From NCBI GenBank assembly GCA_001771135.1, contig MESW01000003.1, positions 235,786-299,785 of the forward strand: a DNA stretch of 64,000 bases. The letters run 5' to 3'. Both the position numbers and the translations under genes were made by a program. Positions within the stretch are counted from its first letter, which is position 1; each line of letters opens with the position of its first letter. The notes under the pieces are model-generated. The model did not search any database. It was given only the letters and a program-made list of their open reading frames with translations, and was not told where the DNA came from. This document shows positions 1 through 64,000 of the stretch, in pieces. Origin of the DNA: a candidate division CPR3 bacterium GWF2_35_18 (lineage in GTDB: Bacteria; Patescibacteriota; CPR3; GWF2-35-18).

Positions 1-640
1 ACAAAAATAACAAAGTACTTATAAATATCAACTTTGATTTAAAATTTATAAACGTTATAAAGGCGAGAACTTCTGCAATTACTGCTAACCAAAATCCACG
101 AGTATAAGTTATAGTGATTACTAATAAAGATAGAAAAGTACCAAGTATAAATATACTAGTCTTTTTAAAAGTGAAATCCTTTTTGAATAAATAAGTACCC
201 CAAATAAAAGCTAATCCCACTTGTAGGAAAAGACTCCCTTCTGTGAAAAAACGATAAATTTTATTTGGCATAATACCAATAATTCCGCCATATCCTAATT
301 TCTTTAAAATATATCCAATATGCCTAATATCAAGAATATGAACACTACTTAAAATAAAAACCATTAATGAGAAGATTCCCCAGATTAAGATACTACCTAA
401 AAATACATAAAACAATCTTTTCAAGTCTTCTTTGGAGTTGAAAATCGATGCAAAAATAATAATATAAAAATAAAAAACGTAACCATTAGCATCAGCAAAT
501 ATATTACGAATATTATTTCCTTCTAAAAAGCCAACTATCGAACCCATAATAGGAACAAATAATCCCATAAACAGACTAAAAAACAACACTTCCTTTTTTA
601 TATTCGATATCTTAACTTGCTTTCTAAAAAGACAACACAT
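1..640 (-). CDS. Partial (3' end outside window) multi-TM membrane protein, O-antigen ligase/polymerase (Wzy/WaaL)-like
   Basis: Reverse-strand translation from ATG at 640 gives MCCLFRKQVKISN... followed by many hydrophobic helices and a ...TYTRGFWLAV... segment. The frame stays open to the window start. The ORF track does not list it because no stop codon lies inside the window. Sits at the edge of the glycan locus. Confidence 0.4.
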   Translation of the reverse strand, partial: MCCLFRKQVKISNIKKEVLFFSLFMGLFVPIMGSIVGFLEGNNIRNIFADANGYVFYFYIIIFASIFNSKEDLKRLFYVFLGSILIWGIFSLMVFILSSVHILDIRHIGYILKKLGYGGIIGIMPNKIYRFFTEGSLFLQVGLAFIWGTYLFKKDFTFKKTSIFILGTFLSLLVITITYTRGFWLAVIAEVLAFITFINFKSKLIFISTLLFL

Positions 641-908
641 CCATAAAATGATACCTAATCCAATTAGAACCATCCTAATTGAGAGACTAAAAGGTAAAAC
701 CAAATACCTTCCTCCACCACCTATTATTAGTTCAACTACTAAAACGTATAAGACAAATTTGGTTATGTTTAAAAGGGTAATTTTCTTAAATAAATCTAAA
801 TATTTTATATGCATGTTTTCTGACATACTGTTTTTAAATTACATATCTGATGAATATTGGGGAGTGATATTTCTACGATATTTTCTATTGTATTTTAACT
901 ATATTCTT

Positions 909-1814
909 TTATTTAAGCAAAAAAGTCTTATAATTTCGTAAAAACACATTGTATATCCTTCTTCCGAATAAAGAAACAAAAAAGACTAATCCATATTTAA
1001 GGTTATAAAGATCATATTTCCAGGCTTGAAATAAAAAATATGTTATCCTCATTCCAGAATCTTTCTCGTAGGATAAATTATTGGCTAAGTTAAGTAAATG
1101 CGCCGAGTATAGTCTCTTTTGAACAAACTCATATCGATACTTATCTAATATCATTTTCAATGCTTTTGTATAGGCCTCATTCTTTGCTGTAATACTATCT
1201 TTTGAAAAATATGTTTTTAATAATACTTCGTCTGTATATAAAATCTGACATTGTTTTGATAAACGCAGCAATAAATCCCAATCTTGTAATCTTGGTAGTT
1301 TTGGATCAAATAAACCTACTTTTTCTAAATAAGTTTTTTTTACAACCAAACTTGGCAAAGTAATAAAATTAGCTTTAAGTAGTTCTTCATGAATATTACC
1401 CATTATTTTTTCAGGAGAATAAATTGTATTTTTTTGATCACCCTCTCTTTCAAGATTACAATAAATAGCTCCAACTTTATCACCACTTTTATCTAAAATA
1501 CCGATCTGTTTCTCTAACTTTTTGGAAAACCACTCGTCATCGCTATCCTGAAAAGCGATAAATTTTCCCTTTGCCTGTCTAATACCGATATTCCGAGATT
1601 CAGCGCCACCTAAATTTTCTTTATTTAAGATATATTTGATTCTGCTACTCTTGTAGCTGTCAATAACTTCTCTTGTATTATCAGAAGAACAATCATCTAC
1701 AACGATAAGTTCAAAATTCTTATAACTTTGTCTCATGATACTATTTATAGCTCTTTTTAGAATATAGGCGCGATTATAAGTAGGAAGTATTACACTTACT
1801 AATGATCTATACAT
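909..1814 (-). CDS. Glycosyltransferase family 2
   Basis: N-terminal SVILPTYNRAYILKRAINSIMRQSY...ELIVVDDCSSDNT and a DSDDEW motif, typical of the GT2 GT-A fold. Overlaps the next gene by 8 nt. Confidence 0.85.
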   Translation of the reverse strand: MYRSLVSVILPTYNRAYILKRAINSIMRQSYKNFELIVVDDCSSDNTREVIDSYKSSRIKYILNKENLGGAESRNIGIRQAKGKFIAFQDSDDEWFSKKLEKQIGILDKSGDKVGAIYCNLEREGDQKNTIYSPEKIMGNIHEELLKANFITLPSLVVKKTYLEKVGLFDPKLPRLQDWDLLLRLSKQCQILYTDEVLLKTYFSKDSITAKNEAYTKALKMILDKYRYEFVQKRLYSAHLLNLANNLSYEKDSGMRITYFLFQAWKYDLYNLKYGLVFFVSLFGRRIYNVFLRNYKTFLLK

Positions 1815-2979
1815 TTTTATTAATTATATTATTGATCTTTTTTCCCATAGCAGAGAAACTGTAGTTTTGGAGAAATTCTTCTCTGGCCTTTAATCCTAAT
1901 TCTCTATTCTTTTTTCTATCACGCAACATAACCTCTATTGCTTTAGAGAATTGCAAATTATCATCTGGACTAACAACAATCCCGCAATTATTTAAGACTT
2001 CAGGAATATCAGATATAGAAGTGGAAATAATTGTTTTTCCCATTGCCATGGCATCAAAAATTTTCGCTGGCATTTGACCAACTGAAGAAAGGTTTTTCTT
2101 TTGAGGAATAACAACAATATCAGCCATAGACAAAAATTCTGGAACAGTTGAAAAAGGTTGTGTCTTGAAAAAATAAAAATGATCCTTTAATTTCTTTTTT
2201 CCCAAAGCAACAATTTCTTGATTATATGTGCTATCATCAATACCAACTAAAACTAAAGCAGTATTCTTTGTATTCTTTGTATTCTTTGTATTCATTAAAC
2301 TTATAAGATCCTCAATTCCTTTATGAGGTCTTATTGTTCCCATAAATAATATTATATTTTCGGAATTACTTATCTTATATTTTTTACGCATGGTCTTACT
2401 CTCGAAGTTCTTAGGATTATAAAAGTTTTCATCTCGAGCATGCCATATAATTTCTCCACCAAATTTCTTTTTTAAAAACCTATTTGAAACAGTAATTGTA
2501 TTTGCAAAAAAAGAAATCTTCTCAAATACGAAACTATTAATTATTGAACCTATTCCGTAAGGATAAATTATCGATTTGATAATAAACTTTATTTTTTGAA
2601 AAAACCTGCTTTCTTTAAAAATTTGGAGTGAAAATCCTAGCTCCCAATCATCGATATCTAAAATTAATTTTTTATGAAATATTGTTTTGGCTACTATTCC
2701 GAAACCAAAACTTGTAAATAATGGTTTGTGTGCATAAATAATATCTCCATTTATTGATTTTATGATTCGGAGAAAATCAAAATAGGGAAAAAGCTTATGT
2801 TTAACCCTAAAATACTTAAAATTTATGCTTTTATCTTGAGAAAGAGGTTCCCAAATACCATTTCCCAAGATAGGACCGACTATTTCAACTTGGTATTTAT
2901 GACTTAAAAGTTTAGCCAATAAATATGTCCGACCTAAACAGTTTGTTGATAAATTAGGACAAAGTAAGGAAATTTTCAT
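1807..2979 (-). CDS. Glycosyltransferase family 4 (GT-B)
   Basis: C-terminal GT4 signature ...VVIPQKKNLSSVGQMPAKIFDAMAMGKTIISTSISDIPEVL (E-x7-E type). Contains an in-frame NTKNTKNTKNT repeat. Confidence 0.8.
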   Translation of the reverse strand: MKISLLCPNLSTNCLGRTYLLAKLLSHKYQVEIVGPILGNGIWEPLSQDKSINFKYFRVKHKLFPYFDFLRIIKSINGDIIYAHKPLFTSFGFGIVAKTIFHKKLILDIDDWELGFSLQIFKESRFFQKIKFIIKSIIYPYGIGSIINSFVFEKISFFANTITVSNRFLKKKFGGEIIWHARDENFYNPKNFESKTMRKKYKISNSENIILFMGTIRPHKGIEDLISLMNTKNTKNTKNTALVLVGIDDSTYNQEIVALGKKKLKDHFYFFKTQPFSTVPEFLSMADIVVIPQKKNLSSVGQMPAKIFDAMAMGKTIISTSISDIPEVLNNCGIVVSPDDNLQFSKAIEVMLRDRKKNRELGLKAREEFLQNYSFSAMGKKINNIINKNV

Positions 2980-4142
2980 TTTTTAAAATTGGTAAAAAAG
3001 TCATTAAGATTTTGAGCAGAATATTCCCATTTCCATTTCTTCATAATAGTTTTTCGGCAGTTATTTTTTAAGGATAGGTATCTTTCTTTATCGGTTAATA
3101 AACCGATAATTTCCTTCGCAAGTTTCTCCTGATCTCTATCAACTAGAATTCCATTTAAATCATTATCAATAATTTCTCTTGTTCCGGCTTCTTTCAAACC
3201 AATAACAGGAGTTTCACAGGACATAGATTCAAGAGTTGTTAGACCAAAAGGTTCTACTGAAGCAGTGTTTATAGTAATTTTAGCTTTATTGTATTCTTTA
3301 ACTAAATCATCATCTGAAATATTATTAATAAAATTAATATTTACCCTTAATGATTTTGCTTTGTTAATCAATGACTTCTCGTGAGTTGGATCTTTTCTAT
3401 TATAGATAATTTCTAATTTTGGCCTGATTTCATAGGGTATATATTGCATTGCTTCAACTAAGAAATCAAAGCTTTTGTGTGACTTCATTGTCCCAATTGA
3501 AATAATTAAATTTTCCTTTTTAATATTAAGCGGCTTAAATTTATCCACATCAACCCCAAGATAACATACCTTTGGATATATTCCATAAGCTTTAAAAACT
3601 GATTCTAAGGAATAGTATGAATTAACCAAGATAAGAGCAGCTTTTTGGGCATTAATCCGATCGAGATATCCTCGAAAGAATATATTCAACTCAAAAATTG
3701 GTTTTTTCCAAAAAGGAACCTTATTTATTTCCTTACTATAGAATTGATATTCATAAGATAATCTAAATGGTTCTTGGCAATAATATATTGAAGGTGTATG
3801 TAAAAATCTCAAAATACTTGGAGATTGAGTTATTTTACAATGGTTTATAAAAACAAAATCGTATTTTTTTTGATCAATTTCTCGGGCTATTTTCTTCTGA
3901 ACTCTTTCAAAAAATAACAGGTTTAAAAAAAAACTAATTAGTGAAAAAGGGAATTTGGGAAATACATATTTATAATCATATGTATTTTTCACAATTGGTC
4001 TTAAATCACAAAATTCTTCACATTCATCTGACGGAATATAAAGATCTATTTGGTGGTTAAATTTTTTCAATCCTTTAATTAATTCGTATAAAGCTCTTTT
4101 AGCTCCACCTGAAGGTAAAAAATGATATATTGCAATTTTCAT
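2976..4142 (-). CDS. Glycosyltransferase family 4 (GT-B)
   Basis: EPFGLTTLESMSCETPVIG motif. Overlaps the upstream gene by 4 nt. Confidence 0.8.
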   Translation of the reverse strand: MKIAIYHFLPSGGAKRALYELIKGLKKFNHQIDLYIPSDECEEFCDLRPIVKNTYDYKYVFPKFPFSLISFFLNLLFFERVQKKIAREIDQKKYDFVFINHCKITQSPSILRFLHTPSIYYCQEPFRLSYEYQFYSKEINKVPFWKKPIFELNIFFRGYLDRINAQKAALILVNSYYSLESVFKAYGIYPKVCYLGVDVDKFKPLNIKKENLIISIGTMKSHKSFDFLVEAMQYIPYEIRPKLEIIYNRKDPTHEKSLINKAKSLRVNINFINNISDDDLVKEYNKAKITINTASVEPFGLTTLESMSCETPVIGLKEAGTREIIDNDLNGILVDRDQEKLAKEIIGLLTDKERYLSLKNNCRKTIMKKWKWEYSAQNLNDFFTNFKK

Positions 4143-4194
4143 ATATTTTATATTTATCTTATGAAAAACATTACTAATTGTAATTCAAACCGCC

Positions 4195-4223
4195 TTGACA
4201 AGCAACAGCTTAATAAGTACTAT
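4195..4223 (+). promoter_or_regulatory. Sigma70-like promoter (TTGACA-17nt-TACTAT) for the DegT/ColD-like gene, followed by a GAAGGAG RBS
   Basis: TTGACA at 4195-4200, a 17-nt spacer, and TACTAT at 4218-4223. GAAGGAG lies 5 nt upstream of the ATG at 4259. Located in the divergent intergenic region. Confidence 0.45.
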
Positions 4224-4258
4224 TAAAGTCAATTTCCCCATATTATAGAAGGAGTCTT

Positions 4259-5437
4259 ATGAATCCAATAATGCTTGTTAAATCAACATTCTATCATGAA
4301 GATGAAACAAAAAAAGTACTTTGTGATTTTATTACACAGTCAAAACAGCTTAGTATGGGAACCAAATGTAGAGAATTTGAAGAAACATTTGCCAAATGGC
4401 AAGGAAAAAAATACTGCGTACTCTTTAATTCTGGAAGTTCTGCAAACCTCGCTCTAATACAAGCTGCTCTGAACTCTAATCTACTTAAACCAAAGGATAC
4501 AGTTGCTTTTTCTGGCATTACTTGGGCAACAAATGTTATGCCTTTAATCCAGCTTGGTTTAAAACCATATCCTATCGATGTCGAAATACAAACTCTAAAC
4601 TGCTCTTCATCAATACTTAAAAAAGCATATGAAAAGAAACCATTTCAAGCGCTTTTTTTAACAAATTTACTCGGACTTGCTGATGATATTACAAATATTA
4701 AAAAATTTTGTAAAAAAAATGGAATCTTATTATTTGAAGATAACTGTGAATCACTAGGCAGTGTTTCTAATGGTATTAAGCTTGGAAGTTATGGCTTTGC
4801 GTCTACCTTTTCCTTTTTTGTCGGACATCATATGTCCACAATTGAAGGAGGAGCTATTTGTACCGATAACGAAGAATTTACTAAACAATTAAAGATGGGA
4901 AGAGCCCACGGATGGGATAGACAATTAAAAAAAGCAGAACAGAAAAGTCTCAGGAAAAAATATCGCGTTTCAGATTTCTTCGCGAAGTATACTTTTTACG
5001 ACCTTGCTTATAACTTACGGCCTACTGAAATAACTGGATTTTTAGGCTTAAACCAAATGCAATACCTTGATGAAATTATTAGGAAAAGAGAGGAAAACTT
5101 TTTTGCCCTCCAAGAGATCTATGATAATGATCAGGAATTTTATCCTTTAAAAGTAAAACTCGATACAATATCAAGCTTCGCAATACCAGTGATCTGTAAG
5201 AATAAAAAGGTGCTAGAAAAATATGTAACTTTATGCGATAAAAATAAGATTGAAGTCAGACCTATTGTAGGTGGAATGATGTCTACTCAACCTTTTTATA
5301 AAAAATATATTAAAGAAAAATTTGATTTACCAAATTCAGAAATAATTAATAATTATGGTTTTTATTTCGGTAACAATCCTGAATTAACTACTGAAGAAAT
5401 CAAATACATCCTATCGATCTTCAAAAACAACAAGTAA
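4259..5437 (+). CDS. DegT/DnrJ/EryC1/StrS-family PLP/PMP-dependent sugar-modifying enzyme. The His-for-Lys motif suggests an NDP-4-keto-6-deoxyhexose 3-dehydratase (ColD/E1-like) rather than an aminotransferase.
   Basis: 392 aa. The STFSFFVGHHMSTIEGG motif aligns to the SF..xK..t.EGG PLP-lysine motif of DegT aminotransferases, but His occupies the Lys position (an HH diad), as recalled for ColD/E1 dehydratases. Confidence 0.7.
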   Translation: MNPIMLVKSTFYHEDETKKVLCDFITQSKQLSMGTKCREFEETFAKWQGKKYCVLFNSGSSANLALIQAALNSNLLKPKDTVAFSGITWATNVMPLIQLGLKPYPIDVEIQTLNCSSSILKKAYEKKPFQALFLTNLLGLADDITNIKKFCKKNGILLFEDNCESLGSVSNGIKLGSYGFASTFSFFVGHHMSTIEGGAICTDNEEFTKQLKMGRAHGWDRQLKKAEQKSLRKKYRVSDFFAKYTFYDLAYNLRPTEITGFLGLNQMQYLDEIIRKREENFFALQEIYDNDQEFYPLKVKLDTISSFAIPVICKNKKVLEKYVTLCDKNKIEVRPIVGGMMSTQPFYKKYIKEKFDLPNSEIINNYGFYFGNNPELTTEEIKYILSIFKNNK

Positions 5438-6673
5438 ATGAAAATTGCAATTATTATCTGGAAACTAGATATTAGTGGTGGTGGACAAAGACAGGCTCTT
5501 GAGCTTGCATATAATTTACAGAAAAAAAGTCATCAGGTTGATGTTTTTTGTTGTTATCTCAACAAAGAAAAATGCTACCCAAATATTATTAACAAATTAA
5601 ACGTATACGTAATCTCTTCAGAAGATTTAGAACGAACTCTCAAAAAAAAGTTATCCTTCTCTAAAAAAATCATATCAAAAATCAAAAACTATTCCCTTGA
5701 TGCAGAAAACATTTTACTAGTAAACCTTATCCAAAAAAGAAATAAAACTGTCAAATACGATGTTTTCAATTACCATGATAGTAAAGTCTTTATGATCGCT
5801 CCTTTCTTTGAGAAAGAGAAAAACTTTTGGATGATGAATGACTTACCTTCTATTCTGGACATAAAACAACGAAATAATTTGTTTAGAAAAACCGGACACG
5901 GGATTAAAAGTATCTTTAAAAAAATCGTTTTAGTTAACAAGTTTATTAATACTGAAATAAATTTGAATTTGTACGTTCGTTACATTGGGAAAGTCATGGT
6001 TCTTGACGAAAGAAATAAAAATCTTGCCAAAAGATATTTTTTTAAAAATTCTACAGTTATTCGGAGCGGAATCGATATTGAGAAATTCAAAGTATCCAAA
6101 AAACAGTACAATCTAGATAATAAAATAAATTTATTATCTACAAGTATCTTTTTCCCTCATCGAAGATACGAAGACACTATCGAAGCTCTGAATATCCTGA
6201 TCAACAATCATAAAATAACCAATTTACACTTTAATATTGTAGGTGAATCAAAAACTGATCCTGAATATTATTCATATATACAATCTTTAGTTCAAAAATA
6301 CTCTTTAAAAAAAGATATCAGTTTTCTTGGTTCAGTTTCAGATGAAAAGCTTGCTCAACTATATAAAAACTCTGATATTTTTATTTTTCCCAACACAAAC
6401 CAAACCTGGGGATTGGCAGTCTTTGAAGCTATGTTATCAGGTTGCGTAGCGATTGTGTCAAATGGATGCGGTGCTCATGAAGTATTAACTAATAAACAAA
6501 ACGCAATTATCGTGAAAGAAAAATCATCTAATGAAATAGCTATAGCCATAAAACATTTAATAACAAACAAAAAGGAAATGGAAAAAATCGGTGAAAACGG
6601 GCAAAGTTTTGTAAAGGATAATTTATCTTGGGATAAATATACAGATGAAATGTTGAAAATTTTTAGAAGCTAA
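5438..6673 (+). CDS. Glycosyltransferase family 4
   Basis: GLAVFEAMLSGCVAIVSNGCGAHEVL motif. The start abuts the stop of the upstream gene. Confidence 0.8.
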   Translation: MKIAIIIWKLDISGGGQRQALELAYNLQKKSHQVDVFCCYLNKEKCYPNIINKLNVYVISSEDLERTLKKKLSFSKKIISKIKNYSLDAENILLVNLIQKRNKTVKYDVFNYHDSKVFMIAPFFEKEKNFWMMNDLPSILDIKQRNNLFRKTGHGIKSIFKKIVLVNKFINTEINLNLYVRYIGKVMVLDERNKNLAKRYFFKNSTVIRSGIDIEKFKVSKKQYNLDNKINLLSTSIFFPHRRYEDTIEALNILINNHKITNLHFNIVGESKTDPEYYSYIQSLVQKYSLKKDISFLGSVSDEKLAQLYKNSDIFIFPNTNQTWGLAVFEAMLSGCVAIVSNGCGAHEVLTNKQNAIIVKEKSSNEIAIAIKHLITNKKEMEKIGENGQSFVKDNLSWDKYTDEMLKIFRS

Positions 6674-8376
6674 GGTGTTCCATTCTGAGTTAGAGTTCCG
6701 ATTAAACAAAGATCTCCAGTTTCATCAATGTAAATAGAATTACCTCCTCCAGAATTCTGTATGATAAAGGCTTCCCCGCTTGGGGAATTACAGCTCGCAC
6801 TGCCACCAGCACAAGTACCAGTTTCAATACACATATTTCCAGCAGAACTAATATAACCTACGGTGCTTCCAGCGCTATTTTGAATGATAAATGAGTTATC
6901 TGGAGCGGTACAAGTTGAGGAAGCAGTGCAGGTTCCATCAAGCACGATATTTCCCAAACTACTTAAAGAAGCTCTATTTGTACCTGCACTATCTTGAATA
7001 TAGAATTTCTTTTCACTTGGCTCAGCATAATAAACTCCTGATTCCTCCATTACACACTCACCAAAGCCAAGTTTGAAGTAACCATCACCATTCCAATCAT
7101 CTCCCCAACTATTTTTTACAATCCAATAACTGGTATTATAATCACCAGTGTCATTATATCCAACAAGAACAACAGCATGATTTGCATAAATGGAACCAAC
7201 ACACCTCAAAATATCACTATCCCAATAAGCAAAACTTGGAGGATCAACAGTCCCCACATCAAACGCTATAGACAAAGGACCATATTCAATCAAATCGGCT
7301 TTCATTGTTTCAATATTTGCAGGAACACCCCAAGCAGCCGTTGTTCCCATCGAATCAATTTTCGTTAATCTACTTGACCAGTCTGAGCAGCGATCAGAAC
7401 AGGTACAATCACTACAATTCCAATTGACTTGATAAGTACACTCATCATCACAAACTCCACCTGATCCCTGTGGACATCCAGATGCGCCCCCGTCAATATA
7501 CGGCATACAAGACTCATCAGGTATTCCATAATCCTTAATATAAGTTAAAGCGTAGTCGCTCCAACCACCATTACAAGAATTATTAGCAAAACAATCTGAC
7601 ACTAAATATTGTTCAGAAAAATCCAAATCATAATTAGGATTATTGGTTACAACGTTATATGCTCCTTCTACTGTACCTACTGCTGAATATGCCCAACAAC
7701 TCCCACAATACCCTTGATTTTTTACAGACGTTACCCAGTTACTACCGTTATAATTTCGCCAATCAAAGGTGGATGGACTAGATGTCAAACCTGAAGTTGG
7801 GTTTTTTGGTGCTTCCTCTACCGGTTTATTTTGATACTCCCAAGTGGATGTATTTGTTCTTCCTTTGGTAGATTTTCCAACGATATCCATTATTTTATTC
7901 ACAGATCCCAGATGCTTTCCATCGCTTCTTGAAACACACATAGAATACTCATAAGAATACGGATCTTTCCCATCAGCCACAGAAACTAAATCATAACCTT
8001 TTTGGGTACAATATGAAAATTCCTCTCCGCATTTGCCACGATAAAATTCCCAATCACTGCACGATTTTTTATCAGGAAAAATACAAGCTCCTTGCTGACT
8101 GCCATCATTTTCCGTAATATTCTGGTATTCATATCCCATTTCTTTACAATAAACTGCTGCTGGATTCGATACACCTAGCTTCGGTTGTTCAATTTCTGTT
8201 ATATTTTCGTTTAATGCTTTTAATGATAGATTTACACTAGATGAAGGAAAATATAGTTGAAATCCTAAAAATAATATTAATATAATCAGTAAAAAATCAA
8301 AACCATACAGAATAAGTAACGGTTTATTTTTATGACTAAAAGGTGAAAATTGAGAAAGCTCTTTGAAAATAGTCAT
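6670..8376 (-). CDS. Membrane-anchored papain-family (C1A) cysteine peptidase with an N-terminal DUF333 (putative hemolysin-like) domain and three C-terminal repeats of about 40 aa
   Basis: N-terminal TM helix. A DUF333-like Cys pattern NPAAVYC...GACIF...CSDWEFYRGKC. Papain motifs NQGYCGSCWAYSAVG (catalytic Cys), NHAVVLVGY (His) and VKNSWGDDWNGDGYF (Asn/Trp). C-terminal F(I/Y)IQ(N/D)SAG... repeats occur three times. Confidence 0.75.
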   Translation of the reverse strand: MTIFKELSQFSPFSHKNKPLLILYGFDFLLIILILFLGFQLYFPSSSVNLSLKALNENITEIEQPKLGVSNPAAVYCKEMGYEYQNITENDGSQQGACIFPDKKSCSDWEFYRGKCGEEFSYCTQKGYDLVSVADGKDPYSYEYSMCVSRSDGKHLGSVNKIMDIVGKSTKGRTNTSTWEYQNKPVEEAPKNPTSGLTSSPSTFDWRNYNGSNWVTSVKNQGYCGSCWAYSAVGTVEGAYNVVTNNPNYDLDFSEQYLVSDCFANNSCNGGWSDYALTYIKDYGIPDESCMPYIDGGASGCPQGSGGVCDDECTYQVNWNCSDCTCSDRCSDWSSRLTKIDSMGTTAAWGVPANIETMKADLIEYGPLSIAFDVGTVDPPSFAYWDSDILRCVGSIYANHAVVLVGYNDTGDYNTSYWIVKNSWGDDWNGDGYFKLGFGECVMEESGVYYAEPSEKKFYIQDSAGTNRASLSSLGNIVLDGTCTASSTCTAPDNSFIIQNSAGSTVGYISSAGNMCIETGTCAGGSASCNSPSGEAFIIQNSGGGNSIYIDETGDLCLIGTLTQNGTP

Positions 8377-8400
8377 TTTAAATCCTTTGATGAAATAGAT

Positions 8401-9066
8401 TTAATTCCCTAATCTAACTACTACATTACCGGTATCTTGTAAAAACATTTTTGCTCCACCGAAATTATTTACCATCTCGAGATTATTGGTCGAATTCAGA
8501 TAACCAATATTCCCCGTAGTTGTACCTCCATCCTGACTGAAAGTAATTATTGGCTGATGAGCTTCGTTAACATTGTCCGTATCAGCTTCTATTTTGAGTT
8601 CTATTCCTCCTGTATCCGCTAAATGCAGTTTTGTCGCAGGAGCCGTCGTTCCAACACCCACATATCCGTTATACTTCCAAGTCATAATGTTTCTGGTAGA
8701 ACTGGTTAAAGTATCGTTTAAAAGTCTTAAATCTAACCGATCTAAAGAGCTTGCTCCAGTGTTAAAATTGAATGCACGACGTCCAGTAGTGTTTGCCGCT
8801 GCTTTGTAGGTCACAAATGCGTCATTATTGGCAGCTGAGGCTTCATTAAGAAAACCTGCTGCATACCCCCATCCCTTTCTTAAATGTAAAGGAAATTGAG
8901 GACTGGATGTCCCAATCCCGACATTGCCCGAGACATTAGCATACATATTGGTACCAGAATTAATCCATGAGTTTGCTTCAGCAAATACATCTTTTACTGG
9001 TTTAAAGTTACTTAATAACACACCTATAATTAACAAAAGAAAAAGTATTATTATATTTTTCCTCAT
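8401..9066 (-). CDS. Secreted protein with a signal peptide and repeated GxVGIGTxxPxxxLHL motifs (tail-fibre-like beta-rich repeat)
   Basis: Signal peptide MRKNIIILFLLLIIGVLL. Motifs GNVGIGTSSPQFPLHL and GYVGVGTTAPATKLHL. Confidence 0.5.
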   Translation of the reverse strand: MRKNIIILFLLLIIGVLLSNFKPVKDVFAEANSWINSGTNMYANVSGNVGIGTSSPQFPLHLRKGWGYAAGFLNEASAANNDAFVTYKAAANTTGRRAFNFNTGASSLDRLDLRLLNDTLTSSTRNIMTWKYNGYVGVGTTAPATKLHLADTGGIELKIEADTDNVNEAHQPIITFSQDGGTTTGNIGYLNSTNNLEMVNNFGGAKMFLQDTGNVVVRLGN

Positions 9067-10526
9067 AGACCCTCCTTTAAAGGAATTAATCTGTTTCTAA
9101 TAAAATTGGGAGTAATTTTTTTTAAAATCAACCAGTCTTCTGGATTAAATAATTTAATAATAAAAACTATAATAAAATAAACAATTATATAGGCAGGAAT
9201 TAATATCAGGTTTCTGCCGGTAAAAATTATTAATAAACCCATCATACTGCTTGCAAAAATAATCTTCAAGACTTCTTTCGAAATATCTAATCTAAAGATA
9301 GAATGATTAATATATAAATAACCTAAAATAAAACCAACACTTTCGTTTGCCACTGTAGCAATAGCTGCTCCTTTGATTCCTATCACAGGTATCAAAATCA
9401 GATTAAGGCTAACATTAATCACTAGATTTGCTATTGCTAAGTAAAGATTAATAACAGGGGTTTTTGAAGCATTAATAATTGCACTTGTAATTGCTGAGTT
9501 AAAAAGAGGAATTAAGGCCCAAATTAATATTTGCATTACTACAATAGCCGGAGCAAATTGGTCTCCGTAGAGAAAAAGTATTCCTTTATCAGCAAGTAAT
9601 GTTCCTCCAACAGCTAAAGGAAAAGCAAAAACATTTAACCATTTTAATAGCTGGTTTGTAGATTTAAGTACCAATGGAGAATTTTTATATAGATTTTGGC
9701 TTAAGGTAGGAAAAACCGTAGTCGAAAGTATTTCAGGAATGATTTTAAAAGTTTCCATAATTTTATAAGAAGCTGAATAAAATCCCACGAAAGATAAACC
9801 TAAAAATATCTCAATAAAAATCGTATCTACCCGATAATAAATAATTCCAATGATAGTCATCAAAGCAAAAGGAAAAGTTCCCCGCATGATGTTGATCCAA
9901 TCAACTCTCCCAAAAACAAATCGAATAGAATAGTTCGTCTCTTTACGAAGGGTAAAATGGCAAAACAAAGCTTTGATTATGGAGATGCCAAACATAGTAT
10001 AGACAAGATAAGTTACACCAAAACCATTTAAAACAAGAACGATTCCAATAAGTCCATAAAAAACAGAATCAAAAATTCTTAAGATTCCTTCATATTTCAT
10101 ATTCTCTTTTACACGATAAAGAATGATCCAGTGGCTAGAATATACATTTATTAAGGATGCAAAGTTTAAAACGTTAAATAATACTCTAATCGTTCCATCT
10201 AAAATAAAAATTTGGGTATAAAGGAAAAAAAGAAGCGTAAAAATAAAGTTAACTAAAAAACGCAATGTAAATATTTGAGACTGATAATTATTTACTTTAT
10301 CAATTTCGATTTTGGGAATTTGCCGAATTGTAAAAATATTTAAACCAAAGGTTGAAATACTATCTAATATTGCAATTACAGATGCTGCATAAGCAAGTTT
10401 TCCAAGCTCACCGGAACCTAACTTACGAGCGATAATTATTCCGACTAAAGCCAGTGCAACTTTACCAATTACATTAGTTAATAGTAAAATCGTCGAGTTA
10501 TTAAAAACTCTTTTTGATACGCTCAT
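9063..10526 (-). CDS. Polysaccharide biosynthesis protein / Wzx-type flippase (MOP superfamily)
   Basis: 487 aa with about 12-14 predicted TM helices, in the usual position within a glycan locus. Confidence 0.7.
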   Translation of the reverse strand: MSVSKRVFNNSTILLLTNVIGKVALALVGIIIARKLGSGELGKLAYAASVIAILDSISTFGLNIFTIRQIPKIEIDKVNNYQSQIFTLRFLVNFIFTLLFFLYTQIFILDGTIRVLFNVLNFASLINVYSSHWIILYRVKENMKYEGILRIFDSVFYGLIGIVLVLNGFGVTYLVYTMFGISIIKALFCHFTLRKETNYSIRFVFGRVDWINIMRGTFPFALMTIIGIIYYRVDTIFIEIFLGLSFVGFYSASYKIMETFKIIPEILSTTVFPTLSQNLYKNSPLVLKSTNQLLKWLNVFAFPLAVGGTLLADKGILFLYGDQFAPAIVVMQILIWALIPLFNSAITSAIINASKTPVINLYLAIANLVINVSLNLILIPVIGIKGAAIATVANESVGFILGYLYINHSIFRLDISKEVLKIIFASSMMGLLIIFTGRNLILIPAYIIVYFIIVFIIKLFNPEDWLILKKITPNFIRNRLIPLKEGL

Positions 10527-10548
10527 CTTGAGATTGGATTATATTCTT

Positions 10549-11832
10549 CTATCTTCCGATACCTTTATAAATAATTCTCTTAGTTATGATTTTTTCTTTA
10601 TCGAGCTTATTCATACCATCCGCTATAACTTTGATATTCTTATGTTTGAATATCTTCTCTTCCAAACCTTTGAATTTATCATGCATTGTGCCAAGAATGA
10701 TCGCGGTTGATTTTTGAAGAAGTTCATCTAATGATTTTACGTTGCTGAGCTGAGGAATATACGGATCAAAAACAAGTAAATCAGCTTCGTATGATTTTAG
10801 AATTTTTTGAATAACCAAACACGGACTTTCCCGTAGATCTCCAACATTTGCTTTGTAGCTTAATCCCAATAATCCTATCTTTGTGCCTTTAATTGGCATT
10901 TTAACCTCATTTAGGCCTTCTTGTAATCGAGAAACAAGATATTTTGGCATAGAGTTATTTACTTCACGCGCGGTTTTCAAAAAAAGATGATTGAATCCAC
11001 TTTTTTCCGCGCGATGAATGAGATAATATGGATCAACTGCAATACAATGGCCTCCTACTCCCCGACTTGGAAAGTGAACCATAAAGGAAAAAGGTTTGTT
11101 TGATGCTGCTTTTAAAGTTTCTATAAGATCAATTCCAAGAACATCAAAAGATTGTGCAAGTTCATTCACAAAAGCAATATTTACGTCACGAAATGAATTT
11201 TCAATAATTTTTGAGGCTTCAGCAACCTTAATATTTGAAACTTCATGAATCTCGCCATTCAATATACTTCTATAAAAGTCGGCTACTTCTTTAGTCTTAT
11301 TAGTAGGAATTGCTCCGATATTTCGAGTAATATTATACACATTCCATTTTGGATCTCCCGGATTAATTCTTTCAGGACAAAAAGCCATTGTGTAATCTTT
11401 ACCGGCAACTAAACCTGATACTTCCTTTACAATTGGAATTAATATTTCTTCACATGTTCCAGGATTTACAGTTGATTCAATAACAATCTTATCTCCCTTG
11501 CGTAAATATTTCGCAGCTACTGCCGTGGCATTTTTGATCGGTTCATAGTTTGGAGTATAATCTTCATAAACAGGAGTTGGAACACAAACAATGATAATAT
11601 CACTGTTTTTCATAATATCCGGATTGCTAGAAACATTTAACACATCTAGTTCATATAGATCTTTTGCACACACTTCATCATCGATAGGACATTTCTTCTT
11701 TACAATCTTTTTTATTTTATCGTCAGAACGATTGTAACCAACAGCATCATATTGTTTTTGCTTGGCAATCGCGCACAGAAGTGGTAAGCCAACATAACCT
11801 AAACCGATCACAGATATTTTTTGTTTTTTCAT
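10549..11832 (-). CDS. Nucleotide-sugar dehydrogenase (UDP-glucose/GDP-mannose dehydrogenase family, WbpA/WecC-like)
   Basis: The start is revised to MKKQKISVIGLGYVGLPL (Rossmann GxGxxG), which has an AAGGAAGG RBS. The listed longer ORF overlaps the neighbouring gene. Catalytic-Cys motif GGHCIAVDPYYL. Confidence 0.85.
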   Translation of the reverse strand: MKKQKISVIGLGYVGLPLLCAIAKQKQYDAVGYNRSDDKIKKIVKKKCPIDDEVCAKDLYELDVLNVSSNPDIMKNSDIIIVCVPTPVYEDYTPNYEPIKNATAVAAKYLRKGDKIVIESTVNPGTCEEILIPIVKEVSGLVAGKDYTMAFCPERINPGDPKWNVYNITRNIGAIPTNKTKEVADFYRSILNGEIHEVSNIKVAEASKIIENSFRDVNIAFVNELAQSFDVLGIDLIETLKAASNKPFSFMVHFPSRGVGGHCIAVDPYYLIHRAEKSGFNHLFLKTAREVNNSMPKYLVSRLQEGLNEVKMPIKGTKIGLLGLSYKANVGDLRESPCLVIQKILKSYEADLLVFDPYIPQLSNVKSLDELLQKSTAIILGTMHDKFKGLEEKIFKHKNIKVIADGMNKLDKEKIITKRIIYKGIGR

Positions 11833-11848
11833 AAACCTTCCTTTTGAA

Positions 11849-12802
11849 TTATTTGACTTTCTCTCTCCAGTAATTAAGCAGATCTTCCATGGTTTTGGTA
11901 AATGGGATTTCTGGCTTCCAACCGGTAGCTTTGTTGAATTTGGAATAATCACCGAGTAAAACTTCGACATCAGATGGTCTCATTCTTTTTGGATCCTGTT
12001 TCACTTCAATTTTTACCTTTGACATATCAATTAACATTTTTAACATATCGCGAATGTAGATCGTTGTCCCACTAGCGATATTATAAACCTCTCCCTGCTC
12101 ACATTCTTGGACCGCTAGATAATAACCACGAACCATGTCTCGAACGTCAGTAAAATCCCGTTGCGAATCAGTATTTCCTACAAATAGAACCGGCTTTTGT
12201 TTGCCTACTTCGATCATTGCAACCTGTTTCGCAAAGTTTGAAGTCACAAAAACATCTCCGCGTCGTGGACCAGTGTGATTAAAACCACGGGTGCGGATAA
12301 TTTTCAGACCATAACTTTGATGATACTGATAACCCATATAATCCATCGCCATTTTAGAAACAGCGTATGGTGAAAGCGGTCGTAATTCGTTTTTTTCCGT
12401 TATTGGAGTTTCTTCAGGTTTAACAAGTCCATATTCTTCTGAAGAACAAGCAATCTGAATTACCGGGGTTTGACCTGACTTGCGTATAGCTTCAAAAAGA
12501 TTATTCGATCCCACCACATTAACCTCAAAAGTTGAGGTCGGAGAAATCCATGAAGTAGGCACAAAAGATTGTGCGGCGAGGTGAAAAACCCAATCGAATT
12601 GATGATCTTTGAAAATATTGTTTAGAGAATGAACATCAAGTAAATCTCCTTCAAGTAGATGCACTTTGTGCTCAATATCTTTGATGTGATCCTTTGGTGA
12701 GCGCCAACGATAGAGACCATAAACTTCATGTCCTTCTTTAAGAAGTAATTCGGCAAGATGAGATCCGGCAAAACCGGTTATACCTGTAATAAATGCTTTC
12801 AT
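11849..12802 (-). CDS. GDP-mannose 4,6-dehydratase-family SDR (Gmd-like)
   Basis: Start revised to MKAFITGITGFAGSHLAELLLKEGHEVYG, which overlaps the upstream stop as ATGA and has a GGAAAGGA RBS. Motifs CSSEEYG, YAVSK and GFNHTGPRRG resemble the Gmd TSE, YxxxK and NHESPRRG motifs. Confidence 0.7.
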   Translation of the reverse strand: MKAFITGITGFAGSHLAELLLKEGHEVYGLYRWRSPKDHIKDIEHKVHLLEGDLLDVHSLNNIFKDHQFDWVFHLAAQSFVPTSWISPTSTFEVNVVGSNNLFEAIRKSGQTPVIQIACSSEEYGLVKPEETPITEKNELRPLSPYAVSKMAMDYMGYQYHQSYGLKIIRTRGFNHTGPRRGDVFVTSNFAKQVAMIEVGKQKPVLFVGNTDSQRDFTDVRDMVRGYYLAVQECEQGEVYNIASGTTIYIRDMLKMLIDMSKVKIEVKQDPKRMRPSDVEVLLGDYSKFNKATGWKPEIPFTKTMEDLLNYWREKVK

Positions 12803-13767
12803 TGTTTTCCTTTCCAATAATTAAAAATATCTTCTAAAGTTTTTTCAATTGGGATCTGAGGCTTCCATTTGGTATCTTTATGAAACTTTCCGTAATTACA
12901 GATTGTAACAGGATTATCAACAGCTCTCAACTTCTTTTTATCAATTTCTATCTTAATATTTTCTCCCGAAAATTGAATTAATTTATCTAAAAGCCATCTC
13001 ACCTTATAACCTTTACCTGAACCTAAATTGTAAACGTCTCCAACTTTGCATTTTTCTACTGCTAAAATATATGCTTTAACAATATCTCTAACATCAGTAA
13101 AATCTCTAGTTACATCGAGATTCCCGACAGAAATAATTTTTTCATTTTCATCCTTTGTCTTTGACTTTTCAATAATCTGCTTCGCGAATGAAGGAATCAC
13201 AAATTCCTCAGTTTGACGAGGCCCGGTATGATTGAAAGCACGAATCCTAATAATCTTTAAACCAAATGACTTAAAATAAGTATACGCAGACAAGTCTTGA
13301 GCTACTTTCGAAAATCCATACGGAGAGACTGGATTTAATGCAACTGTTTCGTCAATGTATGAGACAGATTTGGGTGTCACGCCATATTCTTGAGCAGAAC
13401 CGATGATAAGGATTTTAGGATTTAGCTTTTGTTTTCTAACTTCTTCAAAAATATTTAACTGCACTTCTAAATTATTCAAAATAGTTGGGCTTGCTGAATC
13501 TGTAGCATTACGACCAGAAGACAAAGCCGCCAAGTGATAGATGACGTCTGGTTTTGATTCTTTGATGATTTTCTGCACAAAAGATGAATCCCTTAGATTA
13601 CCTTTTAGAATGTTTATCTTTTTAGTCACAGCAGAGTTGATATCTAACCCACTGCTAAAACTCGTTCCAAAGACTTTTAAGTTTTTGTTAGTCAAATCAT
13701 TTTGAAACAGCTCTTCCGCCAAGAATGATCCCACAAAACCGGTAATTCCGGTAATTAAAATGTTCAT
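12799..13767 (-). CDS. Gmd/Rmd-family SDR paralog, possibly a reductase
   Basis: MNILITGITGFVGSFLAEEL, YGFSK and AFNHTGPRQ motifs. GSAQEYG carries Gln where Gmd has its catalytic Glu, which suggests an Rmd-like reductase. This is an inference. Confidence 0.65.
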   Translation of the reverse strand: MNILITGITGFVGSFLAEELFQNDLTNKNLKVFGTSFSSGLDINSAVTKKINILKGNLRDSSFVQKIIKESKPDVIYHLAALSSGRNATDSASPTILNNLEVQLNIFEEVRKQKLNPKILIIGSAQEYGVTPKSVSYIDETVALNPVSPYGFSKVAQDLSAYTYFKSFGLKIIRIRAFNHTGPRQTEEFVIPSFAKQIIEKSKTKDENEKIISVGNLDVTRDFTDVRDIVKAYILAVEKCKVGDVYNLGSGKGYKVRWLLDKLIQFSGENIKIEIDKKKLRAVDNPVTICNYGKFHKDTKWKPQIPIEKTLEDIFNYWKGKQ

Positions 13768-14675
13768 AATTTTAACTCACTATTTTTTTCCTTCGTTTGT
13801 TTTTTTATCTCTTCTAACCCTTGTTTCAATGATAACATCTTTAATCCCAACTCTTTTGCGGTTTTCTCTGTGTTTAGTGAAACATCAAGAGGTGCTTTGG
13901 TTCTTTTTGTCTTTTCTATATATTTTGAATAGGTAATTCCCTTGACTAGACTTTTATCTAGCCCAAATACTTCCGCAACCCCTCGAGCCAGATCTACCCA
14001 ATTGACATAACTTGTATCGGCAAAATGAAAAACTCCTTGTTTTTTATTCTTAATAATTAATCTTATTCCTTCGGCAATTTTATCAATAAAAATTGGTTTC
14101 AAAAACTGATCTTTCACAACCGTAATTTCTTCTTTGTTTTGAAGCTTCGGAATCATCCACCGCACACAATCGTTTTTGAGTGGATAGTTTGCGCGGTAAG
14201 GATAATTGATTCGAATAATGCTATATTTACAACCACCATTTTTAACAATTTCTTCCGCCTGATATTTTGTCTCAGCGTAAAAATTCTGCGGTTCCGGTTT
14301 ATCTTCTTCTTTATAATTACCTCGGTCCCCTTTAAAAACAAAACCGGTCGACATAAAAATAAAATGGCTATTATGACTTTTACTCTCAATAACTAAACTT
14401 CTTGTTCCTTCGACGTTAATTTTCGTAGCTAAGTTATGATCTTTTTCACAAAGCTCTAAATCCGCAATTGCGGCAAGATGTAAAACAATATCTGGATTTT
14501 CTTGAATAAAAACTTCAGAAACCCTATTTTTATCAGTTATGTCTAAAAAGATATTTTTGATTTCCCTATTCTGATGCGAGGTTCTATCTCCACTCACAAT
14601 TTCAAAATCTTGATGTAAAAGCTCAATTATTCTACTGCCGATTAATCCGGAACCTCCGGTAATGAGTAATTTCAT
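13764..14675 (-). CDS. NAD(P)-dependent sugar epimerase/reductase (RmlD- or Fcl/ColC-like SDR)
   Basis: MKLLITGGSGLIGSRI Rossmann motif and a YAETK (YxxxK) motif. 303 aa. Confidence 0.6.
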   Translation of the reverse strand: MKLLITGGSGLIGSRIIELLHQDFEIVSGDRTSHQNREIKNIFLDITDKNRVSEVFIQENPDIVLHLAAIADLELCEKDHNLATKINVEGTRSLVIESKSHNSHFIFMSTGFVFKGDRGNYKEEDKPEPQNFYAETKYQAEEIVKNGGCKYSIIRINYPYRANYPLKNDCVRWMIPKLQNKEEITVVKDQFLKPIFIDKIAEGIRLIIKNKKQGVFHFADTSYVNWVDLARGVAEVFGLDKSLVKGITYSKYIEKTKRTKAPLDVSLNTEKTAKELGLKMLSLKQGLEEIKKQTKEKNSELKL

Positions 14676-14786
14676 AGAATTTAAGTTTAATATTTATTGT
14701 CATCCTAAAATTCATTCAGGATCTTACAATATACAATAACCCCTAGATTCCGGATCAAGTCCGGAATGACAGAAAAAAAGATATCT

Positions 14787-15761
14787 TCATTTATTCTCAC
14801 CAAGCAACTTTTCCCACCAACGGTGGTTTTTGATATACCAGTCGATTGTTTGTTCCATCGCTTCGTTAAAATTCCACTTTGCCTGCCAACCTAATTCTGT
14901 TCTAATTTTTGAAACATCAATTGATCTTCTTTGGGTATGACCAACCGGTTCTTTTACAAAGTCGATAAGATCTTTGGAACGATCCATAATCGTTAAAATA
15001 AGTTCCGTTACTTCCAAAACTGACTTTTCACAAGAAGCACCAATATTATAAACCTGACCATTAGTATTTTTCCCATGCAAAACATAGTCAATAGCTTCTA
15101 CCTGATCTTCAACATAGATCCAATCACGCATATGTTTTCCTTCACCATGAATCGGAAGTTTTTTACCCTCTAAAGCTTGTATAATAAAAAAAGGAATTAA
15201 TTTCGTTGGATATTGATACGGTCCAAAATTATTGGCGCAACGTAAAATAGTTACAGGTGTTTCGTAAGTCAAATAATAAGAATAAGCCAACCTGTCAGAT
15301 CCGGATTTTGAAGCGGCTCCCGGTGTCATTGGATTCAGAGAATCTGTTTCCGTAAAAAGCTTTGCCGCATCCTTTTCAATCACTGAATCTCCATATACCA
15401 CATAGTCAGAAACATGAATCAGTTTTCGAATTTTATCTTTTCTGATAGCCTCAAGTAGATTAAAAGTACCGACAATATCTGTTGTGAGAAAAGATCCATC
15501 ACTATCAAATCTAAGACTCGTTGCAAGATTAATTATAACTTCAGCGTCATTCACAAGGGGTTGAATGATTTTACTATCTCTAATATCACCCTCTACAAAT
15601 TTGTATTTATGGTCACCTACAATCTCTTCCATACTATCCATATCATGCTGGTAAGACAGTTTATCCATATTCACAATTTCGTATCCTGGATATTTTTTAA
15701 AAAGATATTTGATTAAATGTTTTCCGATAAAACCGGAACCACCGATAATTAAAAGTTTCAT
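14787..15761 (-). CDS. RmlB-like (dTDP-glucose 4,6-dehydratase family) paralog that has lost the catalytic residues
   Basis: Collinear similarity to the adjacent RmlB across most of its length (NNFGPY, GKKLPIHGEGKHMRDWIYVED). However, YSASK is replaced by GAASK and TDEVFG by SDYVVYG. Confidence 0.7.
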   Translation of the reverse strand: MKLLIIGGSGFIGKHLIKYLFKKYPGYEIVNMDKLSYQHDMDSMEEIVGDHKYKFVEGDIRDSKIIQPLVNDAEVIINLATSLRFDSDGSFLTTDIVGTFNLLEAIRKDKIRKLIHVSDYVVYGDSVIEKDAAKLFTETDSLNPMTPGAASKSGSDRLAYSYYLTYETPVTILRCANNFGPYQYPTKLIPFFIIQALEGKKLPIHGEGKHMRDWIYVEDQVEAIDYVLHGKNTNGQVYNIGASCEKSVLEVTELILTIMDRSKDLIDFVKEPVGHTQRRSIDVSKIRTELGWQAKWNFNEAMEQTIDWYIKNHRWWEKLLGENK

Positions 15762-15764
15762 AGA

Positions 15765-16772
15765 TTATCTTCCATATTGTTTTTGATAATATTTTTGATA
15801 CTCACCGGATTTTATATTCATCCACCAAGTACGATTATCTTTATACCAACTGATAGTTTTTTCTAAATAAGTATCAAAATCATGTAAAGGCTTATAACCT
15901 AATTCTTTCGCAGCCTTGGAATGATCTAGGCCATATCTACGATCATGTCCGGGACGGTCTTTGACAAACTCAATTTTATCTTCCTTTTCTTCCATTATTT
16001 CTAGGATTTTTTTTACGACTTCAAGATTACTTTTTTCACTATCACCACCAATACAATAGGTCTCACCAAATTTACCTTTTTGCAAAATAAGATCAATGGC
16101 TCGACAATGATCTTCAACATATAACCAATCGCGGACATTTTTTCCATCACCGTAAACCGGAACTTTTTTCCCTTCGAGTAAATTCGTAATCGTAAGTGGG
16201 ATAAATTTTTCCGGAAAATGATAGGGACCGTAATTATTTGAGGTGTTGCTAATCGTTACCGGTAAAGAATAAGTCTTGTAATAAGCACGAACTAAACAAT
16301 CAGAACCAGCTTTACTGGCAGAATAAGGTGAATTTGGCCGAAACGGTGAATCCTCATTGAATCTATCCTGAGTATTTAATTCTAAAGATCCGAAAACCTC
16401 ATCAGTGGAAATGTGATGAAAATGTTTAATATTATGCTTCAAAGCTGATTCCAATAAGACGTTCGTTCCTAAAACATTAGTTTTCACAAAAACCGTAGGA
16501 TCCATGATAGAACGATCCACATGAGTCTCCGCCGCAAAGTGAACGATTTTGTCTACTCCAACAAGTATCCTGTCTACAAAATTAACATCCGTGATATCAC
16601 CTTTTACAAATTGATAACGCGGATTTTTTTCAAGAAATTTCAGGTTTTCCAGATTCCCACAATAAGTTAATTTATCAAGATTAAGAATCTCATCTTCGGG
16701 ATGATTTTTGAGATAGTAGTGAATAAAATTGGAACCGATAAATCCAGCTCCACCGGTAACAAGTAGCTTCAT
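15765..16772 (-). CDS. rmlB: dTDP-glucose 4,6-dehydratase
   Basis: GGAGFIGSN, HISTDEVFG and PYSASK motifs, plus NNYGPYHFPEKFIPL...GDGKNVRDWLYVEDH. Classic RfbB/RmlB. Confidence 0.9.
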   Translation of the reverse strand: MKLLVTGGAGFIGSNFIHYYLKNHPEDEILNLDKLTYCGNLENLKFLEKNPRYQFVKGDITDVNFVDRILVGVDKIVHFAAETHVDRSIMDPTVFVKTNVLGTNVLLESALKHNIKHFHHISTDEVFGSLELNTQDRFNEDSPFRPNSPYSASKAGSDCLVRAYYKTYSLPVTISNTSNNYGPYHFPEKFIPLTITNLLEGKKVPVYGDGKNVRDWLYVEDHCRAIDLILQKGKFGETYCIGGDSEKSNLEVVKKILEIMEEKEDKIEFVKDRPGHDRRYGLDHSKAAKELGYKPLHDFDTYLEKTISWYKDNRTWWMNIKSGEYQKYYQKQYGR

Positions 16773-17206
16773 TATTTTACAACTCCTTGAATTAATTCTT
16801 CCTCCGAATATTCAACCTGCTCATCTTTAAGGCTCGGATCGTAAGCCGGATCTGGATAATTCACAAGCCAGGCAACTTCGTTACCGATATTTAGTAAACC
16901 GGTTGCGATATTTTTAGGAATAAATAGGCGTTGCGGATTCTCTGCATCCAATATGTGTTCTTCCTTTTCCGCTGTACCTGGTTTATATAAAGTAATCTTC
17001 ATCTTACCTTTCAGACAAACATATCGAGCCGCTCGCACCCGATGCAGATGATAACCTTTAAACATTCCCGGATTAGTTGCCGCTAGATAAACCTCCGTTT
17101 TTGTATCACTAATATCTTTAAACAATTCTATTAAAAATCCATTATCTTGTCCGGAATGATCTTTTGTTCCTACTTTTTTTGCTGATTCGATTTTTGCTAG
17201 AGCCAT
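16772..17206 (-). CDS. Cupin-fold sugar-nucleotide isomerase/epimerase: FdtA/QdtA/WxcM-like 3,4-ketoisomerase or a short RmlC-like protein
   Basis: 144 aa. KGYHLHR resembles the WxcM/FdtA RGxHAHK motif rather than RmlC RGLHFQ. Too short for a canonical RmlC. Confidence 0.5.
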   Translation of the reverse strand: MALAKIESAKKVGTKDHSGQDNGFLIELFKDISDTKTEVYLAATNPGMFKGYHLHRVRAARYVCLKGKMKITLYKPGTAEKEEHILDAENPQRLFIPKNIATGLLNIGNEVAWLVNYPDPAYDPSLKDEQVEYSEEELIQGVVK

Positions 17207-17239
17207 AAGAAATTAATCCTTTCATCTATAACTAAAATT

Positions 17240-18016
17240 TTATTCTCGATTTCTATATAAATTCATTAAATCTTTCTTTTCATTTTCTCCCATCAACTCC
17301 TTGGCAACAAGAATATTCGCACGCATAAGTTCTTCGAAAGAAGACCCGGCATCCACCCACCAATCTTTGAGAACTTCACAGGTAAGCGTTCCTTGTTTCA
17401 GATAAAAATTGTTAAGATCGGTAACTTCCATTTCTCCCCGTGCCGAAGGATTTTGTTTCTCAATAAAATCAAAAACCTGACTATCATACATATAAATTCC
17501 AGTTTGGGCTAGGTCTGATTTTGGATATTGAGGTTTTTCCTCTATAGAAATAACTTTTCCCTTTTTATCGAGTTCAATCACGCCATAATGCTTACACTCG
17601 GTTGGCATTCTTTTGGCAACAACCTTCGCTCCTTTTTTCTGCCTGTCAAAATCTACAACCGCTTTACTTAAGTTATAACTAAAAATATTATCACCCAAAA
17701 TAACTACAATTTTTTCATTATCGGCAAAACTCTTTGATAATCCGATCGCCTGTGCAATTCCACCTTTGGGATTATCCTGAACCTCGTATGATATTTTGAC
17801 TCCAAAATTATCTATTTTTTTTAAAAGAGTGATGAATTGACCAACATGTTCCGGATTGGTGGTAATCAAAATTTCTTTGATACCGGCTTGGACTAAAGAT
17901 TCCAAGGGATAAAAAATCATCGGTTTATTATAGATCGGAAGTAAATGTTTATTCGTCACCCAAGTTAAAGGACGAAGTCGAGTGGCCATTCCTCCAGCAA
18001 GAATTACACCTTTCAT
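17240..18016 (-). CDS. Sugar-1-phosphate nucleotidyltransferase (RmlA/ManC-like)
   Basis: MKGVILAGGMATRLRPLT nucleotidyltransferase signature. 258 aa. Confidence 0.8.
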   Translation of the reverse strand: MKGVILAGGMATRLRPLTWVTNKHLLPIYNKPMIFYPLESLVQAGIKEILITTNPEHVGQFITLLKKIDNFGVKISYEVQDNPKGGIAQAIGLSKSFADNEKIVVILGDNIFSYNLSKAVVDFDRQKKGAKVVAKRMPTECKHYGVIELDKKGKVISIEEKPQYPKSDLAQTGIYMYDSQVFDFIEKQNPSARGEMEVTDLNNFYLKQGTLTCEVLKDWWVDAGSSFEELMRANILVAKELMGENEKKDLMNLYRNRE

Positions 18017-18064
18017 TATGATTCCTCCATAGATTTATTACTTTAATTTTTCTTTATTCTTCCG

Positions 18065-18997
18065 TCAAATATGTTTATCTTTCATCCAAACATGTTTATA
18101 CCAATTAACGGTTTTTTTGATTCCTTCTTCAAGCGAAACTGCAGCTTTCCATCCTAATTCTTTCTTGATCTTAGAAACATCGGCAATCGTTGTGATTTGA
18201 TCGCCAGGACGTGGACCAAGATCATCTATCTGATATTCTTTCCCAACTGCTTTTCCAATTAAATCTAATAATTTATCAATTCTGGTTCCTTTTTCTGTTC
18301 CAATATTATAGACGTGAAAACCTGTCTGCGTAAGTGGAGACACATGAGCATGAGCGATATCTTCCACAAACACAAAATCGCGAACACATTCGCCCTTCCA
18401 ATAAAGAGGGACTTTTTTCCCCTTCATAATTGATTTGATAAAATTGGGAAAAACATGTGATTCTTCATGTTTCTTCATCCACGGACCATATGCATTGAAA
18501 TAACGTAAAATTGTGGGATGAAAACCATAGCATTTATGATAAGTAAAAAGCATATCTTCAAACATTAATTTGGTCGCCCCATAAGGATTACCCGTAAACT
18601 TCGGAGCATCTTCTTTTATAGGAACAGGTACGTTTTCAGCATAAACAGCAGCCGTCGAGGAAAAAATAATTTTCTTAACTCCGGAAAGTCTCATTTCCTC
18701 AAGAAGGTTAATTCCATTTACCACATTGTTTTCAAAATATTTATCCGGGTGCTTTACCGATTCCGAGACTTCGATTAAAGCTGCCATATGAATAACCACA
18801 TCAATTCCTTTTAAGGATTTTTGGATCGCTGCTCTATCCTTAAGATCGGCCACAATTAATGTTGCTCTTTTGTCTACAGTTTCGGAGAAACCTTCGGAGA
18901 GATTGTCAAAAACCACTACCTGATGTTTCAGATCACATAAAAGTTTGACGATACTTGAACCAATAAAACCGGCACCGCCGGTAACTAAAATTTTCAT
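18065..18997 (-). CDS. NAD-dependent epimerase (UDP-glucose 4-epimerase GalE-like)
   Basis: MKILVTGGAGFIGSSIV and YGATK motifs. Confidence 0.8.
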   Translation of the reverse strand: MKILVTGGAGFIGSSIVKLLCDLKHQVVVFDNLSEGFSETVDKRATLIVADLKDRAAIQKSLKGIDVVIHMAALIEVSESVKHPDKYFENNVVNGINLLEEMRLSGVKKIIFSSTAAVYAENVPVPIKEDAPKFTGNPYGATKLMFEDMLFTYHKCYGFHPTILRYFNAYGPWMKKHEESHVFPNFIKSIMKGKKVPLYWKGECVRDFVFVEDIAHAHVSPLTQTGFHVYNIGTEKGTRIDKLLDLIGKAVGKEYQIDDLGPRPGDQITTIADVSKIKKELGWKAAVSLEEGIKKTVNWYKHVWMKDKHI

Positions 18998-19005
18998 AAT
19001 TTGAG

Positions 19006-19410
19006 TTATCCTTTTTGATTTAATTCTTCGTTTTTCCCCGATCTTTCTGCAAGATCAGTCCAAAGATCTTGAGAATAAAGCGTAACACCATCTTTCTGAA
19101 GTAGATTTTTTATTCTGGACATTTCACTAAAATCAACAAACTCTTTCCCTTTTACACTAATTATTCTCACGATAAATAAAGTACTAATCAAATCTTGTTT
19201 CTGTCGACCGGAATCAGATCCATCATCTTTCACTTTTTGCTCGCTATATCCATGTATTGAATACTGAATCCTGTTTTCTTGTAAAACAGCCTCTGTAACT
19301 TCTAGATCCTCAGCACAAACAAGAACTTCAGTCATAGACAAGCGTGGTCTCTCTATTTTGATCTTATTATCAGGTAACGGAATTCTTCCCGATTCATGAT
19401 TTTGACCCAT
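19006..19410 (-). CDS. Hypothetical protein (134 aa)
   Basis: ORF only. No family was recognised with confidence. Confidence 0.35.
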   Translation of the reverse strand: MGQNHESGRIPLPDNKIKIERPRLSMTEVLVCAEDLEVTEAVLQENRIQYSIHGYSEQKVKDDGSDSGRQKQDLISTLFIVRIISVKGKEFVDFSEMSRIKNLLQKDGVTLYSQDLWTDLAERSGKNEELNQKG

Positions 19411-19421
19411 GATATCTTTAT

Positions 19422-20210
19422 TTAATTATTAGAATTAGCTCCTTTTACTTTTTCGATTTCGCGAAGAAGCTTTTCATTCATCATTGTTTCGATCTCGCTC
19501 TTAACAAGCTCATCATATTGAGTGCTATTAAGAACATCGACTATTTTTTGCTTTAATTCATAAGATGGAGTTGCCATATTGGTTTCTACAAGTGAGTTGA
19601 TTGCATTCTTAATTCCTGAAATCGAGATTGTCTGTAAATCTTGATAATAACTAGATTTCGTCCCAACCTTATCAGCAAAGTAATCAATCACTCCTTGTTG
19701 TTTAACAGTATTTGCCTCAATTTTTCTCACTAAAGCTATTAAATCCTCACTATTTAACTCTTTTAATTCAGAGAGTGAATTTGTTGCCAAAGTAATTTGT
19801 TCATTATAGGTATTCAAAGTATCTTTGGCTTTATCAAAGCTTTTATTTTCAATTAGACGATAACTTTCGGATAATCTTCTTTCTGCATTTTTGAGGATCA
19901 TCTCTACTTTTTTAGTTTCGTCAAAAGTAAAAAACAACACCACTTTCTCCCAAAGAATCTTTAGAGGATAAAATGGTGAGGTTGGCAAAATCATTACTTC
20001 CGGTAAACCAAGGGTTAAAAATCCTTTGATTTTGGAAGCGCTTTTGGACGTTTCAATATCTGGTAAAGAATCCGAATCACTGGTTTCTTTCGTAGAAGCT
20101 AAAAATGGAGAGGTTGCCTCTTCACTTTCTAGTGGAATATCTTCAGCAAAAATGGGGGTAGTATTACTTAAGACTAATAATACAAAAACAAAGATAATTG
20201 CTTTTTTCAT
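19422..20210 (-). CDS. Secreted hypothetical protein with a signal peptide
   Basis: MKKAIIFVFVLLVLSNTTPIFA signal peptide followed by a helical, acidic body. Confidence 0.5.
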   Translation of the reverse strand: MKKAIIFVFVLLVLSNTTPIFAEDIPLESEEATSPFLASTKETSDSDSLPDIETSKSASKIKGFLTLGLPEVMILPTSPFYPLKILWEKVVLFFTFDETKKVEMILKNAERRLSESYRLIENKSFDKAKDTLNTYNEQITLATNSLSELKELNSEDLIALVRKIEANTVKQQGVIDYFADKVGTKSSYYQDLQTISISGIKNAINSLVETNMATPSYELKQKIVDVLNSTQYDELVKSEIETMMNEKLLREIEKVKGANSNN

Positions 20211-20256
20211 CGTAAGATAATGGTATTAAGAAAAGGGTAAAATGTCAAATTTCACT

Positions 20257-20853
20257 CTAAAAACTGTGAACAAACGAATCTACTATTTTGAATAAAGTTT
20301 CTTTTTCTACTGAGGTCATTTTTCTCTCTCCTATTCCATCATAGTTAAGTACTATTCCTCCATATGATCTACTCTCTGGACTATCATTAAAAATTCCAAA
20401 GATATAATCATCTTTATCATTAAAAGAAATAAGATGTAAAGTGATAATATCACGACTATAGATCACAGTGTCACTACAAGTACTATCTGCCATACAACCA
20501 TAACTTCGTCCCAGATTTTCAACCTCCACCAAAAATCCATCACCTTTTAATCCAATCTGACCAATATTATGGGTAACTTCATTACTCTCACATTCCCAGT
20601 TGATAGGGATTTTGAAGGATAAATTTAATCCAAAATTACGACATTCTTTCCAACCATCATATTGATTTTGAAGTGAAACTGATTCTGAGATTTCCTTTTT
20701 ATCCTCAAAAAAATTTGGAAAACCTTGATTGGTAATGGTAAAAATAATAACTATAAAAATAAAAAGGCACCCTATTATTATCCATCTTTTCAAATGGTTT
20801 TTGGGTTTACAGTATTCACAATCTTCTAAATCTGTTTTTTTATGAACAGCCAT
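20257..20853 (-). CDS. Membrane-anchored hypothetical protein
   Basis: N-terminal TM helix WIIIGCLFIFIVIIFTI. Confidence 0.45.
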   Translation of the reverse strand: MAVHKKTDLEDCEYCKPKNHLKRWIIIGCLFIFIVIIFTITNQGFPNFFEDKKEISESVSLQNQYDGWKECRNFGLNLSFKIPINWECESNEVTHNIGQIGLKGDGFLVEVENLGRSYGCMADSTCSDTVIYSRDIITLHLISFNDKDDYIFGIFNDSPESRSYGGIVLNYDGIGERKMTSVEKETLFKIVDSFVHSF

Positions 20854-20870
20854 ATAAAATAATGATTAAT

Positions 20871-23627
20871 TTAGGCTAATCTAACAGTAAAAGAGAACGT
20901 ACTTCCTTTACCTAAGATTGATTTGACTCCGATTTTTCCACCATGCAATTCTACTAATGCTTTTGAGATATACAATCCCAATCCAGTTCCAGATGTTTCG
21001 GAAATCATCGCATATGATTCATCGAGTCTTACAAATTTTTTAAACAGTTTTGGAATATCCTGTCTAGAAATTCCTCTACCAGTATCAGTCACATCAATCT
21101 GTACAAATTTACCTTTACGATGAGCCCCTACTTTTACCTTGCCATGCGGAGAGGTAAATTTTAAAGCATTCCCCACCAAATTGAGAAGAACTTCACGGAT
21201 TTTCTTTTCATCAATATCTACTTTTGGCAGTAAAGCTTTAGAGAAGTCATATGTAAGCTCAATCTTCTTCTCAACAGCTTTTGGCAATATTTCATCAAAG
21301 GTACTTTTTATCAGATCTTCTATCTGCTCCGGATGAAATACCATCTCAATTCTTCCACCTTCAATACGCGAGACATCAAGCATATCGGAAACCAAAGCAA
21401 TCAATCTTTCTGTGGATCTAATGATTTTATCTAAATAATCTTTTTGGTGCGGAGATAAACGAGCCTTATGTTTCCCTCTTTGTAACATCCACGCATATCC
21501 CTGAATTGCAGTCATAGGTGTTCGCAATTCATGTGAAGCGATGGAAACAAATTCATCCTTCATCCGATCTAGCTCTTTAAGATGATTATTGGCTCTTTCA
21601 AGTTGTTCATTTGTATGCGTAAGACTGTCGTAAAGACTGGCATTCTCGATCGCAATTCCTGTTTGATCTGCAAAAGCCTGCATTAACTCTTTTTCTTTAC
21701 TGGTAATCTTCTTGATATCTTTCTGTAATCCAAGGACAACTACCCCTAATTTTTTACCTTTCGCCGAAAGTGGCCAAACGACGTTGGTCTTTATGCCCGT
21801 TTGTTGTTGAATTTTCTTACTCAAACTTTCTGGTATTACTGGATTATAAAGATCGGAAAGACGTGGAAAATACATTGGTTTTGATTCAAAAACGGTCTTT
21901 ACTAAAGGATTTTCTTTATCAAATAAAGAAATTGTAAATTGGTGAATTTTTTTAGGCAAATATTCTTTAATTTTATCGAAACTAGGGGTTTGAGAAATAG
22001 CTCGAGCGCGTAGAATATGGTGTTTCTCGTCAATAAGAGCAATCATTCCCCCTACATAACCCATTTCCCATGAGATTGTATCTACGATTTTCTGACTCAT
22101 GAGATCAAGATCTAAAGTATTCATAATAATCTGATCTAAGCTACGTAATATCGCCAAAAAGTGATTTTTTCCACGTAAATCTGCAGTAGCATTAGCAACC
22201 TCTTTCTGCAGGTTTTTAGAAAAGTTCTGAACCTCAGAATAGAGATATGCGTTTTCTATTGCAATCCCAGCCTGATATGACAACGTTTCTAACGAATGAA
22301 TATCATTGACAGTAAAAGCTTCATTGCTCTTTTTCTCTCCTAGAATAATCATTCCGGTAATCTTCTCTGTTCCATGTAAGGGAATGATTACCTGTCCTGA
22401 CACCTTAGAAAGCTCTTCAATAATTTTCTCTGACTCAACTTTCTTTAGATCGGTATCAAGCTGAGCTCTCATTTCATCGATCACTAAAATCTCTTCATCA
22501 CGTAAAATTCTCTGAATAATTGGATCTTGTATAGCAAGATCAAAATTATTTAACTTATCACCCATAGATCTTAGTTCATTATTATTAGAAAAAATGAAAA
22601 AAGTGACAAAATTCACATGAAAAACGTCTTTAAATGCATCCTGTATTCTTTTAACAAGAGATTCTAGATCAATACTTTCAGCCATTGTACGAGCAAGACG
22701 ATTTAAAACCTCTTGCTCCGTATAAGTACGTTGGAAAAAAAATTTATCCGTCACGAGAATAATAATATTACTGATAAACTGACCCAAAAGTGCAACAATC
22801 AATACCAAAACAAAGATCAGAATAAATGCACGAGTATCGATTGGTACTTTTGTCAAAAGACTATAGACATATAGACCTAAGACTGAAATACCAAAAAGAA
22901 TGGAGCTATAAAGAAGCTTAATAATTAGAGCTCGAACCGCAAAACGGATATCAAGAAAACGCGTTTTCATTATTGCATAAGTTATAAATCCTACAAGCAA
23001 TAAAGTAGCAACAGGACCAAGATTTTGTATATCATAATATCCTGTAAACAATGGTATAAAAATATTAGTTAAAGATCCAAAGATTACTGCAAAAGTAATC
23101 CCAAGGATAAAAAATTTGATTTGCAACCTTTCTATACCTACGCTTTTTCTAAGCTTTTTAATTAGGAAAAAAATGTTTGCTATAGTATATCCGACGAAAT
23201 GAATTATAAACCAAATATATAGAGAACCATAAACAGTTGTTCTACTATTTCCATTAACCAATTCTTCTGCTGCTATTAATGGTGTAAAAAATGCCACTAT
23301 AAATAGTAGAAGACTTTCAGTGAATGTAAATTTAGTAATATATTTAAATTTAAAACTTTCTTCTTTTGGAAAAATCTCAACAAACTTTAATAATAAGTAA
23401 GGCATTAATGACGAAGCTGCGAAGTTAAAACGGCCCATCCATAATACGAAAACACAATTATTAATATAATAATATAAGTACAAGCTAACTAACCAAGCAA
23501 TTATACATAAAATAAACAAAGTAAATAAGATATTTTTTTTATTATGTTTATTTTTAGAAAAAACAATTACAGCTAGAAAAAAATTAGCAAAAAAAGTAAA
23601 AGCATAGAAAGGTAAAGAATTTTCCAT
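20871..23627 (-). CDS. Sensor histidine kinase: multi-TM N-terminus, GAF domains, HisKA and HATPase_c. No response regulator in the window.
   Basis: 918 aa. About 7 N-terminal TM helices. H-box SIASHELRTPMTAIQGY. ATPase G-boxes DTGRGI and GTGLGLYISKALVELHGGKIGV. Confidence 0.85.
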   Translation of the reverse strand: MENSLPFYAFTFFANFFLAVIVFSKNKHNKKNILFTLFILCIIAWLVSLYLYYYINNCVFVLWMGRFNFAASSLMPYLLLKFVEIFPKEESFKFKYITKFTFTESLLLFIVAFFTPLIAAEELVNGNSRTTVYGSLYIWFIIHFVGYTIANIFFLIKKLRKSVGIERLQIKFFILGITFAVIFGSLTNIFIPLFTGYYDIQNLGPVATLLLVGFITYAIMKTRFLDIRFAVRALIIKLLYSSILFGISVLGLYVYSLLTKVPIDTRAFILIFVLVLIVALLGQFISNIIILVTDKFFFQRTYTEQEVLNRLARTMAESIDLESLVKRIQDAFKDVFHVNFVTFFIFSNNNELRSMGDKLNNFDLAIQDPIIQRILRDEEILVIDEMRAQLDTDLKKVESEKIIEELSKVSGQVIIPLHGTEKITGMIILGEKKSNEAFTVNDIHSLETLSYQAGIAIENAYLYSEVQNFSKNLQKEVANATADLRGKNHFLAILRSLDQIIMNTLDLDLMSQKIVDTISWEMGYVGGMIALIDEKHHILRARAISQTPSFDKIKEYLPKKIHQFTISLFDKENPLVKTVFESKPMYFPRLSDLYNPVIPESLSKKIQQQTGIKTNVVWPLSAKGKKLGVVVLGLQKDIKKITSKEKELMQAFADQTGIAIENASLYDSLTHTNEQLERANNHLKELDRMKDEFVSIASHELRTPMTAIQGYAWMLQRGKHKARLSPHQKDYLDKIIRSTERLIALVSDMLDVSRIEGGRIEMVFHPEQIEDLIKSTFDEILPKAVEKKIELTYDFSKALLPKVDIDEKKIREVLLNLVGNALKFTSPHGKVKVGAHRKGKFVQIDVTDTGRGISRQDIPKLFKKFVRLDESYAMISETSGTGLGLYISKALVELHGGKIGVKSILGKGSTFSFTVRLA

Positions 23628-23653
23628 AATTTATATAGTAATCAAAAAGTATT

Positions 23654-24541
23654 TCATTTAACTAAATTATTACACAAATATTCCTTTGAGACTAGACGCT
23701 CCCACTCGTGAGTATTAATTTTAGACAAAGTTTCAATTTCATTATTTGGTATTGATTTTTTTGCTAAAGTAAAATATGGAGCAGCCACTAGAGCACACCC
23801 AATTTCATTTTGGTGAACAAAGACATCTTTTACGACAACAAAGATCTCTTTATAATCAACTTTTTGATTTTCACCTATCATTAAAATACTTGTCGCTATT
23901 TTCCTAGATATTGGCTCATACAATTCAACGTTATATTTCATTGGATGTTCACCATCAGGTATAAAACCCATATCTTCCATTAAAAGATTTGCATTTTGTG
24001 TTCTATCATTTGCGATACCAATAGCAATAGCAGAATATATACGAATTGGTCCTTTTAATTTTATATTTTTACCTGCACATGGTACATGAGATCCAGGCAA
24101 AAGTGGGAATCTTTTTTTCTCAACAGTTCCAAATAATCGTTTAGTAGCATTAACAAGTGGTTCTCCAGAGTATACACGAACAATTCTTCCGTTTCTTTTC
24201 ACAGATGAAACTCCATAAGCAGACTCCTGTCTGATATTGCTATGCCTAGCAATATCATATCCCCATATCAAACCATTTAATCCACAAAATGAAGATACTG
24301 TGATCATGTTTATTTGTCCAATATTTGTATCATATACCTCAGCTTTATCAAATGCATTTATTTTATCTAAATTATCCGATCCACTACTAGTCAATTCTAT
24401 TTTCGACCTACCAACACCTAAAACTATACCTAAAATATAATTATTCCCGGAGGCCCCTGGACTACCAAAGCCATCACAATAATAATCATATGAGCTTATT
24501 GATCCCTTTAATCTGTCTGTTACTTTTATTTTTTTTGTCAT
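23654..24541 (-). CDS. Pyruvoyl-dependent amino-acid (histidine-type) decarboxylase proenzyme-like (HdcA/PF02329-like)
   Basis: 295 aa. The motif order matches my recollection of the Lactobacillus 30a HdcA proenzyme: IGQINMITVSS-FCGLNGLIWGYDI, with the Ser-Ser self-cleavage site at about residues 83-84. Then SHVPCAGKN, IYSAIAIGIANDRT and VAAPYFTLAKKSIPNNEIE. Confidence 0.55.
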   Translation of the reverse strand: MTKKIKVTDRLKGSISSYDYYCDGFGSPGASGNNYILGIVLGVGRSKIELTSSGSDNLDKINAFDKAEVYDTNIGQINMITVSSFCGLNGLIWGYDIARHSNIRQESAYGVSSVKRNGRIVRVYSGEPLVNATKRLFGTVEKKRFPLLPGSHVPCAGKNIKLKGPIRIYSAIAIGIANDRTQNANLLMEDMGFIPDGEHPMKYNVELYEPISRKIATSILMIGENQKVDYKEIFVVVKDVFVHQNEIGCALVAAPYFTLAKKSIPNNEIETLSKINTHEWERLVSKEYLCNNLVK

Positions 24542-24550
24542 AGATTTTCC

Positions 24551-25495
24551 TTATTTTGCTAATCTTCTAATTAAATTGGGTGAAACGTTTTGTTGGATTT
24601 TCAATAAAGAAACAATATCTGGATGATATAAAAAAACTAAGCCATCCGCAGTTTGATGTATTGCTTCAAAACCATACATAGATGCTAAACGAAAAACTTG
24701 AGAACGCGTTGATGTCCAAAACACCGCTTCTTTTGCTCCATTGTATACACCATGTTCAAAGGCAACTCTTGCAAGATTGAAGAAAGAACCTGGAACATCT
24801 CTAAAGTTAGTATCTGGATCATCAGCTCTTAGTGTTCCCATCTCATCTTCGTATAATATATTTTCTAAATTTGCTCCTCTTTCTTGAAGGGCTTGCTCTA
24901 CTTGAAGTAATTCTTGTCGACCTGAATCATTTCCTTTAAATCTTGCATTAAATATCCTATCAGAAATTCCATTCCATGAACCCACACAACATTCTACAAA
25001 ACCGCCTACAAGAGTATCTTCATTACCATACATAATTCCTAAACATGGTTTTATATCTTCTGATGGTCTTAACTCCGAAATAAATCTATCTTTTAATTCA
25101 TCTCTATTGTAATAAGGCTTTAATTCTCCATTACAACTTTGGCATATTCCACTACTACCTTGATTTAAAGGTATTATCTTCCCGCAATTAATACATTTCC
25201 AACCTTCACCCCAAATTACTTCTCCCGTATTTTTATCAATTTCATCATCTCCAAATACTTTAACATATGTATCTACCAATGAATCTATTAAAGTTTCATC
25301 AATTTTTTCCATTGAATTATAGGAATAATATCTTTCTGGAAGCTTTATTTTAGCTCTTTCTGGAGAAGATGATAATGGTAGAAATTTAGGAATTCCTTGA
25401 AGTAGTAGAGATTTGAAGCCACCAGAATCTGACCTCATAACAGGTATTGCAGCTTTTATAAATTCAGTTTCATCAAAAGGTTTTTCATCATTCAT
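24551..25495 (-). CDS. GNAT-fold-like (acyl)transferase with an inserted C4 zinc ribbon. Paralog of the next gene.
   Basis: VKVFGDDE... N-terminal motif. Zinc-ribbon insertion CINCGK...CQSCNG. C-terminal GNAT-like motif ...AVFWTSTRSQVFRLASMYGFE (N..A..lY...GF pattern). Confidence 0.45.
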   Translation of the reverse strand: MNDEKPFDETEFIKAAIPVMRSDSGGFKSLLLQGIPKFLPLSSSPERAKIKLPERYYSYNSMEKIDETLIDSLVDTYVKVFGDDEIDKNTGEVIWGEGWKCINCGKIIPLNQGSSGICQSCNGELKPYYNRDELKDRFISELRPSEDIKPCLGIMYGNEDTLVGGFVECCVGSWNGISDRIFNARFKGNDSGRQELLQVEQALQERGANLENILYEDEMGTLRADDPDTNFRDVPGSFFNLARVAFEHGVYNGAKEAVFWTSTRSQVFRLASMYGFEAIHQTADGLVFLYHPDIVSLLKIQQNVSPNLIRRLAK

Positions 25496-25585
25496 AATTC
25501 ATAACAGTATAATACTATATTTATGAAATTACTGGAAGGAATAAGACTATTATGAGGCATTTAGCCTTATTCCTTCCATTTTTAG

Positions 25586-26290
25586 TCATAACCGTGACGT
25601 TAGCTTCATTAAACGTGCGATTTTACGTTGTTTTAGATTCTGTGTGATTTTCAGTAACGGAGTAAAATCGCGATTTACAAGGAATACAATACCTTCACTT
25701 TCACATAAAGGTTCGAATCCCATGTAAACTGACAAGTTTGCAATATTGCTTTTCCATGAAGTCCAGAAAATAAGAGATTTTACTCCTTGATTGAATGCTA
25801 ATTCCAATCCTGGCCTCAACAGAAATTGAATTGGAGTTAAACCTCCTCTTGATGTCGAAGTTATAGCAAATTCATCATAGAATAATATTGAATCGCTTTT
25901 GGTATGGGGTAAATTTGCCAATAACTGCCTTACGCCAGTGAAATTGGATTTTGTTCGAAGTATTCTCTGTGATATTTGCGATTTGGGAATTAACGCTCCC
26001 CAACTAAAACCAACCACACCTAAAGGTGAAGACATGGTTGTTAAAAATCCGGATTCAATTTCGTCGTATAAACGGCATAAAATTGTTTCAGGATCATGAA
26101 TCTCATTCCAGGGAGGTTCTCCGAAAACCTGAATGTAAGCAGAAACTACCTGCTGTGCAACAGTCTCTGGACATGAATCAAAATATGAATGAAATTTTGG
26201 GGGAATTCGAACTGGGGATCCCTCAAGTGGGTAAATCTTATATGGCAATGTACCCATTCTTAGAATAGATCTAATCAACAAGTATTTCAT
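25586..26290 (-). CDS. GNAT-fold-like (acyl)transferase. Paralog of 24551-25495.
   Basis: IQVFGEPPWNE, then SRGGLTPIQFLL, then ...SLIFWTSWKSNIANLSVYMGFE. The C-terminal tails of the two paralogs are alike. GGAGAG RBS. Confidence 0.45.
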   Translation of the reverse strand: MKYLLIRSILRMGTLPYKIYPLEGSPVRIPPKFHSYFDSCPETVAQQVVSAYIQVFGEPPWNEIHDPETILCRLYDEIESGFLTTMSSPLGVVGFSWGALIPKSQISQRILRTKSNFTGVRQLLANLPHTKSDSILFYDEFAITSTSRGGLTPIQFLLRPGLELAFNQGVKSLIFWTSWKSNIANLSVYMGFEPLCESEGIVFLVNRDFTPLLKITQNLKQRKIARLMKLTSRL

Positions 26291-26345
26291 TTACATCTCT
26301 CCTTCTGCCATAAAGGCATTTTTCTACTTGTTTTTATGGTATTTT

Positions 26346-26361
26346 CGACAATAAATTGTCG
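26346..26361. promoter_or_regulatory. Palindrome CGACAAT-aa-ATTGTCG about 60 bp upstream of the GNAT-like gene. Candidate operator.
   Basis: Perfect 7-bp arms with a 2-nt spacer, directly downstream of the XRE regulator gene and upstream of 25586-26290. Confidence 0.35.
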
Positions 26362-26406
26362 GGTTTAATGTAGTTTATAAATGTGCAAAATTATTTACTT
26401 AAAGAT

Positions 26407-27162
26407 TTAAAAGTTTTGTGGAATATATTCCACAATTCTAAAACGAGGATATCGCACCAGATTGATTGCTGACATATAATGACACACCTCTCCTACATCT
26501 TTAATAAAATAAATCGAATTATCACTTAAAATATTAGTATTATTGTATTTCTCTTGCGCTTTTATCCAATATTGATGAAATTCTATATAATTTATAGTTA
26601 AATAGTTGATTAAGTCAGTCGTTACTTTGGTGTTCTTAGATAGTTCATAATTTGTATATCTCATAAAAAAAACTAAGTCGTTTAAAAAAAGTGTTTCCCA
26701 TCGTTCCTTTTTCATTGCTTTTTTAAATTGAGGTTGTAGCATAATTTCTAACATGTTCCGGCCTTTAAACATATTTGCGAATATTGAATTTACTCTAAAT
26801 AAATTCAATATTTTTTTGTTCCAATTATGAATGAATAAATAATCATCTTCTAAAAACGATGGATACTTAGATAATTTTAAATATGAATCTGTCTCATTTA
26901 TTGCTAATTTTACTTCTTCAGAATTAACCCTATCTTGCTGAATCCCTATTAGATACATTGCTTGTTTATCTGTTAAATCTAATACTTTCGTAATTTTTAG
27001 TAACGTTTCTTTCGTAGGGTTTATTTGACCGGATTCAACCTTAGAAATATGTCCATTAGAAGCACCAATTTCAAGCTCTAACTGTTGTTGAGTTAATCCT
27101 TTTGAAATTCGAAATTTTTGAACTTTTTCTCCAATCTGTTTTACATTTTCTTCTTTAAACAT
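26407..27162 (-). CDS. XRE-family HTH transcriptional regulator with an approximately 180-aa C-terminal domain (Rgg/RNPP-like architecture is possible)
   Basis: N-terminal HTH ISKGLTQQQLELEIGASNGHISKVESGQINP. 251 aa. Confidence 0.8.
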   Translation of the reverse strand: MFKEENVKQIGEKVQKFRISKGLTQQQLELEIGASNGHISKVESGQINPTKETLLKITKVLDLTDKQAMYLIGIQQDRVNSEEVKLAINETDSYLKLSKYPSFLEDDYLFIHNWNKKILNLFRVNSIFANMFKGRNMLEIMLQPQFKKAMKKERWETLFLNDLVFFMRYTNYELSKNTKVTTDLINYLTINYIEFHQYWIKAQEKYNNTNILSDNSIYFIKDVGEVCHYMSAINLVRYPRFRIVEYIPQNF

Positions 27163-27293
27163 ATATTGTCGGACATTAAGAAAAAGCTATGATAACGGCA
27201 TTATTATACAGAAATTAAGCTTTTTTGCCAAGAAATTTTTATTTAAAAAAAATTCTATCAACTTCAAGGTTAATATGACGCCCAAAAACACGA

Positions 27294-27317
27294 ATTTGTA
27301 TTGCATGACAAAGACAA
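27294..27317. promoter_or_regulatory. 24-nt imperfect palindromic motif ATTTGTATTGCATGACAAAGACAA in the divergent promoter region. Copy 1 of 2.
   Basis: 21 of 24 nt identical to the second copy at 27686-27711. Has TTTGT/ACAAA arms. Confidence 0.35.
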
Positions 27318-27437
27318 GTAATTTACTTTATGTTATACCGAAAAATATACTCAACATTATAAATTTGCATAAAAGAGAAGTTGAGTATAAATCGAATTGA
27401 AAATATCCTATTATAAATTGGAAAATTCAGAATTTAG

Positions 27438-27674
27438 ATGACTAAAATGACCTATTATTTACGACAACTACGCCCCAGTGAATATCGAAAATTATTGAAC
27501 CATTATTTTCCGGAATCATTCATAGATCATGAGGTTCTACGAAAATACACGCTTTTTCTTTATGAATCAGCAGTAGAACCTGATAATGATATTTATTGGG
27601 ATTTTGAGCAGTGGCTAGAAGAAAAAACTGAAGAATTTGCTACACCAGACATTGAGAGTGGCTACAAGTTTTAA
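27438..27674 (+). CDS. Small hypothetical protein (78 aa), divergent from the XRE regulator
   Basis: ORF only. Acidic, with no signal peptide. Flanked by the two 24-nt motifs. Confidence 0.3.
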   Translation: MTKMTYYLRQLRPSEYRKLLNHYFPESFIDHEVLRKYTLFLYESAVEPDNDIYWDFEQWLEEKTEEFATPDIESGYKF

Positions 27675-27685
27675 AAAAGCGTTAA

Positions 27686-27711
27686 GATTTGTATTGCGAT
27701 ACAAAGACAAA
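27686..27711. promoter_or_regulatory. Second copy of the 24-nt motif (GATTTGTATTGCGATACAAAGACAAA), upstream of secreted-protein gene 27781
   Basis: Near-palindrome TTTGTAT-tgcg-ATACAAA. Confidence 0.35.
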
Positions 27712-27780
27712 CGAATAACATTCTGATATATCTTACATATCAATGAAAAATATTAAATAAATTATTTTGAAAGGAAATTT

Positions 27781-28443
27781 ATGAAAGAAAAACTGAATCT
27801 CAAAACACTAGGTTTGATCTTTGTAGGAATATTAGTTCTAATGTCTATTGGTTATTGTGGAGGATATCTCTACACAAAATATAAAGGTAAAGCAGATAAT
27901 ATAATATCTGATAAGAATCAAGGGACTGTTGAAATAACTAAAAAGGATAATTCAAACCTAAGTATATTCAATAATACCTACTATAACTATAATTTTGAGT
28001 TTCCCAGTGACTGGATTCACAATACCACAACTTCAGAGTATGAAGATGATCCGATTACCTCAAATCAGGTCACAGACATGCATACCTCAAACGGTGAATT
28101 TGTCCAAGTTATGACCTGGAATAACGATCAAGAGGATCTTTCTCTTCTTGAGTGGTATGAGAAATATGATACTACCCATACCATTCTAGATAATCCCCCT
28201 ACAAATACTAATGCTGAGATTGCTGGTTTGAATACAATATTTCTTTACCGTCCTACCTTACAAGCTCCGGCGGATATTACCGTTATCTTCGATAAAGATG
28301 GAACCATCTTCAGACTTTGGTATGTCGCCAACGAAAGCGGAGTTGACTACGAAGACTTCCTACATCTTCTACAAACTTTCGAATTCAATGGTCAGGTAAC
28401 CTCTGATCAAATACCGGAGGTAACAAGAGAAAGCTTAAAATAA
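27781..28443 (+). CDS. Membrane-anchored/secreted protein. Its C-terminal 150-aa domain is duplicated at the N-terminus of 30063-32402.
   Basis: Signal anchor MKEKLNLKTLGLIFVGILVLMSIGY. The domain YNYNFEFPSDWIHNTTTSEYEDDPITSNQVTDMHT...LQTFEFNGQVTSDQIPEVT is about 85 percent identical to the paralog. Confidence 0.6.
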   Translation: MKEKLNLKTLGLIFVGILVLMSIGYCGGYLYTKYKGKADNIISDKNQGTVEITKKDNSNLSIFNNTYYNYNFEFPSDWIHNTTTSEYEDDPITSNQVTDMHTSNGEFVQVMTWNNDQEDLSLLEWYEKYDTTHTILDNPPTNTNAEIAGLNTIFLYRPTLQAPADITVIFDKDGTIFRLWYVANESGVDYEDFLHLLQTFEFNGQVTSDQIPEVTRESLK

Positions 28444-28468
28444 CCCTGCCTTAACATTGCTCATTAAA

Positions 28469-28656
28469 AATTAAATCGTTCGGTGAGAAGTTAGAGAATA
28501 GAAAAAGTATTCTACTTTCTGCTTCTCACCGAAAAAATACGGAGAGATACAATCCATTCCCTTTTTAGTTGACCCCTTAAAAGGTCAGGAGAGAAACTCG
28601 ATGAAGACCCGACAACTGAAATTTCAGCATAAACAAAAGATTTCATATATTTTTTG
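28469..28656 (+). repeat. Conserved approximately 145-bp promoter/leader cassette, copy 1. It has an 11-bp-stem hairpin, a leader, an AGGAGAGA RBS and an ATG, followed by a 21-aa remnant ORF MKTRQLKFQHKQKISYIFCLF.
   Basis: Aligns with 29939-30085. The hairpin is TCGGTGAGAAG...CTTCTCACCGA. Downstream identity is high through ATG plus about 20 nt. Confidence 0.6.
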
Positions 28657-28702
28657 CTTGTTCTGAAAAACATTAAATAAATTATTTTGAAAAGGAAAAT
28701 CT

Positions 28703-29851
28703 ATGAAAGAAAAAATTAACGTCAAAATACTAGGTTCAATTCTCGTCGGAATATTAATCGTTGTTGGAATTAGTTATGGTGGATATAAGTTGTTGAATAA
28801 AGAAAAAGCTAATGAAAATATTAATCAGTCAATTAAAAATGCAGAAATTGCTTTTAGGAGAAATGGAAATGTTTATATTTTAAATGACGGACAAGAAATT
28901 CAATTAACTACTGATGGGAAATGTCTAGTATCATTTACTGAAGATAAAATTAATAATTTTATCAATCCAATTTATGATTACCCTTGTTACAAAATATTAG
29001 ATTCATCAAACCAAAATCTAATCTTACTAAAATATTATAAGTACCCAAAATATCAAGAACAACTATTAGTCTACAGTTTAGATACTCAATCTTTTCATTA
29101 CTTTAATAATAACCCTGATTTTGAAACACCTATTGCTTGGAATACTCAAAAAGATAAATTTGTTTTTAAATCAGAATATAATATCATTAAAGTGGATACA
29201 AATGATTTTTCTGAAGAGAAATTACTTACATATGAACCAATAGTTGGTTGCGGAGGGATGACGAATAGTGAATACGGATTTATATATGATGAAGAGGTTG
29301 GTACTTTCAGAATGACTGGAGGAGAAACTTTAATTTGGGATGAAGATAATAATATAATTGTAACAAATACGAATTGTGATTATTCTGGCATTAAATCTTT
29401 CTATTACCAACAAAATACAAATATTGATTGGCCATATAATCTTGTAAGAGCTAAATCTTCAAATAATAGTTTAAAAGTCGCAATATTTGATGATAAAAAA
29501 TTAGATATATATAACCTTGAGGCACAGATTATTAAGTCATATAAATCTCCTGTGATAGGTAAATTACCACTTTGGACAAATTACGATAGTATAGTTTTCG
29601 TTTCTGATAAAGATATCTGGCAATTTGATATTATTACAGGAGAATTTTTAAAGTTATATTCATTACAAAACGGCTTTCCTGTAAAGCTATCTGTCAAAAA
29701 TAATATCCTCTATTTTTCTATACTTCGTGAATATCAAAACATTACCCAAGTGGATATAGGCTCATTAAGAGAAATATCTAAACTTAATTTGGAAACCAAG
29801 CAATCTATAAAAATTTTAGATAATGCTGATTCTCCAACTGTAATAAAGTGA
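28703..29851 (+). CDS. Membrane-anchored/secreted hypothetical protein (382 aa)
   Basis: Signal anchor MKEKINVKILGSILVGILIVVGISY. Shares the 5' cassette (27748-27800 versus 28668-28725) with gene 27781. Confidence 0.6.
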   Translation: MKEKINVKILGSILVGILIVVGISYGGYKLLNKEKANENINQSIKNAEIAFRRNGNVYILNDGQEIQLTTDGKCLVSFTEDKINNFINPIYDYPCYKILDSSNQNLILLKYYKYPKYQEQLLVYSLDTQSFHYFNNNPDFETPIAWNTQKDKFVFKSEYNIIKVDTNDFSEEKLLTYEPIVGCGGMTNSEYGFIYDEEVGTFRMTGGETLIWDEDNNIIVTNTNCDYSGIKSFYYQQNTNIDWPYNLVRAKSSNNSLKVAIFDDKKLDIYNLEAQIIKSYKSPVIGKLPLWTNYDSIVFVSDKDIWQFDIITGEFLKLYSLQNGFPVKLSVKNNILYFSILREYQNITQVDIGSLREISKLNLETKQSIKILDNADSPTVIK

Positions 29852-29852
29852 T

Positions 29853-29900
29853 ACTCTACGGGTGCCGCTCAGCTTCGCTTCGCTTTACCCGTAGTATTTA
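29853..29900 (+). terminator. Terminator-like hairpin after gene 28703-29851
   Basis: CTACGGGT...ACCCGTAG stem with a GC-rich 23-nt loop, followed by tattta. Confidence 0.3.
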
Positions 29901-29938
29901 GTAAGGAAAGAATAACATACTTGCACCTTTAAAATATC

Positions 29939-30085
29939 ATTCGGTGAGAAAACAGAGGTCAGAACAGAAGTTTCTAACTTCTTCTTCTCACCGAAAAATA
30001 CGGAGAGATACAAAACCCATCCTTTGTTAGTTGACCCTTTAAAAGATCAGGAGAGAGTCTCGATGAGTACCAAACAACTGAATAC
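29939..30085 (+). repeat. Conserved promoter/leader cassette, copy 2, driving the CHAP-domain protein gene
   Basis: The TCGGTGAGAA...TTCTCACCGA hairpin has a different inner loop that keeps its own inner stem. The leader is near-identical through CAGGAGAGAGTCTCGATG. Confidence 0.6.
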
Positions 30086-32402
30086 TGTGTCCACAGGAAG
30101 GCGATACTTTTATCTCGCCCTGGTAGTAACTCTACTTACCAGCGTGATTGGAGCCACTACTACTCAGCCGGTCAAAGCAAATGAAGGAGAACCACCGTCA
30201 AATTACCAAGTCTTTCTGCCTCTGATTCAAAAAGAAACCACAGAAAGTAAATGGCAGCTTTTTCAAAACTCGGAGTATCAATATACCTTTGAATTTCCCA
30301 GTGACTGGATCTACAACACCACAACCTCAGAGTATGAAGATGATCCGATTACCTCAAATCAAGTCACGGACATGCACACCCCAAATGGCGAGTTTGTCCA
30401 AGTTATGACATGGAATAACGATCAGGAAAACCTATCTCTGCTCGAATGGTATGAAAAGTATGATTCTTTTCATACCTCTCTGGATAATCCACCAGCAAAT
30501 CTCAACGCACAAATTGCAGGCTTGGATAGTATATACTTTAATCGTCTTACACTCCAAGCCCCGGCGGATATTACCGCGATCTTTAATAAAGACGGTGCTA
30601 TCTTCAGAATCTGGTATGTGGCTAATGAAGATGGAATTGACTATGAAAACTTTCTGCACCTTCTGCAAACCTTCGAATTTGATGGCCAAACAACCTCCGA
30701 TCAAATTCCAGATGTAACGCCAGACATTTTGGTCAAAGAAGTTTCGCCAAACGCTATCGAAGCCAATACCTGTAATAACAGAACCGATCCCAACGGTAAT
30801 CCATATGCATGTTTATGTAGCGGAGCCTATGGTAACTGCACCTGGTGGGCAAACTATATGCGACCTGACCTCCAAAGTATTAATTTTGGTGATGCTAAAG
30901 ATTGGAATGATGTAGTTTTAAATCATTCAAAACTAAAATACCTCCTTCCAGTCAATGGTACTCCAGAACTTGGCGCCATTGCCGTTTTTGAAGCTTATTA
31001 CCCCTGGGGAGGAATTGGAAACTTAGGACACGTTGCTTATGTCACTGGACACAACTCCCAAGACAACACGATAAGTATCTCTCAGATGTCTTGCGGCACC
31101 AACGGTATCCAGGTATATAACAATATCCCTATTGTTTCCGGACAAATCAGCTTCATTCACGGTTCCCCCACAATCTTTGAACACTCAAATTTTCAAGGAG
31201 ATTGGAGTCGTTTTACAGTTGATCTCCTTAATTACTGGGGTGAAAGATACATGTACTCTGAAGATGGCAACTATGCTTACCTCAATGACAGCGCTTCTTC
31301 AGTATGGATACCTCCAGATTACAGTGTCAGTCTTTTCAAAAATAACAACTGGCAATGCCCAGCAAATACCGGGTACCTTGATAACGGAGATCTATATGGT
31401 AGTGATGGTTACCCAGTTCTGGATACCCGATGGAGTAATTTCACATCACTAATGTTTTCTGATAATACCTCCATGAATGATGCTGTCTCTGGACATCAGA
31501 TTGGACACTTTGTCTGCCTTTCGCCTGGTTGCGGCTCCCTTCAGTCTTTCAATTCGGAATACAATAACGAACATACAAGTCCAGACACAATCTATGGAAT
31601 GTGCAGTGGAGCAACACCACCTCACCTCTATCAAGCGTCAGATCTGGTTGTGCTAAATAACCCTGCTCCCGCAGGTATAGATAATACCTTTACCTTCAGT
31701 ATCTACAATGCTGGTGATCTGACATTCAACATGTCTGAAATCTTTGTCTCTGGACACCTTTATGACGGCGGAGCATGGAAAGCCTGGGCGACTGTCCAAA
31801 ACATTGGACCTGGACAAATAAAGACCTTTATCGCTTCTGCCCCAATGTGGGGAGACAAAATCGGATCCTGGTACATCGATGGGATTGTTTACAAATCTAC
31901 ATCCGGTAATTTCTATAATTTACCTGGAAATGGATTCCTGCAAACTCAAAGCTTCACTGTTTCTAATACCGGAGTTTGGCTGTTTCAAGGGCTTCGATAT
32001 GAAGGAATTGGAGAACGATTTTCAAGTAACGATCCCAATCTTTCTAACAATCGTATCGACAACGATACGACAACATCAATTAAAATCTACACCGGGTGGT
32101 ATACCGTTGTCTGTAAAAATCAAAGTTATGGAGGGAGATGCGAATTTTTTGCTTCCTCAGATAATGATCTGAGAAATAACATCGTTGGGAGTAACACGAT
32201 TTCTTCAATCGTGGTATTAAAAAACTGGATGTTTATCAAAGGATCAACTGCGACAATTTACATCATTGAAAACGGTCAAAAAAAAGGTATTCCTTCCTGG
32301 AAAGAATATCTCTGTCTCGGAGGTCAACCCGGAGGTTATATCACTCTACTTGATACAATAGTGTCTCTTATTCCAACTGGACAGGTAAAACACTGTCCGT
32401 GA
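30063..32402 (+). CDS. Secreted/anchored protein with a duplicated N-terminal domain, a CHAP (cysteine/histidine-dependent amidohydrolase/peptidase) domain and a beta-rich C-terminal region
   Basis: Start revised to the ATG at 30063, which has an AGGAGAGAG RBS. The ORF-track start is an upstream TTG. Signal anchor YFYLALVVTLLTSVIGA. CHAP Cys in GNCTWWANY and His in LGHVAYVTGHN. Confidence 0.7.
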   Translation: MSTKQLNTVSTGRRYFYLALVVTLLTSVIGATTTQPVKANEGEPPSNYQVFLPLIQKETTESKWQLFQNSEYQYTFEFPSDWIYNTTTSEYEDDPITSNQVTDMHTPNGEFVQVMTWNNDQENLSLLEWYEKYDSFHTSLDNPPANLNAQIAGLDSIYFNRLTLQAPADITAIFNKDGAIFRIWYVANEDGIDYENFLHLLQTFEFDGQTTSDQIPDVTPDILVKEVSPNAIEANTCNNRTDPNGNPYACLCSGAYGNCTWWANYMRPDLQSINFGDAKDWNDVVLNHSKLKYLLPVNGTPELGAIAVFEAYYPWGGIGNLGHVAYVTGHNSQDNTISISQMSCGTNGIQVYNNIPIVSGQISFIHGSPTIFEHSNFQGDWSRFTVDLLNYWGERYMYSEDGNYAYLNDSASSVWIPPDYSVSLFKNNNWQCPANTGYLDNGDLYGSDGYPVLDTRWSNFTSLMFSDNTSMNDAVSGHQIGHFVCLSPGCGSLQSFNSEYNNEHTSPDTIYGMCSGATPPHLYQASDLVVLNNPAPAGIDNTFTFSIYNAGDLTFNMSEIFVSGHLYDGGAWKAWATVQNIGPGQIKTFIASAPMWGDKIGSWYIDGIVYKSTSGNFYNLPGNGFLQTQSFTVSNTGVWLFQGLRYEGIGERFSSNDPNLSNNRIDNDTTTSIKIYTGWYTVVCKNQSYGGRCEFFASSDNDLRNNIVGSNTISSIVVLKNWMFIKGSTATIYIIENGQKKGIPSWKEYLCLGGQPGGYITLLDTIVSLIPTGQVKHCP

Positions 32403-32418
32403 AAGGAGAATCACAGAT

Positions 32419-32504
32419 CAGGCTGGGGACAACGGCGATTCCGTTGTACCACAATGACAATCAAGCTTGCTTTCTTTAAAAGCTTTGCTCGTTGTCCCCA
32501 GCCT
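32419..32504. repeat. Palindromic element, copy 1 (GGCTGGGGACAACGG...CCGTTGTCCCCAGCC, 14-bp arms with an inner hairpin)
   Basis: Lies in a convergent intergenic region. The second copy is at 32674-32737. Confidence 0.55.
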
Positions 32505-32673
32505 GTACTTTCTTTGTCTTTCCTCTCCATAAAAATGACAAAGAAAAAAGTATCGTAGATTCAAAATCTACCCGATGAGTCCTCTTTCGCAAAAATTACG
32601 AAGGACGAAATACTTTTGAATTAGTACCAAAAATTGTATAGATTAATAATAAAGTTGTTTTAGGAAAGATTGA

Positions 32674-32737
32674 CAGGCTAGGGACAACGGCTTACCCCGT
32701 TGTACCACCAATGAAGCTTTGCTCGTTGTCCCTAGTC
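32674..32737. repeat. Palindromic element, copy 2 (GGCTAGGGACAACGG...CGTTGTCCCTAGTC). Has compensatory arm changes and an approximately 24-bp internal deletion.
   Basis: G to A in the left arm is matched by C to T in the right arm, which preserves pairing. Confidence 0.55.
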
Positions 32738-32771
32738 TATCTCTTTTCTAAACTAAATTATACTAAATATC

Positions 32772-33335
32772 TCAAAAAAAGCTACTCAAGTCAAAACTCG
32801 GACAATAACAGTCATAATAGATTAAAGCAAAAATTATTAATAAAAGCAATATTCCAATTCCCAAAATCATCGGCCAAAGAGGTTTTTTATATCTTAGATC
32901 TTCTTTCTTTTTTCCTTTTGTAAAGTTCGTTCTAATATTAATCAAATTCAAAATACCAATTCCCAATAACCCTCCCAATATATCAAATCCCATATCGGAA
33001 AACTTCCCAGTACGTGTCGGCACATACATTTGATGAAGTTCATCTGTAACTGCGTATAAAACTGTCAGGACAAAAGAAAGAATAATCGTTGGAAAACGTT
33101 CTTTAAAATTCTGACGCCATTTTTCTAAGACAATTGCACGATAAATCAAAAACCACAATAAACCGTATTCAAAAAGATGTACAAATTTTCGCCGAAAAAA
33201 CTCTGCCTCCGTATCGTCAATTTTCAAATTCGGAATTGAAGACAACCAAAATATTAAGACCATAAAAACAATGGGAGGAAGGTAATAATAAATAAAAATT
33301 TTGAGCTTTGACATAATATATATTATACAAATCAA
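32772..33335 (-). CDS. VanZ-like family membrane protein
   Basis: TDELHQMYVPTRTGKFSDMGFDILGGLLG resembles the VanZ-like (PF04892) core. Multi-TM. Confidence 0.65.
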   Translation of the reverse strand: MICIIYIMSKLKIFIYYYLPPIVFMVLIFWLSSIPNLKIDDTEAEFFRRKFVHLFEYGLLWFLIYRAIVLEKWRQNFKERFPTIILSFVLTVLYAVTDELHQMYVPTRTGKFSDMGFDILGGLLGIGILNLINIRTNFTKGKKKEDLRYKKPLWPMILGIGILLLLIIFALIYYDCYCPSFDLSSFF

Positions 33336-33399
33336 AGTTCAAAACTCAAAATTAAAAACAAAAACCATAATGAAAAGAAATAAAGATATTAGGATATCT

Positions 33400-35457
33400 C
33401 TATATCTTCTTGATTATTTTCAATAATATTCCCATTATTATCGCGATAATTCCTATTTTCAAACCTCTTTTTCCTGTCTTTGGTAACTCAGTAATTGAGC
33501 CTAAAACTGTCCCCGAATCAATCGGAAATTCTGAAACATAAAGATCCTCTTGATATCGTGGCAGAACTCGATATTCTTCTTTGTACTGTGAAACAATTCC
33601 AACAATTTCCGCATAGTAACCCACACGCATTTTGGGTTTATCAATATTTGTCGTATCTTTGATATAAACTTTTATCTCTCCACTACCATCGTTTATATAA
33701 AAGGTATTTCCGGAAGTGGCCACCACCTGCCCGTTTATGATGACTAATTTTCCTTCAGCAATTTCTACAATCTCTCCAGTCTTTTTTGTTTCTGCTATCA
33801 AAGCATCACCATGTGAACTAATTTCTAAAATCGAATCTGATTGCATGTTAAGATAAATCTCATTAAAAGCAACACTTAAAACACCCGAAACTTTAATTTT
33901 ATCCCCAAGGGTTAGAGTGCTGTAATCGCCCCCTTTCAGCTTCACTTTTATTCCCGAAGTAGAATCCTGAACATAGATAATCTTTGAACCCAAAATATCT
34001 GGAGTAGCAGTTAAAATTCCTTGAATTATTATTTCTGTTCCGGAAGGTAAACTTCTCGCTTCTGAAATTGTATATTCTTTCACAACAGCTTTATCTTCAT
34101 CATCATCATCATCATCATCATCATCTTCTTCTTCAATCTCTTCTTCTACAATATTTTCTACCGTGATCACATTTTTGATTTTTGGAGTTGGAGTAGTGCT
34201 AACTTGCCAAATTCCTTTTTCGTCCTTAGCAAAAACTTGATCGGTTTTTAATTTTCCATACGGATACTCTTCGACTAACTTATTATCTGGTGTGAATAAA
34301 CGAATACTATCGCCGTCATTATTAAAAGTAATTCCTGTATCTTTTTGATAAAAGACAAGGTATTCTCCTTGCTTGATTTCTGTATTTTCTGGAATTATGT
34401 ATGAACTACTTCCACCTTCGATATCATCAATAATCCATCCCGTAAGATCGACAGTTTCACTCCCAAAATTATAGAGTTCCACCCATTCGTCATTAGAATC
34501 AGCCACTCCGTTTTTATCGAAGTCCGTGGTTTTCCCCGGATAAGGTAAAATCTCGGAAAGGATAATCTGGTCAGAATAAATAATTTCCTCCACTGTAATA
34601 CTAACAATATTTACGTTTTCTGCCCCACAATCGTCTGTCACTGTTAATTTTACTGAATACGTTCCAACTTCCTTGTAAATATGTGTTACGTTATCCTCAC
34701 TCGTTTCATAATCATCGCCATCTCCAAAATCAAAATAATAGGAAGTGATTTGTCCGTCTGGGTCAGAAGAAAATGAAGCATCAAATTCCACTTCTTGTCT
34801 GACTTTGACAATTTGATCGTATTTTAATTCGGCTATTGGAAGTTGATTCGAAACATAAGACTTTCCGGGCGTTCCATGAATACTTTTGCTGGAAACCCAA
34901 TTTGATGAATCGTTAATTCCATTCAAATCCACTCTTTCCAGACTTTTTCCGAGATCTCCTCCCCAACTCGGATCATAGATAATACTTTCCCATGGAGTTT
35001 CGGAAATGCCAATTTTAAGACTTATTGTATCTACAGTATTTCCAAGTGAAAGACTGTTAACTTGTATTAAGTCTTCTAAATAATCAGGATATCGTGTCAT
35101 GAATTGTATTGGGTTTCGAGCTAAAACAGCATATTGTTGTGAATCCAAAATCATATCTCCTTGATAAGCTGTTTCTTGCAAAGTACGATTAGAGGTTCCG
35201 TCTCCGATTCTCCAAGAGCCAGAAAGCGTCCCACCGATAATCGTTACGGGAGTCAAACCGCGATTGTAGATCTCAATCCATTCAAAATCTGTATCAGAGC
35301 CTTCGGGGTCATACATAATTTCGGAAAAAATAATTTCAGACTCCGCTGCATAAACTGATAATAAAAGGTTATTTTGATTACATAATAACCAGCATAACAA
35401 AACGATAATAAATGAAAATACAAAACGGAAAAGTTTGTTAGAAGTGTGGTGGTACAT
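33400..35457 (-). CDS. LPXTG-anchored surface protein with two lamin-tail domains (LTD), a PKD domain and a poly-Asp/Glu tract
   Basis: N-terminal signal peptide. LTD motifs SEIMYDPEGSDTDFEWIEIYN and SEILPYPG...DEWVELYN. PKD-like FSSDPDGQITSYYFDFGDGD...YSVKLTVTDDCGAE. Acidic tract EEEIEEEDDDDDDDDDEDK. C-terminal LPKTG, a hydrophobic helix and a KIIKKI tail (sortase signal). Confidence 0.8.
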   Translation of the reverse strand: MYHHTSNKLFRFVFSFIIVLLCWLLCNQNNLLLSVYAAESEIIFSEIMYDPEGSDTDFEWIEIYNRGLTPVTIIGGTLSGSWRIGDGTSNRTLQETAYQGDMILDSQQYAVLARNPIQFMTRYPDYLEDLIQVNSLSLGNTVDTISLKIGISETPWESIIYDPSWGGDLGKSLERVDLNGINDSSNWVSSKSIHGTPGKSYVSNQLPIAELKYDQIVKVRQEVEFDASFSSDPDGQITSYYFDFGDGDDYETSEDNVTHIYKEVGTYSVKLTVTDDCGAENVNIVSITVEEIIYSDQIILSEILPYPGKTTDFDKNGVADSNDEWVELYNFGSETVDLTGWIIDDIEGGSSSYIIPENTEIKQGEYLVFYQKDTGITFNNDGDSIRLFTPDNKLVEEYPYGKLKTDQVFAKDEKGIWQVSTTPTPKIKNVITVENIVEEEIEEEDDDDDDDDDEDKAVVKEYTISEARSLPSGTEIIIQGILTATPDILGSKIIYVQDSTSGIKVKLKGGDYSTLTLGDKIKVSGVLSVAFNEIYLNMQSDSILEISSHGDALIAETKKTGEIVEIAEGKLVIINGQVVATSGNTFYINDGSGEIKVYIKDTTNIDKPKMRVGYYAEIVGIVSQYKEEYRVLPRYQEDLYVSEFPIDSGTVLGSITELPKTGKRGLKIGIIAIIMGILLKIIKKI
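34096..34136. repeat. Simple-sequence repeat (ATC)n(TTC)3 encoding the poly-Asp tract
   Basis: Perfect trinucleotide repeat read directly from the sequence. Confidence 0.9.
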
Positions 35458-35528
35458 AATTTTGGGGTTTTAAAGCTATAAAAAATATGATATCCTACAC
35501 TCATAATTTTTGCAAGAAAAATAGCATT

Positions 35529-36023
35529 ATGGCAAAAAAAGTAAAAGTTCTCTTAATTAAACAGGAACCGAAACTGGGACAAAAAGGAGACATTGTAGAA
35601 GTCTCGCACGGCTTTGCCCGTAACTATCTTTTACCCCAAGGTATTGCATTGCTAGCAACACCTGATGTACTAAAAAAGTTTGAAAATGAAAAGACTCAGA
35701 AGAAGGAAAAAAAGCAAGAAGAGCTAACCCTTCTAAAACCGGTATTGGATAAAATTACAAGTAACGGTCTTGAATTTGCCGAACTTACTAATGAAAACGG
35801 ACAACTCTTTGGATCGATAAATGAAGATACCCTGAAAAAAAATCTCTTGCAGAAATATGCATTAAACATCGAAAACAAAGATATAAAAATTAGTGTAAAA
35901 TTAGCTCCAGACAGTAAAAATATCATTAGACACTTAGGATCATACAAAGCAACTTTATCTTTTCACCAGTTTCCAGAGATTACGGTTGATTTTCCCCTTG
36001 ACGTTAAAGCTTTAAAGAGATAA
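35529..36023 (+). CDS. rplI: 50S ribosomal protein L9
   Basis: MAKKVKVLLIKQEPKLGQKGDIVEVSHGFARNYLLPQGIA matches the L9 N-terminal domain. The start is moved to this internal Met of the listed ORF. Confidence 0.85.
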   Translation: MAKKVKVLLIKQEPKLGQKGDIVEVSHGFARNYLLPQGIALLATPDVLKKFENEKTQKKEKKQEELTLLKPVLDKITSNGLEFAELTNENGQLFGSINEDTLKKNLLQKYALNIENKDIKISVKLAPDSKNIIRHLGSYKATLSFHQFPEITVDFPLDVKALKR

Positions 36024-36086
36024 CCGCTATTTTTGCAAATTTTAATCAATTTGCTGTAAACCTCCTAATATTAATACATTTTTCAT

Positions 36087-36107
36087 ATCCCCTACCGGGA
36101 TTTTTTT
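36087..36107 (+). terminator. Rho-independent terminator after rplI
   Basis: ATCCC-ctacc-GGGAT hairpin followed by TTTTTTT. Confidence 0.5.
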
Positions 36108-36142
36108 GCTTAAAATAGGTTTTTGGGGGAAAGTGAAGAGTT

Positions 36143-37339
36143 TTACTGTAGATGCCAATATAGAGTCATCAGACTTTCAGTGTGATAAATAAGCGCACCC
36201 TTACCACCATATTGATCAATAGTATAGTGAATGTTACCTGCGTCTGCCGCCAAAATTGGCGAACCATAATCCCAATACATATCAATTCCATTGTGAAAAT
36301 TATCCGAGTAAAATCCTGAAGACATCGAGAAATCAGTTACCCCATACCATTGCGAAATATAATGCGGTTCTAAAGGCCAAGATAAAATCCCTGAATCAAG
36401 ATAGGGTTTGGGATCAGTATGACACCAAGAAGAACCACATTTACTATATACTCCAAAGTGTAGGTGATCACCAGTAGCAAGTCCTGTCGAGCCTTGAATA
36501 CCAATCACATCACCTTTATTTACAAATTGACCTTCGCCAACCGAACCAGATACAATTTGAGTTATGATTGAAGAGATCGCATATTGAATCGCGTTTTGCT
36601 CAGCTTGAGCCTCAGCAAGAAGCTGTTGGTACTGACTCTCATCATTACTGGTAATATCAAGCAAATACTGTTTAGACTCTTTTTGTTTAGCCAGACTAAT
36701 TTTTTCCGCTTCCAGCTGTTCGTTTGCAAGTATTAGCTCTTGTTTCAACCTTTCTGCTTCGTCTTTTTTAGTTTGTAAATTAATTATCTGGGCATTATAG
36801 TCACCTTGAGTTGCCTGCATCTGCGACATCAACCGTCGATCTTGTTCCTGAACTGTTTTTAAATATTGATAACGATAAACCAAATCCTGTAAATCATCTT
36901 TTCCTTGAAAAACAATTGAAAGTCCACCACCGATTTGGCTTTTTTTGTATGATGAACGGATTCGTGATTGCAGAACGACACCCAGTTTATTGATAAATTC
37001 TTTGATTCTCTGCAGCTTGGTATTGATCTTCTCCATATCAAGAACCAGCTGTGAAAGCTCGGCTTCTTTTCCGGCGACCTGTTCTTTTTGGATCTGAATT
37101 TCCAGCTGCGTCAGCTGTACCTGACTTTCAAGATAAGCAACTTGATTGGCTAGTGACCGGCTTTGATTCTGCAGATCTTCAATCTGACGCCGTAACTCTT
37201 CCTGTTTCTGCTCATTTTCCGTTAACTTACTCTTTTCCTGATTCAAAGTATCGTTAAGCTCATCAGCTGTTACTGAAAAAATATTTCCGGTTAAAAAAAG
37301 TAGCGCGAGAAAAATTGTGAGCAGTTTTCTAAATTTCAT
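36143..37339 (-). CDS. M23/LytM-family peptidase with an N-terminal coiled coil (EnvC/PcsB-like FtsEX-associated hydrolase or activator)
   Basis: Signal peptide, long coiled coil, and a C-terminal M23 domain (GDHLHFGVY motif, HxH). Lies downstream of ftsE-ftsX. Confidence 0.8.
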   Translation of the reverse strand: MKFRKLLTIFLALLFLTGNIFSVTADELNDTLNQEKSKLTENEQKQEELRRQIEDLQNQSRSLANQVAYLESQVQLTQLEIQIQKEQVAGKEAELSQLVLDMEKINTKLQRIKEFINKLGVVLQSRIRSSYKKSQIGGGLSIVFQGKDDLQDLVYRYQYLKTVQEQDRRLMSQMQATQGDYNAQIINLQTKKDEAERLKQELILANEQLEAEKISLAKQKESKQYLLDITSNDESQYQQLLAEAQAEQNAIQYAISSIITQIVSGSVGEGQFVNKGDVIGIQGSTGLATGDHLHFGVYSKCGSSWCHTDPKPYLDSGILSWPLEPHYISQWYGVTDFSMSSGFYSDNFHNGIDMYWDYGSPILAADAGNIHYTIDQYGGKGALIYHTESLMTLYWHLQ

Positions 37340-37348
37340 AGGTTAAAA

Positions 37349-38239
37349 TTATTTACTAAGCCCTTTATAAATAGCTACCATACTTCCGGTAACTCCCATA
37401 AAAATTCCCAAAGCAACATCTCCCAAAAATAGCTTCAAAATTACGGTGTTGGGAATCGGAAAAAGCGGAATTCCAGCCATGAAATTGGAGACTGAAGGAG
37501 CAATATAAGGAAGAAGGAAATACACAAGCAACAAAGCTATGGTTCCCGAAATTACTCCATAACTCATTCCTTCAAGAAGAAAAGGCCATCTGATGTATGA
37601 GGATGATGCTCCCACGAGACGCATAATCTCAATCTCTTCACGACGACTGGCTATATTCGATCCGATTGTGATAATCACAATCAAAACTGATATCAACCCA
37701 AAGATCGCGACCAAAACCATTCCTCCCAATCTAATTGCGTTAGTCCATTGTTGTAGAGTAGCCACAACATCTTGTTGAAAATAAACATCTTCAACAAGTA
37801 ATTCTTCTTCCAAAAGACTGGCAAGATGTCCCAAATAAACAATATCGGTAGCTGATATTTCCAGTGAAGCTGGTAAGATCTTGGCACTAACCATCTCCAA
37901 TAAAATCGGCTCATCTTTATTTTGCTCTTTATATCGAGCTAGGGCTTCTTCTTTTGACACGTATTGAATTTCTTTAACTTCACCTGTTTCAAAGAGTTTT
38001 CCTTTGATTACATTTATATTATCAACGCTTGCTTCATCTTTAAAAAACGCAGTTACTTGTGGTTTGGCCTCAAAATGAGTCAAAACGACGTTCAAACCAA
38101 AGATCATCAGAATAAAAAAAGTGATCAAAATCAAAGTTAAGGACATTACAATTACGGCGGTAATTGAATGCGACATATTACGTAAAAAATGCTGTGCGGT
38201 GGTTTTGATAATCCTTACTGGTGTTGTAAATAGTGACAT
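37349..38239 (-). CDS. ftsX: Cell-division permease FtsX
   Basis: Four-TM topology with a large periplasmic loop, directly after ftsE. Confidence 0.85.
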   Translation of the reverse strand: MSLFTTPVRIIKTTAQHFLRNMSHSITAVIVMSLTLILITFFILMIFGLNVVLTHFEAKPQVTAFFKDEASVDNINVIKGKLFETGEVKEIQYVSKEEALARYKEQNKDEPILLEMVSAKILPASLEISATDIVYLGHLASLLEEELLVEDVYFQQDVVATLQQWTNAIRLGGMVLVAIFGLISVLIVIITIGSNIASRREEIEIMRLVGASSSYIRWPFLLEGMSYGVISGTIALLLVYFLLPYIAPSVSNFMAGIPLFPIPNTVILKLFLGDVALGIFMGVTGSMVAIYKGLSK

Positions 38240-38245
38240 AATAGC

Positions 38246-38929
38246 TTATTCCTCCACATACTTTCCTTTTGCTACATCACGAACAACCTGACCGTGGTCT
38301 AGGGACAAAACCCTTTTCTGCAAAGCGTTTACAATATCCTGATTGTGCGTTGCCATCAGTACGGTTGTTCCCCAAGAATTAATTTGGTTTAGAAGCTGAA
38401 TAATTTCCCAAGCATTCGTTTGGTCTAGATTTCCTGTCGGTTCATCGGCAATTAAAATCTTTGGTTCATGTACCAAAGCTCTAGCAATTGCAGTCCGCTG
38501 ACTCTCACCACCTGATAGCTGATGTGGAAAAGAATCTCTCTTATCCTGAAGTCCAACCAGCTTTAACATATATGGAACAACTTTTTGAATCTCCCCATTA
38601 GTCTTACCGGATACCTCCATTGCAAAAGCCACATTTTCAAAAACGGTTTTTTTCGGTAGCAGTTTAAAATCCTGGTAAACAACGCCCACTTTTCGTCTCA
38701 AAGCAGGTAGTTTCCGAGAAGGTAAATGCGCAATATTTGCTCCGTCAACAAATACTTTACCAGATGTCGGTCTGTCTTCACGATTCATCATTCGAAGTAA
38801 GCTGGTTTTTCCTGCTCCTGATGGTCCAACAATAAAAACAAATTCGCCTTTATCTATTTCAAAATTGATATCCTTTAAGGCGACACTTATCTTGGTAAAA
38901 CGACGGGATACGTTATCAAACTTAATCAT
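38246..38929 (-). CDS. ftsE: Cell-division ABC ATPase FtsE
   Basis: Walker A GPSGAGKTS, ABC signature LSGGESQR, Walker B ILIADEPT. Confidence 0.9.
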   Translation of the reverse strand: MIKFDNVSRRFTKISVALKDINFEIDKGEFVFIVGPSGAGKTSLLRMMNREDRPTSGKVFVDGANIAHLPSRKLPALRRKVGVVYQDFKLLPKKTVFENVAFAMEVSGKTNGEIQKVVPYMLKLVGLQDKRDSFPHQLSGGESQRTAIARALVHEPKILIADEPTGNLDQTNAWEIIQLLNQINSWGTTVLMATHNQDIVNALQKRVLSLDHGQVVRDVAKGKYVEE

Positions 38930-39139
38930 AATAGCAGTTATTTATAAAATACCACAGACTTCCGTCTATGATATTTTGTAATTTTCGCTTTGTGAGTGAT
39001 TTTGGCTTATTTCCATAAGTTTATATTTATGGTTTAGGCTCAAATTATAAAAAGCAATTTCTCCTCCTTCCAGGATAGCAAAAGATACAATAAAGTCAAA
39101 TCTAAAAAATTAACTACTCCTAAAGATCATCTTATTGAT

Positions 39140-40243
39140 TTAACTCCTGAATTTCTTCATTGCGGCCTCGATAAAACTATCAAGTTCACCATCTAAAACT
39201 ACTTCTGGTCGAGGAGATTCATATTGAGTACGAAGGTCTTTGACCATTTTATAAGGATGTAAAACATAAGATCTTATTTGATTTCCCCAAGAAGCTTGGA
39301 TGTGTTCTCCTTTAAGTTCTTTCTTTTTTTCAGCTAATTTCTCTTCTTCTAATATTATAATCTTCGACCTTAACATCTTCATGGCTCGTTCTCGATTCTG
39401 GGCTTGAGAACGTTCTACCTGACAGGTAACGATAATTCCCGTTGGTTTGTGTTTTATTCGCACGGCCGTAGAAACCTTCTGGATATTTTGTCCTCCATGA
39501 CCTGAAGACCTATAAGCTTCAAACTCTAAGTCATCCTCTTTTATTTCAATATCAGAATCTTCCTCTATAAGGGGAATTACTTCCACGCCAGCAAAAGAAG
39601 TCTGTCGTAAATTGTTGGCATTATAAGGAGAAAGTCGTACCAACCTATGAGTTCCCACTTCATGTTTCAAATATCCATAGGCAAATATTCCAAAAATCTC
39701 AAAGGTAACCGATTTTATTCCTACTTCTTCACCTTTTACTTTATCTATCTCTTCCACTTTCCAACCTTTACCTTCAGCATATCGAGTGTACATCCGCGAA
39801 ATCATCTCCGCCCAATCACAAGCCTCTGTTCCTCCTTGACCGGCATAAATAGTCAGGACAACATCAGAACGATCATACTTATCACTCAAAAATAAAGTTA
39901 TTTCTAAATTATCGATCTCTTTATTGATTTCACTTATCTCTTTATTGAGATCTTCAATAGTATGGCTTTTATCATGCGTAGTATCTTCTTCCAAAAGCTC
40001 CATCATGGCAAATCCGTCTTCAATCCGTTTTTGAAGTTCGTTAACCTTCTTTGCCTCAACCTCAATCTCAGAAATCTCCTGAGTCACTTTCTCCGCTTTT
40101 TCTCGATTTGACCAGAAATCCGGTTTAATTGCCAAAGCTTCTAGCTCACGCTTTCTTGTTTGCTTTCCGGCTAAATTAAGCTGTAGAAGTAAATCATCTA
40201 ACCTTTTTTTTAGATTTCGTAATTGAATTTTGATCTCATCCAT
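39140..40243 (-). CDS. prfB: Peptide chain release factor 2
   Basis: GGQ motif RSSGHGGQNIQKVSTAVRIKH. RF2-type SP(Y/F) tripeptide region RLSPYNANNLRQTSFAGVEV. A single continuous frame with no programmed frameshift. Confidence 0.85.
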   Translation of the reverse strand: MDEIKIQLRNLKKRLDDLLLQLNLAGKQTRKRELEALAIKPDFWSNREKAEKVTQEISEIEVEAKKVNELQKRIEDGFAMMELLEEDTTHDKSHTIEDLNKEISEINKEIDNLEITLFLSDKYDRSDVVLTIYAGQGGTEACDWAEMISRMYTRYAEGKGWKVEEIDKVKGEEVGIKSVTFEIFGIFAYGYLKHEVGTHRLVRLSPYNANNLRQTSFAGVEVIPLIEEDSDIEIKEDDLEFEAYRSSGHGGQNIQKVSTAVRIKHKPTGIIVTCQVERSQAQNRERAMKMLRSKIIILEEEKLAEKKKELKGEHIQASWGNQIRSYVLHPYKMVKDLRTQYESPRPEVVLDGELDSFIEAAMKKFRS

Positions 40244-40414
40244 AAAAACCTCACAAATTTAAGCTCTTTCCTAAAATTCCTTGACAAATCTACAAACATA
40301 CTATAGGATAAAAAGGTTTTAAAGTTATTTTAATGGTATTCATTGACAATTATCTCTGCTCAATAATATCATTAAAAGGAAGTTATTAAAAACTTTTTAT
40401 TAAAAGGAGATATT

Positions 40415-42868
40415 ATGGGTACTCCCATTTCAGCAGAAACATCAGCGGCATCAGCACAAAGATTGCAAAAAGAAGCAATACAAGGAATGCAAGGATCAGA
40501 AGCTATTTACGGTGGCAAGGGCGGAAGAATAACTGTTACGAGCGAGCAGTCAGGAAAAATAATGGGTGTCTTACAGGCAATGAGAAACGAGCTGGTCGCA
40601 AAGAGACCTGAAGATCTAACAATTGCCGAACAACAAATTTTAGCACTTATAAATAAAATCGGAGAAAATGGTCAAGTTGATGGAAAAGAAGCTTGTCAAG
40701 CGTTGTTACTCCTTCAAGCTCGTAGAAATGCAATAGAAAATGGGCCTCGAGGACGGACAAGACAAGAAAAACAAACTACTAAAAAAAGATTAAACGCCGT
40801 TACCTCTGCTCAAAGGGAAATTGCGGTAAATATCATTCCTGCTGAAGTAGGAGTAAATAGATTTGATAGATGGGTAGCAAGAAGATACACTGAAGGGAAA
40901 ATGGACGCTAAGTTTCTTGCTGGAAATATCGATGCCGATAGAATGGTAGATAGACATCCAATTATCCAAAAATATGAAGATTTAATTACTGATAAGATTG
41001 CAAGTGGAATGAATCCTCGAGAAGCTTCAGACTCAGCCATGTCCGAAGCAATTCAATATTATGGAGATAATGAAGTAGATAAACTAATGCAACAGATTGA
41101 AGCTGAAAATCGTGTAGAAATGACCGAAAATCAGAGGAGAGAAGCACATGCAAGTAGAGAACAGATACAAGAACAATTAGAGCAAGGTCGAGAAGATTAT
41201 GAAGAACGTAAAGGGAGAGTGTCTGTCTTAAAAAAGAATCGAACTGAACTTGTAACACAAAAACAAAAACTTGAAGATGACCTCGACGATCTTGACTCTC
41301 AAATTGCCTTACTTCCGAATACTGATATCCCAGCTTTAGAACAAGCTCTTGAACAAGCAAGAGATAATGTTTCTGATAATGAACGAGATATACAAACAAC
41401 ACAGATTGAAATAGATATCTTACGGAAAAAAATAGAATCTGCAAAATCCGCCGCTGAAAAGCCTGCAGATACATCAGCTATCGAAACTCAAATTCAAGAC
41501 CTTGTGCACCAAAAAGGTGAAGCGGAAAAAAATGCCTCTACAGCTAACGCTTCTGAATCTCAAGAAAAAACCACGATTACAAATGCGAGACGCGACGCTA
41601 AAAAATATTCTGAGGAAGCCGCTGACAAAAAGAGCAGGCTGGCAGCAAAATCTACTGAGACCGCTCAAACAGTCCGAACTCATGAAGCTATGAAAAGAAG
41701 TAAAATGGCCGAAATGGCAACTATAACTGATCCGGAATTACCAACTAAACAATCAGAACTTCAGGGAAAGAGACAACAAATTTTGGAAGTTGGAAATAAT
41801 ATGCAGCAGCTAGCTGATACTCATTCTCAGGAAGTTAACGAATTATTAGAACAAGTGAATAATGAAAAGGATCCGGATAAAAAGCAAGAGCTTTTAACAC
41901 AAATACAAGAGAAACAAACGGCTTTCAAACAGCAAACAGAACAACTTAGTGAACAAGGGGAGACATTAAAAAATGAAATTGATGAGCTTGAAAATGATAT
42001 TGAAAGTCGAGAACAAGCTGTTAAATCAAGAAAAGACCTTATTAAGACAGACATTGATGCAGCAGATCAAGCAATTGATCAAGCTAATCAAGGACTTGAA
42101 GATTATAAAACAAGCATTGAGGATCTAGAACAAAAAGCGCAAGCTGAATTACAAAAAGCTGATGAGGCACAAAGAAGAATTGATAGTAACAAAATCACTA
42201 GTGCGGAACAAAACGCTGTCGCCAAACAACTTGGCGAACAAATTGCATTATTGAACCAAAAACTTAAAGAGCTGCAAAAACAAAGAGGTTCGCTAACTAA
42301 AGCAGAAGTGGACGGTTTTATTGATCAAGAAGAAACTCTTCGTAAAAAAGTCGAAACATTAAAAATACAAAAAGCAAGAAATGAACAGATCATTGGACAA
42401 AAACAAGAAGCTCTTAGACAAGGCCAAGAAGCCAAAACGAAAAAAGATAAAATGATAAAAGAGCGTGATGACAAAAAACGTGATTATGATAAAACTGACA
42501 AACAAATTACTAGAATAGATACGGAGATTGCAAATCATAAAACTGAAACCGATAAGTATGAAGATATTCAAAAACAGCTTGCGGGTGTGGAAAAACGGGT
42601 TCAATCCGCCGAAAGAGCTTCTACAGAAGCCAAAAAACTCCTTGAGGCAAAAACAACTAAAAAAGCTGATATTGAAAGACATTTCGGGTTTAAACCAGGT
42701 GATATTTCAGATCAAGAATACATCGACGCGGTTAACGCAGTTTTCCCAGATCAGGCGGCAACAATTGGTAATGATTTAGGAAGAGCTCAGAGACAGATGG
42801 AATCCTCAAACGAATTATCCCTCTGGAAAGTATTAATGAGAATTTTTGCCGGAGCTACCGTCGTTTAA
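40415..42868 (+). CDS. Large coiled-coil protein (817 aa, E/K/Q-rich)
   Basis: Compositionally biased heptad-like sequence throughout. No catalytic motif was recognised. Confidence 0.55.
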   Translation: MGTPISAETSAASAQRLQKEAIQGMQGSEAIYGGKGGRITVTSEQSGKIMGVLQAMRNELVAKRPEDLTIAEQQILALINKIGENGQVDGKEACQALLLLQARRNAIENGPRGRTRQEKQTTKKRLNAVTSAQREIAVNIIPAEVGVNRFDRWVARRYTEGKMDAKFLAGNIDADRMVDRHPIIQKYEDLITDKIASGMNPREASDSAMSEAIQYYGDNEVDKLMQQIEAENRVEMTENQRREAHASREQIQEQLEQGREDYEERKGRVSVLKKNRTELVTQKQKLEDDLDDLDSQIALLPNTDIPALEQALEQARDNVSDNERDIQTTQIEIDILRKKIESAKSAAEKPADTSAIETQIQDLVHQKGEAEKNASTANASESQEKTTITNARRDAKKYSEEAADKKSRLAAKSTETAQTVRTHEAMKRSKMAEMATITDPELPTKQSELQGKRQQILEVGNNMQQLADTHSQEVNELLEQVNNEKDPDKKQELLTQIQEKQTAFKQQTEQLSEQGETLKNEIDELENDIESREQAVKSRKDLIKTDIDAADQAIDQANQGLEDYKTSIEDLEQKAQAELQKADEAQRRIDSNKITSAEQNAVAKQLGEQIALLNQKLKELQKQRGSLTKAEVDGFIDQEETLRKKVETLKIQKARNEQIIGQKQEALRQGQEAKTKKDKMIKERDDKKRDYDKTDKQITRIDTEIANHKTETDKYEDIQKQLAGVEKRVQSAERASTEAKKLLEAKTTKKADIERHFGFKPGDISDQEYIDAVNAVFPDQAATIGNDLGRAQRQMESSNELSLWKVLMRIFAGATVV

Positions 42869-42900
42869 ATTAATCACTGCATATTATAAAGGAGTTTATT

Positions 42901-43326
42901 ATGACCACTGCCAAATTATCACCTGAAGACCAGCACTTACTTAACCTAGTCAAACTGGCTCCCCTATCAGAAGATCGGCAACAAAAACTGGAATTACTCA
43001 TTCCAACAATGACTGATGCACAAAAGTATAAATTATTAAATATTGTTTCGACTCAACTTGTTATGCAAGTCGATCATGAGGCCAGCAAAGCTGTGAATAA
43101 AACTTTAGAAGAAGTGGCTACAAATCCCAATAAAGCTTATGACCCAAAACTTTTTACGGACGCAATAAATAAGGTCTGGAATGACTTTGTAGCTCAAAAG
43201 ACAACCGTTAATGATAGCTCGCAAATAAATGATGTTAGAGCTTCGTTACAAGCTTTACAAGATAAACTAAAAAAAATATCTAGCTACGCAGATGAAGCCC
43301 AAAAAGAGCTCACAAAGCATCTTTAA
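42901..43326 (+). CDS. Hypothetical protein (141 aa)
   Basis: ORF with an AAAGGAG RBS, co-directional with the coiled-coil gene. Confidence 0.45.
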   Translation: MTTAKLSPEDQHLLNLVKLAPLSEDRQQKLELLIPTMTDAQKYKLLNIVSTQLVMQVDHEASKAVNKTLEEVATNPNKAYDPKLFTDAINKVWNDFVAQKTTVNDSSQINDVRASLQALQDKLKKISSYADEAQKELTKHL

Positions 43327-43380
43327 ACTTCACTTCGTAGCGTCAACTAAATACTAGTTGAATATACGAAAATAAAAAAA

Positions 43381-43406
43381 CTCCCTTATTTTGAGGGAGT
43401 TTTTTG
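43381..43406 (+). terminator. Rho-independent terminator (CTCCCTta-tttt-gAGGGAG then TTTTTT). Flanking A-run, so possibly bidirectional.
   Basis: Read from the sequence, directly after gene 42901-43326. Confidence 0.65.
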
Positions 43407-43453
43407 TGGGTAAAAATGTTATCATTTAATTTGTGAATTAAAGGAGTCAAAAC

Positions 43454-43780
43454 ATGAAAGCAAAAACACTCAAAGAATATCAACAGATCCTAGATGAAAT
43501 TGACGGAGATGAAAAAGTAACCAAAGAGTATACTTCAATTCTCATCTTAGGTATTCTTGAAGAGCTCGGAGAAATGTCTCGAGCTTATTTAGCAGAACAA
43601 GGTCGTAAACCTCATAACATTAGAGCACAACAGGATGAAACATATAAAGAAGAGCTCGGAGATATTATTATCACCATCATGAGACTAGCCCATATCAAAA
43701 ATATAGACCTTGACGAACGCATTCACTATACGATTACCAAAATAAAAAGACGGAAGGAATCAAGAAAGAATGCAAAGTAA
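43454..43780 (+). CDS. MazG-like nucleotide pyrophosphohydrolase
   Basis: EELGEMSRAY...EELGDIIITIMRLA shows the MazG EExxE...E/D metal-binding helix pattern. 108 aa. Confidence 0.65.
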   Translation: MKAKTLKEYQQILDEIDGDEKVTKEYTSILILGILEELGEMSRAYLAEQGRKPHNIRAQQDETYKEELGDIIITIMRLAHIKNIDLDERIHYTITKIKRRKESRKNAK

Positions 43781-44681
43781 AAGAAAGCAACAATCTCTAG
43801 GGGTAACAGCGATCTTAATTTCCACCATTTTTTATGGACTTATGGGTGTTTATTCAAAAATTATCGGAGTTAACTTTGGTATATTTACTCAAAGTTATAT
43901 TCGTAATCTAATTGTATTTTTAATCATTTTCGTTTTATGTTTGGTTCTGCGTAAAAAGTGGGTAAAAATTCAGAAGCAAGATATCCCTTGGATTATTCTC
44001 TGGTCTATAAGCGGAACGATTGCATCAGTTTGTTTCTTTGTTGCTGTAAATTATTTATCAATTGGAACCACCGTTATTATTTTTTTTGCTGGGAGTAACA
44101 TCTCTGGATATTTAGCTGGAAAGGTTCTCTATCAAGAACAACTGACAAAAAGTAAGATTATCGCTTCAATTTTATCGATTCTCGGAGTTCTATTAGTTTA
44201 TTATTCTACAATCGGTCTAGATAATCTCGTTTTTTCAATTATGGCTTTATTCTCTGGACTTGGAACTGGGTTATGGAATACGGTGAGTAAAAAATTTTCC
44301 CACCATTATTCAGGTTTGCAAATTACGGGAATGGATGCTTTTGCCTCTTTCTTAATGACGCTGTTTGCTTCAATGATTGTCTTCGAACCGTTGCCGACAA
44401 TCTCTTTTACCATCCCGATGCTATTTGTATTCATCTACTCAATTACTCAAACGATCACCGTGTTCTTCACCGTTTACGGATTTAAAAGATTAGAAGCTCA
44501 AATTGGGACATTAGTGATGCCCATGGAAGTATTTTTTGCAGCTTTGTTCGGATTTATATTCTACAGAGAAACGTTGACCATTTTAACAATTTTGGGTGGA
44601 TTATTAATAATTAGCGGAATTGTGATTCCGAATTTACGATTTGCAAAAAAAATATCGATTGTAAATCAAGTCAAAAACTAA
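43770..44681 (+). CDS. EamA/DMT-family transporter (10 TM)
   Basis: Two EamA-like five-TM halves. Confidence 0.75.
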   Translation: MQSKRKQQSLGVTAILISTIFYGLMGVYSKIIGVNFGIFTQSYIRNLIVFLIIFVLCLVLRKKWVKIQKQDIPWIILWSISGTIASVCFFVAVNYLSIGTTVIIFFAGSNISGYLAGKVLYQEQLTKSKIIASILSILGVLLVYYSTIGLDNLVFSIMALFSGLGTGLWNTVSKKFSHHYSGLQITGMDAFASFLMTLFASMIVFEPLPTISFTIPMLFVFIYSITQTITVFFTVYGFKRLEAQIGTLVMPMEVFFAALFGFIFYRETLTILTILGGLLIISGIVIPNLRFAKKISIVNQVKN

Positions 44682-47551
44682 CCTTGTAATTTGCACCCCG
44701 AACCTTCAAGCAAGAAACATTTTTTGTACTTTTTACCACTACCACAAGGACAAGGATCATTTCTGCCTATTTTATGGTCTGTCTTTATTGGTTCCAAATT
44801 ACGACGGTTCATATCTACTCTTCTTGCTGGAGAAATCTCTTTTGACCCTGATCGAATGGCAATCTCTTCTACTTCTGGCTTTTTTTCTTGAATTTTCATC
44901 TTAGGTGTCGCTTTTTGAGCGATCGAGATTTTGTAAATTCGACCGGCAATATCATGATGGATACTTCCATTTAACATTTCAAACATTTTGAACGCTTCAC
45001 CTTTGTATTCAATAAGAGGATCACGTTGCCCATATCCCCTTAGACCAATCCCCTCACGCAAGTGATCAATATCAGTCAAATGTATTTGCCATAAATTATC
45101 AATTGTAGAAAGCGAAACAAATTTTTCAACCTCTCTCATCACTTTTTCCCCAATCTCTCTTTCTTTATTTTCATACGCCGTCGTGGCAATTTTATCTAAC
45201 TTTGCCTCAATCTCTTCTAACAAACTTATAGCAGTTAATTCTTTCTGAATCACCTTTTGACTTTGATCATTGAAAGGAATCATTGCGATAAATTCTTTGA
45301 TAATCTTTTCGTGATTCAATCCAGATTCCTCTTGTGAACTGACCACAATTGCGGTTATTTCTTCCTTAATCATATTTAAAATTCGTTCTTTAAGGTTTTG
45401 CGTTCTTGATTCGTTGTTATCAAAATCCAAGTTTTCCTCTTCAGATTTTTCAATCTTTACTTCTAAATCTTTAACCTGTCCTTCTTCGAGTATTTTTCTG
45501 CGCTTTCCATAAATTATCTCTCTCTGCTTGTTCATAACATCATCATATTCAACAAGTTGTTTACGAATATCAAAGTTGTGTCCTTCAACTCTTGTCTGAG
45601 CACTTTCCAAAGCTTTTGAAACCATTTTATGTTCCAGAGGAATATCATCAGGCATGTTTAAAAAGCTCATAATCTTTTTCACCTGATCTCCTCCGAAAAT
45701 CCGCATAATATCATCTTCCAAAGAAACAAAGAAGCGTGATTCTCCGGGATCTCCTTGACGTCCAGATCGACCGCGCAGCTGATTATCAATTCGTCGTGCT
45801 TCATGTCTTTCTGTTCCAATTACGTAGAGTCCACCCAAAGATACAACTTCGTTATGTCTTTCTTGCCATTCTTGTAACTCTTTTTCATAGGTATGAAGTA
45901 AATCAGTTTCTTTTTTATTCTCTCCTTCCTCATCTTGAAGTCGATATTTATCCGGTTTCTTCCCTCCAAGCTCAATGTCTACTCCACGACCTGCCATATT
46001 CGTCGCCACCGTTACCGCCCCTTTTTCTCCAGCGGCAGATAGAATCAAAGCTTCTTTCTCGTGATGTTTCGCATTCAAAAGCGAATGTTTAATCCCACGT
46101 CTTTCTAGCAATAATGACAAAAATTCATTTTTGGCAATTGAGGTTGTCCCTACGAGAATCGGTTGTCCCGTTTTATTTTTATTTTTAATCTCTTCGATAA
46201 CTGCATTAAATTTTGATTTTTCATCTTTATAAATCAGATCCTGTTGATCTTGTCGAATTACCTGATTATTAGTCGGAATCACGACAACTTCGAGTTTGTA
46301 AATTTTGTGAAATTCTTCCGATTCAGTTACAGCAGTTCCAGTCATTCCAGATAGTTTTTTATACATTCGGAAGTAATTTTGAAATGAGATTGTTGCTAGA
46401 GTTTTACTTTCTTTCTGAATTTCTACTCCTTCTTTAGCCTCAATAGCTTGATGCAATCCTTCAGAATAACGTCGGCCTTCCATAAGACGTCCTGTAAACT
46501 CATCGACAATAATAACCTGACCCTCTTTCACAATATAATCTTTATCTTTTTGGTACATAACATCTGCGCGTAAAGCCTGTTCAATGTGATGTAAAGTTTG
46601 GAAGTCTTTTTCGTAAAGATTATCAACTTTAAGTAACGATTCTAGTTTGGCTACACCCTCTTCAGTCAAACTCGCATTTTTAGTTTTTTCGTCAGTAGTA
46701 AAATCGGTTTTGGCGTCCAAACGTTTCATTAGCCGCGCAAAATCATAGTATCTTTTGGTTGAATCTTCTTCGGGAGCAGAGATGATTAGTGGCGTTCTCG
46801 CTTCATCAATCAAAATAAAGTCAACCTCATCTACAATCGCAAAATGATGTATCCCCCACTCTTTTCTCATATTACTTTGGACCATCTGTTCCAGATTCCA
46901 AACCATATTGTCACGTAAATAATCAAATCCAAATTCATTATTTGTTCCATAAGTAAGGTGAGATTGATAAGCCTGTTGTCGTGTAATTGGACGCAAATGA
47001 ATTAATCTACTATCTTGAGCTTTTTCATCGACATATTGCGCGTCATAGATAAAAGCTTGATCGTGAACAATCGTGGAAACAGAAATACCAAGGAGGTCGT
47101 ATATCGGACCCATCCAACCACAGCCAATTTTTGAAAGATAATCGTTTGGAGTAACAAGATGACAACCTCTTTGCGTAAGACTATTTAGATAAAGTGGAAA
47201 AACTGCGGTAAGAGTTTTTCCCTCTCCTGTTTTCTGTTCTGCGATTTTACCCTGATGTAAAATAATTCCAGCAATGAGTTGCACATCAAAAGCTCGAAGT
47301 CCAAGAGTTCTTTTACCTGCCTCCCGAGCCAAAGCAAAGGCTTCTGGTAAAATTTCTTCCAAGAATGAATTTTGTTTTTCAAGATCCATTTTTTGTAACT
47401 CAGTTTGCCATTTTTCAGTTTTATCTTTAATTTCAGAATCTTTTAGCTTCTCAAGTTCTTTTTCAAAACTGTTTATTTTTTCGACGATCGGTTTCAGCTT
47501 TTTTACCTGTTTTTCATTGGAGTCGAAAACTTGGGTCAAAAACTTCAGCAT
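44678..47551 (-). CDS. secA: Preprotein translocase ATPase SecA
   Basis: DEVDFILIDEARTPLIIS, the nucleotide-binding folds, and a C-terminal zinc finger CPCGSGKKYKKC. Confidence 0.95.
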   Translation of the reverse strand: MLKFLTQVFDSNEKQVKKLKPIVEKINSFEKELEKLKDSEIKDKTEKWQTELQKMDLEKQNSFLEEILPEAFALAREAGKRTLGLRAFDVQLIAGIILHQGKIAEQKTGEGKTLTAVFPLYLNSLTQRGCHLVTPNDYLSKIGCGWMGPIYDLLGISVSTIVHDQAFIYDAQYVDEKAQDSRLIHLRPITRQQAYQSHLTYGTNNEFGFDYLRDNMVWNLEQMVQSNMRKEWGIHHFAIVDEVDFILIDEARTPLIISAPEEDSTKRYYDFARLMKRLDAKTDFTTDEKTKNASLTEEGVAKLESLLKVDNLYEKDFQTLHHIEQALRADVMYQKDKDYIVKEGQVIIVDEFTGRLMEGRRYSEGLHQAIEAKEGVEIQKESKTLATISFQNYFRMYKKLSGMTGTAVTESEEFHKIYKLEVVVIPTNNQVIRQDQQDLIYKDEKSKFNAVIEEIKNKNKTGQPILVGTTSIAKNEFLSLLLERRGIKHSLLNAKHHEKEALILSAAGEKGAVTVATNMAGRGVDIELGGKKPDKYRLQDEEGENKKETDLLHTYEKELQEWQERHNEVVSLGGLYVIGTERHEARRIDNQLRGRSGRQGDPGESRFFVSLEDDIMRIFGGDQVKKIMSFLNMPDDIPLEHKMVSKALESAQTRVEGHNFDIRKQLVEYDDVMNKQREIIYGKRRKILEEGQVKDLEVKIEKSEEENLDFDNNESRTQNLKERILNMIKEEITAIVVSSQEESGLNHEKIIKEFIAMIPFNDQSQKVIQKELTAISLLEEIEAKLDKIATTAYENKEREIGEKVMREVEKFVSLSTIDNLWQIHLTDIDHLREGIGLRGYGQRDPLIEYKGEAFKMFEMLNGSIHHDIAGRIYKISIAQKATPKMKIQEKKPEVEEIAIRSGSKEISPARRVDMNRRNLEPIKTDHKIGRNDPCPCGSGKKYKKCFLLEGSGCKLQG

Positions 47552-47890
47552 AACTAACTCCTCTGCTTATCTGTTCAAATCCAAATTAATTCCTAAATAA
47601 TAATACACGGAAATATTTGAGTTTAAAACATCTTCTATGTTAAACTAATACAAATTCTATTAACCAAGGTTTACATTATATACTTAACTTCGTAGAATTG
47701 GCAATAATTGTAGTTGAGTATAAACCGAATTAACAACATTTATGTATCAAATTGGAATAATTCGGTTATAAAATAATAAAACTCTCTTTAGAAATTATGT
47801 TTGATAAGATAATAACAAAAACCGGAAACAATATCTCTAATTCAAAGATACAAATATTAATTATATTTAATTATAAATTTTTAGTCTAAA

Positions 47891-47915
47891 AACCGCGAAA
47901 TAACGCGGTTTTTTT
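47891..47915. terminator. Hairpin AACCGCG-aaataa-CGCGGTT followed by TTTTTT (with an A-run on the other side), 65 nt upstream of pyrH in the divergent secA/pyrH intergenic region
   Basis: Read from the sequence. The function (attenuator or sRNA terminator) is unresolved. Confidence 0.4.
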
Positions 47916-47981
47916 GTATACTCAATTAAATAATCAAGGTTAAGTATCATTTAATAACAATATAAAAAAAGAAAGGTCTTT

Positions 47982-48704
47982 ATGAACGAAAAACCAATTT
48001 ACAAGAGAATTTTGTTAAAATTATCCGGAGAAGCACTCCTTGGAAAAAGAGAATTTGGAATCGATCCTGATGTTATCAACTATCTCGCTCATGAAATTAA
48101 AGAGGTCATGGATCTTGGTGTTCAAATCGGAATAGTTATGGGTGGAGGCAATATCTTCCGTGGTTCCATTGCTGAAAGAGAAGGTGGAATGGATCGAGTA
48201 ATGGCTGATTATGCAGGAATGCTAGCAACGGTAATAAATGGTATTGTCCTTGAAGAAGCTCTAAAAAAACACAATATTGCGGTACGACTAATGTCAGCTC
48301 TTTCTATGAATGAAGTTGCGGAACCGTATATCCAAAAAAGAGCACTGCGACATCTACACAAAGGCCGTGTCGTAATATTTTCCGGAGGAACCGGTAATCC
48401 ATTTTTTACCACTGATTCCGGAGCCGCACTTCGAGCTTCAGAAATCCAAGCTGATGCCCTTCTTAAAGCCACAAAAGTCGATGGTGTTTATGATAGTGAT
48501 CCCATGAAAAATAAAAAGGCGAAAAAATTCCAGAGTCTTACATACATGAACGCCTTAAAAAAAGATCTCAAAGTAATGGATGCTACAGCTTTTGCTCTCT
48601 GTATGGATCAAAAAATTCCAATAATTGTTTTTGATCTAAATGCCAGTGGAAATGTCAAAAAGGTAGTCTTAGGAGAAAAAGTCGGAACCATCGTCGGAGA
48701 TTAA
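47982..48704 (+). CDS. pyrH: UMP kinase
   Basis: [10 protein letters not shown]...[12 protein letters not shown], classic PyrH. Confidence 0.95.
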
Positions 48705-49543
48705 TAATTCAGTAGTAATAAAATCATAATTAGTAAAGCTAATCCAACTCGGTAAATGATAAATATTGTCAGTTTCTGCTTTTTCAGATAATCCATAAGA
48801 AATTTGATGGCTAAAAATCCTGTAATTGCGGCAGTTAAAAATCCTACGATTAAAGGAATAACTTCGAGTCCCACAAATCCCGTTTTAAAAACTTTATAGA
48901 TTTCATAAATTCCCGCACCAAAAATAATTGGAGTTGAAAGTAAGAAAGAAAATTTGGCGGCATCTTCTTTTGATAATCCTCGGAATATACCAACAGTAAT
49001 TGTCACACCGGAACGTGATGTTCCAGGAATTAATGCTAACGCTTGCGATAAACCGATAAAAATACCGTCAAGGGGTTTCAAGTTTTTAAAAGTTCTCACA
49101 AGTCGCGGTTTATTTTCTACCCACCACATTAGACCTGCTAATGTAATTAACATAACTACAACAACATAAGGTGATCTTAACTTCTCTTCAATAAAATCTT
49201 GAAAAATAAAACCAATTATAGCCGCCGGAATTGTTCCAAGACCAATCAAAATCCCCAATCTCATGTCAACAGGATAAAGCATAAAGTCCTGTTTTGATTT
49301 TATCTTCCAATTTTTTCGTAATGAACTAAAAATCTCCTTCCAATCCTTCCAAAAGAATAAAGAAACGGCAAGTAAAGTCCCCCAGTGAAGGGCAACGTCA
49401 AAATAAAGAGGTTGAATATCCCAATTGAAAATATAGGGAACCAAAATCAGATGTCCTGAAGAAGAAATTGGTAAAAATTCAGTAAGACCTTGAATGAATC
49501 CTAAGATAAAAGCTTGTAAGATTGACATAAAATGATAATACAA
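48701..49543 (-). CDS. uppP: Undecaprenyl-diphosphate phosphatase
   Basis: [30 protein letters not shown] matches the UppP/BacA motif. Eight TM helices. Confidence 0.9.
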
Positions 49544-49566
49544 GTAAGTAAGTTAAAAGTCAAAAG

Positions 49567-50271
49567 TCATTTTATCGCATAAATTAAAACGTTATCCAAG
49601 CCTAAAGCTTTTTGATAACGATCATAGGTTATCTTTTGGAAATAAGGTTTAATCTTTTTCCCAAGATAATCTTTTATCTGTTCTTCCTTGTCTTCACGAT
49701 GAAAGATCTTATTTAAAGACAAGATTCCTCCGTGTTTTAAAAGTTTAGAGCTTTTAGCAAAAAAGTCTGTATCTTCACAGGTAACTGGAGTTGCTTCGAC
49801 CTTAAAGATATCCATAAAAATCACATCATACTTTTCTTTTTCAGTTATTTTTTCTCCTGATTTACTTTGAATCCACTTCACCGCATCAGTTTGAATAATT
49901 TCTAGATTTTTAATTAAATTCAAGTAAAAATAATTTTTTCCAATATTTATAACCGTTGGATCAAGCTCAATTCCGACAATTTTTTTCGGAGTAAAATATT
50001 TATGAAGAAGATAAGCAAGTGTTCCCCCTCCCAAACCTAAAATTAAAGCCTTATCAATTTTTAATTTTGGATTTAAAATCTTTAGTTTAGAAACAGCTTG
50101 TCCCCAATACCGATCGTTAAAAACATCTTCAGGATCATTTGACCAAACTGAATAACTGATGTAGTTTGCGCCAAGAACACGACGACAACCAGTTTCAATT
50201 ACGAATAGCTCTGTTTCCGAAACTTCAGAATAAGTTTTGTATAATGTTTTGGGCAAAGAGATTGTAGACAC
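49567..50271 (-). CDS. Class I SAM-dependent methyltransferase-fold protein (spermidine-synthase-like)
   Basis: ALILGLGGGTLAYLL...IVGIELDPTVI Rossmann-like motif. Confidence 0.5.
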   Translation of the reverse strand: MSTISLPKTLYKTYSEVSETELFVIETGCRRVLGANYISYSVWSNDPEDVFNDRYWGQAVSKLKILNPKLKIDKALILGLGGGTLAYLLHKYFTPKKIVGIELDPTVINIGKNYFYLNLIKNLEIIQTDAVKWIQSKSGEKITEKEKYDVIFMDIFKVEATPVTCEDTDFFAKSSKLLKHGGILSLNKIFHREDKEEQIKDYLGKKIKPYFQKITYDRYQKALGLDNVLIYAIK

Positions 50272-50280
50272 AACAGATCC

Positions 50281-51564
50281 TTATTTTGTAATTACTTCTT
50301 TTCCTAAATATTGCTGCAATATCTTGGGAACCCGAATACTTCCGTCTTCTTGTTGGAAATTATCAAAAATAGCTAAGATTATTCGAGTATTGGTTATAGC
50401 TGTTGCGGAAATAGTATGTACATAGTCCCGACTACCATCTTCTTTCTGATATTTAATATTTAGGCGTCTCGCATGGTATGAAGCTAGATCTGAATTACTC
50501 ATTGTTTCACAGTACTCTTGTTGTGAAGGGAGAAAAACCTCTACATCCCATTTGCGGTGTGTCGCCATTCCCACATCTCCAGTACACATTTCAAGAACGT
50601 GATATGGAAGCTCTAATTCCTGTAAAATCTCTTCTTCAATCGCCAGAGCTTCGACCATATACTTTTGTGATGTTTCTGGAGTTGTAAAATAAATCATTTC
50701 TAATTTATTGAATTGATGGACTCTTTTTATGCCACGAACATCTTTTCCCCAAGATCCAACTTCAGATCGAAAACAAGGAGAGTACCCCAGATATTTTTTA
50801 GGCATTTTCCCTTTAAGAAGATCATCCATATGATAAGAAACAATCGCCTGTTCCGAAGTTCCGGTAAGATAAAGCTCATTTTTATCTTCTAAATTATGCT
50901 TTTCTATTTTATAAACTTGATCATTTTCAAAAGGAAAATAACCTGTTCCGTATAAAGCTTTTTCTCTCACCAGTACTGGTGTTTCTATTGGAGCAAAACC
51001 TCTGGAAATTAGCTTTTGGAATACATAATTAAATAACGCAAACTCTAGCGAAACCGCATCATTAAGAAGGTAATAAAATCGGGAACCAGAAATTAAAGCT
51101 GATTTTTTAACATCAATAAGCCCAAGAGATTCGCCTAAATCAAGGTGATGCTTGGCAGAAAACTTATGTTTTGGTTTCCCTCCCCAAGATTTAATTTCAA
51201 CATTTCCACTATCATCCTTTCCCACTGGCATATTAGAATTTGTAACATTCGGCATTAAATCCATTAATTCACGCCATCGGAGCAAAATCTTTTCACTTTT
51301 TTCTTCCTCTTTTTTCAGCTCCTTACGAATAGATTTTGCCGTTTTAATAAGTTCTTCTCTTTCGGATTCTGTGGTCTTATTAATTTGTTGCGTAATTTCA
51401 TTGCGTTTTTTTCGTAACGCTTCCACTTTTTGGATTAAAAATTTTTTATCCAAGTCTAATTGCAAAAGTTCATCCACATTAAATTTCTTTGGATCAAGCT
51501 GACGGTTTAGAATATTTTGTTTCAGCTCTTCCTTATTAGTACGAACATAATTTATATCTAACAT
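50281..51564 (-). CDS. serS: Seryl-tRNA synthetase
   Basis: N-terminal coiled-coil arm and class II motifs (TSEQAI..., FRSEVGSWGKDVRGIKRVHQF). Confidence 0.95.
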   Translation of the reverse strand: MLDINYVRTNKEELKQNILNRQLDPKKFNVDELLQLDLDKKFLIQKVEALRKKRNEITQQINKTTESEREELIKTAKSIRKELKKEEEKSEKILLRWRELMDLMPNVTNSNMPVGKDDSGNVEIKSWGGKPKHKFSAKHHLDLGESLGLIDVKKSALISGSRFYYLLNDAVSLEFALFNYVFQKLISRGFAPIETPVLVREKALYGTGYFPFENDQVYKIEKHNLEDKNELYLTGTSEQAIVSYHMDDLLKGKMPKKYLGYSPCFRSEVGSWGKDVRGIKRVHQFNKLEMIYFTTPETSQKYMVEALAIEEEILQELELPYHVLEMCTGDVGMATHRKWDVEVFLPSQQEYCETMSNSDLASYHARRLNIKYQKEDGSRDYVHTISATAITNTRIILAIFDNFQQEDGSIRVPKILQQYLGKEVITK

Positions 51565-51578
51565 ATAATGTTCCTTTC

Positions 51579-52394
51579 CTAATTATCAAGTTTGTTACAA
51601 TCATTAGCTATTGTATCAAAACTATTATTAAAAATAATATTCTGTTGATAAAAAAGACTTAAACCCTTTTGATAAAAATCGAAATATTTACTTTTAATCA
51701 ATTTCGAATAATCCTCTTTGCCAATAATATGTGGAAGTAATCCTACCATACTCTCACTTTCAATAAATATTTTGGCTTTTTTACGCACCGATTCTCTCCT
51801 TGCCACTCCACCATAACCAATAAAACAGGTAACACTCTCTTTTGCTTCATAATCAGTCATACTATCACCGATAAAAGCGCTTTTCTGAGTCTTTTGAATT
51901 ATCTTTTGAAGAAGCTTTTTCTTCCCGTTATTCTTGCACAAATGATTTTCTCTTTCATAATCAAGATAATTCCCAGCATCATCAAAATACAATTTATTAG
52001 CATAGATATAGGAAGAAGATATCTTGAGCTCTTTGGCTAGAATCATCACCGCCTCCTCATATCCTCCGGTAATTATATAAATCTCTTTTCCCAAATATTG
52101 TAAAGTTTCAATAACCTTTGGCATATCTTTAACCAAACTATTAATATACATTTTTCCAATTTTTTTTAAATCTTCTTGATGTGGTTTGATTATTTCTAGT
52201 CTTTTTTCAAAAACTTCTTCAAATCCAAGCTCACCATCCATTGCTTTTTGTGTAAGAAATTCAACCTCTTTCTTCTTACCTTTAAGATTAGCAAGTTCAT
52301 CTATTCCTTCTATTGCACAAATTGTACTATCACAATCAAAAATTATGCAGTCATACGATTGATACGAAAAATCTTTCATCAAAACCTCCTTCAA
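51579..52394 (-). CDS. HAD-superfamily phosphatase (phosphoserine phosphatase SerB-like)
   Basis: DxDxT motif IIFDCDSTI and GDSMTDYEA (motif IV). AGGAGG RBS. Adjacent to serS. Confidence 0.6.
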   Translation of the reverse strand: MKEVLMKDFSYQSYDCIIFDCDSTICAIEGIDELANLKGKKKEVEFLTQKAMDGELGFEEVFEKRLEIIKPHQEDLKKIGKMYINSLVKDMPKVIETLQYLGKEIYIITGGYEEAVMILAKELKISSSYIYANKLYFDDAGNYLDYERENHLCKNNGKKKLLQKIIQKTQKSAFIGDSMTDYEAKESVTCFIGYGGVARRESVRKKAKIFIESESMVGLLPHIIGKEDYSKLIKSKYFDFYQKGLSLFYQQNIIFNNSFDTIANDCNKLDN

Positions 52395-52448
52395 TAAAAA
52401 AATCCGTCCCTAAAAACGAAATATTAATTCGTTGCTAAGGACGGATTT
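52393..52448 (-). terminator. Rho-independent terminator (10-bp stem AAATCCGTCC/GGACGGATTT with a nested inner hairpin), followed on the minus strand by TTTTTTT
   Basis: Read from the sequence. Lies downstream of the minus-strand genes 52637-53729 and immediately before the serB-like RBS. Confidence 0.6.
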
Positions 52449-52636
52449 TATCCGTGGTGCCACCTTTATTTGACTCATTTCTAAGCTGTAACGGGCTAAA
52501 CCCGAAGAAACTTATTCATAATTTCTATGTTTTCGTTTCTCAACGTTCCCAATTTATGGATTCTCTGATGGAAGGTCAAAGTAATGACGTTTTTATAAAT
52601 ATTTTTCTATTTTATCACAAAAGAAAATAAAAGGAA

Positions 52637-53215
52637 TTAGTTTTTCTCAACCGTTAAATCAAAAGATAATAAGGTATCTTTATCAACACCCAAAAGATTA
52701 TCAATTATCACTGTCACCTTCATTTTTTCACCACTATTTAGGCTAAAGTTCACTTTAGAATTTGCGGAAATTTGATTACTATATTCAAACATCGTCACAC
52801 TTTCTCCATTATTAAGCTGAAGAGTAGCCACATTATTATTCATATCTCCTAACACTTTTGAAGAGGGATAAATCGTAAAATTTAATGGAGTATTTGTAAC
52901 ATTAGTAATTTCATATATAGGATAATAGTAAAATTTTTCACCTTTTAAAACTGTTAACGTTAAGGCGTCTTTCTCATTATTGCCACTCGTAATTAAATTA
53001 CGCACGAGCACTTTACTGGAATCACCAATAAACTTTTTGTAGTGTGTTTTTTCTGATTGTACACCCAAGACAACTGGATCAACTTTGGGACGAATTAAAG
53101 AAAAAGGAGTTAGAACTAATAACCCAAACATCGAAAGCGTAATTAAATTAATAAGATGTTTACTAATTCTCATTAAATAACCTCCAGACATAAAATTCTT
53201 TTTCCAGATCATCAA
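52637..53215 (-). CDS. Membrane-anchored/secreted hypothetical protein
   Basis: N-terminal hydrophobic segment. No family recognised. Confidence 0.4.
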   Translation of the reverse strand: MMIWKKNFMSGGYLMRISKHLINLITLSMFGLLVLTPFSLIRPKVDPVVLGVQSEKTHYKKFIGDSSKVLVRNLITSGNNEKDALTLTVLKGEKFYYYPIYEITNVTNTPLNFTIYPSSKVLGDMNNNVATLQLNNGESVTMFEYSNQISANSKVNFSLNSGEKMKVTVIIDNLLGVDKDTLLSFDLTVEKN

Positions 53216-53729
53216 TAAGCAAATATGTCATCATCACACTCGCTAGAAATGTTCCCATAAATACCCACATATAAGAAAGGGCCAAAAGATAATAAACTGT
53301 GGACATTATTACCGCCAACCACATAAAACAAAACCAAACGAACGCTGAGTGATAAACATCAAAAGAGGTAGTAATAAGATGCAACATTTTCAAGTCTGCG
53401 AGTTTAGCAGTGGTACCTGGCTTAATATGAGTATCGTGGAAGTGGTAAGAACGAATTAAAACCCAGAAAAACCCAACAAATATAACTGCATACATAGCCA
53501 AGTTTGTGTATGAATTAACAATTAAAGCTTGTTCTGGTGAGATAAAAATAAAATTAATCGGAAAAACATCTAATTTCCACTCAATGGTATACTGAAAACC
53601 CAAAAGGATGGGCAGCAAAAACATTCCCACAACTTTAGTTACAATGAGTAAAAATGATGGTAAAAAAGCCTCTTTAGTCAAATACTGAAGGCTCTCGGTT
53701 GAGATATCTTTCTTTTTTGTTTTTTCCAT
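53163..53729 (-). CDS. Integral membrane hypothetical protein
   Basis: Four to five TM helices. Overlaps the downstream ORF. Confidence 0.4.
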   Translation of the reverse strand: MEKTKKKDISTESLQYLTKEAFLPSFLLIVTKVVGMFLLPILLGFQYTIEWKLDVFPINFIFISPEQALIVNSYTNLAMYAVIFVGFFWVLIRSYHFHDTHIKPGTTAKLADLKMLHLITTSFDVYHSAFVWFCFMWLAVIMSTVYYLLALSYMWVFMGTFLASVMMTYLLIDDLEKEFYVWRLFNEN

Positions 53730-53822
53730 GGCAGTCGTTCAAAACTCCTCTTAATACCAGAGTAACATAGACAAAATTAGAGTGCAAGAGGAACGTTCAG
53801 AACTGAAATCTTTATTGATAAA

Positions 53823-56135
53823 CTATTTCAATACTCCAATAATATCAACCTTACCTCCACAGAAACGAGTAATAAACTCAACGCTTAACTGTAAAGCTTC
53901 CCAGACTTTTTGCGGAGCAACTTCATATACCCCATCAACGTTAATCCAAATATCCCTAGTATCATCTTTTACCAAAGTTCTCTGCGCATCACGATAGTTA
54001 AAATCTAAATTATAAGGCCCTTTTTTATCAAAATAACAGATCTCCCCATTTTTTAGAACAGTTTCTTTTTCGTCTCCATGTAGTAAAATTTTCTCCCCAC
54101 CGGAAGCTGCTTTTAAAAGTGTTGGAAATTGAATATTCTGAAGATCAAAAGCTCCCACGGAAACATGTGTTTTCATCACGACTAGGTTATACGCATCTAC
54201 AAGAGTATTTACACTATATAGCTCTTTGCCTTGCGCCAGTCGTCGTAACAAAGCCTCAGGAGAAGGTCGTCGACTATGCCAGTCAACTCCCATTGCGCGA
54301 TAAAGTTTACGATAACTTAGCAAATTTGGTGATTCTTTTAAACTTTCAACCGTAATCTTACTTAAAGATGCCAGAAATTCTTTTTTGAACTCTGTAAGTT
54401 CTGGTAAAGTTTTGACTATTTTGACGTCTCTAATAATTGCAACTCCCACAGAAATTGAGGGATACTTTTCTTGTAACGATGGATCAATCTGAATTAAATC
54501 TGTATTTCGAAAAAGAGCAAGATCAGAAATAGTTTTTGCTTTTTCTTTATTAACTTTAACGTTTTTAAATTTCTCTGCCACTAAATCTAAATCTTGACTC
54601 AAGATTAAAGCACCTGCCTTAGGACCATATTCTTTACCCAATAATGATTGATAAATAGCAGAAAAAGTTTCTTTAGGTTTAAGGTTTTGACTTTTTCCTA
54701 ACTGATACAAATGATTTTGTATTTCTGTGTCTGATTTAGGATTAACCTTTAGTTCTTTAACATACCCGCTTGCTAAGCTCAAAAAGGCAGTTTGTTCATT
54801 TGATAATCTTGATATAACTGATATTGGGGTATCTTTTTTTACTTCTAATCTAAAATCTTCCGGAGCGTAATTTTTGAGCCACATCTCTGCATACTGTTTT
54901 CGTTCTTTCAGAATATCCAGTTCGACTTTGGTAAGTTTGGCTCTTTTTTCCTTGGCAAAAAAATCAGCTAAAAACTCTACTTTCGGATCTTGAATCGCTT
55001 TCGCGATATCTAAAAATCTCGGAAGAAATTTTGGAGTTTGATAATCTTTTTTATCGTCAATCTGCGCTACTTCATAAATCCGGCCAAAATCATCTGTATT
55101 ACCCTGCTCCCAATAAACATGAGCACAGCGATCATACTCATCAAAAAGATCCGGAATTGTCATACCTTCGGGATCAAAATTGGCTTGTCTGTTATAACGA
55201 TTGCGGGCAAATAGAAATCGTCCAATTGTCGGCGGAAATATTTTTACAAATTCCGAAGCTGAAGTTCCCACACCTTTTGAAGAGGACATCTTCTTCCCTT
55301 TAATCAGAAACCATTCATATGGAATATCGTAAGGATTGGGATAATTATAAACGTCTTTGAGGATTTGCACTGCCATATCGCGAGAACCACCGGCTGAAGA
55401 GTGATCCTTACCTGCGCCTTCGACTGTAATCCCGACTGTCTTCCAATGAGCCGGCCAATCTACCTTCCACATTAGTTTACCGGTACCATTAAATGGTGAA
55501 ACCTTTCCCTCATAACCACAACCTATTGCCCATTTCACCAAATTAGGTACACAGCGGAATGAAACTTCTTTTCCATCCCAATCAAAGACTTCAGTTGTCC
55601 CCACTTTTCCACATTTTGGACAAACAGGCTGAAAAGGATACCAATGTTTTGGTTTATCATAATTACCGACTTCTTTATAAATAAGACGAATCAAATCAAC
55701 TTTATCCAAAGCGGTTTTAATGGCATCATTCATCTTCCCTGATTGATACAGTTCATGTGACCAAAGTATTTCCGGCTTCGCTCCCAACTTTTGCATCGCT
55801 TCAATAAATTCATACGCATACTGATGCCCAAGGCTTTTAGATTTTTTATCCGGCGAGGGAATTGTGAAAAGTGGTTTCCCCATATGTTTCTCATATTCTT
55901 TTTGATCAAGGTAAGAAGGTAAGCCATCCATAGGATCAAAATCATTAAACACGTAGGTATACTTCGCCTTAACTCCCAGGTAAAGTAATGATTTATAGAT
56001 AAAGTCATGAAGAAGCACTCCAACCAAAGAACCCACATGAATCCGACCGGAAGGCGTCTTCATATCATCAACCCACTGGAGTGGTTCACGTCGAGTATTT
56101 TTTATTTCTGTAGCAAGTTTATCAGCCCAAAACAA
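53823..56135 (-). CDS. lysK: Class I lysyl-tRNA synthetase fused to a C-terminal B3/4 (PheRS-beta editing-type) domain. TTG start.
   Basis: MFWADKL..PSGRIHVGSLVG (HIGH region), KMSSSKGVG (KMSKS). The C-terminal approximately 250 aa, ...PNLLSYRKLYRAMGVD..RPSPEALLRRLAQGKELYSVNTLVDAYNLVVMKTHVSVGAFDL...GGEKILLHGDEK..., match B3/4-domain hallmarks. Single uninterrupted 770-aa frame. Confidence 0.8.
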   Translation of the reverse strand: MFWADKLATEIKNTRREPLQWVDDMKTPSGRIHVGSLVGVLLHDFIYKSLLYLGVKAKYTYVFNDFDPMDGLPSYLDQKEYEKHMGKPLFTIPSPDKKSKSLGHQYAYEFIEAMQKLGAKPEILWSHELYQSGKMNDAIKTALDKVDLIRLIYKEVGNYDKPKHWYPFQPVCPKCGKVGTTEVFDWDGKEVSFRCVPNLVKWAIGCGYEGKVSPFNGTGKLMWKVDWPAHWKTVGITVEGAGKDHSSAGGSRDMAVQILKDVYNYPNPYDIPYEWFLIKGKKMSSSKGVGTSASEFVKIFPPTIGRFLFARNRYNRQANFDPEGMTIPDLFDEYDRCAHVYWEQGNTDDFGRIYEVAQIDDKKDYQTPKFLPRFLDIAKAIQDPKVEFLADFFAKEKRAKLTKVELDILKERKQYAEMWLKNYAPEDFRLEVKKDTPISVISRLSNEQTAFLSLASGYVKELKVNPKSDTEIQNHLYQLGKSQNLKPKETFSAIYQSLLGKEYGPKAGALILSQDLDLVAEKFKNVKVNKEKAKTISDLALFRNTDLIQIDPSLQEKYPSISVGVAIIRDVKIVKTLPELTEFKKEFLASLSKITVESLKESPNLLSYRKLYRAMGVDWHSRRPSPEALLRRLAQGKELYSVNTLVDAYNLVVMKTHVSVGAFDLQNIQFPTLLKAASGGEKILLHGDEKETVLKNGEICYFDKKGPYNLDFNYRDAQRTLVKDDTRDIWINVDGVYEVAPQKVWEALQLSVEFITRFCGGKVDIIGVLK

Positions 56136-56589
56136 AGTAAGTTGTCAGTAATTAGTAATCGGTGTCTTATAAAAAAACCCGAAAACCAATACTTAACCTC
56201 CACTAAAATCTTTATTGATAACTGTTTCCTATCATACCAAAAGCTTGATCCAAAAACCAGAGCAAAATATTTACAATTTATTTTCTAGTTTTTGTAATTG
56301 TCGGACAAAAAACAAAAAGTTCTTGACGGCAATATACCCTGTAGATTATTATACCTATAGTTGATCTATTTTAGATCAACTTTTTCATTGCACATCAAAA
56401 GCTGCTTATCCCCAAAAAGCAATCTGGAAGAAGATTTCTATTGAGACTAATTGAATAAAATTTGACTGTCATTTTGACTGAAACTGAGAGATTAATTATC
56501 TGTTAATTTTTCTGTTCCGTCAAAATGACCTTAAAAAAGGCATTTTCAATTTTTGCTTACTAGTGAGTTTTTATACTCGAAAGGAGAAT

Positions 56590-57700
56590 TCTGTTGAAAG
56601 GAGGTGAGGCTGGCTATGAACGCCAATAATACCGTGTGATACTACCTGGCGCCCGCCCCTAGAGGTCACATACCCCGATGGGGCAAATACTCCTAAAGAG
56701 GAGTTCATCTAACCTTTGGTATCGACTGCGCGATCGCGGTACGATGTAATGACCAAAGGATCTTAGTCAGCTAAGTGAGTGGACATGCGTCCTGCTTTTT
56801 CATACTGGCTGACGCCATTTTTCTTTTTGCTAAGGTCCGCGGAGACCTGGAGGCCGACAATGAGTGCACAGATCTTGTGGCTCGATATCTGTATCGGCAA
56901 GTTGTTCATGGCCCGCGTCTTCCGGGATGGTTGCACAACGGTTGAATCCGTTTCGTCTGCCCGGAGCATCTGTGGCCAAATCACCCCCGCGGACACACGA
57001 TGGTATCGCCCAACCTCACGCCCGGAGGGAATTAACCCGACTATCGCCGGGTTTGGCTAGCAGGACTATCTGTGTATCTTTGCGCAAACGCGCTCAATAG
57101 ACGCCCAGTGGGCTGAAATTGTTGCGTCCATGCGCTGCGGATTATCAATCTATTAGTAAGGAGGTGCTCTATCTTCGATACTAACAAGATTCACTCGCTC
57201 GTGTTGGATCTTTCGAAAAGAAAGTTGTGATTCAATCAACTGTGTTTAATCGGCAAAAACTGGAGATCGATCACTCGAAATGTTGAATACCAATAATGTA
57301 CACTCACACCTGTCGCCTTTGACCGCCGATGATCTGCACCTGACCGTCAACCGCCGCGCCGACTACAACCTGAGCCAGTAGCCCAACGATCAATTGCTAC
57401 TGCGAGGTTTTTCGCGAGGTTTGACTAACTCACTTACATTGACCTTGGAGAGGGATATGAGGGACTCATGTCCCTCTCCATGCATTCTCTTGGCCGACGC
57501 GCCAAGATTCAGGGGGAAACAAGGGAGAGACAATTTTTAGACGAGATGGGAATACATTTTTCTGGGGGATTTAAAGTTCTACCCGCCTACCGGTCCGCCG
57601 GAGCCACTTTTACCCACAATCCACAGATTACCAAACCCATCTCGTCTCTCCCAACTCTTTCAAAAACTAATTCCAAATCAACAATATAATATTTCTCGTG
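56590..57700. other. GC-rich approximately 1.1-kb island inside a 1.77-kb gene-free gap. It contains hairpins, a strong SD plus a 7-codon mini-ORF, and short GC3-biased ORF fragments. Candidate foreign-origin or decayed DNA, or a structured RNA.
   Basis: Base composition is visibly about 50 percent GC or more, against an approximately 33 percent background. No ORF exceeds 93 aa. Third-codon-position G/C enrichment is seen in several short frames. Confidence 0.5.
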
Positions 57701-57907
57701 TTATTTTGAGCTCTTATTTATTTATATTTTCACCATGTGGAAGAGTCTAGAAATTCACAATGAACGGAACGTCAAAAAAATGCTCTTGTTTGAGTTCGTC
57801 AAAGGCGACGAGTTAGCTTTTTAGTGGAGTGAGTTGATGAATTTCTTGACGATATAACCTAGTGATGCTTTTTGACTCCAGCTTTTGGCATCGCAAAAGA
57901 TGGAAAA

Positions 57908-59017
57908 TTATCTTAATCTTTTAAAAATCTCGGTATAAACTTTTTCCACATATTCTAATTCTTTAACTTCAACATATTCATCGACTTGATGTGCCTGTAC
58001 AATACTTCCGGCTCCAAAAACAATTGTATTTATACCTGCTTCTTGTAAATCTGCCGCTTCCGTGTAGTATCGGGCTCCAGTTAGTGTAATCTGCGAATCA
58101 ACTTTTTTAATTATTTCAATCATCGAATGGTTATCAACACCCGCTTGAAATGAAGGAAATTTATAAATCTGTTCCACCCTAACTTTATCTTTCAAGACCT
58201 CATCCGTATTCACTAAATTTTGGACTCCCCACAAAATCTGATCCGCATTATATTCTGGAATATAACGAAAATCAATTTTGACTTCACAATAATCTGGAAC
58301 AGTATTTAATACCGAAGTATCTTTTCCACCCTGAATATAACCGATACTAGAAACTCCATTACCCAAAAACTCGTTTTGCTCTTTTTGTAAAATATTAACA
58401 TAGTACTCTTGAAATATATTTAAAAAGTGATTCGCCAGATAGATACTGTTTTCTCCTTCTTCCGGACGCGAAGAATGTACAGATTTTCCTATAAAAGAAA
58501 CTTTCAATCCCGTAATTCCCATGTGCGCAACCAGAATCTCGCGATCAGTTGGTTCGGCAACAAGAGCTTCCTCAATATTTTTATGAAAATCACTTTCAAT
58601 AAAAACCTTAATTCCTTTTCCGGTTTGTTCTTCATCAGCGCTAAAAAGAAAAAGGCAGTTTTCCGGTTTGTTTTTTAAAATCGCTCCAGCTATTGCGGCC
58701 AGAGAACCTTTATTATCACAAGCTCCTCGACCATAAAGTTTTCCGTTCTGAATCTTTCCAGAAAATGGGTCATATAACCATTTGTTTTTATCACCAACAG
58801 ATACGGTATCAAGATGCACATTAAAAAGATATCTTGGTCTTACGCCAAAATAAACAAGCAAATTACTCCGATTATTCTCAAAGCTTTGGATAATACATTT
58901 GCCTTTCGTATTCTTCTCAAAAAAATCTTGCAGATATTCTACAACTTTTATTTCATTTCCGGGTGGGTTCTGACTATCGATCGCAATTAAATTTTGGAGG
59001 ATCTTAACTGTTTTCAT
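57908..59017 (-). CDS. M20-family metallopeptidase/deacylase (ArgE/DapE/YodQ-like)
   Basis: HLDTVSVGD, GRGACDNKGSLAA and SADEEQTG metal-binding motifs. Confidence 0.8.
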   Translation of the reverse strand: MKTVKILQNLIAIDSQNPPGNEIKVVEYLQDFFEKNTKGKCIIQSFENNRSNLLVYFGVRPRYLFNVHLDTVSVGDKNKWLYDPFSGKIQNGKLYGRGACDNKGSLAAIAGAILKNKPENCLFLFSADEEQTGKGIKVFIESDFHKNIEEALVAEPTDREILVAHMGITGLKVSFIGKSVHSSRPEEGENSIYLANHFLNIFQEYYVNILQKEQNEFLGNGVSSIGYIQGGKDTSVLNTVPDYCEVKIDFRYIPEYNADQILWGVQNLVNTDEVLKDKVRVEQIYKFPSFQAGVDNHSMIEIIKKVDSQITLTGARYYTEAADLQEAGINTIVFGAGSIVQAHQVDEYVEVKELEYVEKVYTEIFKRLR

Positions 59018-60306
59018 TTTTTCCTTCTTTTTAATCTCGCTAAATTCTGCGGAACTAGATTGACTTCTCCGCTTTCGGTAAGTAGTTTTGCAACACCAAT
59101 AGTATTTTTATAATCGACTGGATCGCTGTATTTTTTTATATCTAGAGGTAAAGTATGCGTATAATTAGTCGGTTCTGTATAGTTAAATATTAAACCTTCA
59201 TAATTACGGAGCGCGATTTTGTGATTACTCTGGGATAGAACATAATTTGGCATTACTGGAACTTTTCCACCACCACCAATGCCATCGATGACAAAAGTCG
59301 GTACCGCAAAACCGCTGGTGTGACCGCGCAAATTTTCAATAATCTCTATTCCTTCTGATACTTTGGTTCGAAAATGCTCAAGCCCTTGGCTCAAATCACA
59401 TTGATAGATATAGTATGGACGCACGCGATTGACAACTAGCAATTTCACTAGTTTTTTATAAATCAGAGGGTGGTTATTTACCCCACGAAGTAAAACACTC
59501 TGATTGCCAAGAGGAATCCCCGCATCAGCGAGTTTTTGACAAGCTTCTGCCGAAAGATCAGTCATCTCACGCGGATGATTAAAATGAGTATTAATCCAAA
59601 GCGGATGATATTTCTTCAGTATATTACAAAGATTGTCAGTAATTCTCATAGGCATCGTAACTGGCACTCGAGTACCAATACGAATAATTTCTAAGTGATC
59701 AATCACTCGTAATTCTTTCAAAATTACTTCCAGATGATCGTCTGATAAAGTCAAAGGGTCTCCTCCAGAAATAAGGACATCACGAATTGTTTCTCTCTTG
59801 CGAATATACTCTATGGCTTTTTTGATCTTTGACATCGGGGTAGGAATATCTGTTTCTCCCGCATGACGCCTACGGGTACAATGTCGACAATACATCGCAC
59901 ATTGGTAGGTCACGTAAATAATAAGACGATCAGGGTAACGATGAGTTAAGATTCCTTCCAGACCCGGAACAGGACAATCTGCTTCTTCATGCAAAGGATC
60001 TTTACAATCAGTTTTTTTGATATCGGTTTCCGCTAAAGTCGGAATTGCCTGCATTCGAATTGGATCGTTGACTTCATTAGAATCAATTTGCGAAAGATAA
60101 TATGGAGTTATCGCCATCCGTAAAATCTTCAAAGAATCGCTGATTTCCTTTGTAGCTTTGTCACTTAAACCTAAAATCTCCTGTAGTTCTTTAGGATCAG
60201 TAACTCGGTTATTTAGCTGCCAATTATAATCATTCCAATCTCTATCACAAACTTTAAGCCAATATTTATGTTTTTTGGCTTTGGTGAAGAAAAATTTTCT
60301 AGGCAT
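59014..60306 (-). CDS. kamA: Lysine 2,3-aminomutase (radical SAM, KamA family)
   Basis: CAMYCRHCTRRR CxxxCxxC cluster. The N-terminal KYWLKVCDRDWNDYNWQLNNRV is collinear with B. subtilis KamA. 430 aa. Confidence 0.85.
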   Translation of the reverse strand: MPRKFFFTKAKKHKYWLKVCDRDWNDYNWQLNNRVTDPKELQEILGLSDKATKEISDSLKILRMAITPYYLSQIDSNEVNDPIRMQAIPTLAETDIKKTDCKDPLHEEADCPVPGLEGILTHRYPDRLIIYVTYQCAMYCRHCTRRRHAGETDIPTPMSKIKKAIEYIRKRETIRDVLISGGDPLTLSDDHLEVILKELRVIDHLEIIRIGTRVPVTMPMRITDNLCNILKKYHPLWINTHFNHPREMTDLSAEACQKLADAGIPLGNQSVLLRGVNNHPLIYKKLVKLLVVNRVRPYYIYQCDLSQGLEHFRTKVSEGIEIIENLRGHTSGFAVPTFVIDGIGGGGKVPVMPNYVLSQSNHKIALRNYEGLIFNYTEPTNYTHTLPLDIKKYSDPVDYKNTIGVAKLLTESGEVNLVPQNLARLKRRKK

Positions 60307-60416
60307 ATAATCTCCTTCAAATAATCCGCTTTCTGGCGAACTAAATCCTAAACCCTAAGATCTAAACATACCTGCTTAGATCCTAGATCTTATAATTTAG
60401 TATTGATTGGAGCTTA

Positions 60417-60478
60417 GGGGATTGGTGTTTTTCTGTCAAGAAAAAATGATGCGATGCATCCACCAATCCCCTTTTTTG
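60417..60478 (+). terminator. Strong hairpin (11-bp perfect stem GGGGATTGGTG/CACCAATCCCC, 33-nt loop) followed by TTTTTT. There is no plus-strand gene upstream.
   Basis: Read from the sequence. The loop contains TTGACA on the minus strand. Confidence 0.4.
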
Positions 60479-60495
60479 TATCTCTCTGCTCCCTT

Positions 60496-61047
60496 TTAAG
60501 TTTTTTTAGACCAGTTGGCCTTGAGTAACCGACATGCGCCATCAGCTTTAGTGCAATCAACTCCTAACTCTCCACTGCAACAACAAGTTGTTGCTCGAAT
60601 AGCAAGAGGCAATGATGTAAAATCCCACATGGCCATTCCGCCATGAATTAAAGCGGTTATTGCTTTCGAAGTTTTAGCTGTCGCAATAATGCGATGTTTG
60701 CCATTTAATGTCAAAGCTATTCGAACTAATTCCGTTCCGATACCAAGTCCTTGATATTGTGAAAAAACTCCCAGAGTTCCAAGCTCTAGAACACCTTCCA
60801 CTTTAAGATCCCAAAGAGTCACAAAACCAACAAGCTCTAACCCTTCAGGTCTTTCTATGACAGCGGCCACAGTCGCCTCTTTTTTGAGCTGCGGCATAAT
60901 TTCTGCCGGAGCTTTAACTAGCATAATACCTTGATATTCGCGAGTCATTCTGGAAACCTCTTCGGCAATACGAAGGTGATGCTCTGGTGGAATTTGCATC
61001 CCATGAAGAAATTTAACACCATCCACTTTTTCTCTCCTTCTGCTCAT
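60496..61047 (-). CDS. GNAT acetyltransferase (beta-lysine acetyltransferase YodP/AblB-like by context)
   Basis: QYQGLGIGTELVRIAL acetyl-CoA-binding motif. Located next to kamA. Cys-rich C-terminal tail. Confidence 0.65.
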   Translation of the reverse strand: MSRRREKVDGVKFLHGMQIPPEHHLRIAEEVSRMTREYQGIMLVKAPAEIMPQLKKEATVAAVIERPEGLELVGFVTLWDLKVEGVLELGTLGVFSQYQGLGIGTELVRIALTLNGKHRIIATAKTSKAITALIHGGMAMWDFTSLPLAIRATTCCCSGELGVDCTKADGACRLLKANWSKKT

Positions 61048-61710
61048 TTAGAGCAATTTCAAACAGAATGTGCAAGTAATTTAAGCCTACTGGCTTTGTT
61101 CCAACAAAGTTAGATTGAAGCTGTTTCACTCCAATTTTGTGAGAACAACAAAAAACCCGTAAGCTCCAGATTGAACAGGATTTGACGGGTAAAAAAAGTC
61201 TATACGCAAAAAACCGCCTTCTGCTCAATCCGAGAGTCTTACCATCCGTATAGGTGACAAAATTGATCCCAGATTGAGTAGAAGACGGTCTTTAATAAAA
61301 GAACGTGGTACCACTTCTACTTTAAACAGCATTTTAATGTATATTGCTGTTTCTTATAAACCACGCAAGAATTAAAGAATTCTATCAATGGTTTTGGTGT
61401 TGATAACGGACACTTTCCGTTCAGTTCTACTTTCCTAATATATTAGGATTTCTTCTGACAACGCTCCTTAAAAATTCCATTAATAAATGGATCAAGGGAT
61501 GAAGAATCTTTTCAGAAAGAAAGTAATGTTATCTGGCTTACACTAAATTTCCAGACTCGCTATAACTACTTTAGTCTATCCTACTTGTTTCTTATGATTA
61601 CGTCTTTAATTCAATTTTTAACGAGGTACTAATTATATGCTTAACTTCTAACAAATGCAATTTAGTTTTTGAAGTTTACTACTAATATTAAGAATCTGCA
61701 ATCAAATTTT

Positions 61711-62178
61711 CTAACTAATTGCAATAATACGATATTTGATCCTTCCAAGCGGAGCATCTATTTCAACTGTATCTCCAATTTTCTTCCCAAGAAGAGCTTT
61801 TCCAAGAGGTGATTCGTGTGATATTTTTTGTTTTTTGGGATCAGCTTCCGGAGCTCCTACAATATGAAATTCTTCCTCCGTTCCATCAATGTGTAATTTT
61901 ACTTTAGAACCCAATATAACTACTCCGTTGTGATTTTTAACAGCAATCACTTTGGCATTACGAAGAATCTCTTCAAGCTCTTCAATTCGACCTTCAATAA
62001 AAGATTGCTCTTCACGAGCTGTCTGCCAAGCAGAGTTTTCAGAAAGATCACCCAATTCTCTAGCCGCGGTTAATTTTTTTACAACCTCTTTTCGCTTAAC
62101 GTTTGTGAGTTCTTCATATTCTTTTTTCAGTTTTTCAAGGCCTTCTTTGGTTACAAAAACATCATTTTGCTGATTCAT
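61711..62178 (-). CDS. greA: Transcription elongation factor GreA
   Basis: N-terminal coiled coil VTKEGLEKLKKEYEEL plus a C-terminal FKBP-like domain. 155 aa. Confidence 0.9.
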   Translation of the reverse strand: MNQQNDVFVTKEGLEKLKKEYEELTNVKRKEVVKKLTAARELGDLSENSAWQTAREEQSFIEGRIEELEEILRNAKVIAVKNHNGVVILGSKVKLHIDGTEEEFHIVGAPEADPKKQKISHESPLGKALLGKKIGDTVEIDAPLGRIKYRIIAIS

Positions 62179-62316
62179 TTTAAATATCTCCTTTTAATCT
62201 AGTTTTCATAAAAAAATCCCCGAATAAATTAAATTGGGGAAATCATTTATCTTAAGTCTGGTATATATATAATATCTTAATACTCCCTGTCAACAACTCT
62301 TATTTTGAGGTCAATG

Positions 62317-62865
62317 TTATTCTTCAAAAAACGATTCTGACTGAAAAATCATGATCTGAACATCTTGTGACTTCCATGCATTTTTTGGTAAACCTGCTTT
62401 CTCTGTACATAAAGCATTCATAAACTCCGCTAGATTCCAACCTGTTTCTGTCGCAACTTGAGGTAAAAAAACTCCTTTTCTATATCCATCTGAAACAATA
62501 ACTCCGTCGATTCCCAGCCTAATTTTGTATGGATCATCGATTTTCCGTAAAGGAGAAAGAACGGAAATTTCAATTTTTATTTTTGATAGTTCAGAAGCAG
62601 TTAGGGGGGGGAAACGTGAATCTTCAAATGCTGCCGCCTCCGCCATCTCTTCTAGAACTTCTCGTAGTGATTTTACCCCTTCGATGAAACCAATACACCC
62701 TCGCAGATTTTCGTCTTTTTTTAAGGTCACAAAAACACCTCTCTTTTCTTTCATAATTGGGTCGTTAATTACAACCTTTGGTGAGGACTTTAATCCAAGC
62801 CTACTCTCAATCACTTGACGAGTAAACTCTAACATCTTTTGTTGGGTGTGTTTTGAAATATTCAT
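62317..62865 (-). CDS. AMMECR1-domain protein (AmmeMemoRadiSam system protein A-like)
   Basis: RGCIGFIEG...AAFEDSRFPPL AMMECR1 motif. Confidence 0.85.
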   Translation of the reverse strand: MNISKHTQQKMLEFTRQVIESRLGLKSSPKVVINDPIMKEKRGVFVTLKKDENLRGCIGFIEGVKSLREVLEEMAEAAAFEDSRFPPLTASELSKIKIEISVLSPLRKIDDPYKIRLGIDGVIVSDGYRKGVFLPQVATETGWNLAEFMNALCTEKAGLPKNAWKSQDVQIMIFQSESFFEE

Positions 62866-62874
62866 ATTATCAAG

Positions 62875-63732
62875 TTAACTCCACGCTATCGCTGCATATC
62901 CAACTACTTGGTGCTTATCTTCCATAACATCTCCCGAGTTTGCATATTTTAACAATTCCCCTTTCAATTTTAAATCCTTTGCGATAGTCATTCCAACTTC
63001 TATGGCCTGTTGTCCACAAGCACAAGTTGCTAAATTTTTAAATCCTTGTTGCATATTTTTATTAACAACTTCTTCTAATCGCTCTATCTCATTAGAGAGA
63101 ACCGCTTTAACGGTCATTTCATCAATTTTATTCGCAACATCATAACTTAGATAATGAGAAAGATCAGAACTTAAGATCACGACTGTCTCAGAATTCATAT
63201 TTTCTTCGATCTTAGCACAAAACCTTATAATTTCTAACTCATTCATTTTTCCTAAAATAATCGGGGTAATCGTGAAACTATTTTTGATCACTACCTGCAA
63301 AAAAGGAATCTGCACCTCTAAAGTATGTTCGTCTAGGTGGGCCTTAAAGTCTTCTCTAATATATTTTGAATCAATCAAACTTTGAGATAATTTTTCATCA
63401 ACTGCAATATCTCCCAAAGGCGTTCTCCAGTGACCTCTAATCCAAACTGCAGCTCCATCAAAATAAGATTGGTGCGAACAACCGATTAAAATAACTCTTT
63501 TTACTGTCAAGTTATTAAGTGTTTGGTAGGCATAAGCTGCCACAGATCCAGAATAGTCATAACCAGCATGAGGTACAAGGAGTATCTTTGGCAAAATATT
63601 GTCTTTTGAAGAAATACCGTTATTTAGAAAAAGTTCAATCTTTCCCTTTAATATATTGGGATTATCAGGATAAAAAGAACCAGCAAAAAAAGGTTGTCGA
63701 ATATTCATATTTTGAGTATTTTTGCAAACCAA
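62875..63732 (-). CDS. MEMO1-family protein (AmmeMemoRadiSam system protein B-like)
   Basis: FFAGSFYP...LLVPHAGYDYSG Memo motif. Confidence 0.8.
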   Translation of the reverse strand: MVCKNTQNMNIRQPFFAGSFYPDNPNILKGKIELFLNNGISSKDNILPKILLVPHAGYDYSGSVAAYAYQTLNNLTVKRVILIGCSHQSYFDGAAVWIRGHWRTPLGDIAVDEKLSQSLIDSKYIREDFKAHLDEHTLEVQIPFLQVVIKNSFTITPIILGKMNELEIIRFCAKIEENMNSETVVILSSDLSHYLSYDVANKIDEMTVKAVLSNEIERLEEVVNKNMQQGFKNLATCACGQQAIEVGMTIAKDLKLKGELLKYANSGDVMEDKHQVVGYAAIAWS

Positions 63733-64000
63733 TTTACTTTGTGTATATAATTATTCTAACTCATTTTAACATATTTTTATTTTACATATGTTCACTGCCA
63801 AAAAGAAGCTTGTTCTAAAAAAAGCGATCAAAACAAAATCTCCGACCCTACAATTTATAATTAATTATGAACGGATTTTCCTATTTATTGGACCAATTGC
63901 TGTTTTTATAATTATCCTGCTTATAGTATTGTTCATTGAAAATAACGATTTCTCAAAATTTTTTAACTTTTTTAAATATAAAGGTTGGACCCCCCCCAGC

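Follow-up and report, generated by a model that had tools for sequence, protein, structure and literature searches.

What does a protein with the fold of the sugar aminotransferases do when histidine takes the place of the lysine that binds their cofactor? The question is raised by a gene of candidate division CPR3 bacterium GWF2_35_18, the product of which is recorded at NCBI as 'hypothetical protein A2X44_01250' and which lies near one end of the 64-kb stretch of DNA analysed here (the window). The gene and the residues on which the argument turns are as follows.

4259-5437, plus strand: predicted ColD-type PMP/PLP-dependent NDP-4-keto-6-deoxyhexose 3-dehydratase (ATG start, 392 aa)
4811-4852, plus strand: active-site motif SFFVGHHMSTIEGG, residues 185-198, an exact translation of the window
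4826-4828, plus strand: His190, in the column of the aminotransferase Schiff-base lysine
4829-4831, plus strand: His191 in translation, the second histidine of the HH pair

The protein matches DegT_DnrJ_EryC1 (Pfam PF01041, E 1.1e-59) across residues 18-387 of its 392. When its AF2 model (pLDDT 93, pTM 0.90) was compared by Foldseek, ColD came first (TM 0.89-0.90), ahead of E1 (0.86-0.87) and the aminotransferases (0.79-0.84), and phmmer ranked the solved relatives with ColD (4.8e-54) above E1 (6.5e-43) and the aminotransferases at 1e-25 or weaker. ColD/WbdK is the GDP-4-keto-6-deoxy-D-mannose 3-dehydratase of Escherichia coli O55 (PDB 2GMS, 3B8X, 2R0T, 3GR9) and Yersinia pseudotuberculosis. 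As well as being the best match of the query in sequence and in fold, it shares with it a length of about 390 aa, the HH pair and the absence of Fe-S cysteines.

An earlier note made from the letters of this DNA had claimed that histidine stands at the PLP-lysine position, within an HH diad that also marks ColD and E1, and both points are borne out by alignment. The 'GHH' of the query lies over the 'SHH' of ColD in the phmmer alignment, with His190 matching ColD His188, and the 'AHH' of E1 pairs with it likewise (His190 = E1 His220); the residue before the pair is Gly in the query, unlike Ser187 in ColD. That the first histidine of the ColD pair is the catalytic His188 follows from the mutants deposited in the PDB, H188N (3b8x), H188K (2r0t) and S187N/H188K (3gr9). 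The double mutant S187N/H188K turns ColD into an aminotransferase of the GDP-perosamine type. In a MAFFT comparison with eight authentic DegT aminotransferases from related loci this column is lysine ('GKN') in all eight, and no alternative lysine is present in or next to the HH motif of the query. HH occurs in 119 of 120 close homologues. In the nearest 50%-identity clusters the first histidine is found in 123 of 123 full-length representatives and the second in 106, with Gln in that position in 12. Judged from these alignments, the His-for-Lys substitution is neither chance nor a private change.

Other parts of the active site are retained as well. Arg219, Asn248, Arg250 and Arg331 of ColD, which are invariant in the clade, align with R221, N252, R254 and R334 of the query, and the cofactor motifs GSSAN, EDNCE, S185 and EGG are invariant in the family alignment (A1). 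From the structural literature on ColD, we take the GSSAN loop, the Asp of EDNCE, Ser185, R221, N252 and R254 of the partner subunit, and R334 to be the contacts with the cofactor and the NDP-sugar. The unbroken presence of His at the catalytic column, together with the invariant cofactor motifs, argues for a selected and active His enzyme, and both sequence and fold support its assignment to the His-for-Lys DegT 3-dehydratases.

The query falls, by its sequence relationships, in a large and deep clade that is separate from ColD and composed mostly of Patescibacteria, and more than 150 50%-identity clusters are nearer to it than ColD is. ColD scores 181-187 bits against the query, and orthologue-level similarity to the characterised enzyme is not reached; identity of the query with E. 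coli ColD is 33% and with E1 30%, and that between ColD and E1 is 31.5%. A contig search with the single query protein gave only three distant DegT matches (26-28%) from unrelated bacteria. A metagenome scan using alignment A1 provided 34 related loci, 46-58% identical to the query and each with at least 3 kb of flank on either side. Canonical-type gmd is present in 17 of the 34 and an fcl/colC-like gene in 22, with one or the other in 25, and this rises to 28 once Gmd-like genes of lower identity are counted; the typical gene order is gmd-HisDegT-fcl, and the gmd of L004 exceeds its NCBIfam cut-off (535 vs 415). GT11 genes occur in 5 of these loci, RmlB in one and RmlA in none. The dehydratase is also found naturally fused to Gmd (P0235) and to Fcl-like domains (P0217, P0233, P0234 and P0251). 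Of the 80 columns conserved at 95% or more among 42 Gmd/Fcl-linked homologues, the query agrees at 79, and a neighbour-joining tree places its subclade as sister to a locus carrying gmd, fcl-like and GT11 genes. The family is like ColD in its ties to gmd, to fcl-like (colC-type) genes and often to GT11. Unlike ColD, the query has no gmd or colC adjacent to it in the window and has instead a translationally juxtaposed GT4.

5438-6673, plus strand: GT4 glycosyltransferase, 411 aa (Pfam Glycos_transf_1, 1e-29)

The ATG of this gene directly abuts the TAA of the dehydratase gene, and the His-DegT/GT4 pair recurs with a gap of 0-6 nt in loci L001, L003 and L005. The GT4 is a conserved partner in the query subclade and a candidate transferase for the product of the pathway. 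L001 and L005, the nearest relatives with this partner, have no gmd or fcl within 10 kb.

The best explanation, and one that we consider quite probable, is that the gene encodes a ColD-type, Fe-S-free PMP/PLP nucleotide-sugar 3-dehydratase that acts on GDP-4-keto-6-deoxy-D-mannose and leads to a GDP-3,6-dideoxyhexose for a surface glycan. By homology with ColD, PMP would form a ketimine with C4 of GDP-4-keto-6-deoxy-D-mannose, and His190 would take the C4' proton of the cofactor as the C3 hydroxyl leaves. The released enamine would hydrolyse to GDP-4-keto-3,6-dideoxy-D-mannose and ammonia, and L-glutamate would recharge PLP to PMP, making an E3-type reductase unnecessary. Reduction of the keto product at C4, with or without epimerisation at C5, would then give the GDP-3,6-dideoxyhexose, and the adjacent GT4 could move the 3,6-dideoxy sugar into a surface glycan assembled by the flippase-dependent cluster at 909-18997. 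By analogy we infer a GDP-mannose-derived substrate, as well as the recycling by glutamate, the choice of reductase, the configuration of the final sugar and the role of the GT4. The product of the pathway is likely to be a 3,6-dideoxyhexose, and it is reasonable to expect this in its GDP-linked form. Since a ColD-like 3-dehydratase is encoded, the surface of the organism probably bears a 3,6-dideoxy sugar.

Genes that might supply and reduce the keto sugar are found further along the same cluster, where a Gmd/Rmd-family pair (11849-13767) lies 6.4 kb from the dehydratase gene.

11849-12802, minus strand: Gmd/Rmd-family SDR (W_I), motifs SSE and NHTGPRRG; possible alternative TTG start at 12817
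12799-13767, minus strand: second Gmd/Rmd-family SDR (W_J), dehydratase Glu replaced (SAQ), motif NHTGPRQ
13764-14675: RmlD-like gene, part of an RmlA-RmlC-RmlB-RmlB'-RmlD set

W_I had been described as a Gmd-like dehydratase. It does belong to the Gmd/Rmd family, but it is not a canonical Gmd, with 193 bits against the cut-off of 415 for TIGR01472. Its identity is 42% with Aneurinibacillus thermoaerophilus Rmd, 39% with the Campylobacter jejuni GDP-heptose 4,6-dehydratase and 35-38% with Gmds, its family carries both names, 'Gmd' and 'Rmd', in public sources, and whether its role is that of dehydratase or reductase is ambiguous from the sequence. The Ser-Ser-Glu triad does not discriminate, because Gmd, the C. 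jejuni heptose dehydratase and A. thermoaerophilus Rmd all have it. The contrast between 'PRRG' in dehydratases and 'PGQ' in Rmds would tend to favour a dehydratase, and the window offers no candidate other than W_I as a source of GDP-4-keto-6-deoxymannose. W_J is Rmd-like and a candidate 4-ketoreductase. It remains so from among the 4-reductase candidates first proposed, whereas the RmlD-like gene, standing within a dTDP-rhamnose set, more likely encodes the reductase of that pathway than one serving the dehydratase. The idea of W_I and W_J as dedicated partners of the ColD-like enzyme was rejected, since the pair is conserved in relatives that lack a ColD-like gene: homologues of W_I (67-75% identity) are part of a gene block conserved in CPR, RmlA-RmlC-RmlB-RmlD-dehydrogenase-W_I-GT2/GtrA-PMT_2, without ColD, and at L092, where the W_J-W_I pair is closest to that of the window, no DegT gene lies within 10 kb. 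Because the pair occurs where the ColD-like gene is absent, its linkage to the dehydratase is non-specific.

The proposal that these genes together would suffice for a colitose-like sugar is not established. L-colitose requires a ColC/Fcl-type epimerase-reductase, and neither an fcl/colC-like gene nor manC was found in the 64-kb window, nor was a canonical gmd; the sole nucleotidyltransferase of the window is RmlA-like. A literature search for colitose in Patescibacteria/CPR found nothing pertinent. It is possible, if rather unlikely, that the ColD-type enzyme operates here without ColC/Fcl. The Rmd-like W_J would in that case reduce GDP-4-keto-3,6-dideoxy-D-mannose and the GT4 would transfer an alpha-D residue, the sugar being a GDP-linked D-series 3,6-dideoxyhexose of tyvelose-like D-arabino or of D-lyxo configuration. 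Hints in this direction are the lack of an Fcl-like gene in the window and the Gmd/Rmd-family pair nearby, locus L020 with ColD-like, Gmd-like and Rmd-like genes and no Fcl, and P0123 (54% identity), in which a small non-Fcl SDR is naturally fused to the dehydratase. A further hint is that the partner of the query is a GT4, where Fcl-linked loci have GT11 instead; GT4 is a retaining CAZy family that includes users of GDP-alpha-D-Man or D-Rha donors, and GT11 is inverting. To our knowledge D-series 3,6-dideoxyhexoses are known only as CDP-sugars, so that such a pathway, if true, would represent a novel nucleotide-sugar route, located in Patescibacteria.

For the preferred reading, in which a ColD-type enzyme acts on a GDP-mannose-derived sugar, the identity of only 33% to ColD, the want of gmd, fcl and manC in the window and the presence of RmlA and RmlB are observations that count against the substrate. 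The glycan cluster to which the dehydratase gene belongs includes, at a distance of 8-13 kb, RmlA-like, RmlC-like, RmlB, RmlB-paralogue and RmlD-like genes, and the RmlB is a true one (485 bits vs a cut-off of 365). As RmlA and RmlB are both encoded, dTDP-4-keto-6-deoxyglucose is certainly available nearby. The enzyme could then be an Fe-S-free TDP-sugar 3-dehydratase that converts RmlA/RmlB-made dTDP-4-keto-6-deoxy-D-glucose towards a dTDP-3,6-dideoxyhexose, which would suit a window without manC or canonical gmd, and the relatives detectable among solved structures include a 'putative NDP-4-keto-6-deoxyglucose-3-dehydratase' (9wvy; 3.5e-30). We regard this as improbable. The score of 9wvy, 109 bits, is far under that of ColD (187), and the family-wide context is of the opposite kind, with Gmd or Fcl prevailing over RmlA and RmlB among the 34 loci, fusions that involve Gmd and Fcl-like domains, and near-complete agreement of the query with the Gmd/Fcl-linked set. 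The Rml genes, moreover, form a complete and self-sufficient set for dTDP-L-rhamnose, and this set is conserved in CPR genomes without the dehydratase. A literature search for structures of Fe-S-free TDP-sugar 3-dehydratases found nothing pertinent. The SpnQ-type TDP-4-keto-2,6-dideoxyglucose 3-dehydratases of actinomycete natural-product pathways resemble the query in being His-for-Lys DegT 3-dehydratases. The SpnQ pathway requires a 2,3-dehydratase upstream, and a scan of the cluster genes (ORFs up to 36 kb) showed no Nudix-type 2,3-dehydratase. SpnQ itself has an Fe-S motif and uses ferredoxin/flavodoxin reductases (PMC8987622).

A heptose substrate is suggested by W_I, whose closest characterised dehydratase is the C. 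jejuni GDP-D-glycero-D-manno-heptose 4,6-dehydratase (7us5; 1.3e-68), and by the acceptance of a heptose analogue by ColD-type enzymes, with a shift from 616 to 600 m/z (PMC10440746). The query would then be a GDP-6-deoxy-4-keto-heptose 3-dehydratase leading to a 3,6-dideoxyheptose, as in C. jejuni HS:5/HS:11, where the C3-dehydratases use PLP and L-glutamate and no reductase (PMC10440746), as proposed for the query. The gene set of the window also resembles the modular layout of C. jejuni, comprising 4,6-dehydratase, 3-dehydratase, cupin epimerase and SDR 4-reductase. However, the cluster showed no GDP-heptose genes of the GmhA/HddA/GmhB/HddC type, its RmlA-like protein reaches only 75 bits against the cut-off of 300 for HddC, and it is with canonical Gmd that the dehydratase family is linked. 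Identity among the characterised ColD-type enzymes from E. coli, Yersinia and C. jejuni is 62-67% (PMC10440746), and the query is much further from E. coli ColD than the C. jejuni enzymes are. On this evidence a heptose substrate is very improbable.

There is an equally slight chance that the protein is not a dehydratase, but a DegT aminotransferase or isomerase with a different base, or a paralogue without catalytic activity. SpnQ does show aminotransferase activity under some conditions, but wild-type ColD and E1 do not transaminate (PMC8987622), and the invariance of the catalytic histidine and the cofactor motifs, with no lysine in the motif, speaks against such a role. Sugar aminotransferases such as GDP-perosamine synthase, PseC and WbpE belong to the same Pfam family and have the same fold; unlike the query, DegT/DnrJ/EryC1/StrS aminotransferases carry the Schiff-base lysine (S-F-x-x-x-K) and transaminate C4 or C3 without deoxygenation at C3.

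Hardly credible at all is an E1 (RfbH/AscC/DdhC)-type CDP-4-keto-6-deoxyglucose 3-dehydratase paired with an E3 reductase: although RfbH (NF011936) is the best NCBIfam model (2e-61), JGI automatic names of homologues include 'CDP-6-deoxy-D-xylo-4-hexulose-3-dehydrase' and 'E1', and the HH pair is common to both, the RfbH score of 208 bits is far under the cut-off of 423, the Cys insert of E1 is in none of the 123 nearest-cluster representatives, no ferredoxin-type CX4CX2C motif or E3 candidate was found in ORFs of at least 80 aa in the 64-kb window, all neighbours are well under the cut-offs of the CDP_4_6_dhtase and G1P_cyt_trans models, so that no CDP-glucose synthase or 4,6-dehydratase is recognised, and ColD outscores E1 for 82 of 82 family members. 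E1 (CDP-6-deoxy-L-threo-D-glycero-4-hexulose 3-dehydrase, PDB 3BCX) has the DegT fold in common with the query, but is longer (about 437 aa), acts on a CDP-sugar with the reductase E3 and holds its [2Fe-2S] cluster by four cysteines, one in an EDCC motif and the others in a Cys-rich insert. That segment aligns with the Cys-free stretch RAHGWDRQLKKAEQKSLRKKY of the query, and only one of the cluster cysteines, C163, is kept. According to a review, ColD uses glutamate and does without the [2Fe-2S] cluster of E1 and SpnQ (PMC8987622). The earlier note had left the choice open as 'ColD/E1-type' and had suggested a search for E3; by sequence the product is of the ColD type and not the E1 type, and the search of the window yielded no E3-like ferredoxin motif.

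NCBI records name the family of the query DegT aminotransferase. That label, like 'hypothetical' at NCBI and 'E1' at JGI, appears wrong or imprecise. The His-DegT enzyme belongs to the known ColD-like kind, and its assignment is a useful annotation rather than a surprise or a new kind of biology. The clade is present in thousands of Patescibacteria/CPR genomes, and its re-annotation as ColD-type leads one to expect 3,6-dideoxyhexoses as common surface sugars of these ultra-small, host-attached bacteria. Such sugars have so far been encountered mainly in enterobacteria, Vibrio and Yersinia, as immunodominant sugars of the O-antigen, and their predicted presence here would bear on host and phage recognition of Patescibacteria/CPR. 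The clade may also serve as a deep-branching, Fe-S-free set for comparing the mechanisms of ColD and E1.

Upstream of the dehydratase gene is a 116-bp divergent intergenic region containing a promoter-like site, of a kind no more frequent in this region than in shuffled sequence, and the ATG is preceded by a Shine-Dalgarno-like element.

4195-4223, plus strand: promoter-like site, TTGACA, 17 nt, TACTAT (a consensus match only, 10 of 12 positions)
4248-4254, plus strand: Shine-Dalgarno-like GAAGGAG, read from the sequence, 4 nt 5' of the ATG

The protein encoded at 4259-5437 consists of a full-length DegT_DnrJ_EryC1 domain (Pfam 1.1e-59), and the core reading, that it is a His-type 3-dehydratase of sugars and so points to a 3,6-dideoxy sugar, is correct. 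The database entry for an identical protein is 'hypothetical protein A2X44_01250', from candidate division CPR3 bacterium GWF2_35_18 (Candidate Phyla Radiation, Patescibacteria), on a contig of up to 501 kb. Its homologues number thousands (about 387-395 aa, 55-63% identity, chiefly from Patescibacteria MAGs) and are labelled DegT aminotransferases by NCBI and 'E1' or 'CDP-6-deoxy-D-xylo-4-hexulose-3-dehydrase' by JGI. Re-annotation of this very large CPR protein family would be worthwhile. The gene and its signals are as follows.

4195-4223, promoter-like site 5' of the dehydratase gene
GAAGGAG, Shine-Dalgarno-like ribosome-binding site preceding the dehydratase gene
4259-5437, + strand, dehydratase ORF, ATG start, 392 aa
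4811-4852, + strand, active-site motif SFFVGHHMSTIEGG, exact translation, residues 185-198

A search of all PDB sequences ranks four E. coli ColD/WbdK entries first (4.8e-54 to 1.2e-52), followed by two E1 entries (6.5e-43 and 1.2e-41) and a putative NDP-4-keto-6-deoxyglucose 3-dehydratase (3.5e-30); authentic aminotransferases rank below all of these 3-dehydratases (1e-25 or weaker). The query 'GHH' aligns over 'SHH' of ColD, and since ColD mutant entries read 'SNH' (H188N), 'SKH' (H188K) and 'NKH' (S187N/H188K) at the same columns, the first His corresponds to catalytic His188. E1 'AHH' (His220) aligns in the same way, and Lys occupies the His190 column in 8/8 authentic DegT aminotransferases from loci related to that of the query. 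No Lys elsewhere falls on the catalytic column and these aminotransferases do not carry HH there, so the earlier note's observation of His at the Schiff-base Lys position, with a second His after it, stands. The pair is present in 119 of 120 close homologues, and among the full-length sequences representing the nearest 50%-identity clusters the first His is found in 123/123 and the second in 106/123; the His-for-Lys substitution is a trait of the family. Inteins (Intein_splicing + LAGLIDADG_3) lie within active-site motifs of the homologues P0165, P0171, P0172 and P0127, three of them interrupting the catalytic motif, GHH(M/L)|S...HN|STIEGG, at the junction that corresponds to M192/S193 of the query, and one splitting the cofactor Asp motif (EDN|C).

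The designation 'ColD/E1-type' can be narrowed to its first half. In E1 and SpnQ four cysteines hold a [2Fe-2S] cluster and a reductase is required, whereas ColD is without the cluster, its enamine being hydrolysed and the enzyme recharged by glutamate (review, PMC8987622). The 21-residue Cys-rich segment of E1 aligns with RAHGWDRQLKKAEQKSLRKKY in the query, the sole Cys in common being Cys163, in EDNCE. The E1 insert is found in 0/123 of the nearest 50%-identity cluster representatives, and the query scores 208 on the NCBIfam RfbH equivalog, below the cut-off of 423. The search for an E3 reductase elsewhere was run in the window, where ORFs of at least 80 aa lack the plant-ferredoxin motif CX4CX2C and there is therefore no E3 candidate. 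The AlphaFold model (pLDDT 93, pTM 0.90) matches ColD best (TM 0.89-0.90), then E1 (0.86-0.87) and then aminotransferases. Taken together, these results place the query in the ColD-like mechanism class.

Likeness to ColD does not extend to close kinship. The query shares 33% identity with E. coli ColD (181 bits) and 30% with E1 (160 bits), and ColD and E1 share 31.5%; the ColD-type enzymes characterised in E. coli, Yersinia and C. jejuni are, by contrast, 62-67% mutually identical (PMC10440746). More than 150 clusters (50% identity) are nearer to the query than ColD is, and 658 cluster representatives score at or below 1e-30. The query is a new divergent representative of a known enzyme type, and it belongs to a separate deep clade, distinct from the characterised ColD-type enzymes, so that ColD similarity alone cannot carry a substrate assignment.

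A metagenome scan with the clade alignment as query gave 80 loci (46-58% identity), whose ORFs were classified against a panel of solved Gmd, Rmd and heptose-dehydratase sequences and NCBIfam-checked genes (gmd of locus L004, 535 against a cut-off of 415; Fcl-like genes, 250-287). Context was counted on the 34 loci having at least 3 kb on both flanks. Canonical-type gmd is present in 17 of them and an fcl/colC-like gene in 22; one or both occur in 25, or 28 when lower-identity Gmd-like genes are counted. GT11 is found in 5/34, RmlB in 1/34 and RmlA in 0/34, and the commonest gene order at related loci is gmd, His-DegT (the DegT-fold protein with His for Lys), fcl-like. Natural fusions to His-DegT among the cluster representatives were used as Rosetta-stone evidence: P0235 joins a full-length Gmd to it, P0217, P0233, P0234 and P0251 carry an Fcl-like domain N- or C-terminally, and P0123 (54% identical to the query) and P0186 a small divergent Rmd-like SDR, the catalytic His being kept in every one. 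An alignment of 42 Gmd/Fcl-linked homologues has 80 columns with conservation of at least 95%; the query keeps 79 of them (E. coli ColD 52, E1 41), so nothing hints at a change in its specificity. In the NJ tree it groups with loci L001, L003 and L005, with L004 (gmd, fcl-like gene, GT11) as sister. The best reading of this evidence is that the clade, query included, would dehydrate GDP-4-keto-6-deoxy-D-mannose; the support for an origin from GDP-mannose comes from family context and gene fusions, not from the window locus.

The dehydratase gene is part of a surface-glycan cluster.

909-1814, GT2
1807-4142, two GT4 genes
5438-6673, GT4, ATG immediately after the dehydratase TAA
6670-8376, secreted papain-family (C1) cysteine protease in mid-cluster, N-terminal DUF333, C-terminal Gly/Ser/Thr-rich repeats ('FIIQNSAG...')
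8401-9066, 221-aa protein without Pfam match, after the protease
between the protease and the Gmd/Rmd-family SDRs, Wzx-type flippase and nucleotide-sugar dehydrogenase
11849-12802 and 12799-13767, - strand, two Gmd/Rmd-family SDRs, then RmlD-like, RmlB-like, RmlB, small cupin, RmlA-like and GalE genes

The pairing of dehydratase and GT4, 0-6 nt apart, recurs in L001, L003 and L005, and here it falls where the GC content of the window is lowest (28-30% vs about 33-37% elsewhere). The low GC of this glycosyltransferase/dehydratase end (1-6000) would fit a serotype-like module that is variable and possibly exchanged horizontally. The true RmlB (15765-16772) is followed directly downstream by a second RmlB paralogue (14787-15761; TIGR01181 338, just below the cut-off of 365), a duplication also seen in the related contig L092.

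By tblastn the whole 64 kb holds no canonical gmd, fcl-like gene or second nucleotidyltransferase. The 'Gmd-like dehydratase' of 11849-12802 does belong to the Gmd/Rmd family and keeps Ser-Ser-Glu and 'PRRG', which dehydratases also have, but it is not a canonical Gmd (TIGR01472 193, cut-off 415): its nearest solved relative is A. thermoaerophilus Rmd (7.7e-81, 42%), followed by C. jejuni GDP-heptose 4,6-dehydratase (1.3e-68, 39%), P. aeruginosa Rmd and Gmds (35-38%). NCBI names it Gmd and JGI names its homologues Rmd. As to the two candidate 4-reductases, 12799-13767 retains its place, looking like a reductase by its 'SAQ' and 'PRQ' and its best match, Rmd (4.4e-65, 41% identity), while 13764-14675 is RmlD-like (168 bits vs cut-off 224) and embedded in the Rml set. 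Homologues of the 11849-12802 protein (67-75% identity) reside in a conserved CPR block, RmlA-RmlC-RmlB-RmlD-dehydrogenase-SDR-GT2/GtrA-PMT_2. These blocks hold no ColD-like gene, and L092, with the nearest pair of such SDRs, has no DegT gene downstream; the pair is therefore not dedicated to the dehydratase, though it could both provide the 4-keto intermediate and carry out the reduction.

L-colitose in particular is not supported here because the window contains no ColC-type gene. In P0123 the fused SDR may be the sign of a reduction route independent of ColC. That an Rmd-like SDR directly reduces the keto product, giving a GDP-linked D-series 3,6-dideoxyhexose transferred by the coupled retaining GT4, is a speculative and rather unlikely outcome.

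Other features of the window deserve mention. The block of RmlA-RmlC-RmlB-RmlD, UDPG/MGDP dehydrogenase and Gmd/Rmd-family SDR (10549-18016, and L089-L092) is conserved in many CPR genomes, where GT2/GtrA and PMT_2 (ArnC/ArnT-like) genes often come next, and its SDR possibly acts on the dehydrogenase product. A pyruvoyl-dependent histidine decarboxylase homologue (23654-24541; Pfam HDC 1.1e-55) lies beside paralogous ORFs without Pfam match at 24551-25495 and 25586-26290 (27% identity, E 2e-16), the longer having a CxxC...CxxC insert. Large surface or cell-wall-related proteins are encoded at 30024-32402 (TTG start; CHAP domain, 792 aa) and 33400-35457 (LTD+PKD+DUF5689, 685 aa).

What the first reader, a model, noticed from the sequence alone, without database searches (positions are those of the whole stretch)
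14787..15761. Tandem RmlB paralog that has lost the catalytic Tyr and TDE motif
The protein is collinear and clearly homologous to the adjacent true dTDP-glucose 4,6-dehydratase. However, YSASK has become GAASK (the catalytic Tyr is replaced by Gly) and ISTDEVFG has become VSDYVVYG (the Asp-Glu acid/base pair is lost). The Rossmann motif is intact. This is either a pseudoenzyme kept for a scaffolding or regulatory role, or an SDR repurposed for a different chemistry.
Basis: seen in the sequence. Interest (0 to 1): 0.5.

Follow-up and report, generated by a model that had tools for sequence, protein, structure and literature searches.

The report
Conserved catalytically dead RmlB paralog
Next to the normal rhamnose-pathway dehydratase gene, this groundwater bacterium keeps a second, anciently diverged copy that has lost its catalytic residues yet is strongly conserved, so it most likely acts as a non-catalytic helper protein, a kind not yet described for this enzyme in bacteria.

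Summary
ORF 14787..15761 (-) encodes a 324-aa protein ("RmlB'") that is collinear with the adjacent canonical dTDP-glucose 4,6-dehydratase (41% identity, E 9e-88). It reads SDYVVYG where RmlB has STDEVFG, and PGAASK where RmlB has PYSASK. The Rossmann motif and the Lys are kept.

It is not a decaying copy. About ten 90%-identity clusters from candidate divisions CPR3 and WWE3 share an invariant S-D-Y, and the old Tyr position varies (G/E/A/K/S). dN/dS against a 97%-identical ortholog is 0.03. In every locus recovered, the gene sits downstream of a canonical rmlB in the same rml operon.

It is not a recent tandem duplicate. The family and the partner RmlBs are separate, well-supported clades.

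Relative to the partner RmlB, constraint is relaxed on the NAD and sugar-pocket motifs and raised on several helices.

My best reading (about 0.55) is a non-catalytic partner or scaffold in dTDP-rhamnose synthesis, comparable to C. elegans RML-5. The main rival (about 0.3) is an SDR with new chemistry built around the family-specific invariant residues D119, Y120, H205 and R279. Public records label it "dTDP-glucose 4,6-dehydratase" or "hypothetical". Interest is moderate.

The parts
14787..15761 (-). RmlB' coding sequence: 324-aa extended-SDR protein derived from RmlB, catalytically degenerate
   Evidence: ORF. Pfam GDP_Man_Dehyd/Epimerase hits; TIGR01181 scores 338 bits, below the 365 cutoff. 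AF2 pLDDT 87.5; Foldseek TM 0.91 to RmlB structures. dN/dS 0.027.
15723..15743 (-). Rossmann GGSGFIG (G7-G13), intact
   Evidence: G7, G8, G10, F11 and G13 are invariant in the family and in canonical RmlB.
15498..15524 (-). Remodelled loop A80-D88 (ATSLRFDSD) replacing AAESHVDRSI, with a 4-aa deletion
   Evidence: Alignments. Variable within the family. AF2 pLDDT about 70.
15390..15410 (-). S118-D119-Y120-V121-V-Y-G124 replacing S-T-D-E-V-F/Y-G. The catalytic Thr and the Asp/Glu acid-base pair are lost. D119 and Y120 are invariant in the family.
15363..15389 (-). Loop insertion after YG (D125-A133). It is shared with some canonical relatives such as P0271-2 and P0124.
   Evidence: AF2 pLDDT below 50 at residues 129-133.
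15306..15323 (-). P147-G148-A-A-S-K152. Catalytic Tyr is replaced by Gly (G/E/A/K/S across the family). Lys is retained.
15147..15149 (-). H205, a family-invariant His at the thymine-stacking Tyr position (DesIV Tyr208, S. enterica Tyr224)
   Evidence: Role of this residue, and His in UDP-glucose dehydratases: PMC9741107.
14925..14927 (-). R279, a family-invariant Arg replacing the Tyr of GHDRRY
15762..15773 (-). rmlB/rmlB' junction: GGAAGA (Shine-Dalgarno-like, inside the rmlB 3' end), TAA stop, 3 nt, then ATG
   Evidence: Sequence. The equivalent genes overlap by 4 nt in L005 and L007.
15765..16772 (-). Canonical RmlB (dTDP-glucose 4,6-dehydratase), the upstream partner
   Evidence: TIGR01181 scores 484.7 bits, above the cutoff. 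All catalytic and pocket residues are canonical in the six partner RmlBs examined.
16772..18016 (-). Short cupin RmlC-like gene (16772..17206) and RmlA (17240..18016), upstream in the same operon
   Evidence: Orthologs hit dTDP_sugar_isom.
13764..14675 (-). RmlD-like 4-ketoreductase, downstream after a 111-nt spacer
   Evidence: PF04321 E 3e-56; TIGR01214 scores 167.9 bits, below the cutoff.

Best explanation
RmlB' is an ancient paralog of dTDP-glucose 4,6-dehydratase that has lost dehydratase chemistry and is kept as a non-catalytic protein in the dTDP-L-rhamnose operon of CPR3/WWE3 (Patescibacteria).

Shown:
- The fold, the Rossmann glycines, D33, D59, K152, N178 and the pyrophosphate Arg (R212) are retained.
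- The Thr, Asp and Tyr of the dehydratase fingerprint are replaced throughout the family, and Glu as well in the CPR3 branch.
- The gene is under strong purifying selection.
- It is co-inherited with a fully canonical rmlB.
- Selective constraint has shifted from the cofactor and sugar-pocket motifs to helices alpha4, 188-197 and 248-258.

Inferred:
- It is made together with RmlB from one transcript.
- It works through protein-protein contacts. One possibility is a heterodimer with RmlB through the SDR four-helix-bundle interface. The other is an RML-5-like scaffold for the downstream epimerase and reductase steps.
- It may still hold NAD(H) and an NDP moiety as structural or regulatory ligands.
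- It stabilises, regulates or channels the labile dTDP-4-keto-6-deoxyglucose intermediate.
For: - Catalytic residues are replaced, and the old Tyr site varies freely (G/E/A/K/S).
- The Glu base is kept in the WWE3 branch and in P0004 but lost in the rest of the CPR3 branch, so the shared function does not need it.
- dN/dS is 0.027 against L011. dN across lineages is 0.14-0.23, against 0.18-0.26 for the partner RmlB and 0.28-0.40 for RmlD.
- Synteny is conserved as rmlA-rmlC-rmlB-rmlB'. In window, L004-L010 and L012 the next gene is rmlD (window/L012 are the same organism and L007-L010 carry an identical RmlB'; L010 ends before it). In L021/L022 the same order holds, except that a 141-aa ORF separates rmlB from rmlB' and rmlD is not adjacent.
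- Related operons that lack RmlB' run rmlB-rmlD directly, so the pathway is complete without it.
- The partner RmlB is canonical at every diagnostic site.
- Within CPR3, RmlB' is overall more conserved than RmlB (0.72 vs 0.68). It is less conserved at NAD motifs (0.83 vs 0.98) and pocket walls (0.74 vs 0.90, permutation P about 0.001). It is more conserved at three helices (0.87-0.95 vs 0.68-0.78).
- The family and partner trees both split WWE3 from CPR3, consistent with co-inheritance.
- There is a precedent in the same pathway. C. elegans RML-5 has an RmlB-like domain lacking catalytic residues and is required to obtain active RML-4 reductase (PMC9741107).
Against: - There is no direct evidence of any protein-protein interaction. 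No multimer prediction or coordinates were available.
- Four family-specific invariant residues (D119, Y120, H205, R279) lie at former active-site positions, and the Rossmann motif is perfectly kept. This fits a working ligand pocket as well as a plugged one.
- Tight gene spacing is general in this compact operon (rmlC/rmlB share 1 nt, rmlD/rmd overlap by 4 nt), so coupling is weak evidence for a complex.
- In L021/L022 a 141-aa ORF separates rmlB from rmlB'.
- The set of helices with raised constraint was chosen after seeing the data.
- The constraint comparison rests on only 4-6 genomes.
Confidence: 0.55

Rival explanations
1. RmlB' is a repurposed SDR enzyme. It still binds NAD(P)(H) and an NDP-sugar, possibly UDP-linked given H205. 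It uses a relocated catalytic set (D119 at the Thr site, Y120 at the Asp site, K152, R279) for a reaction other than 4,6-dehydration. Candidate reactions are C4 oxidation/epimerisation or 4-keto reduction of the RmlB product to a different 6-deoxyhexose.
For: - D119, Y120, H205 and R279 are invariant across both sub-branches and occur in 0-2% of canonical RmlBs.
- GxxGxxG, D33, D59, K152, N178 and R212 are retained.
- Purifying selection is as strong as on true enzymes.
- Tyr-less SDR dehydratases that remain active are known. PglF/WbpM carry TDK...Mx3K, with Thr and Asp taking the C4-OH proton (PMC8987622).
- His at the stacking position is the state seen in UDP-glucose 4,6-dehydratases (PMC9741107).
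Against: - No known active NDP-sugar SDR lacks both the Ser/Thr and the Tyr. PglF keeps T-D-K.
- The position that should carry a replacement base varies freely.
- The Glu is not conserved within the family.
- The NAD-contacting DKLTYAGN and AAESHVD segments are among the least conserved parts of RmlB', while they are the most conserved parts of the partner RmlB.
- The probable sister group of Tyr-less RmlB-likes often loses the Lys as well (K to Q).
- No pathway step is missing in the operon.
Confidence: 0.3
2. RmlB' is a ligand sensor in the manner of NmrA/HSCARG. It is an SDR fold without catalysis that reads NAD(H) or an NDP-sugar such as dTDP-rhamnose and modulates another protein, for example the pathway enzymes or the sensor kinase encoded upstream. 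This is a special case of the non-catalytic reading.
For: - The Rossmann motif and the pyrophosphate-binding Arg are retained, and a stacking His is conserved.
- A histidine kinase gene is conserved upstream of the cluster in CPR3 (window 20871..23627) and in WWE3 (L022).
Against: - No evidence links it to regulation.
- The adenine-ribose loop is poorly conserved.
- The kinase linkage may be plain synteny.
Confidence: 0.1
3. RmlB' is still a dTDP-glucose 4,6-dehydratase, as the GenBank annotation of KKP70329.1 states, and uses alternative residues.
For: It has the highest similarity to TIGR01181 (338 bits) and an RmlB fold. The public annotation says so.
Against: - The score is below the equivalog cutoff.
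- Thr, Asp and Tyr of [ST]DE...Yx3K are all replaced, and Glu too in the CPR3 branch.
- E198-equivalent, the SHVD loop and the Y301-equivalent are also changed.
- A canonical RmlB is encoded 3 nt upstream.
Confidence: 0.03
4. RmlB' is a functionless relic, that is, a pseudogene in the evolutionary sense or an assembly artefact.
For: Loss of catalytic residues.
Against: - The ORF is intact in all orthologs.
- 119.5 synonymous against 24.5 non-synonymous differences to L011, giving dN/dS 0.027.
- The identical protein occurs in 27 assembly blocks.
- The family spans 50-97% identity with conserved synteny.
Confidence: 0.02

Closest known systems
dTDP-glucose 4,6-dehydratase RmlB/RfbB (TIGR01181; structures 2HUN, 6BI4, 1KEU, 1KER, 1R66)
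   Same: - Same extended-SDR fold (Foldseek TM 0.91) and 40-52% sequence identity.
- GxxGxxG, D33, D59, K of Yx3K, NNxGP and RDWxYV are all retained.
- It lies in the same operon.
   Different: - T to D, D to Y, E to V/E/A, and Y to a variable residue.
- The SHVD loop is remodelled or deleted.
- PEK becomes PTK, the stacking Tyr becomes His, and GHDRRY becomes GHTx[KR]R.
- The C-terminal tail is lost.
- It scores below the family cutoff.
C. elegans RML-5 (accessory protein of the dTDP-rhamnose pathway; Feng et al. 2016 as summarised in PMC9741107)
   Same: - An RmlB-like SDR domain with catalytic residues not conserved.
- It acts in the same pathway.
- It is proposed as a scaffold needed for an active partner enzyme (RML-4).
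   Different: - RML-5 is a eukaryotic two-domain (RmlB-like plus RmlD-like) protein.
- I could not compare the sequences, and an independent origin is likely.
- The partner of the CPR protein is unknown.
PglF / WbpM (and, from my own recall, CapE/FnlA): SDR dehydratases without the catalytic Tyr (TDK...Mx3K)
   Same: NDP-sugar SDRs in which the Yx3K Tyr is replaced.
   Different: - They keep Thr-Asp-Lys, which takes over proton abstraction, and a conserved Met at the Tyr site. They are active.
- RmlB' has D-Y-V/E, and its Tyr site is unconstrained.
Other non-catalytic relatives of sugar-nucleotide or SDR enzymes: GalF (GalU-like regulator, listed in NCBIfam); MAT2B and NmrA/HSCARG (SDR-fold regulators; from general knowledge, not tested here)
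   Same: An enzyme fold kept for binding or regulation after loss of catalysis. The nucleotide-binding motif is often retained.
   Different: These are different families and partners. No homology-specific link was shown here.
Other Tyr-less RmlB-like proteins of CPR metagenomes (P0122, P0148, P0149, P0183, P0191, P0226)
   Same: - They lose the Tyr, and often the Lys as well.
- The SHVD loop is deleted.
- They carry a PHTRRR-like motif resembling GHTxRR.
- They group with the SDY family in the NJ tree (68.5% bootstrap).
   Different: - They keep S-S-D-E.
- P0183 and P0191 sit directly after a DUF5667 gene and not next to rmlB.
- The grouping may be long-branch attraction.

Membership tests
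dTDP-glucose 4,6-dehydratase (RmlB, EC 4.2.1.46, TIGR01181) | Extended SDR fold with an N-terminal GxxGxxG Rossmann motif | tested here: met
   GGSGFIG is present. Pfam PF16363/PF01370 hits. AF2 pLDDT 87.5; Foldseek TM 0.91 to 6BI4/2HUN/1KEU.
dTDP-glucose 4,6-dehydratase (RmlB, EC 4.2.1.46, TIGR01181) | [ST]-D-E wall: catalytic Thr plus the Asp/Glu acid-base pair (PMC8987622, Table 1) | tested here: not met
   S-D119-Y120-V121 in the window. SDY[VEA] across the family.
dTDP-glucose 4,6-dehydratase (RmlB, EC 4.2.1.46, TIGR01181) | Yx3K dyad | tested here: not met
   G148xxxK152. The Tyr site is G/E/A/K/S in the family. Lys is retained.
dTDP-glucose 4,6-dehydratase (RmlB, EC 4.2.1.46, TIGR01181) | Score at or above the curated equivalog cutoff | tested here: not met
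   338.4 bits against a cutoff of 365.1. The neighbour scores 484.7.
dTDP-glucose 4,6-dehydratase (RmlB, EC 4.2.1.46, TIGR01181) | [quoted passage not shown] | not testable with these tools
   This needs an enzyme assay.
Tyr-less active SDR dehydratases (PglF/WbpM type) | T-D-K wall with an Mx3K dyad | tested here: not met
   D-Y-V and GxxxK. No conserved residue occupies the Tyr site (fingerprint).
Pseudoenzyme partner of a catalytic paralog (RML-5-like) | Catalytic residues lost while the fold is retained | tested here: met
Pseudoenzyme partner of a catalytic paralog (RML-5-like) | Purifying selection and conservation across lineages | tested here: met
   dN/dS 0.027. dN is no higher than that of the partner RmlB. 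Orthologs occur in CPR3 and WWE3.
Pseudoenzyme partner of a catalytic paralog (RML-5-like) | Stable genomic linkage with the catalytic paralog and pathway | tested here: met
   All recovered loci that extend upstream have it downstream of a canonical rmlB in the rml operon.
Pseudoenzyme partner of a catalytic paralog (RML-5-like) | Constraint shifted away from active-site and cofactor residues | tested here: met
   NAD motifs 0.83 vs 0.98. Pocket walls 0.74 vs 0.90 (P about 0.001). Only 4-6 genomes were compared.
Pseudoenzyme partner of a catalytic paralog (RML-5-like) | Physical interaction with, and effect on, a partner enzyme | not testable with these tools
   No multimer prediction or coordinates were available. 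This needs co-expression or pull-down.
NmrA-like non-catalytic SDR sensors | Dinucleotide binding without turnover, coupled to a regulatory partner | not testable with these tools
   Only motif retention could be checked.

The most novel reading that the evidence does not exclude
RmlB' is an active NDP-sugar SDR that has abandoned both the Ser/Thr and the Tyr of the SDR triad. It uses a relocated Asp119/Tyr120 pair with Lys152, assisted by Arg279 and a UDP-type stacking His205. It carries out a new transformation, for example a 4-epimerisation or a 4-keto reduction giving a different 6-deoxyhexose, on the product of the adjacent RmlB. This would define a new catalytic solution within the extended SDRs and a new deoxysugar branch in CPR bacteria.
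Probability: 0.2. Interest if true: 0.7.

Novelty: new variant of a known kind. Interest (0 to 1): 0.45.

Why it matters
- Dead paralogs of metabolic enzymes are a known category, but I found no description of one for bacterial RmlB. Two literature searches returned nothing.
- Public records label this protein "dTDP-glucose 4,6-dehydratase" or "hypothetical".
- CPR bacteria have very small genomes, so a second, non-catalytic copy kept at dN/dS of about 0.03 implies a real role in building their rhamnose-containing envelope.
- If it partners RmlB or RmlD, it would be a bacterial counterpart of C. elegans RML-5. That would hint that the labile 4-keto-6-deoxy intermediate is handled by an enzyme complex.
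- If it is instead catalytic, it would be an SDR that works without the canonical triad.
- It also gives a concrete annotation rule: an SDY motif plus absence of the Yx3K Tyr means the protein is not RmlB.

Tried and rejected
- **Genome-contig scan.** I used the single protein as the query. An alignment query would have been better.
- **Metagenome-contig scan.** It gave no new family members. It was still useful for showing that rmlB-rmlD adjacency is the common state.
- **Literature.** Searches for "RmlB" with "pseudoenzyme", and for loss of the catalytic tyrosine, gave 0 papers. One badly targeted search gave nothing relevant. The primary RML-5 paper (PMC4888466) is not held.
- **Rfam scan of the window.** No hits, so no rRNA-based taxonomy. 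The organism was identified through the exact-protein look-up instead.
- **Recent tandem duplication.** I considered and rejected this. RmlB' is 37-43% identical to its own neighbour but up to 52% identical to RmlBs of other phyla. The two groups were never sisters in 200 bootstraps.
- **N248V and GHD-to-GHT/V as evidence for a changed nucleotide.** I rejected this because canonical relatives P0271-P0273, which have STDE and Tyr intact, share those states.
- **P0121 as an intermediate.** It looked like one (397 bits) but is a canonical RmlB with an internally duplicated segment.
- **Heterodimer prediction.** Not attempted. The structure tool folds single chains, returns no coordinates or PAE, and concatenated sequences are not accepted.
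Full report
**1. The observation**

The window carries a minus-strand sugar-nucleotide operon:

| Coordinates | Product |
|---|---|
| 19422..20210 | DUF5667-type secreted protein |
| 19006..19410 | 134-aa ORF |
| 18065..18997 | GalE-like SDR |
| 17240..18016 | RmlA |
| 16772..17206 | short cupin, RmlC-like |
| 15765..16772 | 335-aa SDR |
| 14787..15761 | the flagged 324-aa SDR |
| 13764..14675 | RmlD-like reductase |
| 12799..13767 | GDP-mannose-dehydratase-family SDR |
| 11849..12817 | GDP-mannose-dehydratase-family SDR |
| 10549..11970 | UDP-glucose-dehydrogenase-like protein |
| 9063..10526 | flippase |

The 335-aa protein is a bona fide RmlB. It scores 484.7 bits on TIGR01181, above the 365.1 cutoff. 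The flagged protein, called RmlB' here, scores 338.4 bits, below that cutoff.

The two proteins are collinear: 41% identity over 320 columns, E 9e-88. The motif alignment has no gap. HISTDEVFG aligns with HVSDYVVYG, and SPYSASK aligns with TPGAASK. BLASTP, MAFFT and phmmer against five solved RmlBs all give this register. GGSGFIG is intact.

- The AAESHVDRSI loop is remodelled, with a 4-residue deletion.
- An insertion follows YG.
- PEK becomes PTK.
- PVYGDG becomes PIHGEG.
- GHDRRY becomes GHTQRR.
- The C-terminal GEYxxYY tail is missing.

**2. Origin and family**

The exact protein is KKP70329.1/OGB63537.1 of candidate division CPR3 bacterium GW2011_GWF2_35_18. It is annotated either "dTDP-glucose 4,6-dehydratase" or "hypothetical protein". 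The neighbour is KKP70330.1. The identical protein is listed in 27 blocks of public assemblies, including Rifle groundwater metagenomes.

A search of 5.8 billion proteins returns a sharp step. P0001-P0007 are 67-97% identical and P0008 is 50% identical. Everything else is canonical RmlB at 52% or less. A profile search adds P0270. The P0008 cluster contains sequences from candidate division WWE3.

All members read S-D-Y-[V/E/A]-V-Y-G. The old Tyr site is G, E, A, K or S, and the Lys is kept.

An exhaustive HMMER search of 1.84 billion 50%-identity representatives finds one representative for the whole family (P0008, 546 bits). After that come canonical RmlBs at about 350 bits. P0121 scores 397 bits but is an internally duplicated canonical sequence.

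In a census of 269 retrieved relatives, 229 carry STDE plus Tyr. Only this family has SDY with no Tyr. The family is rare, with roughly 50 sequences, and is restricted to one lineage.

**3. It is functional, not decaying**

I compared the window gene with its 97%-identical ortholog on L011 by the Nei-Gojobori method. There are 119.5 synonymous and 24.5 non-synonymous differences. This gives dS 1.20, dN 0.032 and dN/dS 0.027.

Across the more distant CPR3 lineages dS is saturated. There dN of RmlB' is 0.14-0.23. That is no higher than the partner RmlB (0.18-0.26) and lower than RmlD (0.28-0.40).

**4. Context**

In every locus with flanking sequence, the gene lies downstream of a canonical rmlB in the order rmlA-rmlC-rmlB-rmlB'. 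In window, L004-L009 and L012 rmlD follows directly. L014 and L010 end before reaching it.

The start and stop codons overlap by 4 nt in L005 and L007. In the window the junction is GGAAGA-TAA-tct-ATG. In L021/L022 a 141-aa ORF lies between rmlB and rmlB', and rmlD is displaced.

Tight spacing is the rule throughout this compact operon. It is therefore only weak evidence for a specific complex.

Operons whose RmlB is 60-68% identical to the window's RmlB but which lack RmlB' run rmlB-rmlD directly. RmlB' is thus an addition to an already complete pathway. All six partner RmlBs examined are canonical at every diagnostic site.

**5. History**

RmlB' is 37-43% identical to its own neighbour but up to 52% identical to RmlBs of other phyla. 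I built an NJ tree with 200 bootstraps:

| Grouping | Bootstrap support |
|---|---|
| SDY family monophyletic | 95.5% |
| Partner RmlBs monophyletic | 99.5% |
| SDY family sister to partner RmlBs | 0% |
| SDY family with other Tyr-less RmlB-likes (P0122, P0148, P0149, P0183, P0191, P0226) | 68.5% |

The last grouping may be long-branch attraction.

Both the family tree and the partner tree split WWE3 from CPR3, consistent with co-inheritance. "Tandem paralog" is therefore right as a description of position, but this is an old paralog.

Canonical relatives P0271-P0273 share the loop insertion, V248 and GHVKRH. Those features are not part of the degeneration.

**6. What is kept and what is lost**

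Of 93 columns that are at least 85% conserved in 233 canonical RmlBs, 56 are retained in the family. These include G7, G8, G10, F11, G13, D33, D59, K152, N178, R212, W214 and others.

The 37 changed columns cluster in three kinds of site:
- the catalytic walls;
- the SHVD loop and the adenine-ribose loop (DKLTYAGN);
- E186, Y205 and the GHDRRY motif.

The published fingerprint for dTDP/UDP-glucose 4,6-dehydratases is [ST]DE...Yx3K. The only Tyr-less active dehydratases listed there, PglF and WbpM, keep T-D-K with Mx3K (PMC8987622). RmlB' fits neither.

The Glu base survives in the WWE3 branch and in P0004 (SDYE). It is V or A in the rest of the CPR3 branch. The shared function therefore does not need it.

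Four residues are invariant in all nine non-redundant members and occur in 0-2% of canonical sequences: D119, Y120, H205 and R279.

H205 aligns with DesIV Tyr208 and S. enterica Tyr224. That is the residue that stacks on the thymine ring. It is His in eukaryotic UDP-glucose 4,6-dehydratases, where it favours UDP-glucose (PMC9741107).

**7. Where selection acts**

I compared per-column pairwise identity of RmlB' with that of the partner RmlB from the same genomes. Within the four CPR3 genomes the values are:

| Region | RmlB' | Partner RmlB |
|---|---|---|
| Overall | 0.72 | 0.68 |
| NAD-contact motifs | 0.83 | 0.98 (permutation P 0.015) |
| Sugar-pocket walls | 0.74 | 0.90 (permutation P 0.001) |
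| Helix alpha4 (90-107) | 0.87 | 0.74 |
| Helix 188-197 | 0.95 | 0.78 |
| Helix 248-258 | 0.95 | 0.68 |

The same pattern, only stronger, appears with all six genomes.

Two caveats apply. Only 4-6 genomes were compared. The helix set was chosen after seeing the profile, and the motif sets were partly defined after looking at the data.

The AF2 model is confident overall (pLDDT 87.5, pTM 0.88). It is weakest exactly at the remodelled loops: residues 31-50, 81-90, 121-140 and 271-280. Its best PDB matches are RmlB structures with TM about 0.91.

**8. Interpretation**

The combination of findings is what a pseudoenzyme kept for binding looks like:
- The catalytic residues are lost.
- The old Tyr site varies freely.
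- Constraint on cofactor and substrate motifs is relaxed.
- Constraint on helices is raised.
- Overall purifying selection is very strong.
- The gene is strictly linked to a fully competent RmlB.

There is a precedent in this very pathway. C. elegans RML-5 has an RmlB-like domain lacking essential catalytic residues. It must be co-expressed to obtain active RML-4 reductase, and a scaffolding role was proposed for it (PMC9741107, citing Feng et al. 2016).

I therefore commit, at about 0.55, to a non-catalytic partner in dTDP-rhamnose synthesis. I cannot tell which partner it has. The options are a heterodimer with RmlB through the four-helix bundle, an RML-5-like scaffold for RmlC or RmlD, or a ligand-sensing subunit.

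The main rival, at about 0.3, is a repurposed enzyme. The four family-specific invariant residues sit at former active-site positions, and the Rossmann motif is perfectly retained. These could equally mark a working pocket built around an Asp/Tyr/Lys set and a UDP-type nucleotide.

Continued dehydratase activity (0.03) and a functionless relic (0.02) are very unlikely.

**9. Novelty**

I found no description of a catalytically degenerate RmlB paralog in bacteria. No solved structure carries this motif set. The general category is well known, so I rate this a new variant of a known kind, with moderate interest (0.45). The practical outcome is an annotation correction and a compact set of experiments that would separate the two live readings.

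Noticed in passing
L007:4998-7019 (also L008, L009, L010): The canonical RmlB partner in the WWE3 loci is 673 aa. A 331-aa intein-like insertion (Pfam Intein_splicing, weak) splits the conserved AAES|THVDRS motif. The excised sequence is a normal RmlB.
   Followed up: partly
L017:1579-2568; L018:6001-6972; L019:992-1963; L020:830-1801: Another group of RmlB-like proteins (P0183, P0191, also P0122, P0148, P0149, P0226) has lost the Tyr and often the Lys (K to Q) but keeps S-S-D-E. Where context exists, they sit directly after a DUF5667 gene and not in an rml operon. They may form a wider clade of dead RmlB-like proteins in CPR (68.5% NJ support with the SDY family).
   Followed up: partly
window 20871..23627 (-) and 19422..20210 (-); L022:245-3989; L021:1-3604: A large 7TM/GAF-type sensor histidine kinase followed by a signal-peptide DUF5667 protein precedes the galE-rml cluster in both the CPR3 window and the WWE3 loci. 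The kinase-DUF5667-sugar operon arrangement is therefore conserved.
   Followed up: no
L021:6955-7380; L022:7340-7765: A 141-aa ORF with no Pfam hit is inserted between rmlB and rmlB' in one WWE3-type lineage.
   Followed up: no
window 16772..17206 (-): The RmlC-like cupin is only 144 aa. It has no NCBIfam hit and only weak FdtA/PF14667 Pfam hits. Its counterparts in L005/L006/L007 (153-184 aa) hit dTDP_sugar_isom. Its stop shares a base with the rmlB start.
   Followed up: no
window 14676..14786 (about 14747-14765, minus strand): The 111-nt spacer between rmlB' and rmlD contains a perfect 7-bp hairpin, TTCCGGA-cttga-TCCGGAA, with no clear T-run. It was not called by the terminator scan.
   Followed up: no
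window 10549..11970 (-) vs 11849..12817 (-): The mechanical ORF of the UDP-glucose-dehydrogenase-like gene (473 aa) overlaps the upstream TTG-start SDR ORF by about 120 nt. Public gene calls give 427 aa and 317 aa, so the true starts are probably further downstream.
   Followed up: no
L005:553-1578: One partner RmlB (L005) also carries His instead of Tyr at the thymine-stacking position, although it is otherwise canonical.
   Followed up: no

Follow-up and report, generated by a model that had tools for sequence, protein, structure and literature searches.

A pyruvoyl-dependent decarboxylase of the HdcA family in a conserved Patescibacteria operon with GNAT-fold proteins and a 7TM sensor kinase

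Introduction

Pyruvoyl-dependent histidine decarboxylases have been studied mostly as histamine producers, in food spoilage, in gut bacteria and in acid resistance. To our knowledge, the host-interaction chemistry of CPR bacteria is essentially unknown.

In Firmicutes, the decarboxylase gene is found in clusters of the type hdcP/hdcC-hdcA-hdcB-hisS. Pyruvoyl hdcA+hdcP clusters have been published for six phyla, among which Patescibacteria are not listed, and three-gene clusters composed of hdcA, an aaxB-like (PvlArgDC) gene and an APC antiporter have been published for Bacteroidota (PMC8465708). GNAT enzymes that acetylate histamine exist (PMC5799202), and no ligand is known for the HisKA_7TM sensor domain (PMC6944256).

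Here we describe a decarboxylase gene of the candidate division CPR3, located in a 64-kb stretch of DNA (hereafter the window), for which an earlier note made from the sequence had claimed an HdcA-type pyruvoyl proenzyme of a rare family, mainly known from Firmicutes. Its gene order differs from that of the Firmicute clusters, since the window has no antiporter, HdcB or HisRS gene and holds instead genes for GNAT-fold proteins and a 7TM kinase; a GNAT-fold protein is likewise tied to a self-cleaving pyruvoyl proenzyme in the PanD/PanZ (PanM) system (PMC3496974).

Results

The decarboxylase gene reads from ATG to stop over exactly the interval given in Table 1. In the Pfam profile search its product was assigned to PF02329, and not to an unrelated family, with E = 1.1e-55 and 189.3 bits (cutoff 25), the match running from residue 11 to 281 and from position 9 to 286 of the 294-position profile. 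A phmmer search against the PDB retrieved both chains of the HdcA of L. saerimneri 30a (L30a; alpha chain E = 9.4e-16, beta chain E = 8.3e-07). At the level of sequence the protein is thereby confirmed as a genuine HdcA-family pyruvoyl-type proenzyme of an ultrasmall CPR bacterium, as the earlier note had proposed. The NCBIfam equivalog TIGR00541 scored 168.7 bits, under its cutoff of 346.65. Pyruvoyl-dependent arginine decarboxylase was rejected as an assignment, the partial match to PF01862 (residues 146-256, 31.8 bits) and the sub-cutoff score of TIGR00286 (24.7 bits, cutoff 106.95) pointing to superfamily-level similarity only. The public record of the protein is KKP70338.1, where it is named 'Histidine decarboxylase'.

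At least 500 homologs, for the most part of Patescibacteria, were found at E <= 1e-5; the protein itself was not among them, a 108-aa fragment being the representative of its 90% cluster. The best 120 are Patescibacteria-type proteins with 45-56% identity. The claim of rarity and of a mainly Firmicute distribution is contradicted by these numbers and by the hdcA+hdcP clusters of six phyla (PMC8465708). L30a HdcA (PDB 1PYA/1HQ6) and the enzymes of the Firmicute clusters belong to the same PF02329, are collinear with the window decarboxylase over nearly the full length and have the same Ser-Ser-Phe, at an identity of only 27-34% for the Firmicute HdcAs.

Table 1. Features of the decarboxylase locus in the window
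Feature	Position	Strand	Basis
HdcA-family pyruvoyl-dependent decarboxylase proenzyme, 295 aa	23654..24541	(-)	ORF, PF02329, TIGR00541, 1hq6/1pya alignment
Ser83-Ser84 codons, predicted serinolysis site	24290..24295	(-)	Sequence, alignment to L30a Ser81-Ser82, homolog invariance
N314, N-family GNAT-fold protein with Cys4 zinc-ribbon insert	24551..25495	(-)	N234 paralog, AlphaFold2 model
N234, N-family GNAT-fold protein, core form without zinc ribbon	25586..26290	(-)	
Sensor histidine kinase, 918 aa: HisKA_7TM, two GAF, HisKA, HATPase_c	20871..23627	(-)	Pfam
Hairpin with 17-bp stem in the 95-nt N234/N314 spacer	25533..25578	(-)	RNA fold
Xre-type HTH_3 protein, 251 aa, upstream on the same strand	26407..27162	(-)	Pfam HTH_3, E = 1.7e-11

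The motifs that had first suggested the family are all found and are collinear, namely IGQINMITVSSFCGLNGLIWGYDI (residues 74-97, containing Ser83-Ser84), VPCAGK (153-158), SAIAIGIAND (170-179) and VAAPYFTLAKKSIP (252-265), and as a sequence pattern this set is far above chance expectation. When the alignment to HdcA structures, which had been suggested as a check, was carried out, Ser83-Ser84 aligned with L30a Ser81-Ser82: Ser83 pairs with Ser81, the C-terminal residue of the beta chain, and Phe85 with Phe83, the second residue of the alpha chain, the predicted beta and alpha chains being residues 1-83 and 84-295. The Ser-Ser site, on whose conservation the original proposal depended, is invariant as Ser-Ser-Phe in 120/120 close homologs and in 55/55 homologs linked to a gene of the N-family described below (N-linked homologs).

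Equivalents of L30a Ile59, Asp63, Glu66, Asn76, Lys155, Glu197 and Asp198 are all present in the window decarboxylase (I61, D65, E68, K158 and E189 for Ile59, Asp63, Glu66, Lys155 and Glu197, respectively). The roles of the HdcA ligand-binding and catalytic residues are taken from PMC8465708 and from a mutagenesis study of Glu197 and Glu66 as cited in PMC2720952. In L30a numbering, none of the 55 N-linked homologs deviates at S81, S82, F83, D63, E66, N76 or E197, and position 155 is always K or R; this pattern is repeated in the 120 homologs. The Ile59 equivalent is present in 48/55 N-linked proteins. In no clade examined, proven HdcAs included, do Asp63 (the imidazole ligand) and Glu66 change. 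The possibility of a pseudo-enzyme was rejected, every catalytic residue being invariant across more than 120 homologs.

Compared with L30a HdcA, Asp53 is replaced by Ser, Tyr62 by Phe, Phe195 by Leu and Ile196 by Met. The first of these, Ser55 in the window protein, corresponds to the pH switch, of which Asp198 is kept; it is Ser in 51/55 N-linked proteins, whereas antiporter-linked and Firmicute enzymes have Asp. The changes at the pocket positions relative to proven HdcAs occur in 35/55 (Tyr62 to Phe), 39/55 (Phe195 to Leu) and 55/55 (Ile196 to Met) N-linked proteins. Two loci of the three-gene cluster type (L073 and L074) contain an HdcA-family gene of about 295 aa which, unlike the window protein, retains Asp53, Tyr62, Phe195 and Ile196 and is directly followed by a PvlArgDC-like gene and an AA_permease_2 antiporter, with no N-family gene and no kinase. 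Val80 and Cys84 are common to the window decarboxylase and this antiporter-linked clade and are not specific to the N-linked proteins.

The decarboxylase starts 9 nt after the N314 stop codon, with an AGGA ribosome-binding site in the gap, and the sensor kinase, KKP70337.1, starts 26 nt past the decarboxylase stop codon; no terminator-like site was seen between these three genes. The hairpin in the N234/N314 spacer (-30.6 kcal/mol, z = -7.35, 0/200 shuffles as stable) may be a terminator, an attenuator or an RNA-stabilising element. The Xre-type HTH_3 protein might act as a local regulator but is no conserved part of the module, a homolog being found in only one other locus (L040). The top sigma-70-like site of the region (11/12 matches) lies upstream of its gene; the scan as a whole gave 44 sites against 41.6 expected from shuffled sequence and, being no better than shuffled, says nothing on operon structure. 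The ORF-poor stretch 56136-57907 had no match in Rfam, tRNA or repeat scans. A mobile-element or phage origin of the module was considered and rejected, the window context offering no support for it.

N314 and N234 are paralogs (27% identity, E = 2e-16) and have the GNAT fold, the AlphaFold2 model of N314 (mean pLDDT 78.9) showing a GNAT-like core. No Pfam or NCBIfam family exceeded its cutoff for either protein; zf-C2HC5 reached 21 bits with N314, below cutoff, and reflects only the Cys4 zinc-ribbon insert (CINCG...CQSCNG, about residues 100-122). PF00583 (Acetyltransf_1) touches 3/50 N-family members, with a best E of 0.022, and at the beta4-alpha3 loop the N-family has the consensus F-R-x-G-x-x-P, a variant of the motif A Q/R-x-x-G-x-G/A. 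An exhaustive representative search among 1.84 billion proteins gave 349 cluster representatives; searches for homologous proteins yielded 4 proteins for N234 and 7 for an alignment of 50 N-family sequences, not enough to build a deep alignment. Compared with arylalkylamine, polyamine and agmatine N-acetyltransferases (insect Dat/AANAT, and mycobacterial Eis, which acetylates histamine), N-family proteins show 10-17% identity and differ in their atypical motif A, in extra N- and C-terminal helices, in the Cys4 zinc ribbon of some members and in reaching no Pfam GNAT threshold. The N-family is a previously undescribed GNAT-fold family.

Members of this family are found in several other contexts. 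N-family domains are fused to SAM methyltransferases in three proteins (P0200, P0213, P0223) and to a fatty-acid hydroxylase in one (P0235), all of them distant members (E = 1e-14 to 1e-21) that may belong to other pathways. Separate genes of methyltransferase or hydroxylase type adjoin N-family genes in L097 and L098, and a PLP-dependent Orn/Arg decarboxylase gene does so in L096. The family occurs without any HdcA-family gene in L090-L092, and its domains are also fused or adjacent to 7TM sensors with no decarboxylase nearby. A single N::HdcA fusion (P0175) was found, on one 2.8-kb contig.

Linkage statistics were obtained from an alignment-based metagenome scan, the upstream count being restricted to non-redundant loci in which 900 nt or more precede the decarboxylase gene (n=53). 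An N-family gene lies directly upstream of the decarboxylase, on the same strand, in 40/53 informative loci, while a HisKA_7TM kinase starts at most 60 nt downstream in 25 of the 63 informative loci and lies within 3.5 kb in 18 further ones; HisKA_7TM was matched in 10/10 sensors tested. A higher-GC 'Syntrophaceae' MAG (L003) also has the N-family-decarboxylase pair, the stop codon of one gene overlapping the start codon of the next. Close HdcA-family relatives at 50-51% identity occur without an N-family gene in L010 and L012, and such a gene was sought by tblastn in the Methylocystis, Salipiger and Rhizobium plasmid loci and not found there. The decarboxylase is part of a conserved, previously undescribed operon of N-family GNAT gene(s), decarboxylase and HisKA_7TM kinase.

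When L. reuteri HdcC, HdcB and HisS and two APC antiporters were used as tblastn queries, none was found in the 64-kb window or in about 55 N-linked loci, whereas the same queries detect the antiporter in the L073/L074 clade and in genuine hdcA loci; HdcB had no match in the window or in any locus besides its own. A transporter gene could also sit outside the 64 kb examined. Judged from its sequence and surroundings, that is, the sub-cutoff TIGR00541 score, the absence of antiporter and HdcB genes from the window and the replacement of Asp53 by Ser, the protein is not an orthodox HdcA.

Discussion

The reading that we prefer, with a probability of about 0.5, is that the decarboxylase serves biosynthesis, with histidine as its probable substrate, and that its amine product would be N-acylated in a pathway coupled to the 7TM sensor. 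The pi-chain would undergo serinolytic self-cleavage between Ser83 and Ser84, and Ser84 would become the pyruvoyl cofactor at the N-terminus of the alpha chain. This cofactor would form a Schiff base with the amino-acid substrate, and Glu189 (L30a Glu197) would protonate the intermediate once CO2 is gone. Invariance of the ligand-binding Asp and Glu makes L-histidine, or a close analogue, the most probable substrate, with histidine itself uncertain because positions 62, 195 and 196 differ from proven HdcAs. Unlike the classical HdcA, the enzyme would not be the engine of a histidine/histamine antiport for acid resistance but probably the amine-supplying step of the Patescibacteria operon. N-acylation or N-acetylation of the amine product would be the most likely role of the N-family enzymes, acyl-CoA binding being putative because motif A is atypical and Acetyltransf_1 matches are confined to the 3/50 members. 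Coupling of the pathway to the 7TM sensor would be transcriptional and probably functional as well, though operon regulation alone may be the basis of the kinase linkage.

It is doubtful that the substrate is another basic or aromatic, or a modified, amino acid, in which case the public name would be an over-annotation. Such a substrate would agree with the equivalog score below cutoff, with the clade-specific pocket changes (Tyr62 to Phe, Phe195 to Leu, Ile196 to Met, Thr84 to Cys and Ala80 to Val) and with the position of related genes near arginine/ornithine enzymes (PvlArgDC-like in L073, ADI-like in L071, PLP Orn/Arg decarboxylase in L096), but Asp63 and Glu66 do not vary between clades, the changes at 62, 195 and 196 are conservative and hydrophobic, and Val80 and Cys84 recur in the antiporter-linked L073 clade. 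The public annotation as histidine decarboxylase and the conservation of all L30a ligand-binding and catalytic residues would equally suit a classical catabolic HdcA, with histidine imported and histamine exported via an unlinked transporter, protons consumed or proton-motive force made as in lactic acid bacteria, and neighbouring genes that are incidental or regulatory; the arginine deiminase system, as described in PMC8764695, is a precedent for amino-acid catabolism benefiting Saccharibacteria. We nevertheless consider a catabolic role improbable, since the APC/HdcP antiporter, HdcB and HisRS found in L073/L074 and Firmicute loci are missing here and in the N-linked loci, the acid-activation switch Asp53 has become Ser, the score is half of the equivalog cutoff, the hdcA+hdcP census covers six phyla without Patescibacteria (PMC8465708), and so tight and widely kept an order of N-family, decarboxylase and kinase genes is hard to call incidental.

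The N-family proteins might, alternatively, be maturation factors like PanZ/PanM or HdcB rather than enzymes that use the amine, and induce cleavage at Ser83-Ser84 by binding to the pi-chain, perhaps according to the level of CoA or acetyl-CoA. PanZ, of GNAT fold, is needed for pyruvoyl formation in PanD (PMC3496974; PMC3473359, PMC4410942), a substitute for the absent HdcB is plausible, the genes look translationally coupled (by the 9-nt gap in the window and the overlap in L003), one natural N::HdcA fusion exists, and the atypical motif A and sub-threshold Pfam GNAT scores fit a GNAT protein without catalysis. We regard this role as quite unlikely: neither a specific relationship of the N-family to PanZ nor an obligate co-occurrence with the proenzyme was found, and a tailoring role is favoured by the enzyme fusions, the neighbours in L096-L098, the HdcA-free loci L090-L092 and the N-free loci L010 and L012.

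A more speculative possibility, which we hold only tentatively and with the odds against it, is that the trio provides episymbiotic Patescibacteria with a self-contained system of chemical signalling, in which the decarboxylase would make histamine or a related amine, the N-family GNATs an N-acyl amine from it, and the HisKA_7TM protein would be the membrane receptor. GNAT-fold signal synthases with cognate sensors are known (the AHL synthases LasI/TofI/BjaI, and the N-acyl amino acid synthase FeeM), to which the likeness of the N-family is only structural and contextual, with no sequence-level relationship. If true, this would provide a new autoinducer-like synthase/receptor pair and the first ligand for the orphan HisKA_7TM domain.

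A large Patescibacteria clade thus keeps the HdcA catalytic machinery without antiporter, HdcB or acid switch, and is linked to a new GNAT-fold family and to a 7TM sensor kinase of no known ligand. Were the preferred biosynthetic model true, it would give a biosynthetic role to a widely mis-transferred annotation, a function to a new acyltransferase family, and to CPR bacteria a candidate for a small-molecule signal with its receptor. The HisKA_7TM sensors of the module have kinase or HD output, often followed by REC-only proteins, and the module components except the kinase are small soluble proteins.

A variant HdcA system across Patescibacteria

The locus represents an HdcA-system variant, spread across Patescibacteria, in which the antiporter, HdcB and the acid switch are exchanged for a new GNAT-fold family (the N-family, present as N234, the core form, and N314, which carries a Cys4 zinc-ribbon insert) and a 7TM sensor kinase. 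Its novelty lies in the genomic context and not in the identity of the enzyme. The upstream neighbour is identical (100%) to a protein of candidate division CPR3 bacterium GWF2_35_18. All four locus genes were found by exact look-up to be public already: the decarboxylase (KKP70338.1/OGB63546.1) is named "Histidine decarboxylase", so its family assignment is not new, the two genes upstream of it are each a "hypothetical protein" (one being an "N-acetyltransferase domain-containing protein" in UniRef) and the kinase is a "Multi-sensor hybrid histidine kinase". The published census of pyruvoyl hdcA and antiporter clusters covers six phyla, Patescibacteria not included (PMC8465708), and our literature search found no paper describing an HdcA variant with the N-family and a 7TM sensor kinase.

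The identification as an HdcA-type decarboxylase, proposed in the earlier note from sequence motifs, was correct: all of those motifs are present and collinear in the 295-residue ORF, Pfam assigns the protein to HDC (PF02329, "Histidine carboxylase PI chain"; E = 1.1e-55, 189.3 bits, the cutoff being 25, residues 11–281), and it aligns with the HdcA of Lactobacillus 30a (L30a). A second, weaker and partial Pfam match, to the PvlArgDC family, reflects the superfamily that the two have in common. When the PDB was searched by phmmer, the L30a enzyme (1PYA/1HQ6) was the sole target (alpha chain E = 9.4e-16, beta chain E = 8.3e-07), the C-terminal Ser81 of the beta chain pairing with query Ser83 and Phe83 of the alpha chain with query Phe85. 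The view of the family as rare and mainly known from Firmicutes is outdated, as at least 500 proteins were found at E <= 1e-5; of these, the top 120 (45–56% identity, about 280–300 aa) belong, where named, to Shapirobacteria, Dojkabacteria and other Patescibacteria.

Coordinates of features in the window
Feature	Position	Strand	Remarks
HTH_3 regulator	26407-27162	-	first in gene order
N234	25586-26290	-	second in gene order
Hairpin	25533-25578	-	17-bp stem, in 95-nt spacer between N234 and N314; -30.6 kcal/mol, z = -7.35
N314	24551-25495	-	third in gene order; 9-nt gap to decarboxylase
Decarboxylase	23654-24541	-	295 aa; ATG-to-stop ORF exactly fills interval
Ser83-Ser84 codons	24295-24290	-	inside motif IGQINMITVSSFCGLNGLIWGYDI, residues 74-97
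VPCAGK	residues 153-158		decarboxylase motif
SAIAIGIAND	residues 170-179		decarboxylase motif
VAAPYFTLAKKSIP	residues 252-265		decarboxylase motif
Kinase	20871-23627	-	7TM-GAF-GAF-HisKA-HATPase; last, 26-nt gap after decarboxylase
Nucleotide-sugar cluster	13764-18997	-	few genes downstream of module
CHAP-domain protein	30024-32402	+	792 aa; local GC 0.43
ORF-poor segment	56136-57907		1.77 kb; GC 0.42 vs about 0.33 around

Catalytic residues and departures from classical HdcA

Residues were compared in two alignments. The first set the window protein beside 120 close homologs, three homologs from proteobacterial plasmids and the genuine HdcAs of L. reuteri and S. capitis; the second took 88 sequences from the loci, sorted by their genomic context. 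Among the 55 proteins with an N-family gene beside them (N-linked), Ser81, Ser82, Phe83, Asp63, Glu66, Asn76, Glu197 and Asp198 (L30a numbering) are invariant, including the Ser-Ser pair at which self-cleavage had been placed, position 155 is Lys or Arg, and position 59 is Ile in 48. In HdcA, Ser81/Ser82 form the autocleavage pair, Ile59 the lid and Asp53-Asp198 the pH bridge, with Tyr62 and Asp63 binding the ligand (PMC8465708), and Glu197 and Glu66 were the targets of a mutagenesis study cited in PMC2720952. Given this conservation, the decarboxylase is very likely processed and active, and since it keeps Asp63 and Glu66, histidine or a close analogue is the favoured substrate.

The enzyme nevertheless departs from the classical system. 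Against the NCBIfam equivalog TIGR00541 (cutoff 346.65) it scores 168.7 bits, and it is just 27–34% identical to Firmicute HdcAs. Antiporter-linked and Firmicute enzymes have Asp at position 53 (the pH switch), Tyr at 62, Phe at 195 and Ile or Val at 196, whereas the N-linked proteins have Ser at 53 (51/55), Phe (35/55) or Tyr (20/55) at 62, Leu at 195 (39/55) and Met at 196 (55/55), and in the 88 locus-derived sequences these differences follow genomic context. Genuine hdcA loci contain an antiporter and, in some, hdcB and hisS; in contrast, tblastn with HdcC, HdcB and HisS of L. reuteri and two other APC antiporters gave no match in any N-linked locus or anywhere in the 64-kb window, and these queries did detect the antiporter of metagenome loci L073/L074. 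Loss of the acid-activation switch and of the exchanger would argue against the classical role in acid resistance or proton-motive force.

HdcA-family genes without an N-family neighbour recur in three contexts, which suggests that the family has several distinct roles: (i) with a PvlArgDC-like gene and an APC antiporter (L073/L074, 5926-8924); (ii) with a TPP-dependent enzyme upstream (L010 and L012, the latter also with an aldehyde dehydrogenase, 565-4432); and (iii) with an unannotated upstream gene (L041, 2136-6366, which has a P-type ATPase downstream; L045; and L071, the only one where Pfam finds it ADI-like). HdcA-family genes are also found on alphaproteobacterial plasmids of Methylocystis (L004), Salipiger (L005) and Rhizobium (L006), with neither an antiporter nor an N-family gene beside them; at 31–41% identity they are nearer to the window protein than the Firmicute HdcAs are, and in the Rhizobium copy the cleavage site reads Thr-Ser, not Ser-Ser, and Glu66 is replaced by Arg.

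Conservation of the module

N-family genes lie immediately 5' of the decarboxylase in each of the three related genomes found in GTDB (Shapirobacteria, Saccharibacteria and a higher-GC "Syntrophaceae" MAG), and a homologous kinase immediately 3' in two of them. For a wider census, ORFs were called in 80 metagenome loci and scanned with an iterative N-family HMM, 73 loci being left after redundancy removal. Where at least 900 nt of upstream sequence was available (n = 53), an N-family gene was directly upstream on the same strand in 40 loci, elsewhere in two and not detected by the HMM in 11. Where at least 400 nt was available downstream (n = 63), a kinase started within 60 nt of the decarboxylase in 25 loci and, as a further category, lay within 3.5 kb in 18. 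The full trio of N-family gene, decarboxylase and sensor was again present in L095, a locus sampled from the N-family side. REC-only proteins frequently follow the kinase, but the window has none. The very stable spacer hairpin, with a second, smaller one close ahead of the start codon of N314, may set the transcription of N234 apart from that of N314, decarboxylase and kinase, or attenuate it.

Fold and possible role of the N-family

N234 and N314 are paralogs (27% identity, E = 2e-16) with no match among Pfam and NCBIfam profiles; PF00583 touches only 3 of 50 family members, at best with E = 0.022. The confident AlphaFold2 model of N234 (pLDDT 90.3, pTM 0.88) settles its predicted fold as GNAT, Foldseek returning 521 PDB matches at E <= 1e-3, with all 50 of those listed from the GNAT superfamily. 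The N314 model (pLDDT 78.9) has, as assigned from secondary structure, a GNAT-like core with the zinc-ribbon insert. Blocks of the consensus, Y..VF..PW.E.W ... V.GF.WG ... E..I....R.G..P ... WT...S....L....GF, map to alpha1, beta3, beta4/motif A and beta5/motif B, motif A being atypical. The family is small: of 1.84 billion representatives searched exhaustively with its profile, 349 matched at E <= 1e-3 and 134 also at the stricter E <= 1e-10. Residues 1–20 of N234 and its closest relatives form a conserved basic, hydrophobic helix, MKYLLIRSILRMGTLPYKIY (residues 2–13 in the model), which may be an in-plane membrane anchor; if so, the enzyme would sit near the 7TM sensor.

A serious rival to a tailoring role, drawn by analogy, is that N-family proteins would be maturation factors of the pyruvoyl proenzyme, as PanZ is a GNAT-fold activator of the pyruvoyl proenzyme PanD (PMC3496974) and HdcB is missing at the window locus. 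However, SAM methyltransferases (P0200, P0213, P0223) and a fatty-acid hydroxylase (P0235) occur as fusions with N-family domains, free-standing genes for a hydroxylase and a methyltransferase adjoin N genes in L097 and L098, and L096 combines a PLP Orn/Arg decarboxylase, a 208-aa gene of unassigned family, two tandem N paralogs and an HdcA-family gene. Moreover, L090-L092 carry N genes but lack an HdcA-family gene, and close HdcA relatives occur without N in L010 and L012. Judged from this gene content, the pattern is that of a small-molecule tailoring enzyme. An N::HdcA fusion in a single polypeptide (P0175, L089 135-1586; N residues 6–185, HdcA 211–460 with intact VSSFCG), followed by a HisKA_7TM kinase, supports functional coupling of the two and would fit tailoring or maturation alike; it rests on one 2.8-kb contig and may be an assembly or frameshift artefact. 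The L096 operon (355-4465), with its PLP-dependent Orn/DAP/Arg decarboxylase and a phage-type integrase 1 kb off, could be a mobile two-decarboxylase amine pathway.

Sensor linkage and proposed mechanism

All ten sensors examined beside N or HdcA-family genes match almost the whole of the HisKA_7TM (PF16927) module, five of the matches lying under Pfam's 28.6-bit cutoff, and GAF was found in 6 of the 10. In L090, which has no decarboxylase nearby, a HisKA_7TM-GAF-GAF-HD protein comes after a methyltransferase::N fusion, and in L091 a 7TM protein comes after a similar fusion, while in L092/L093 an OmpR-type regulator and a kinase (the latter seen in L092) precede a hydroxylase::N fusion. Since sensors recur in N contexts with and without a decarboxylase, the constant partner of the N-family is, on gene neighbourhood, the 7TM sensor domain, which has no ligand reported in the literature (PMC6944256). 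This linkage may be co-regulation only.

The analysis shows that the enzyme belongs to the family with its catalytic residues intact, that its neighbours have a GNAT fold and that the gene order is conserved; a tailoring pathway can be proposed. Serinolysis at Ser83/Ser84 would yield a beta chain (1–83) and a pyruvoyl-alpha chain (84–295), which would decarboxylate probably histidine without an acid switch. The amine would then be N-acylated by N314 and/or N234, a step with a precedent in histamine acetylation by GNAT enzymes (PMC5799202). The operon would be co-transcribed with the 7TM kinase, which possibly senses the pathway product, a function we consider unlikely.

Other features of the window

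The nucleotide-sugar biosynthesis cluster seems to have no connection with the decarboxylase; among its genes are an NTP_transferase, several of the GDP-mannose-dehydratase/epimerase type, one FdtA/WxcM-like gene and an RmlD-like reductase. In the ORF-poor segment, ORFs reach about 93 aa at most, and there is no Rfam match at E <= 0.1, no tRNA, no direct repeats and only weak inverted repeats; it could be the remains of a gene or an RNA not yet described. The CHAP (amidase/peptidase) protein, encoded in a locally GC-richer region, could act as a cell-wall hydrolase, with relevance to an episymbiotic way of life.
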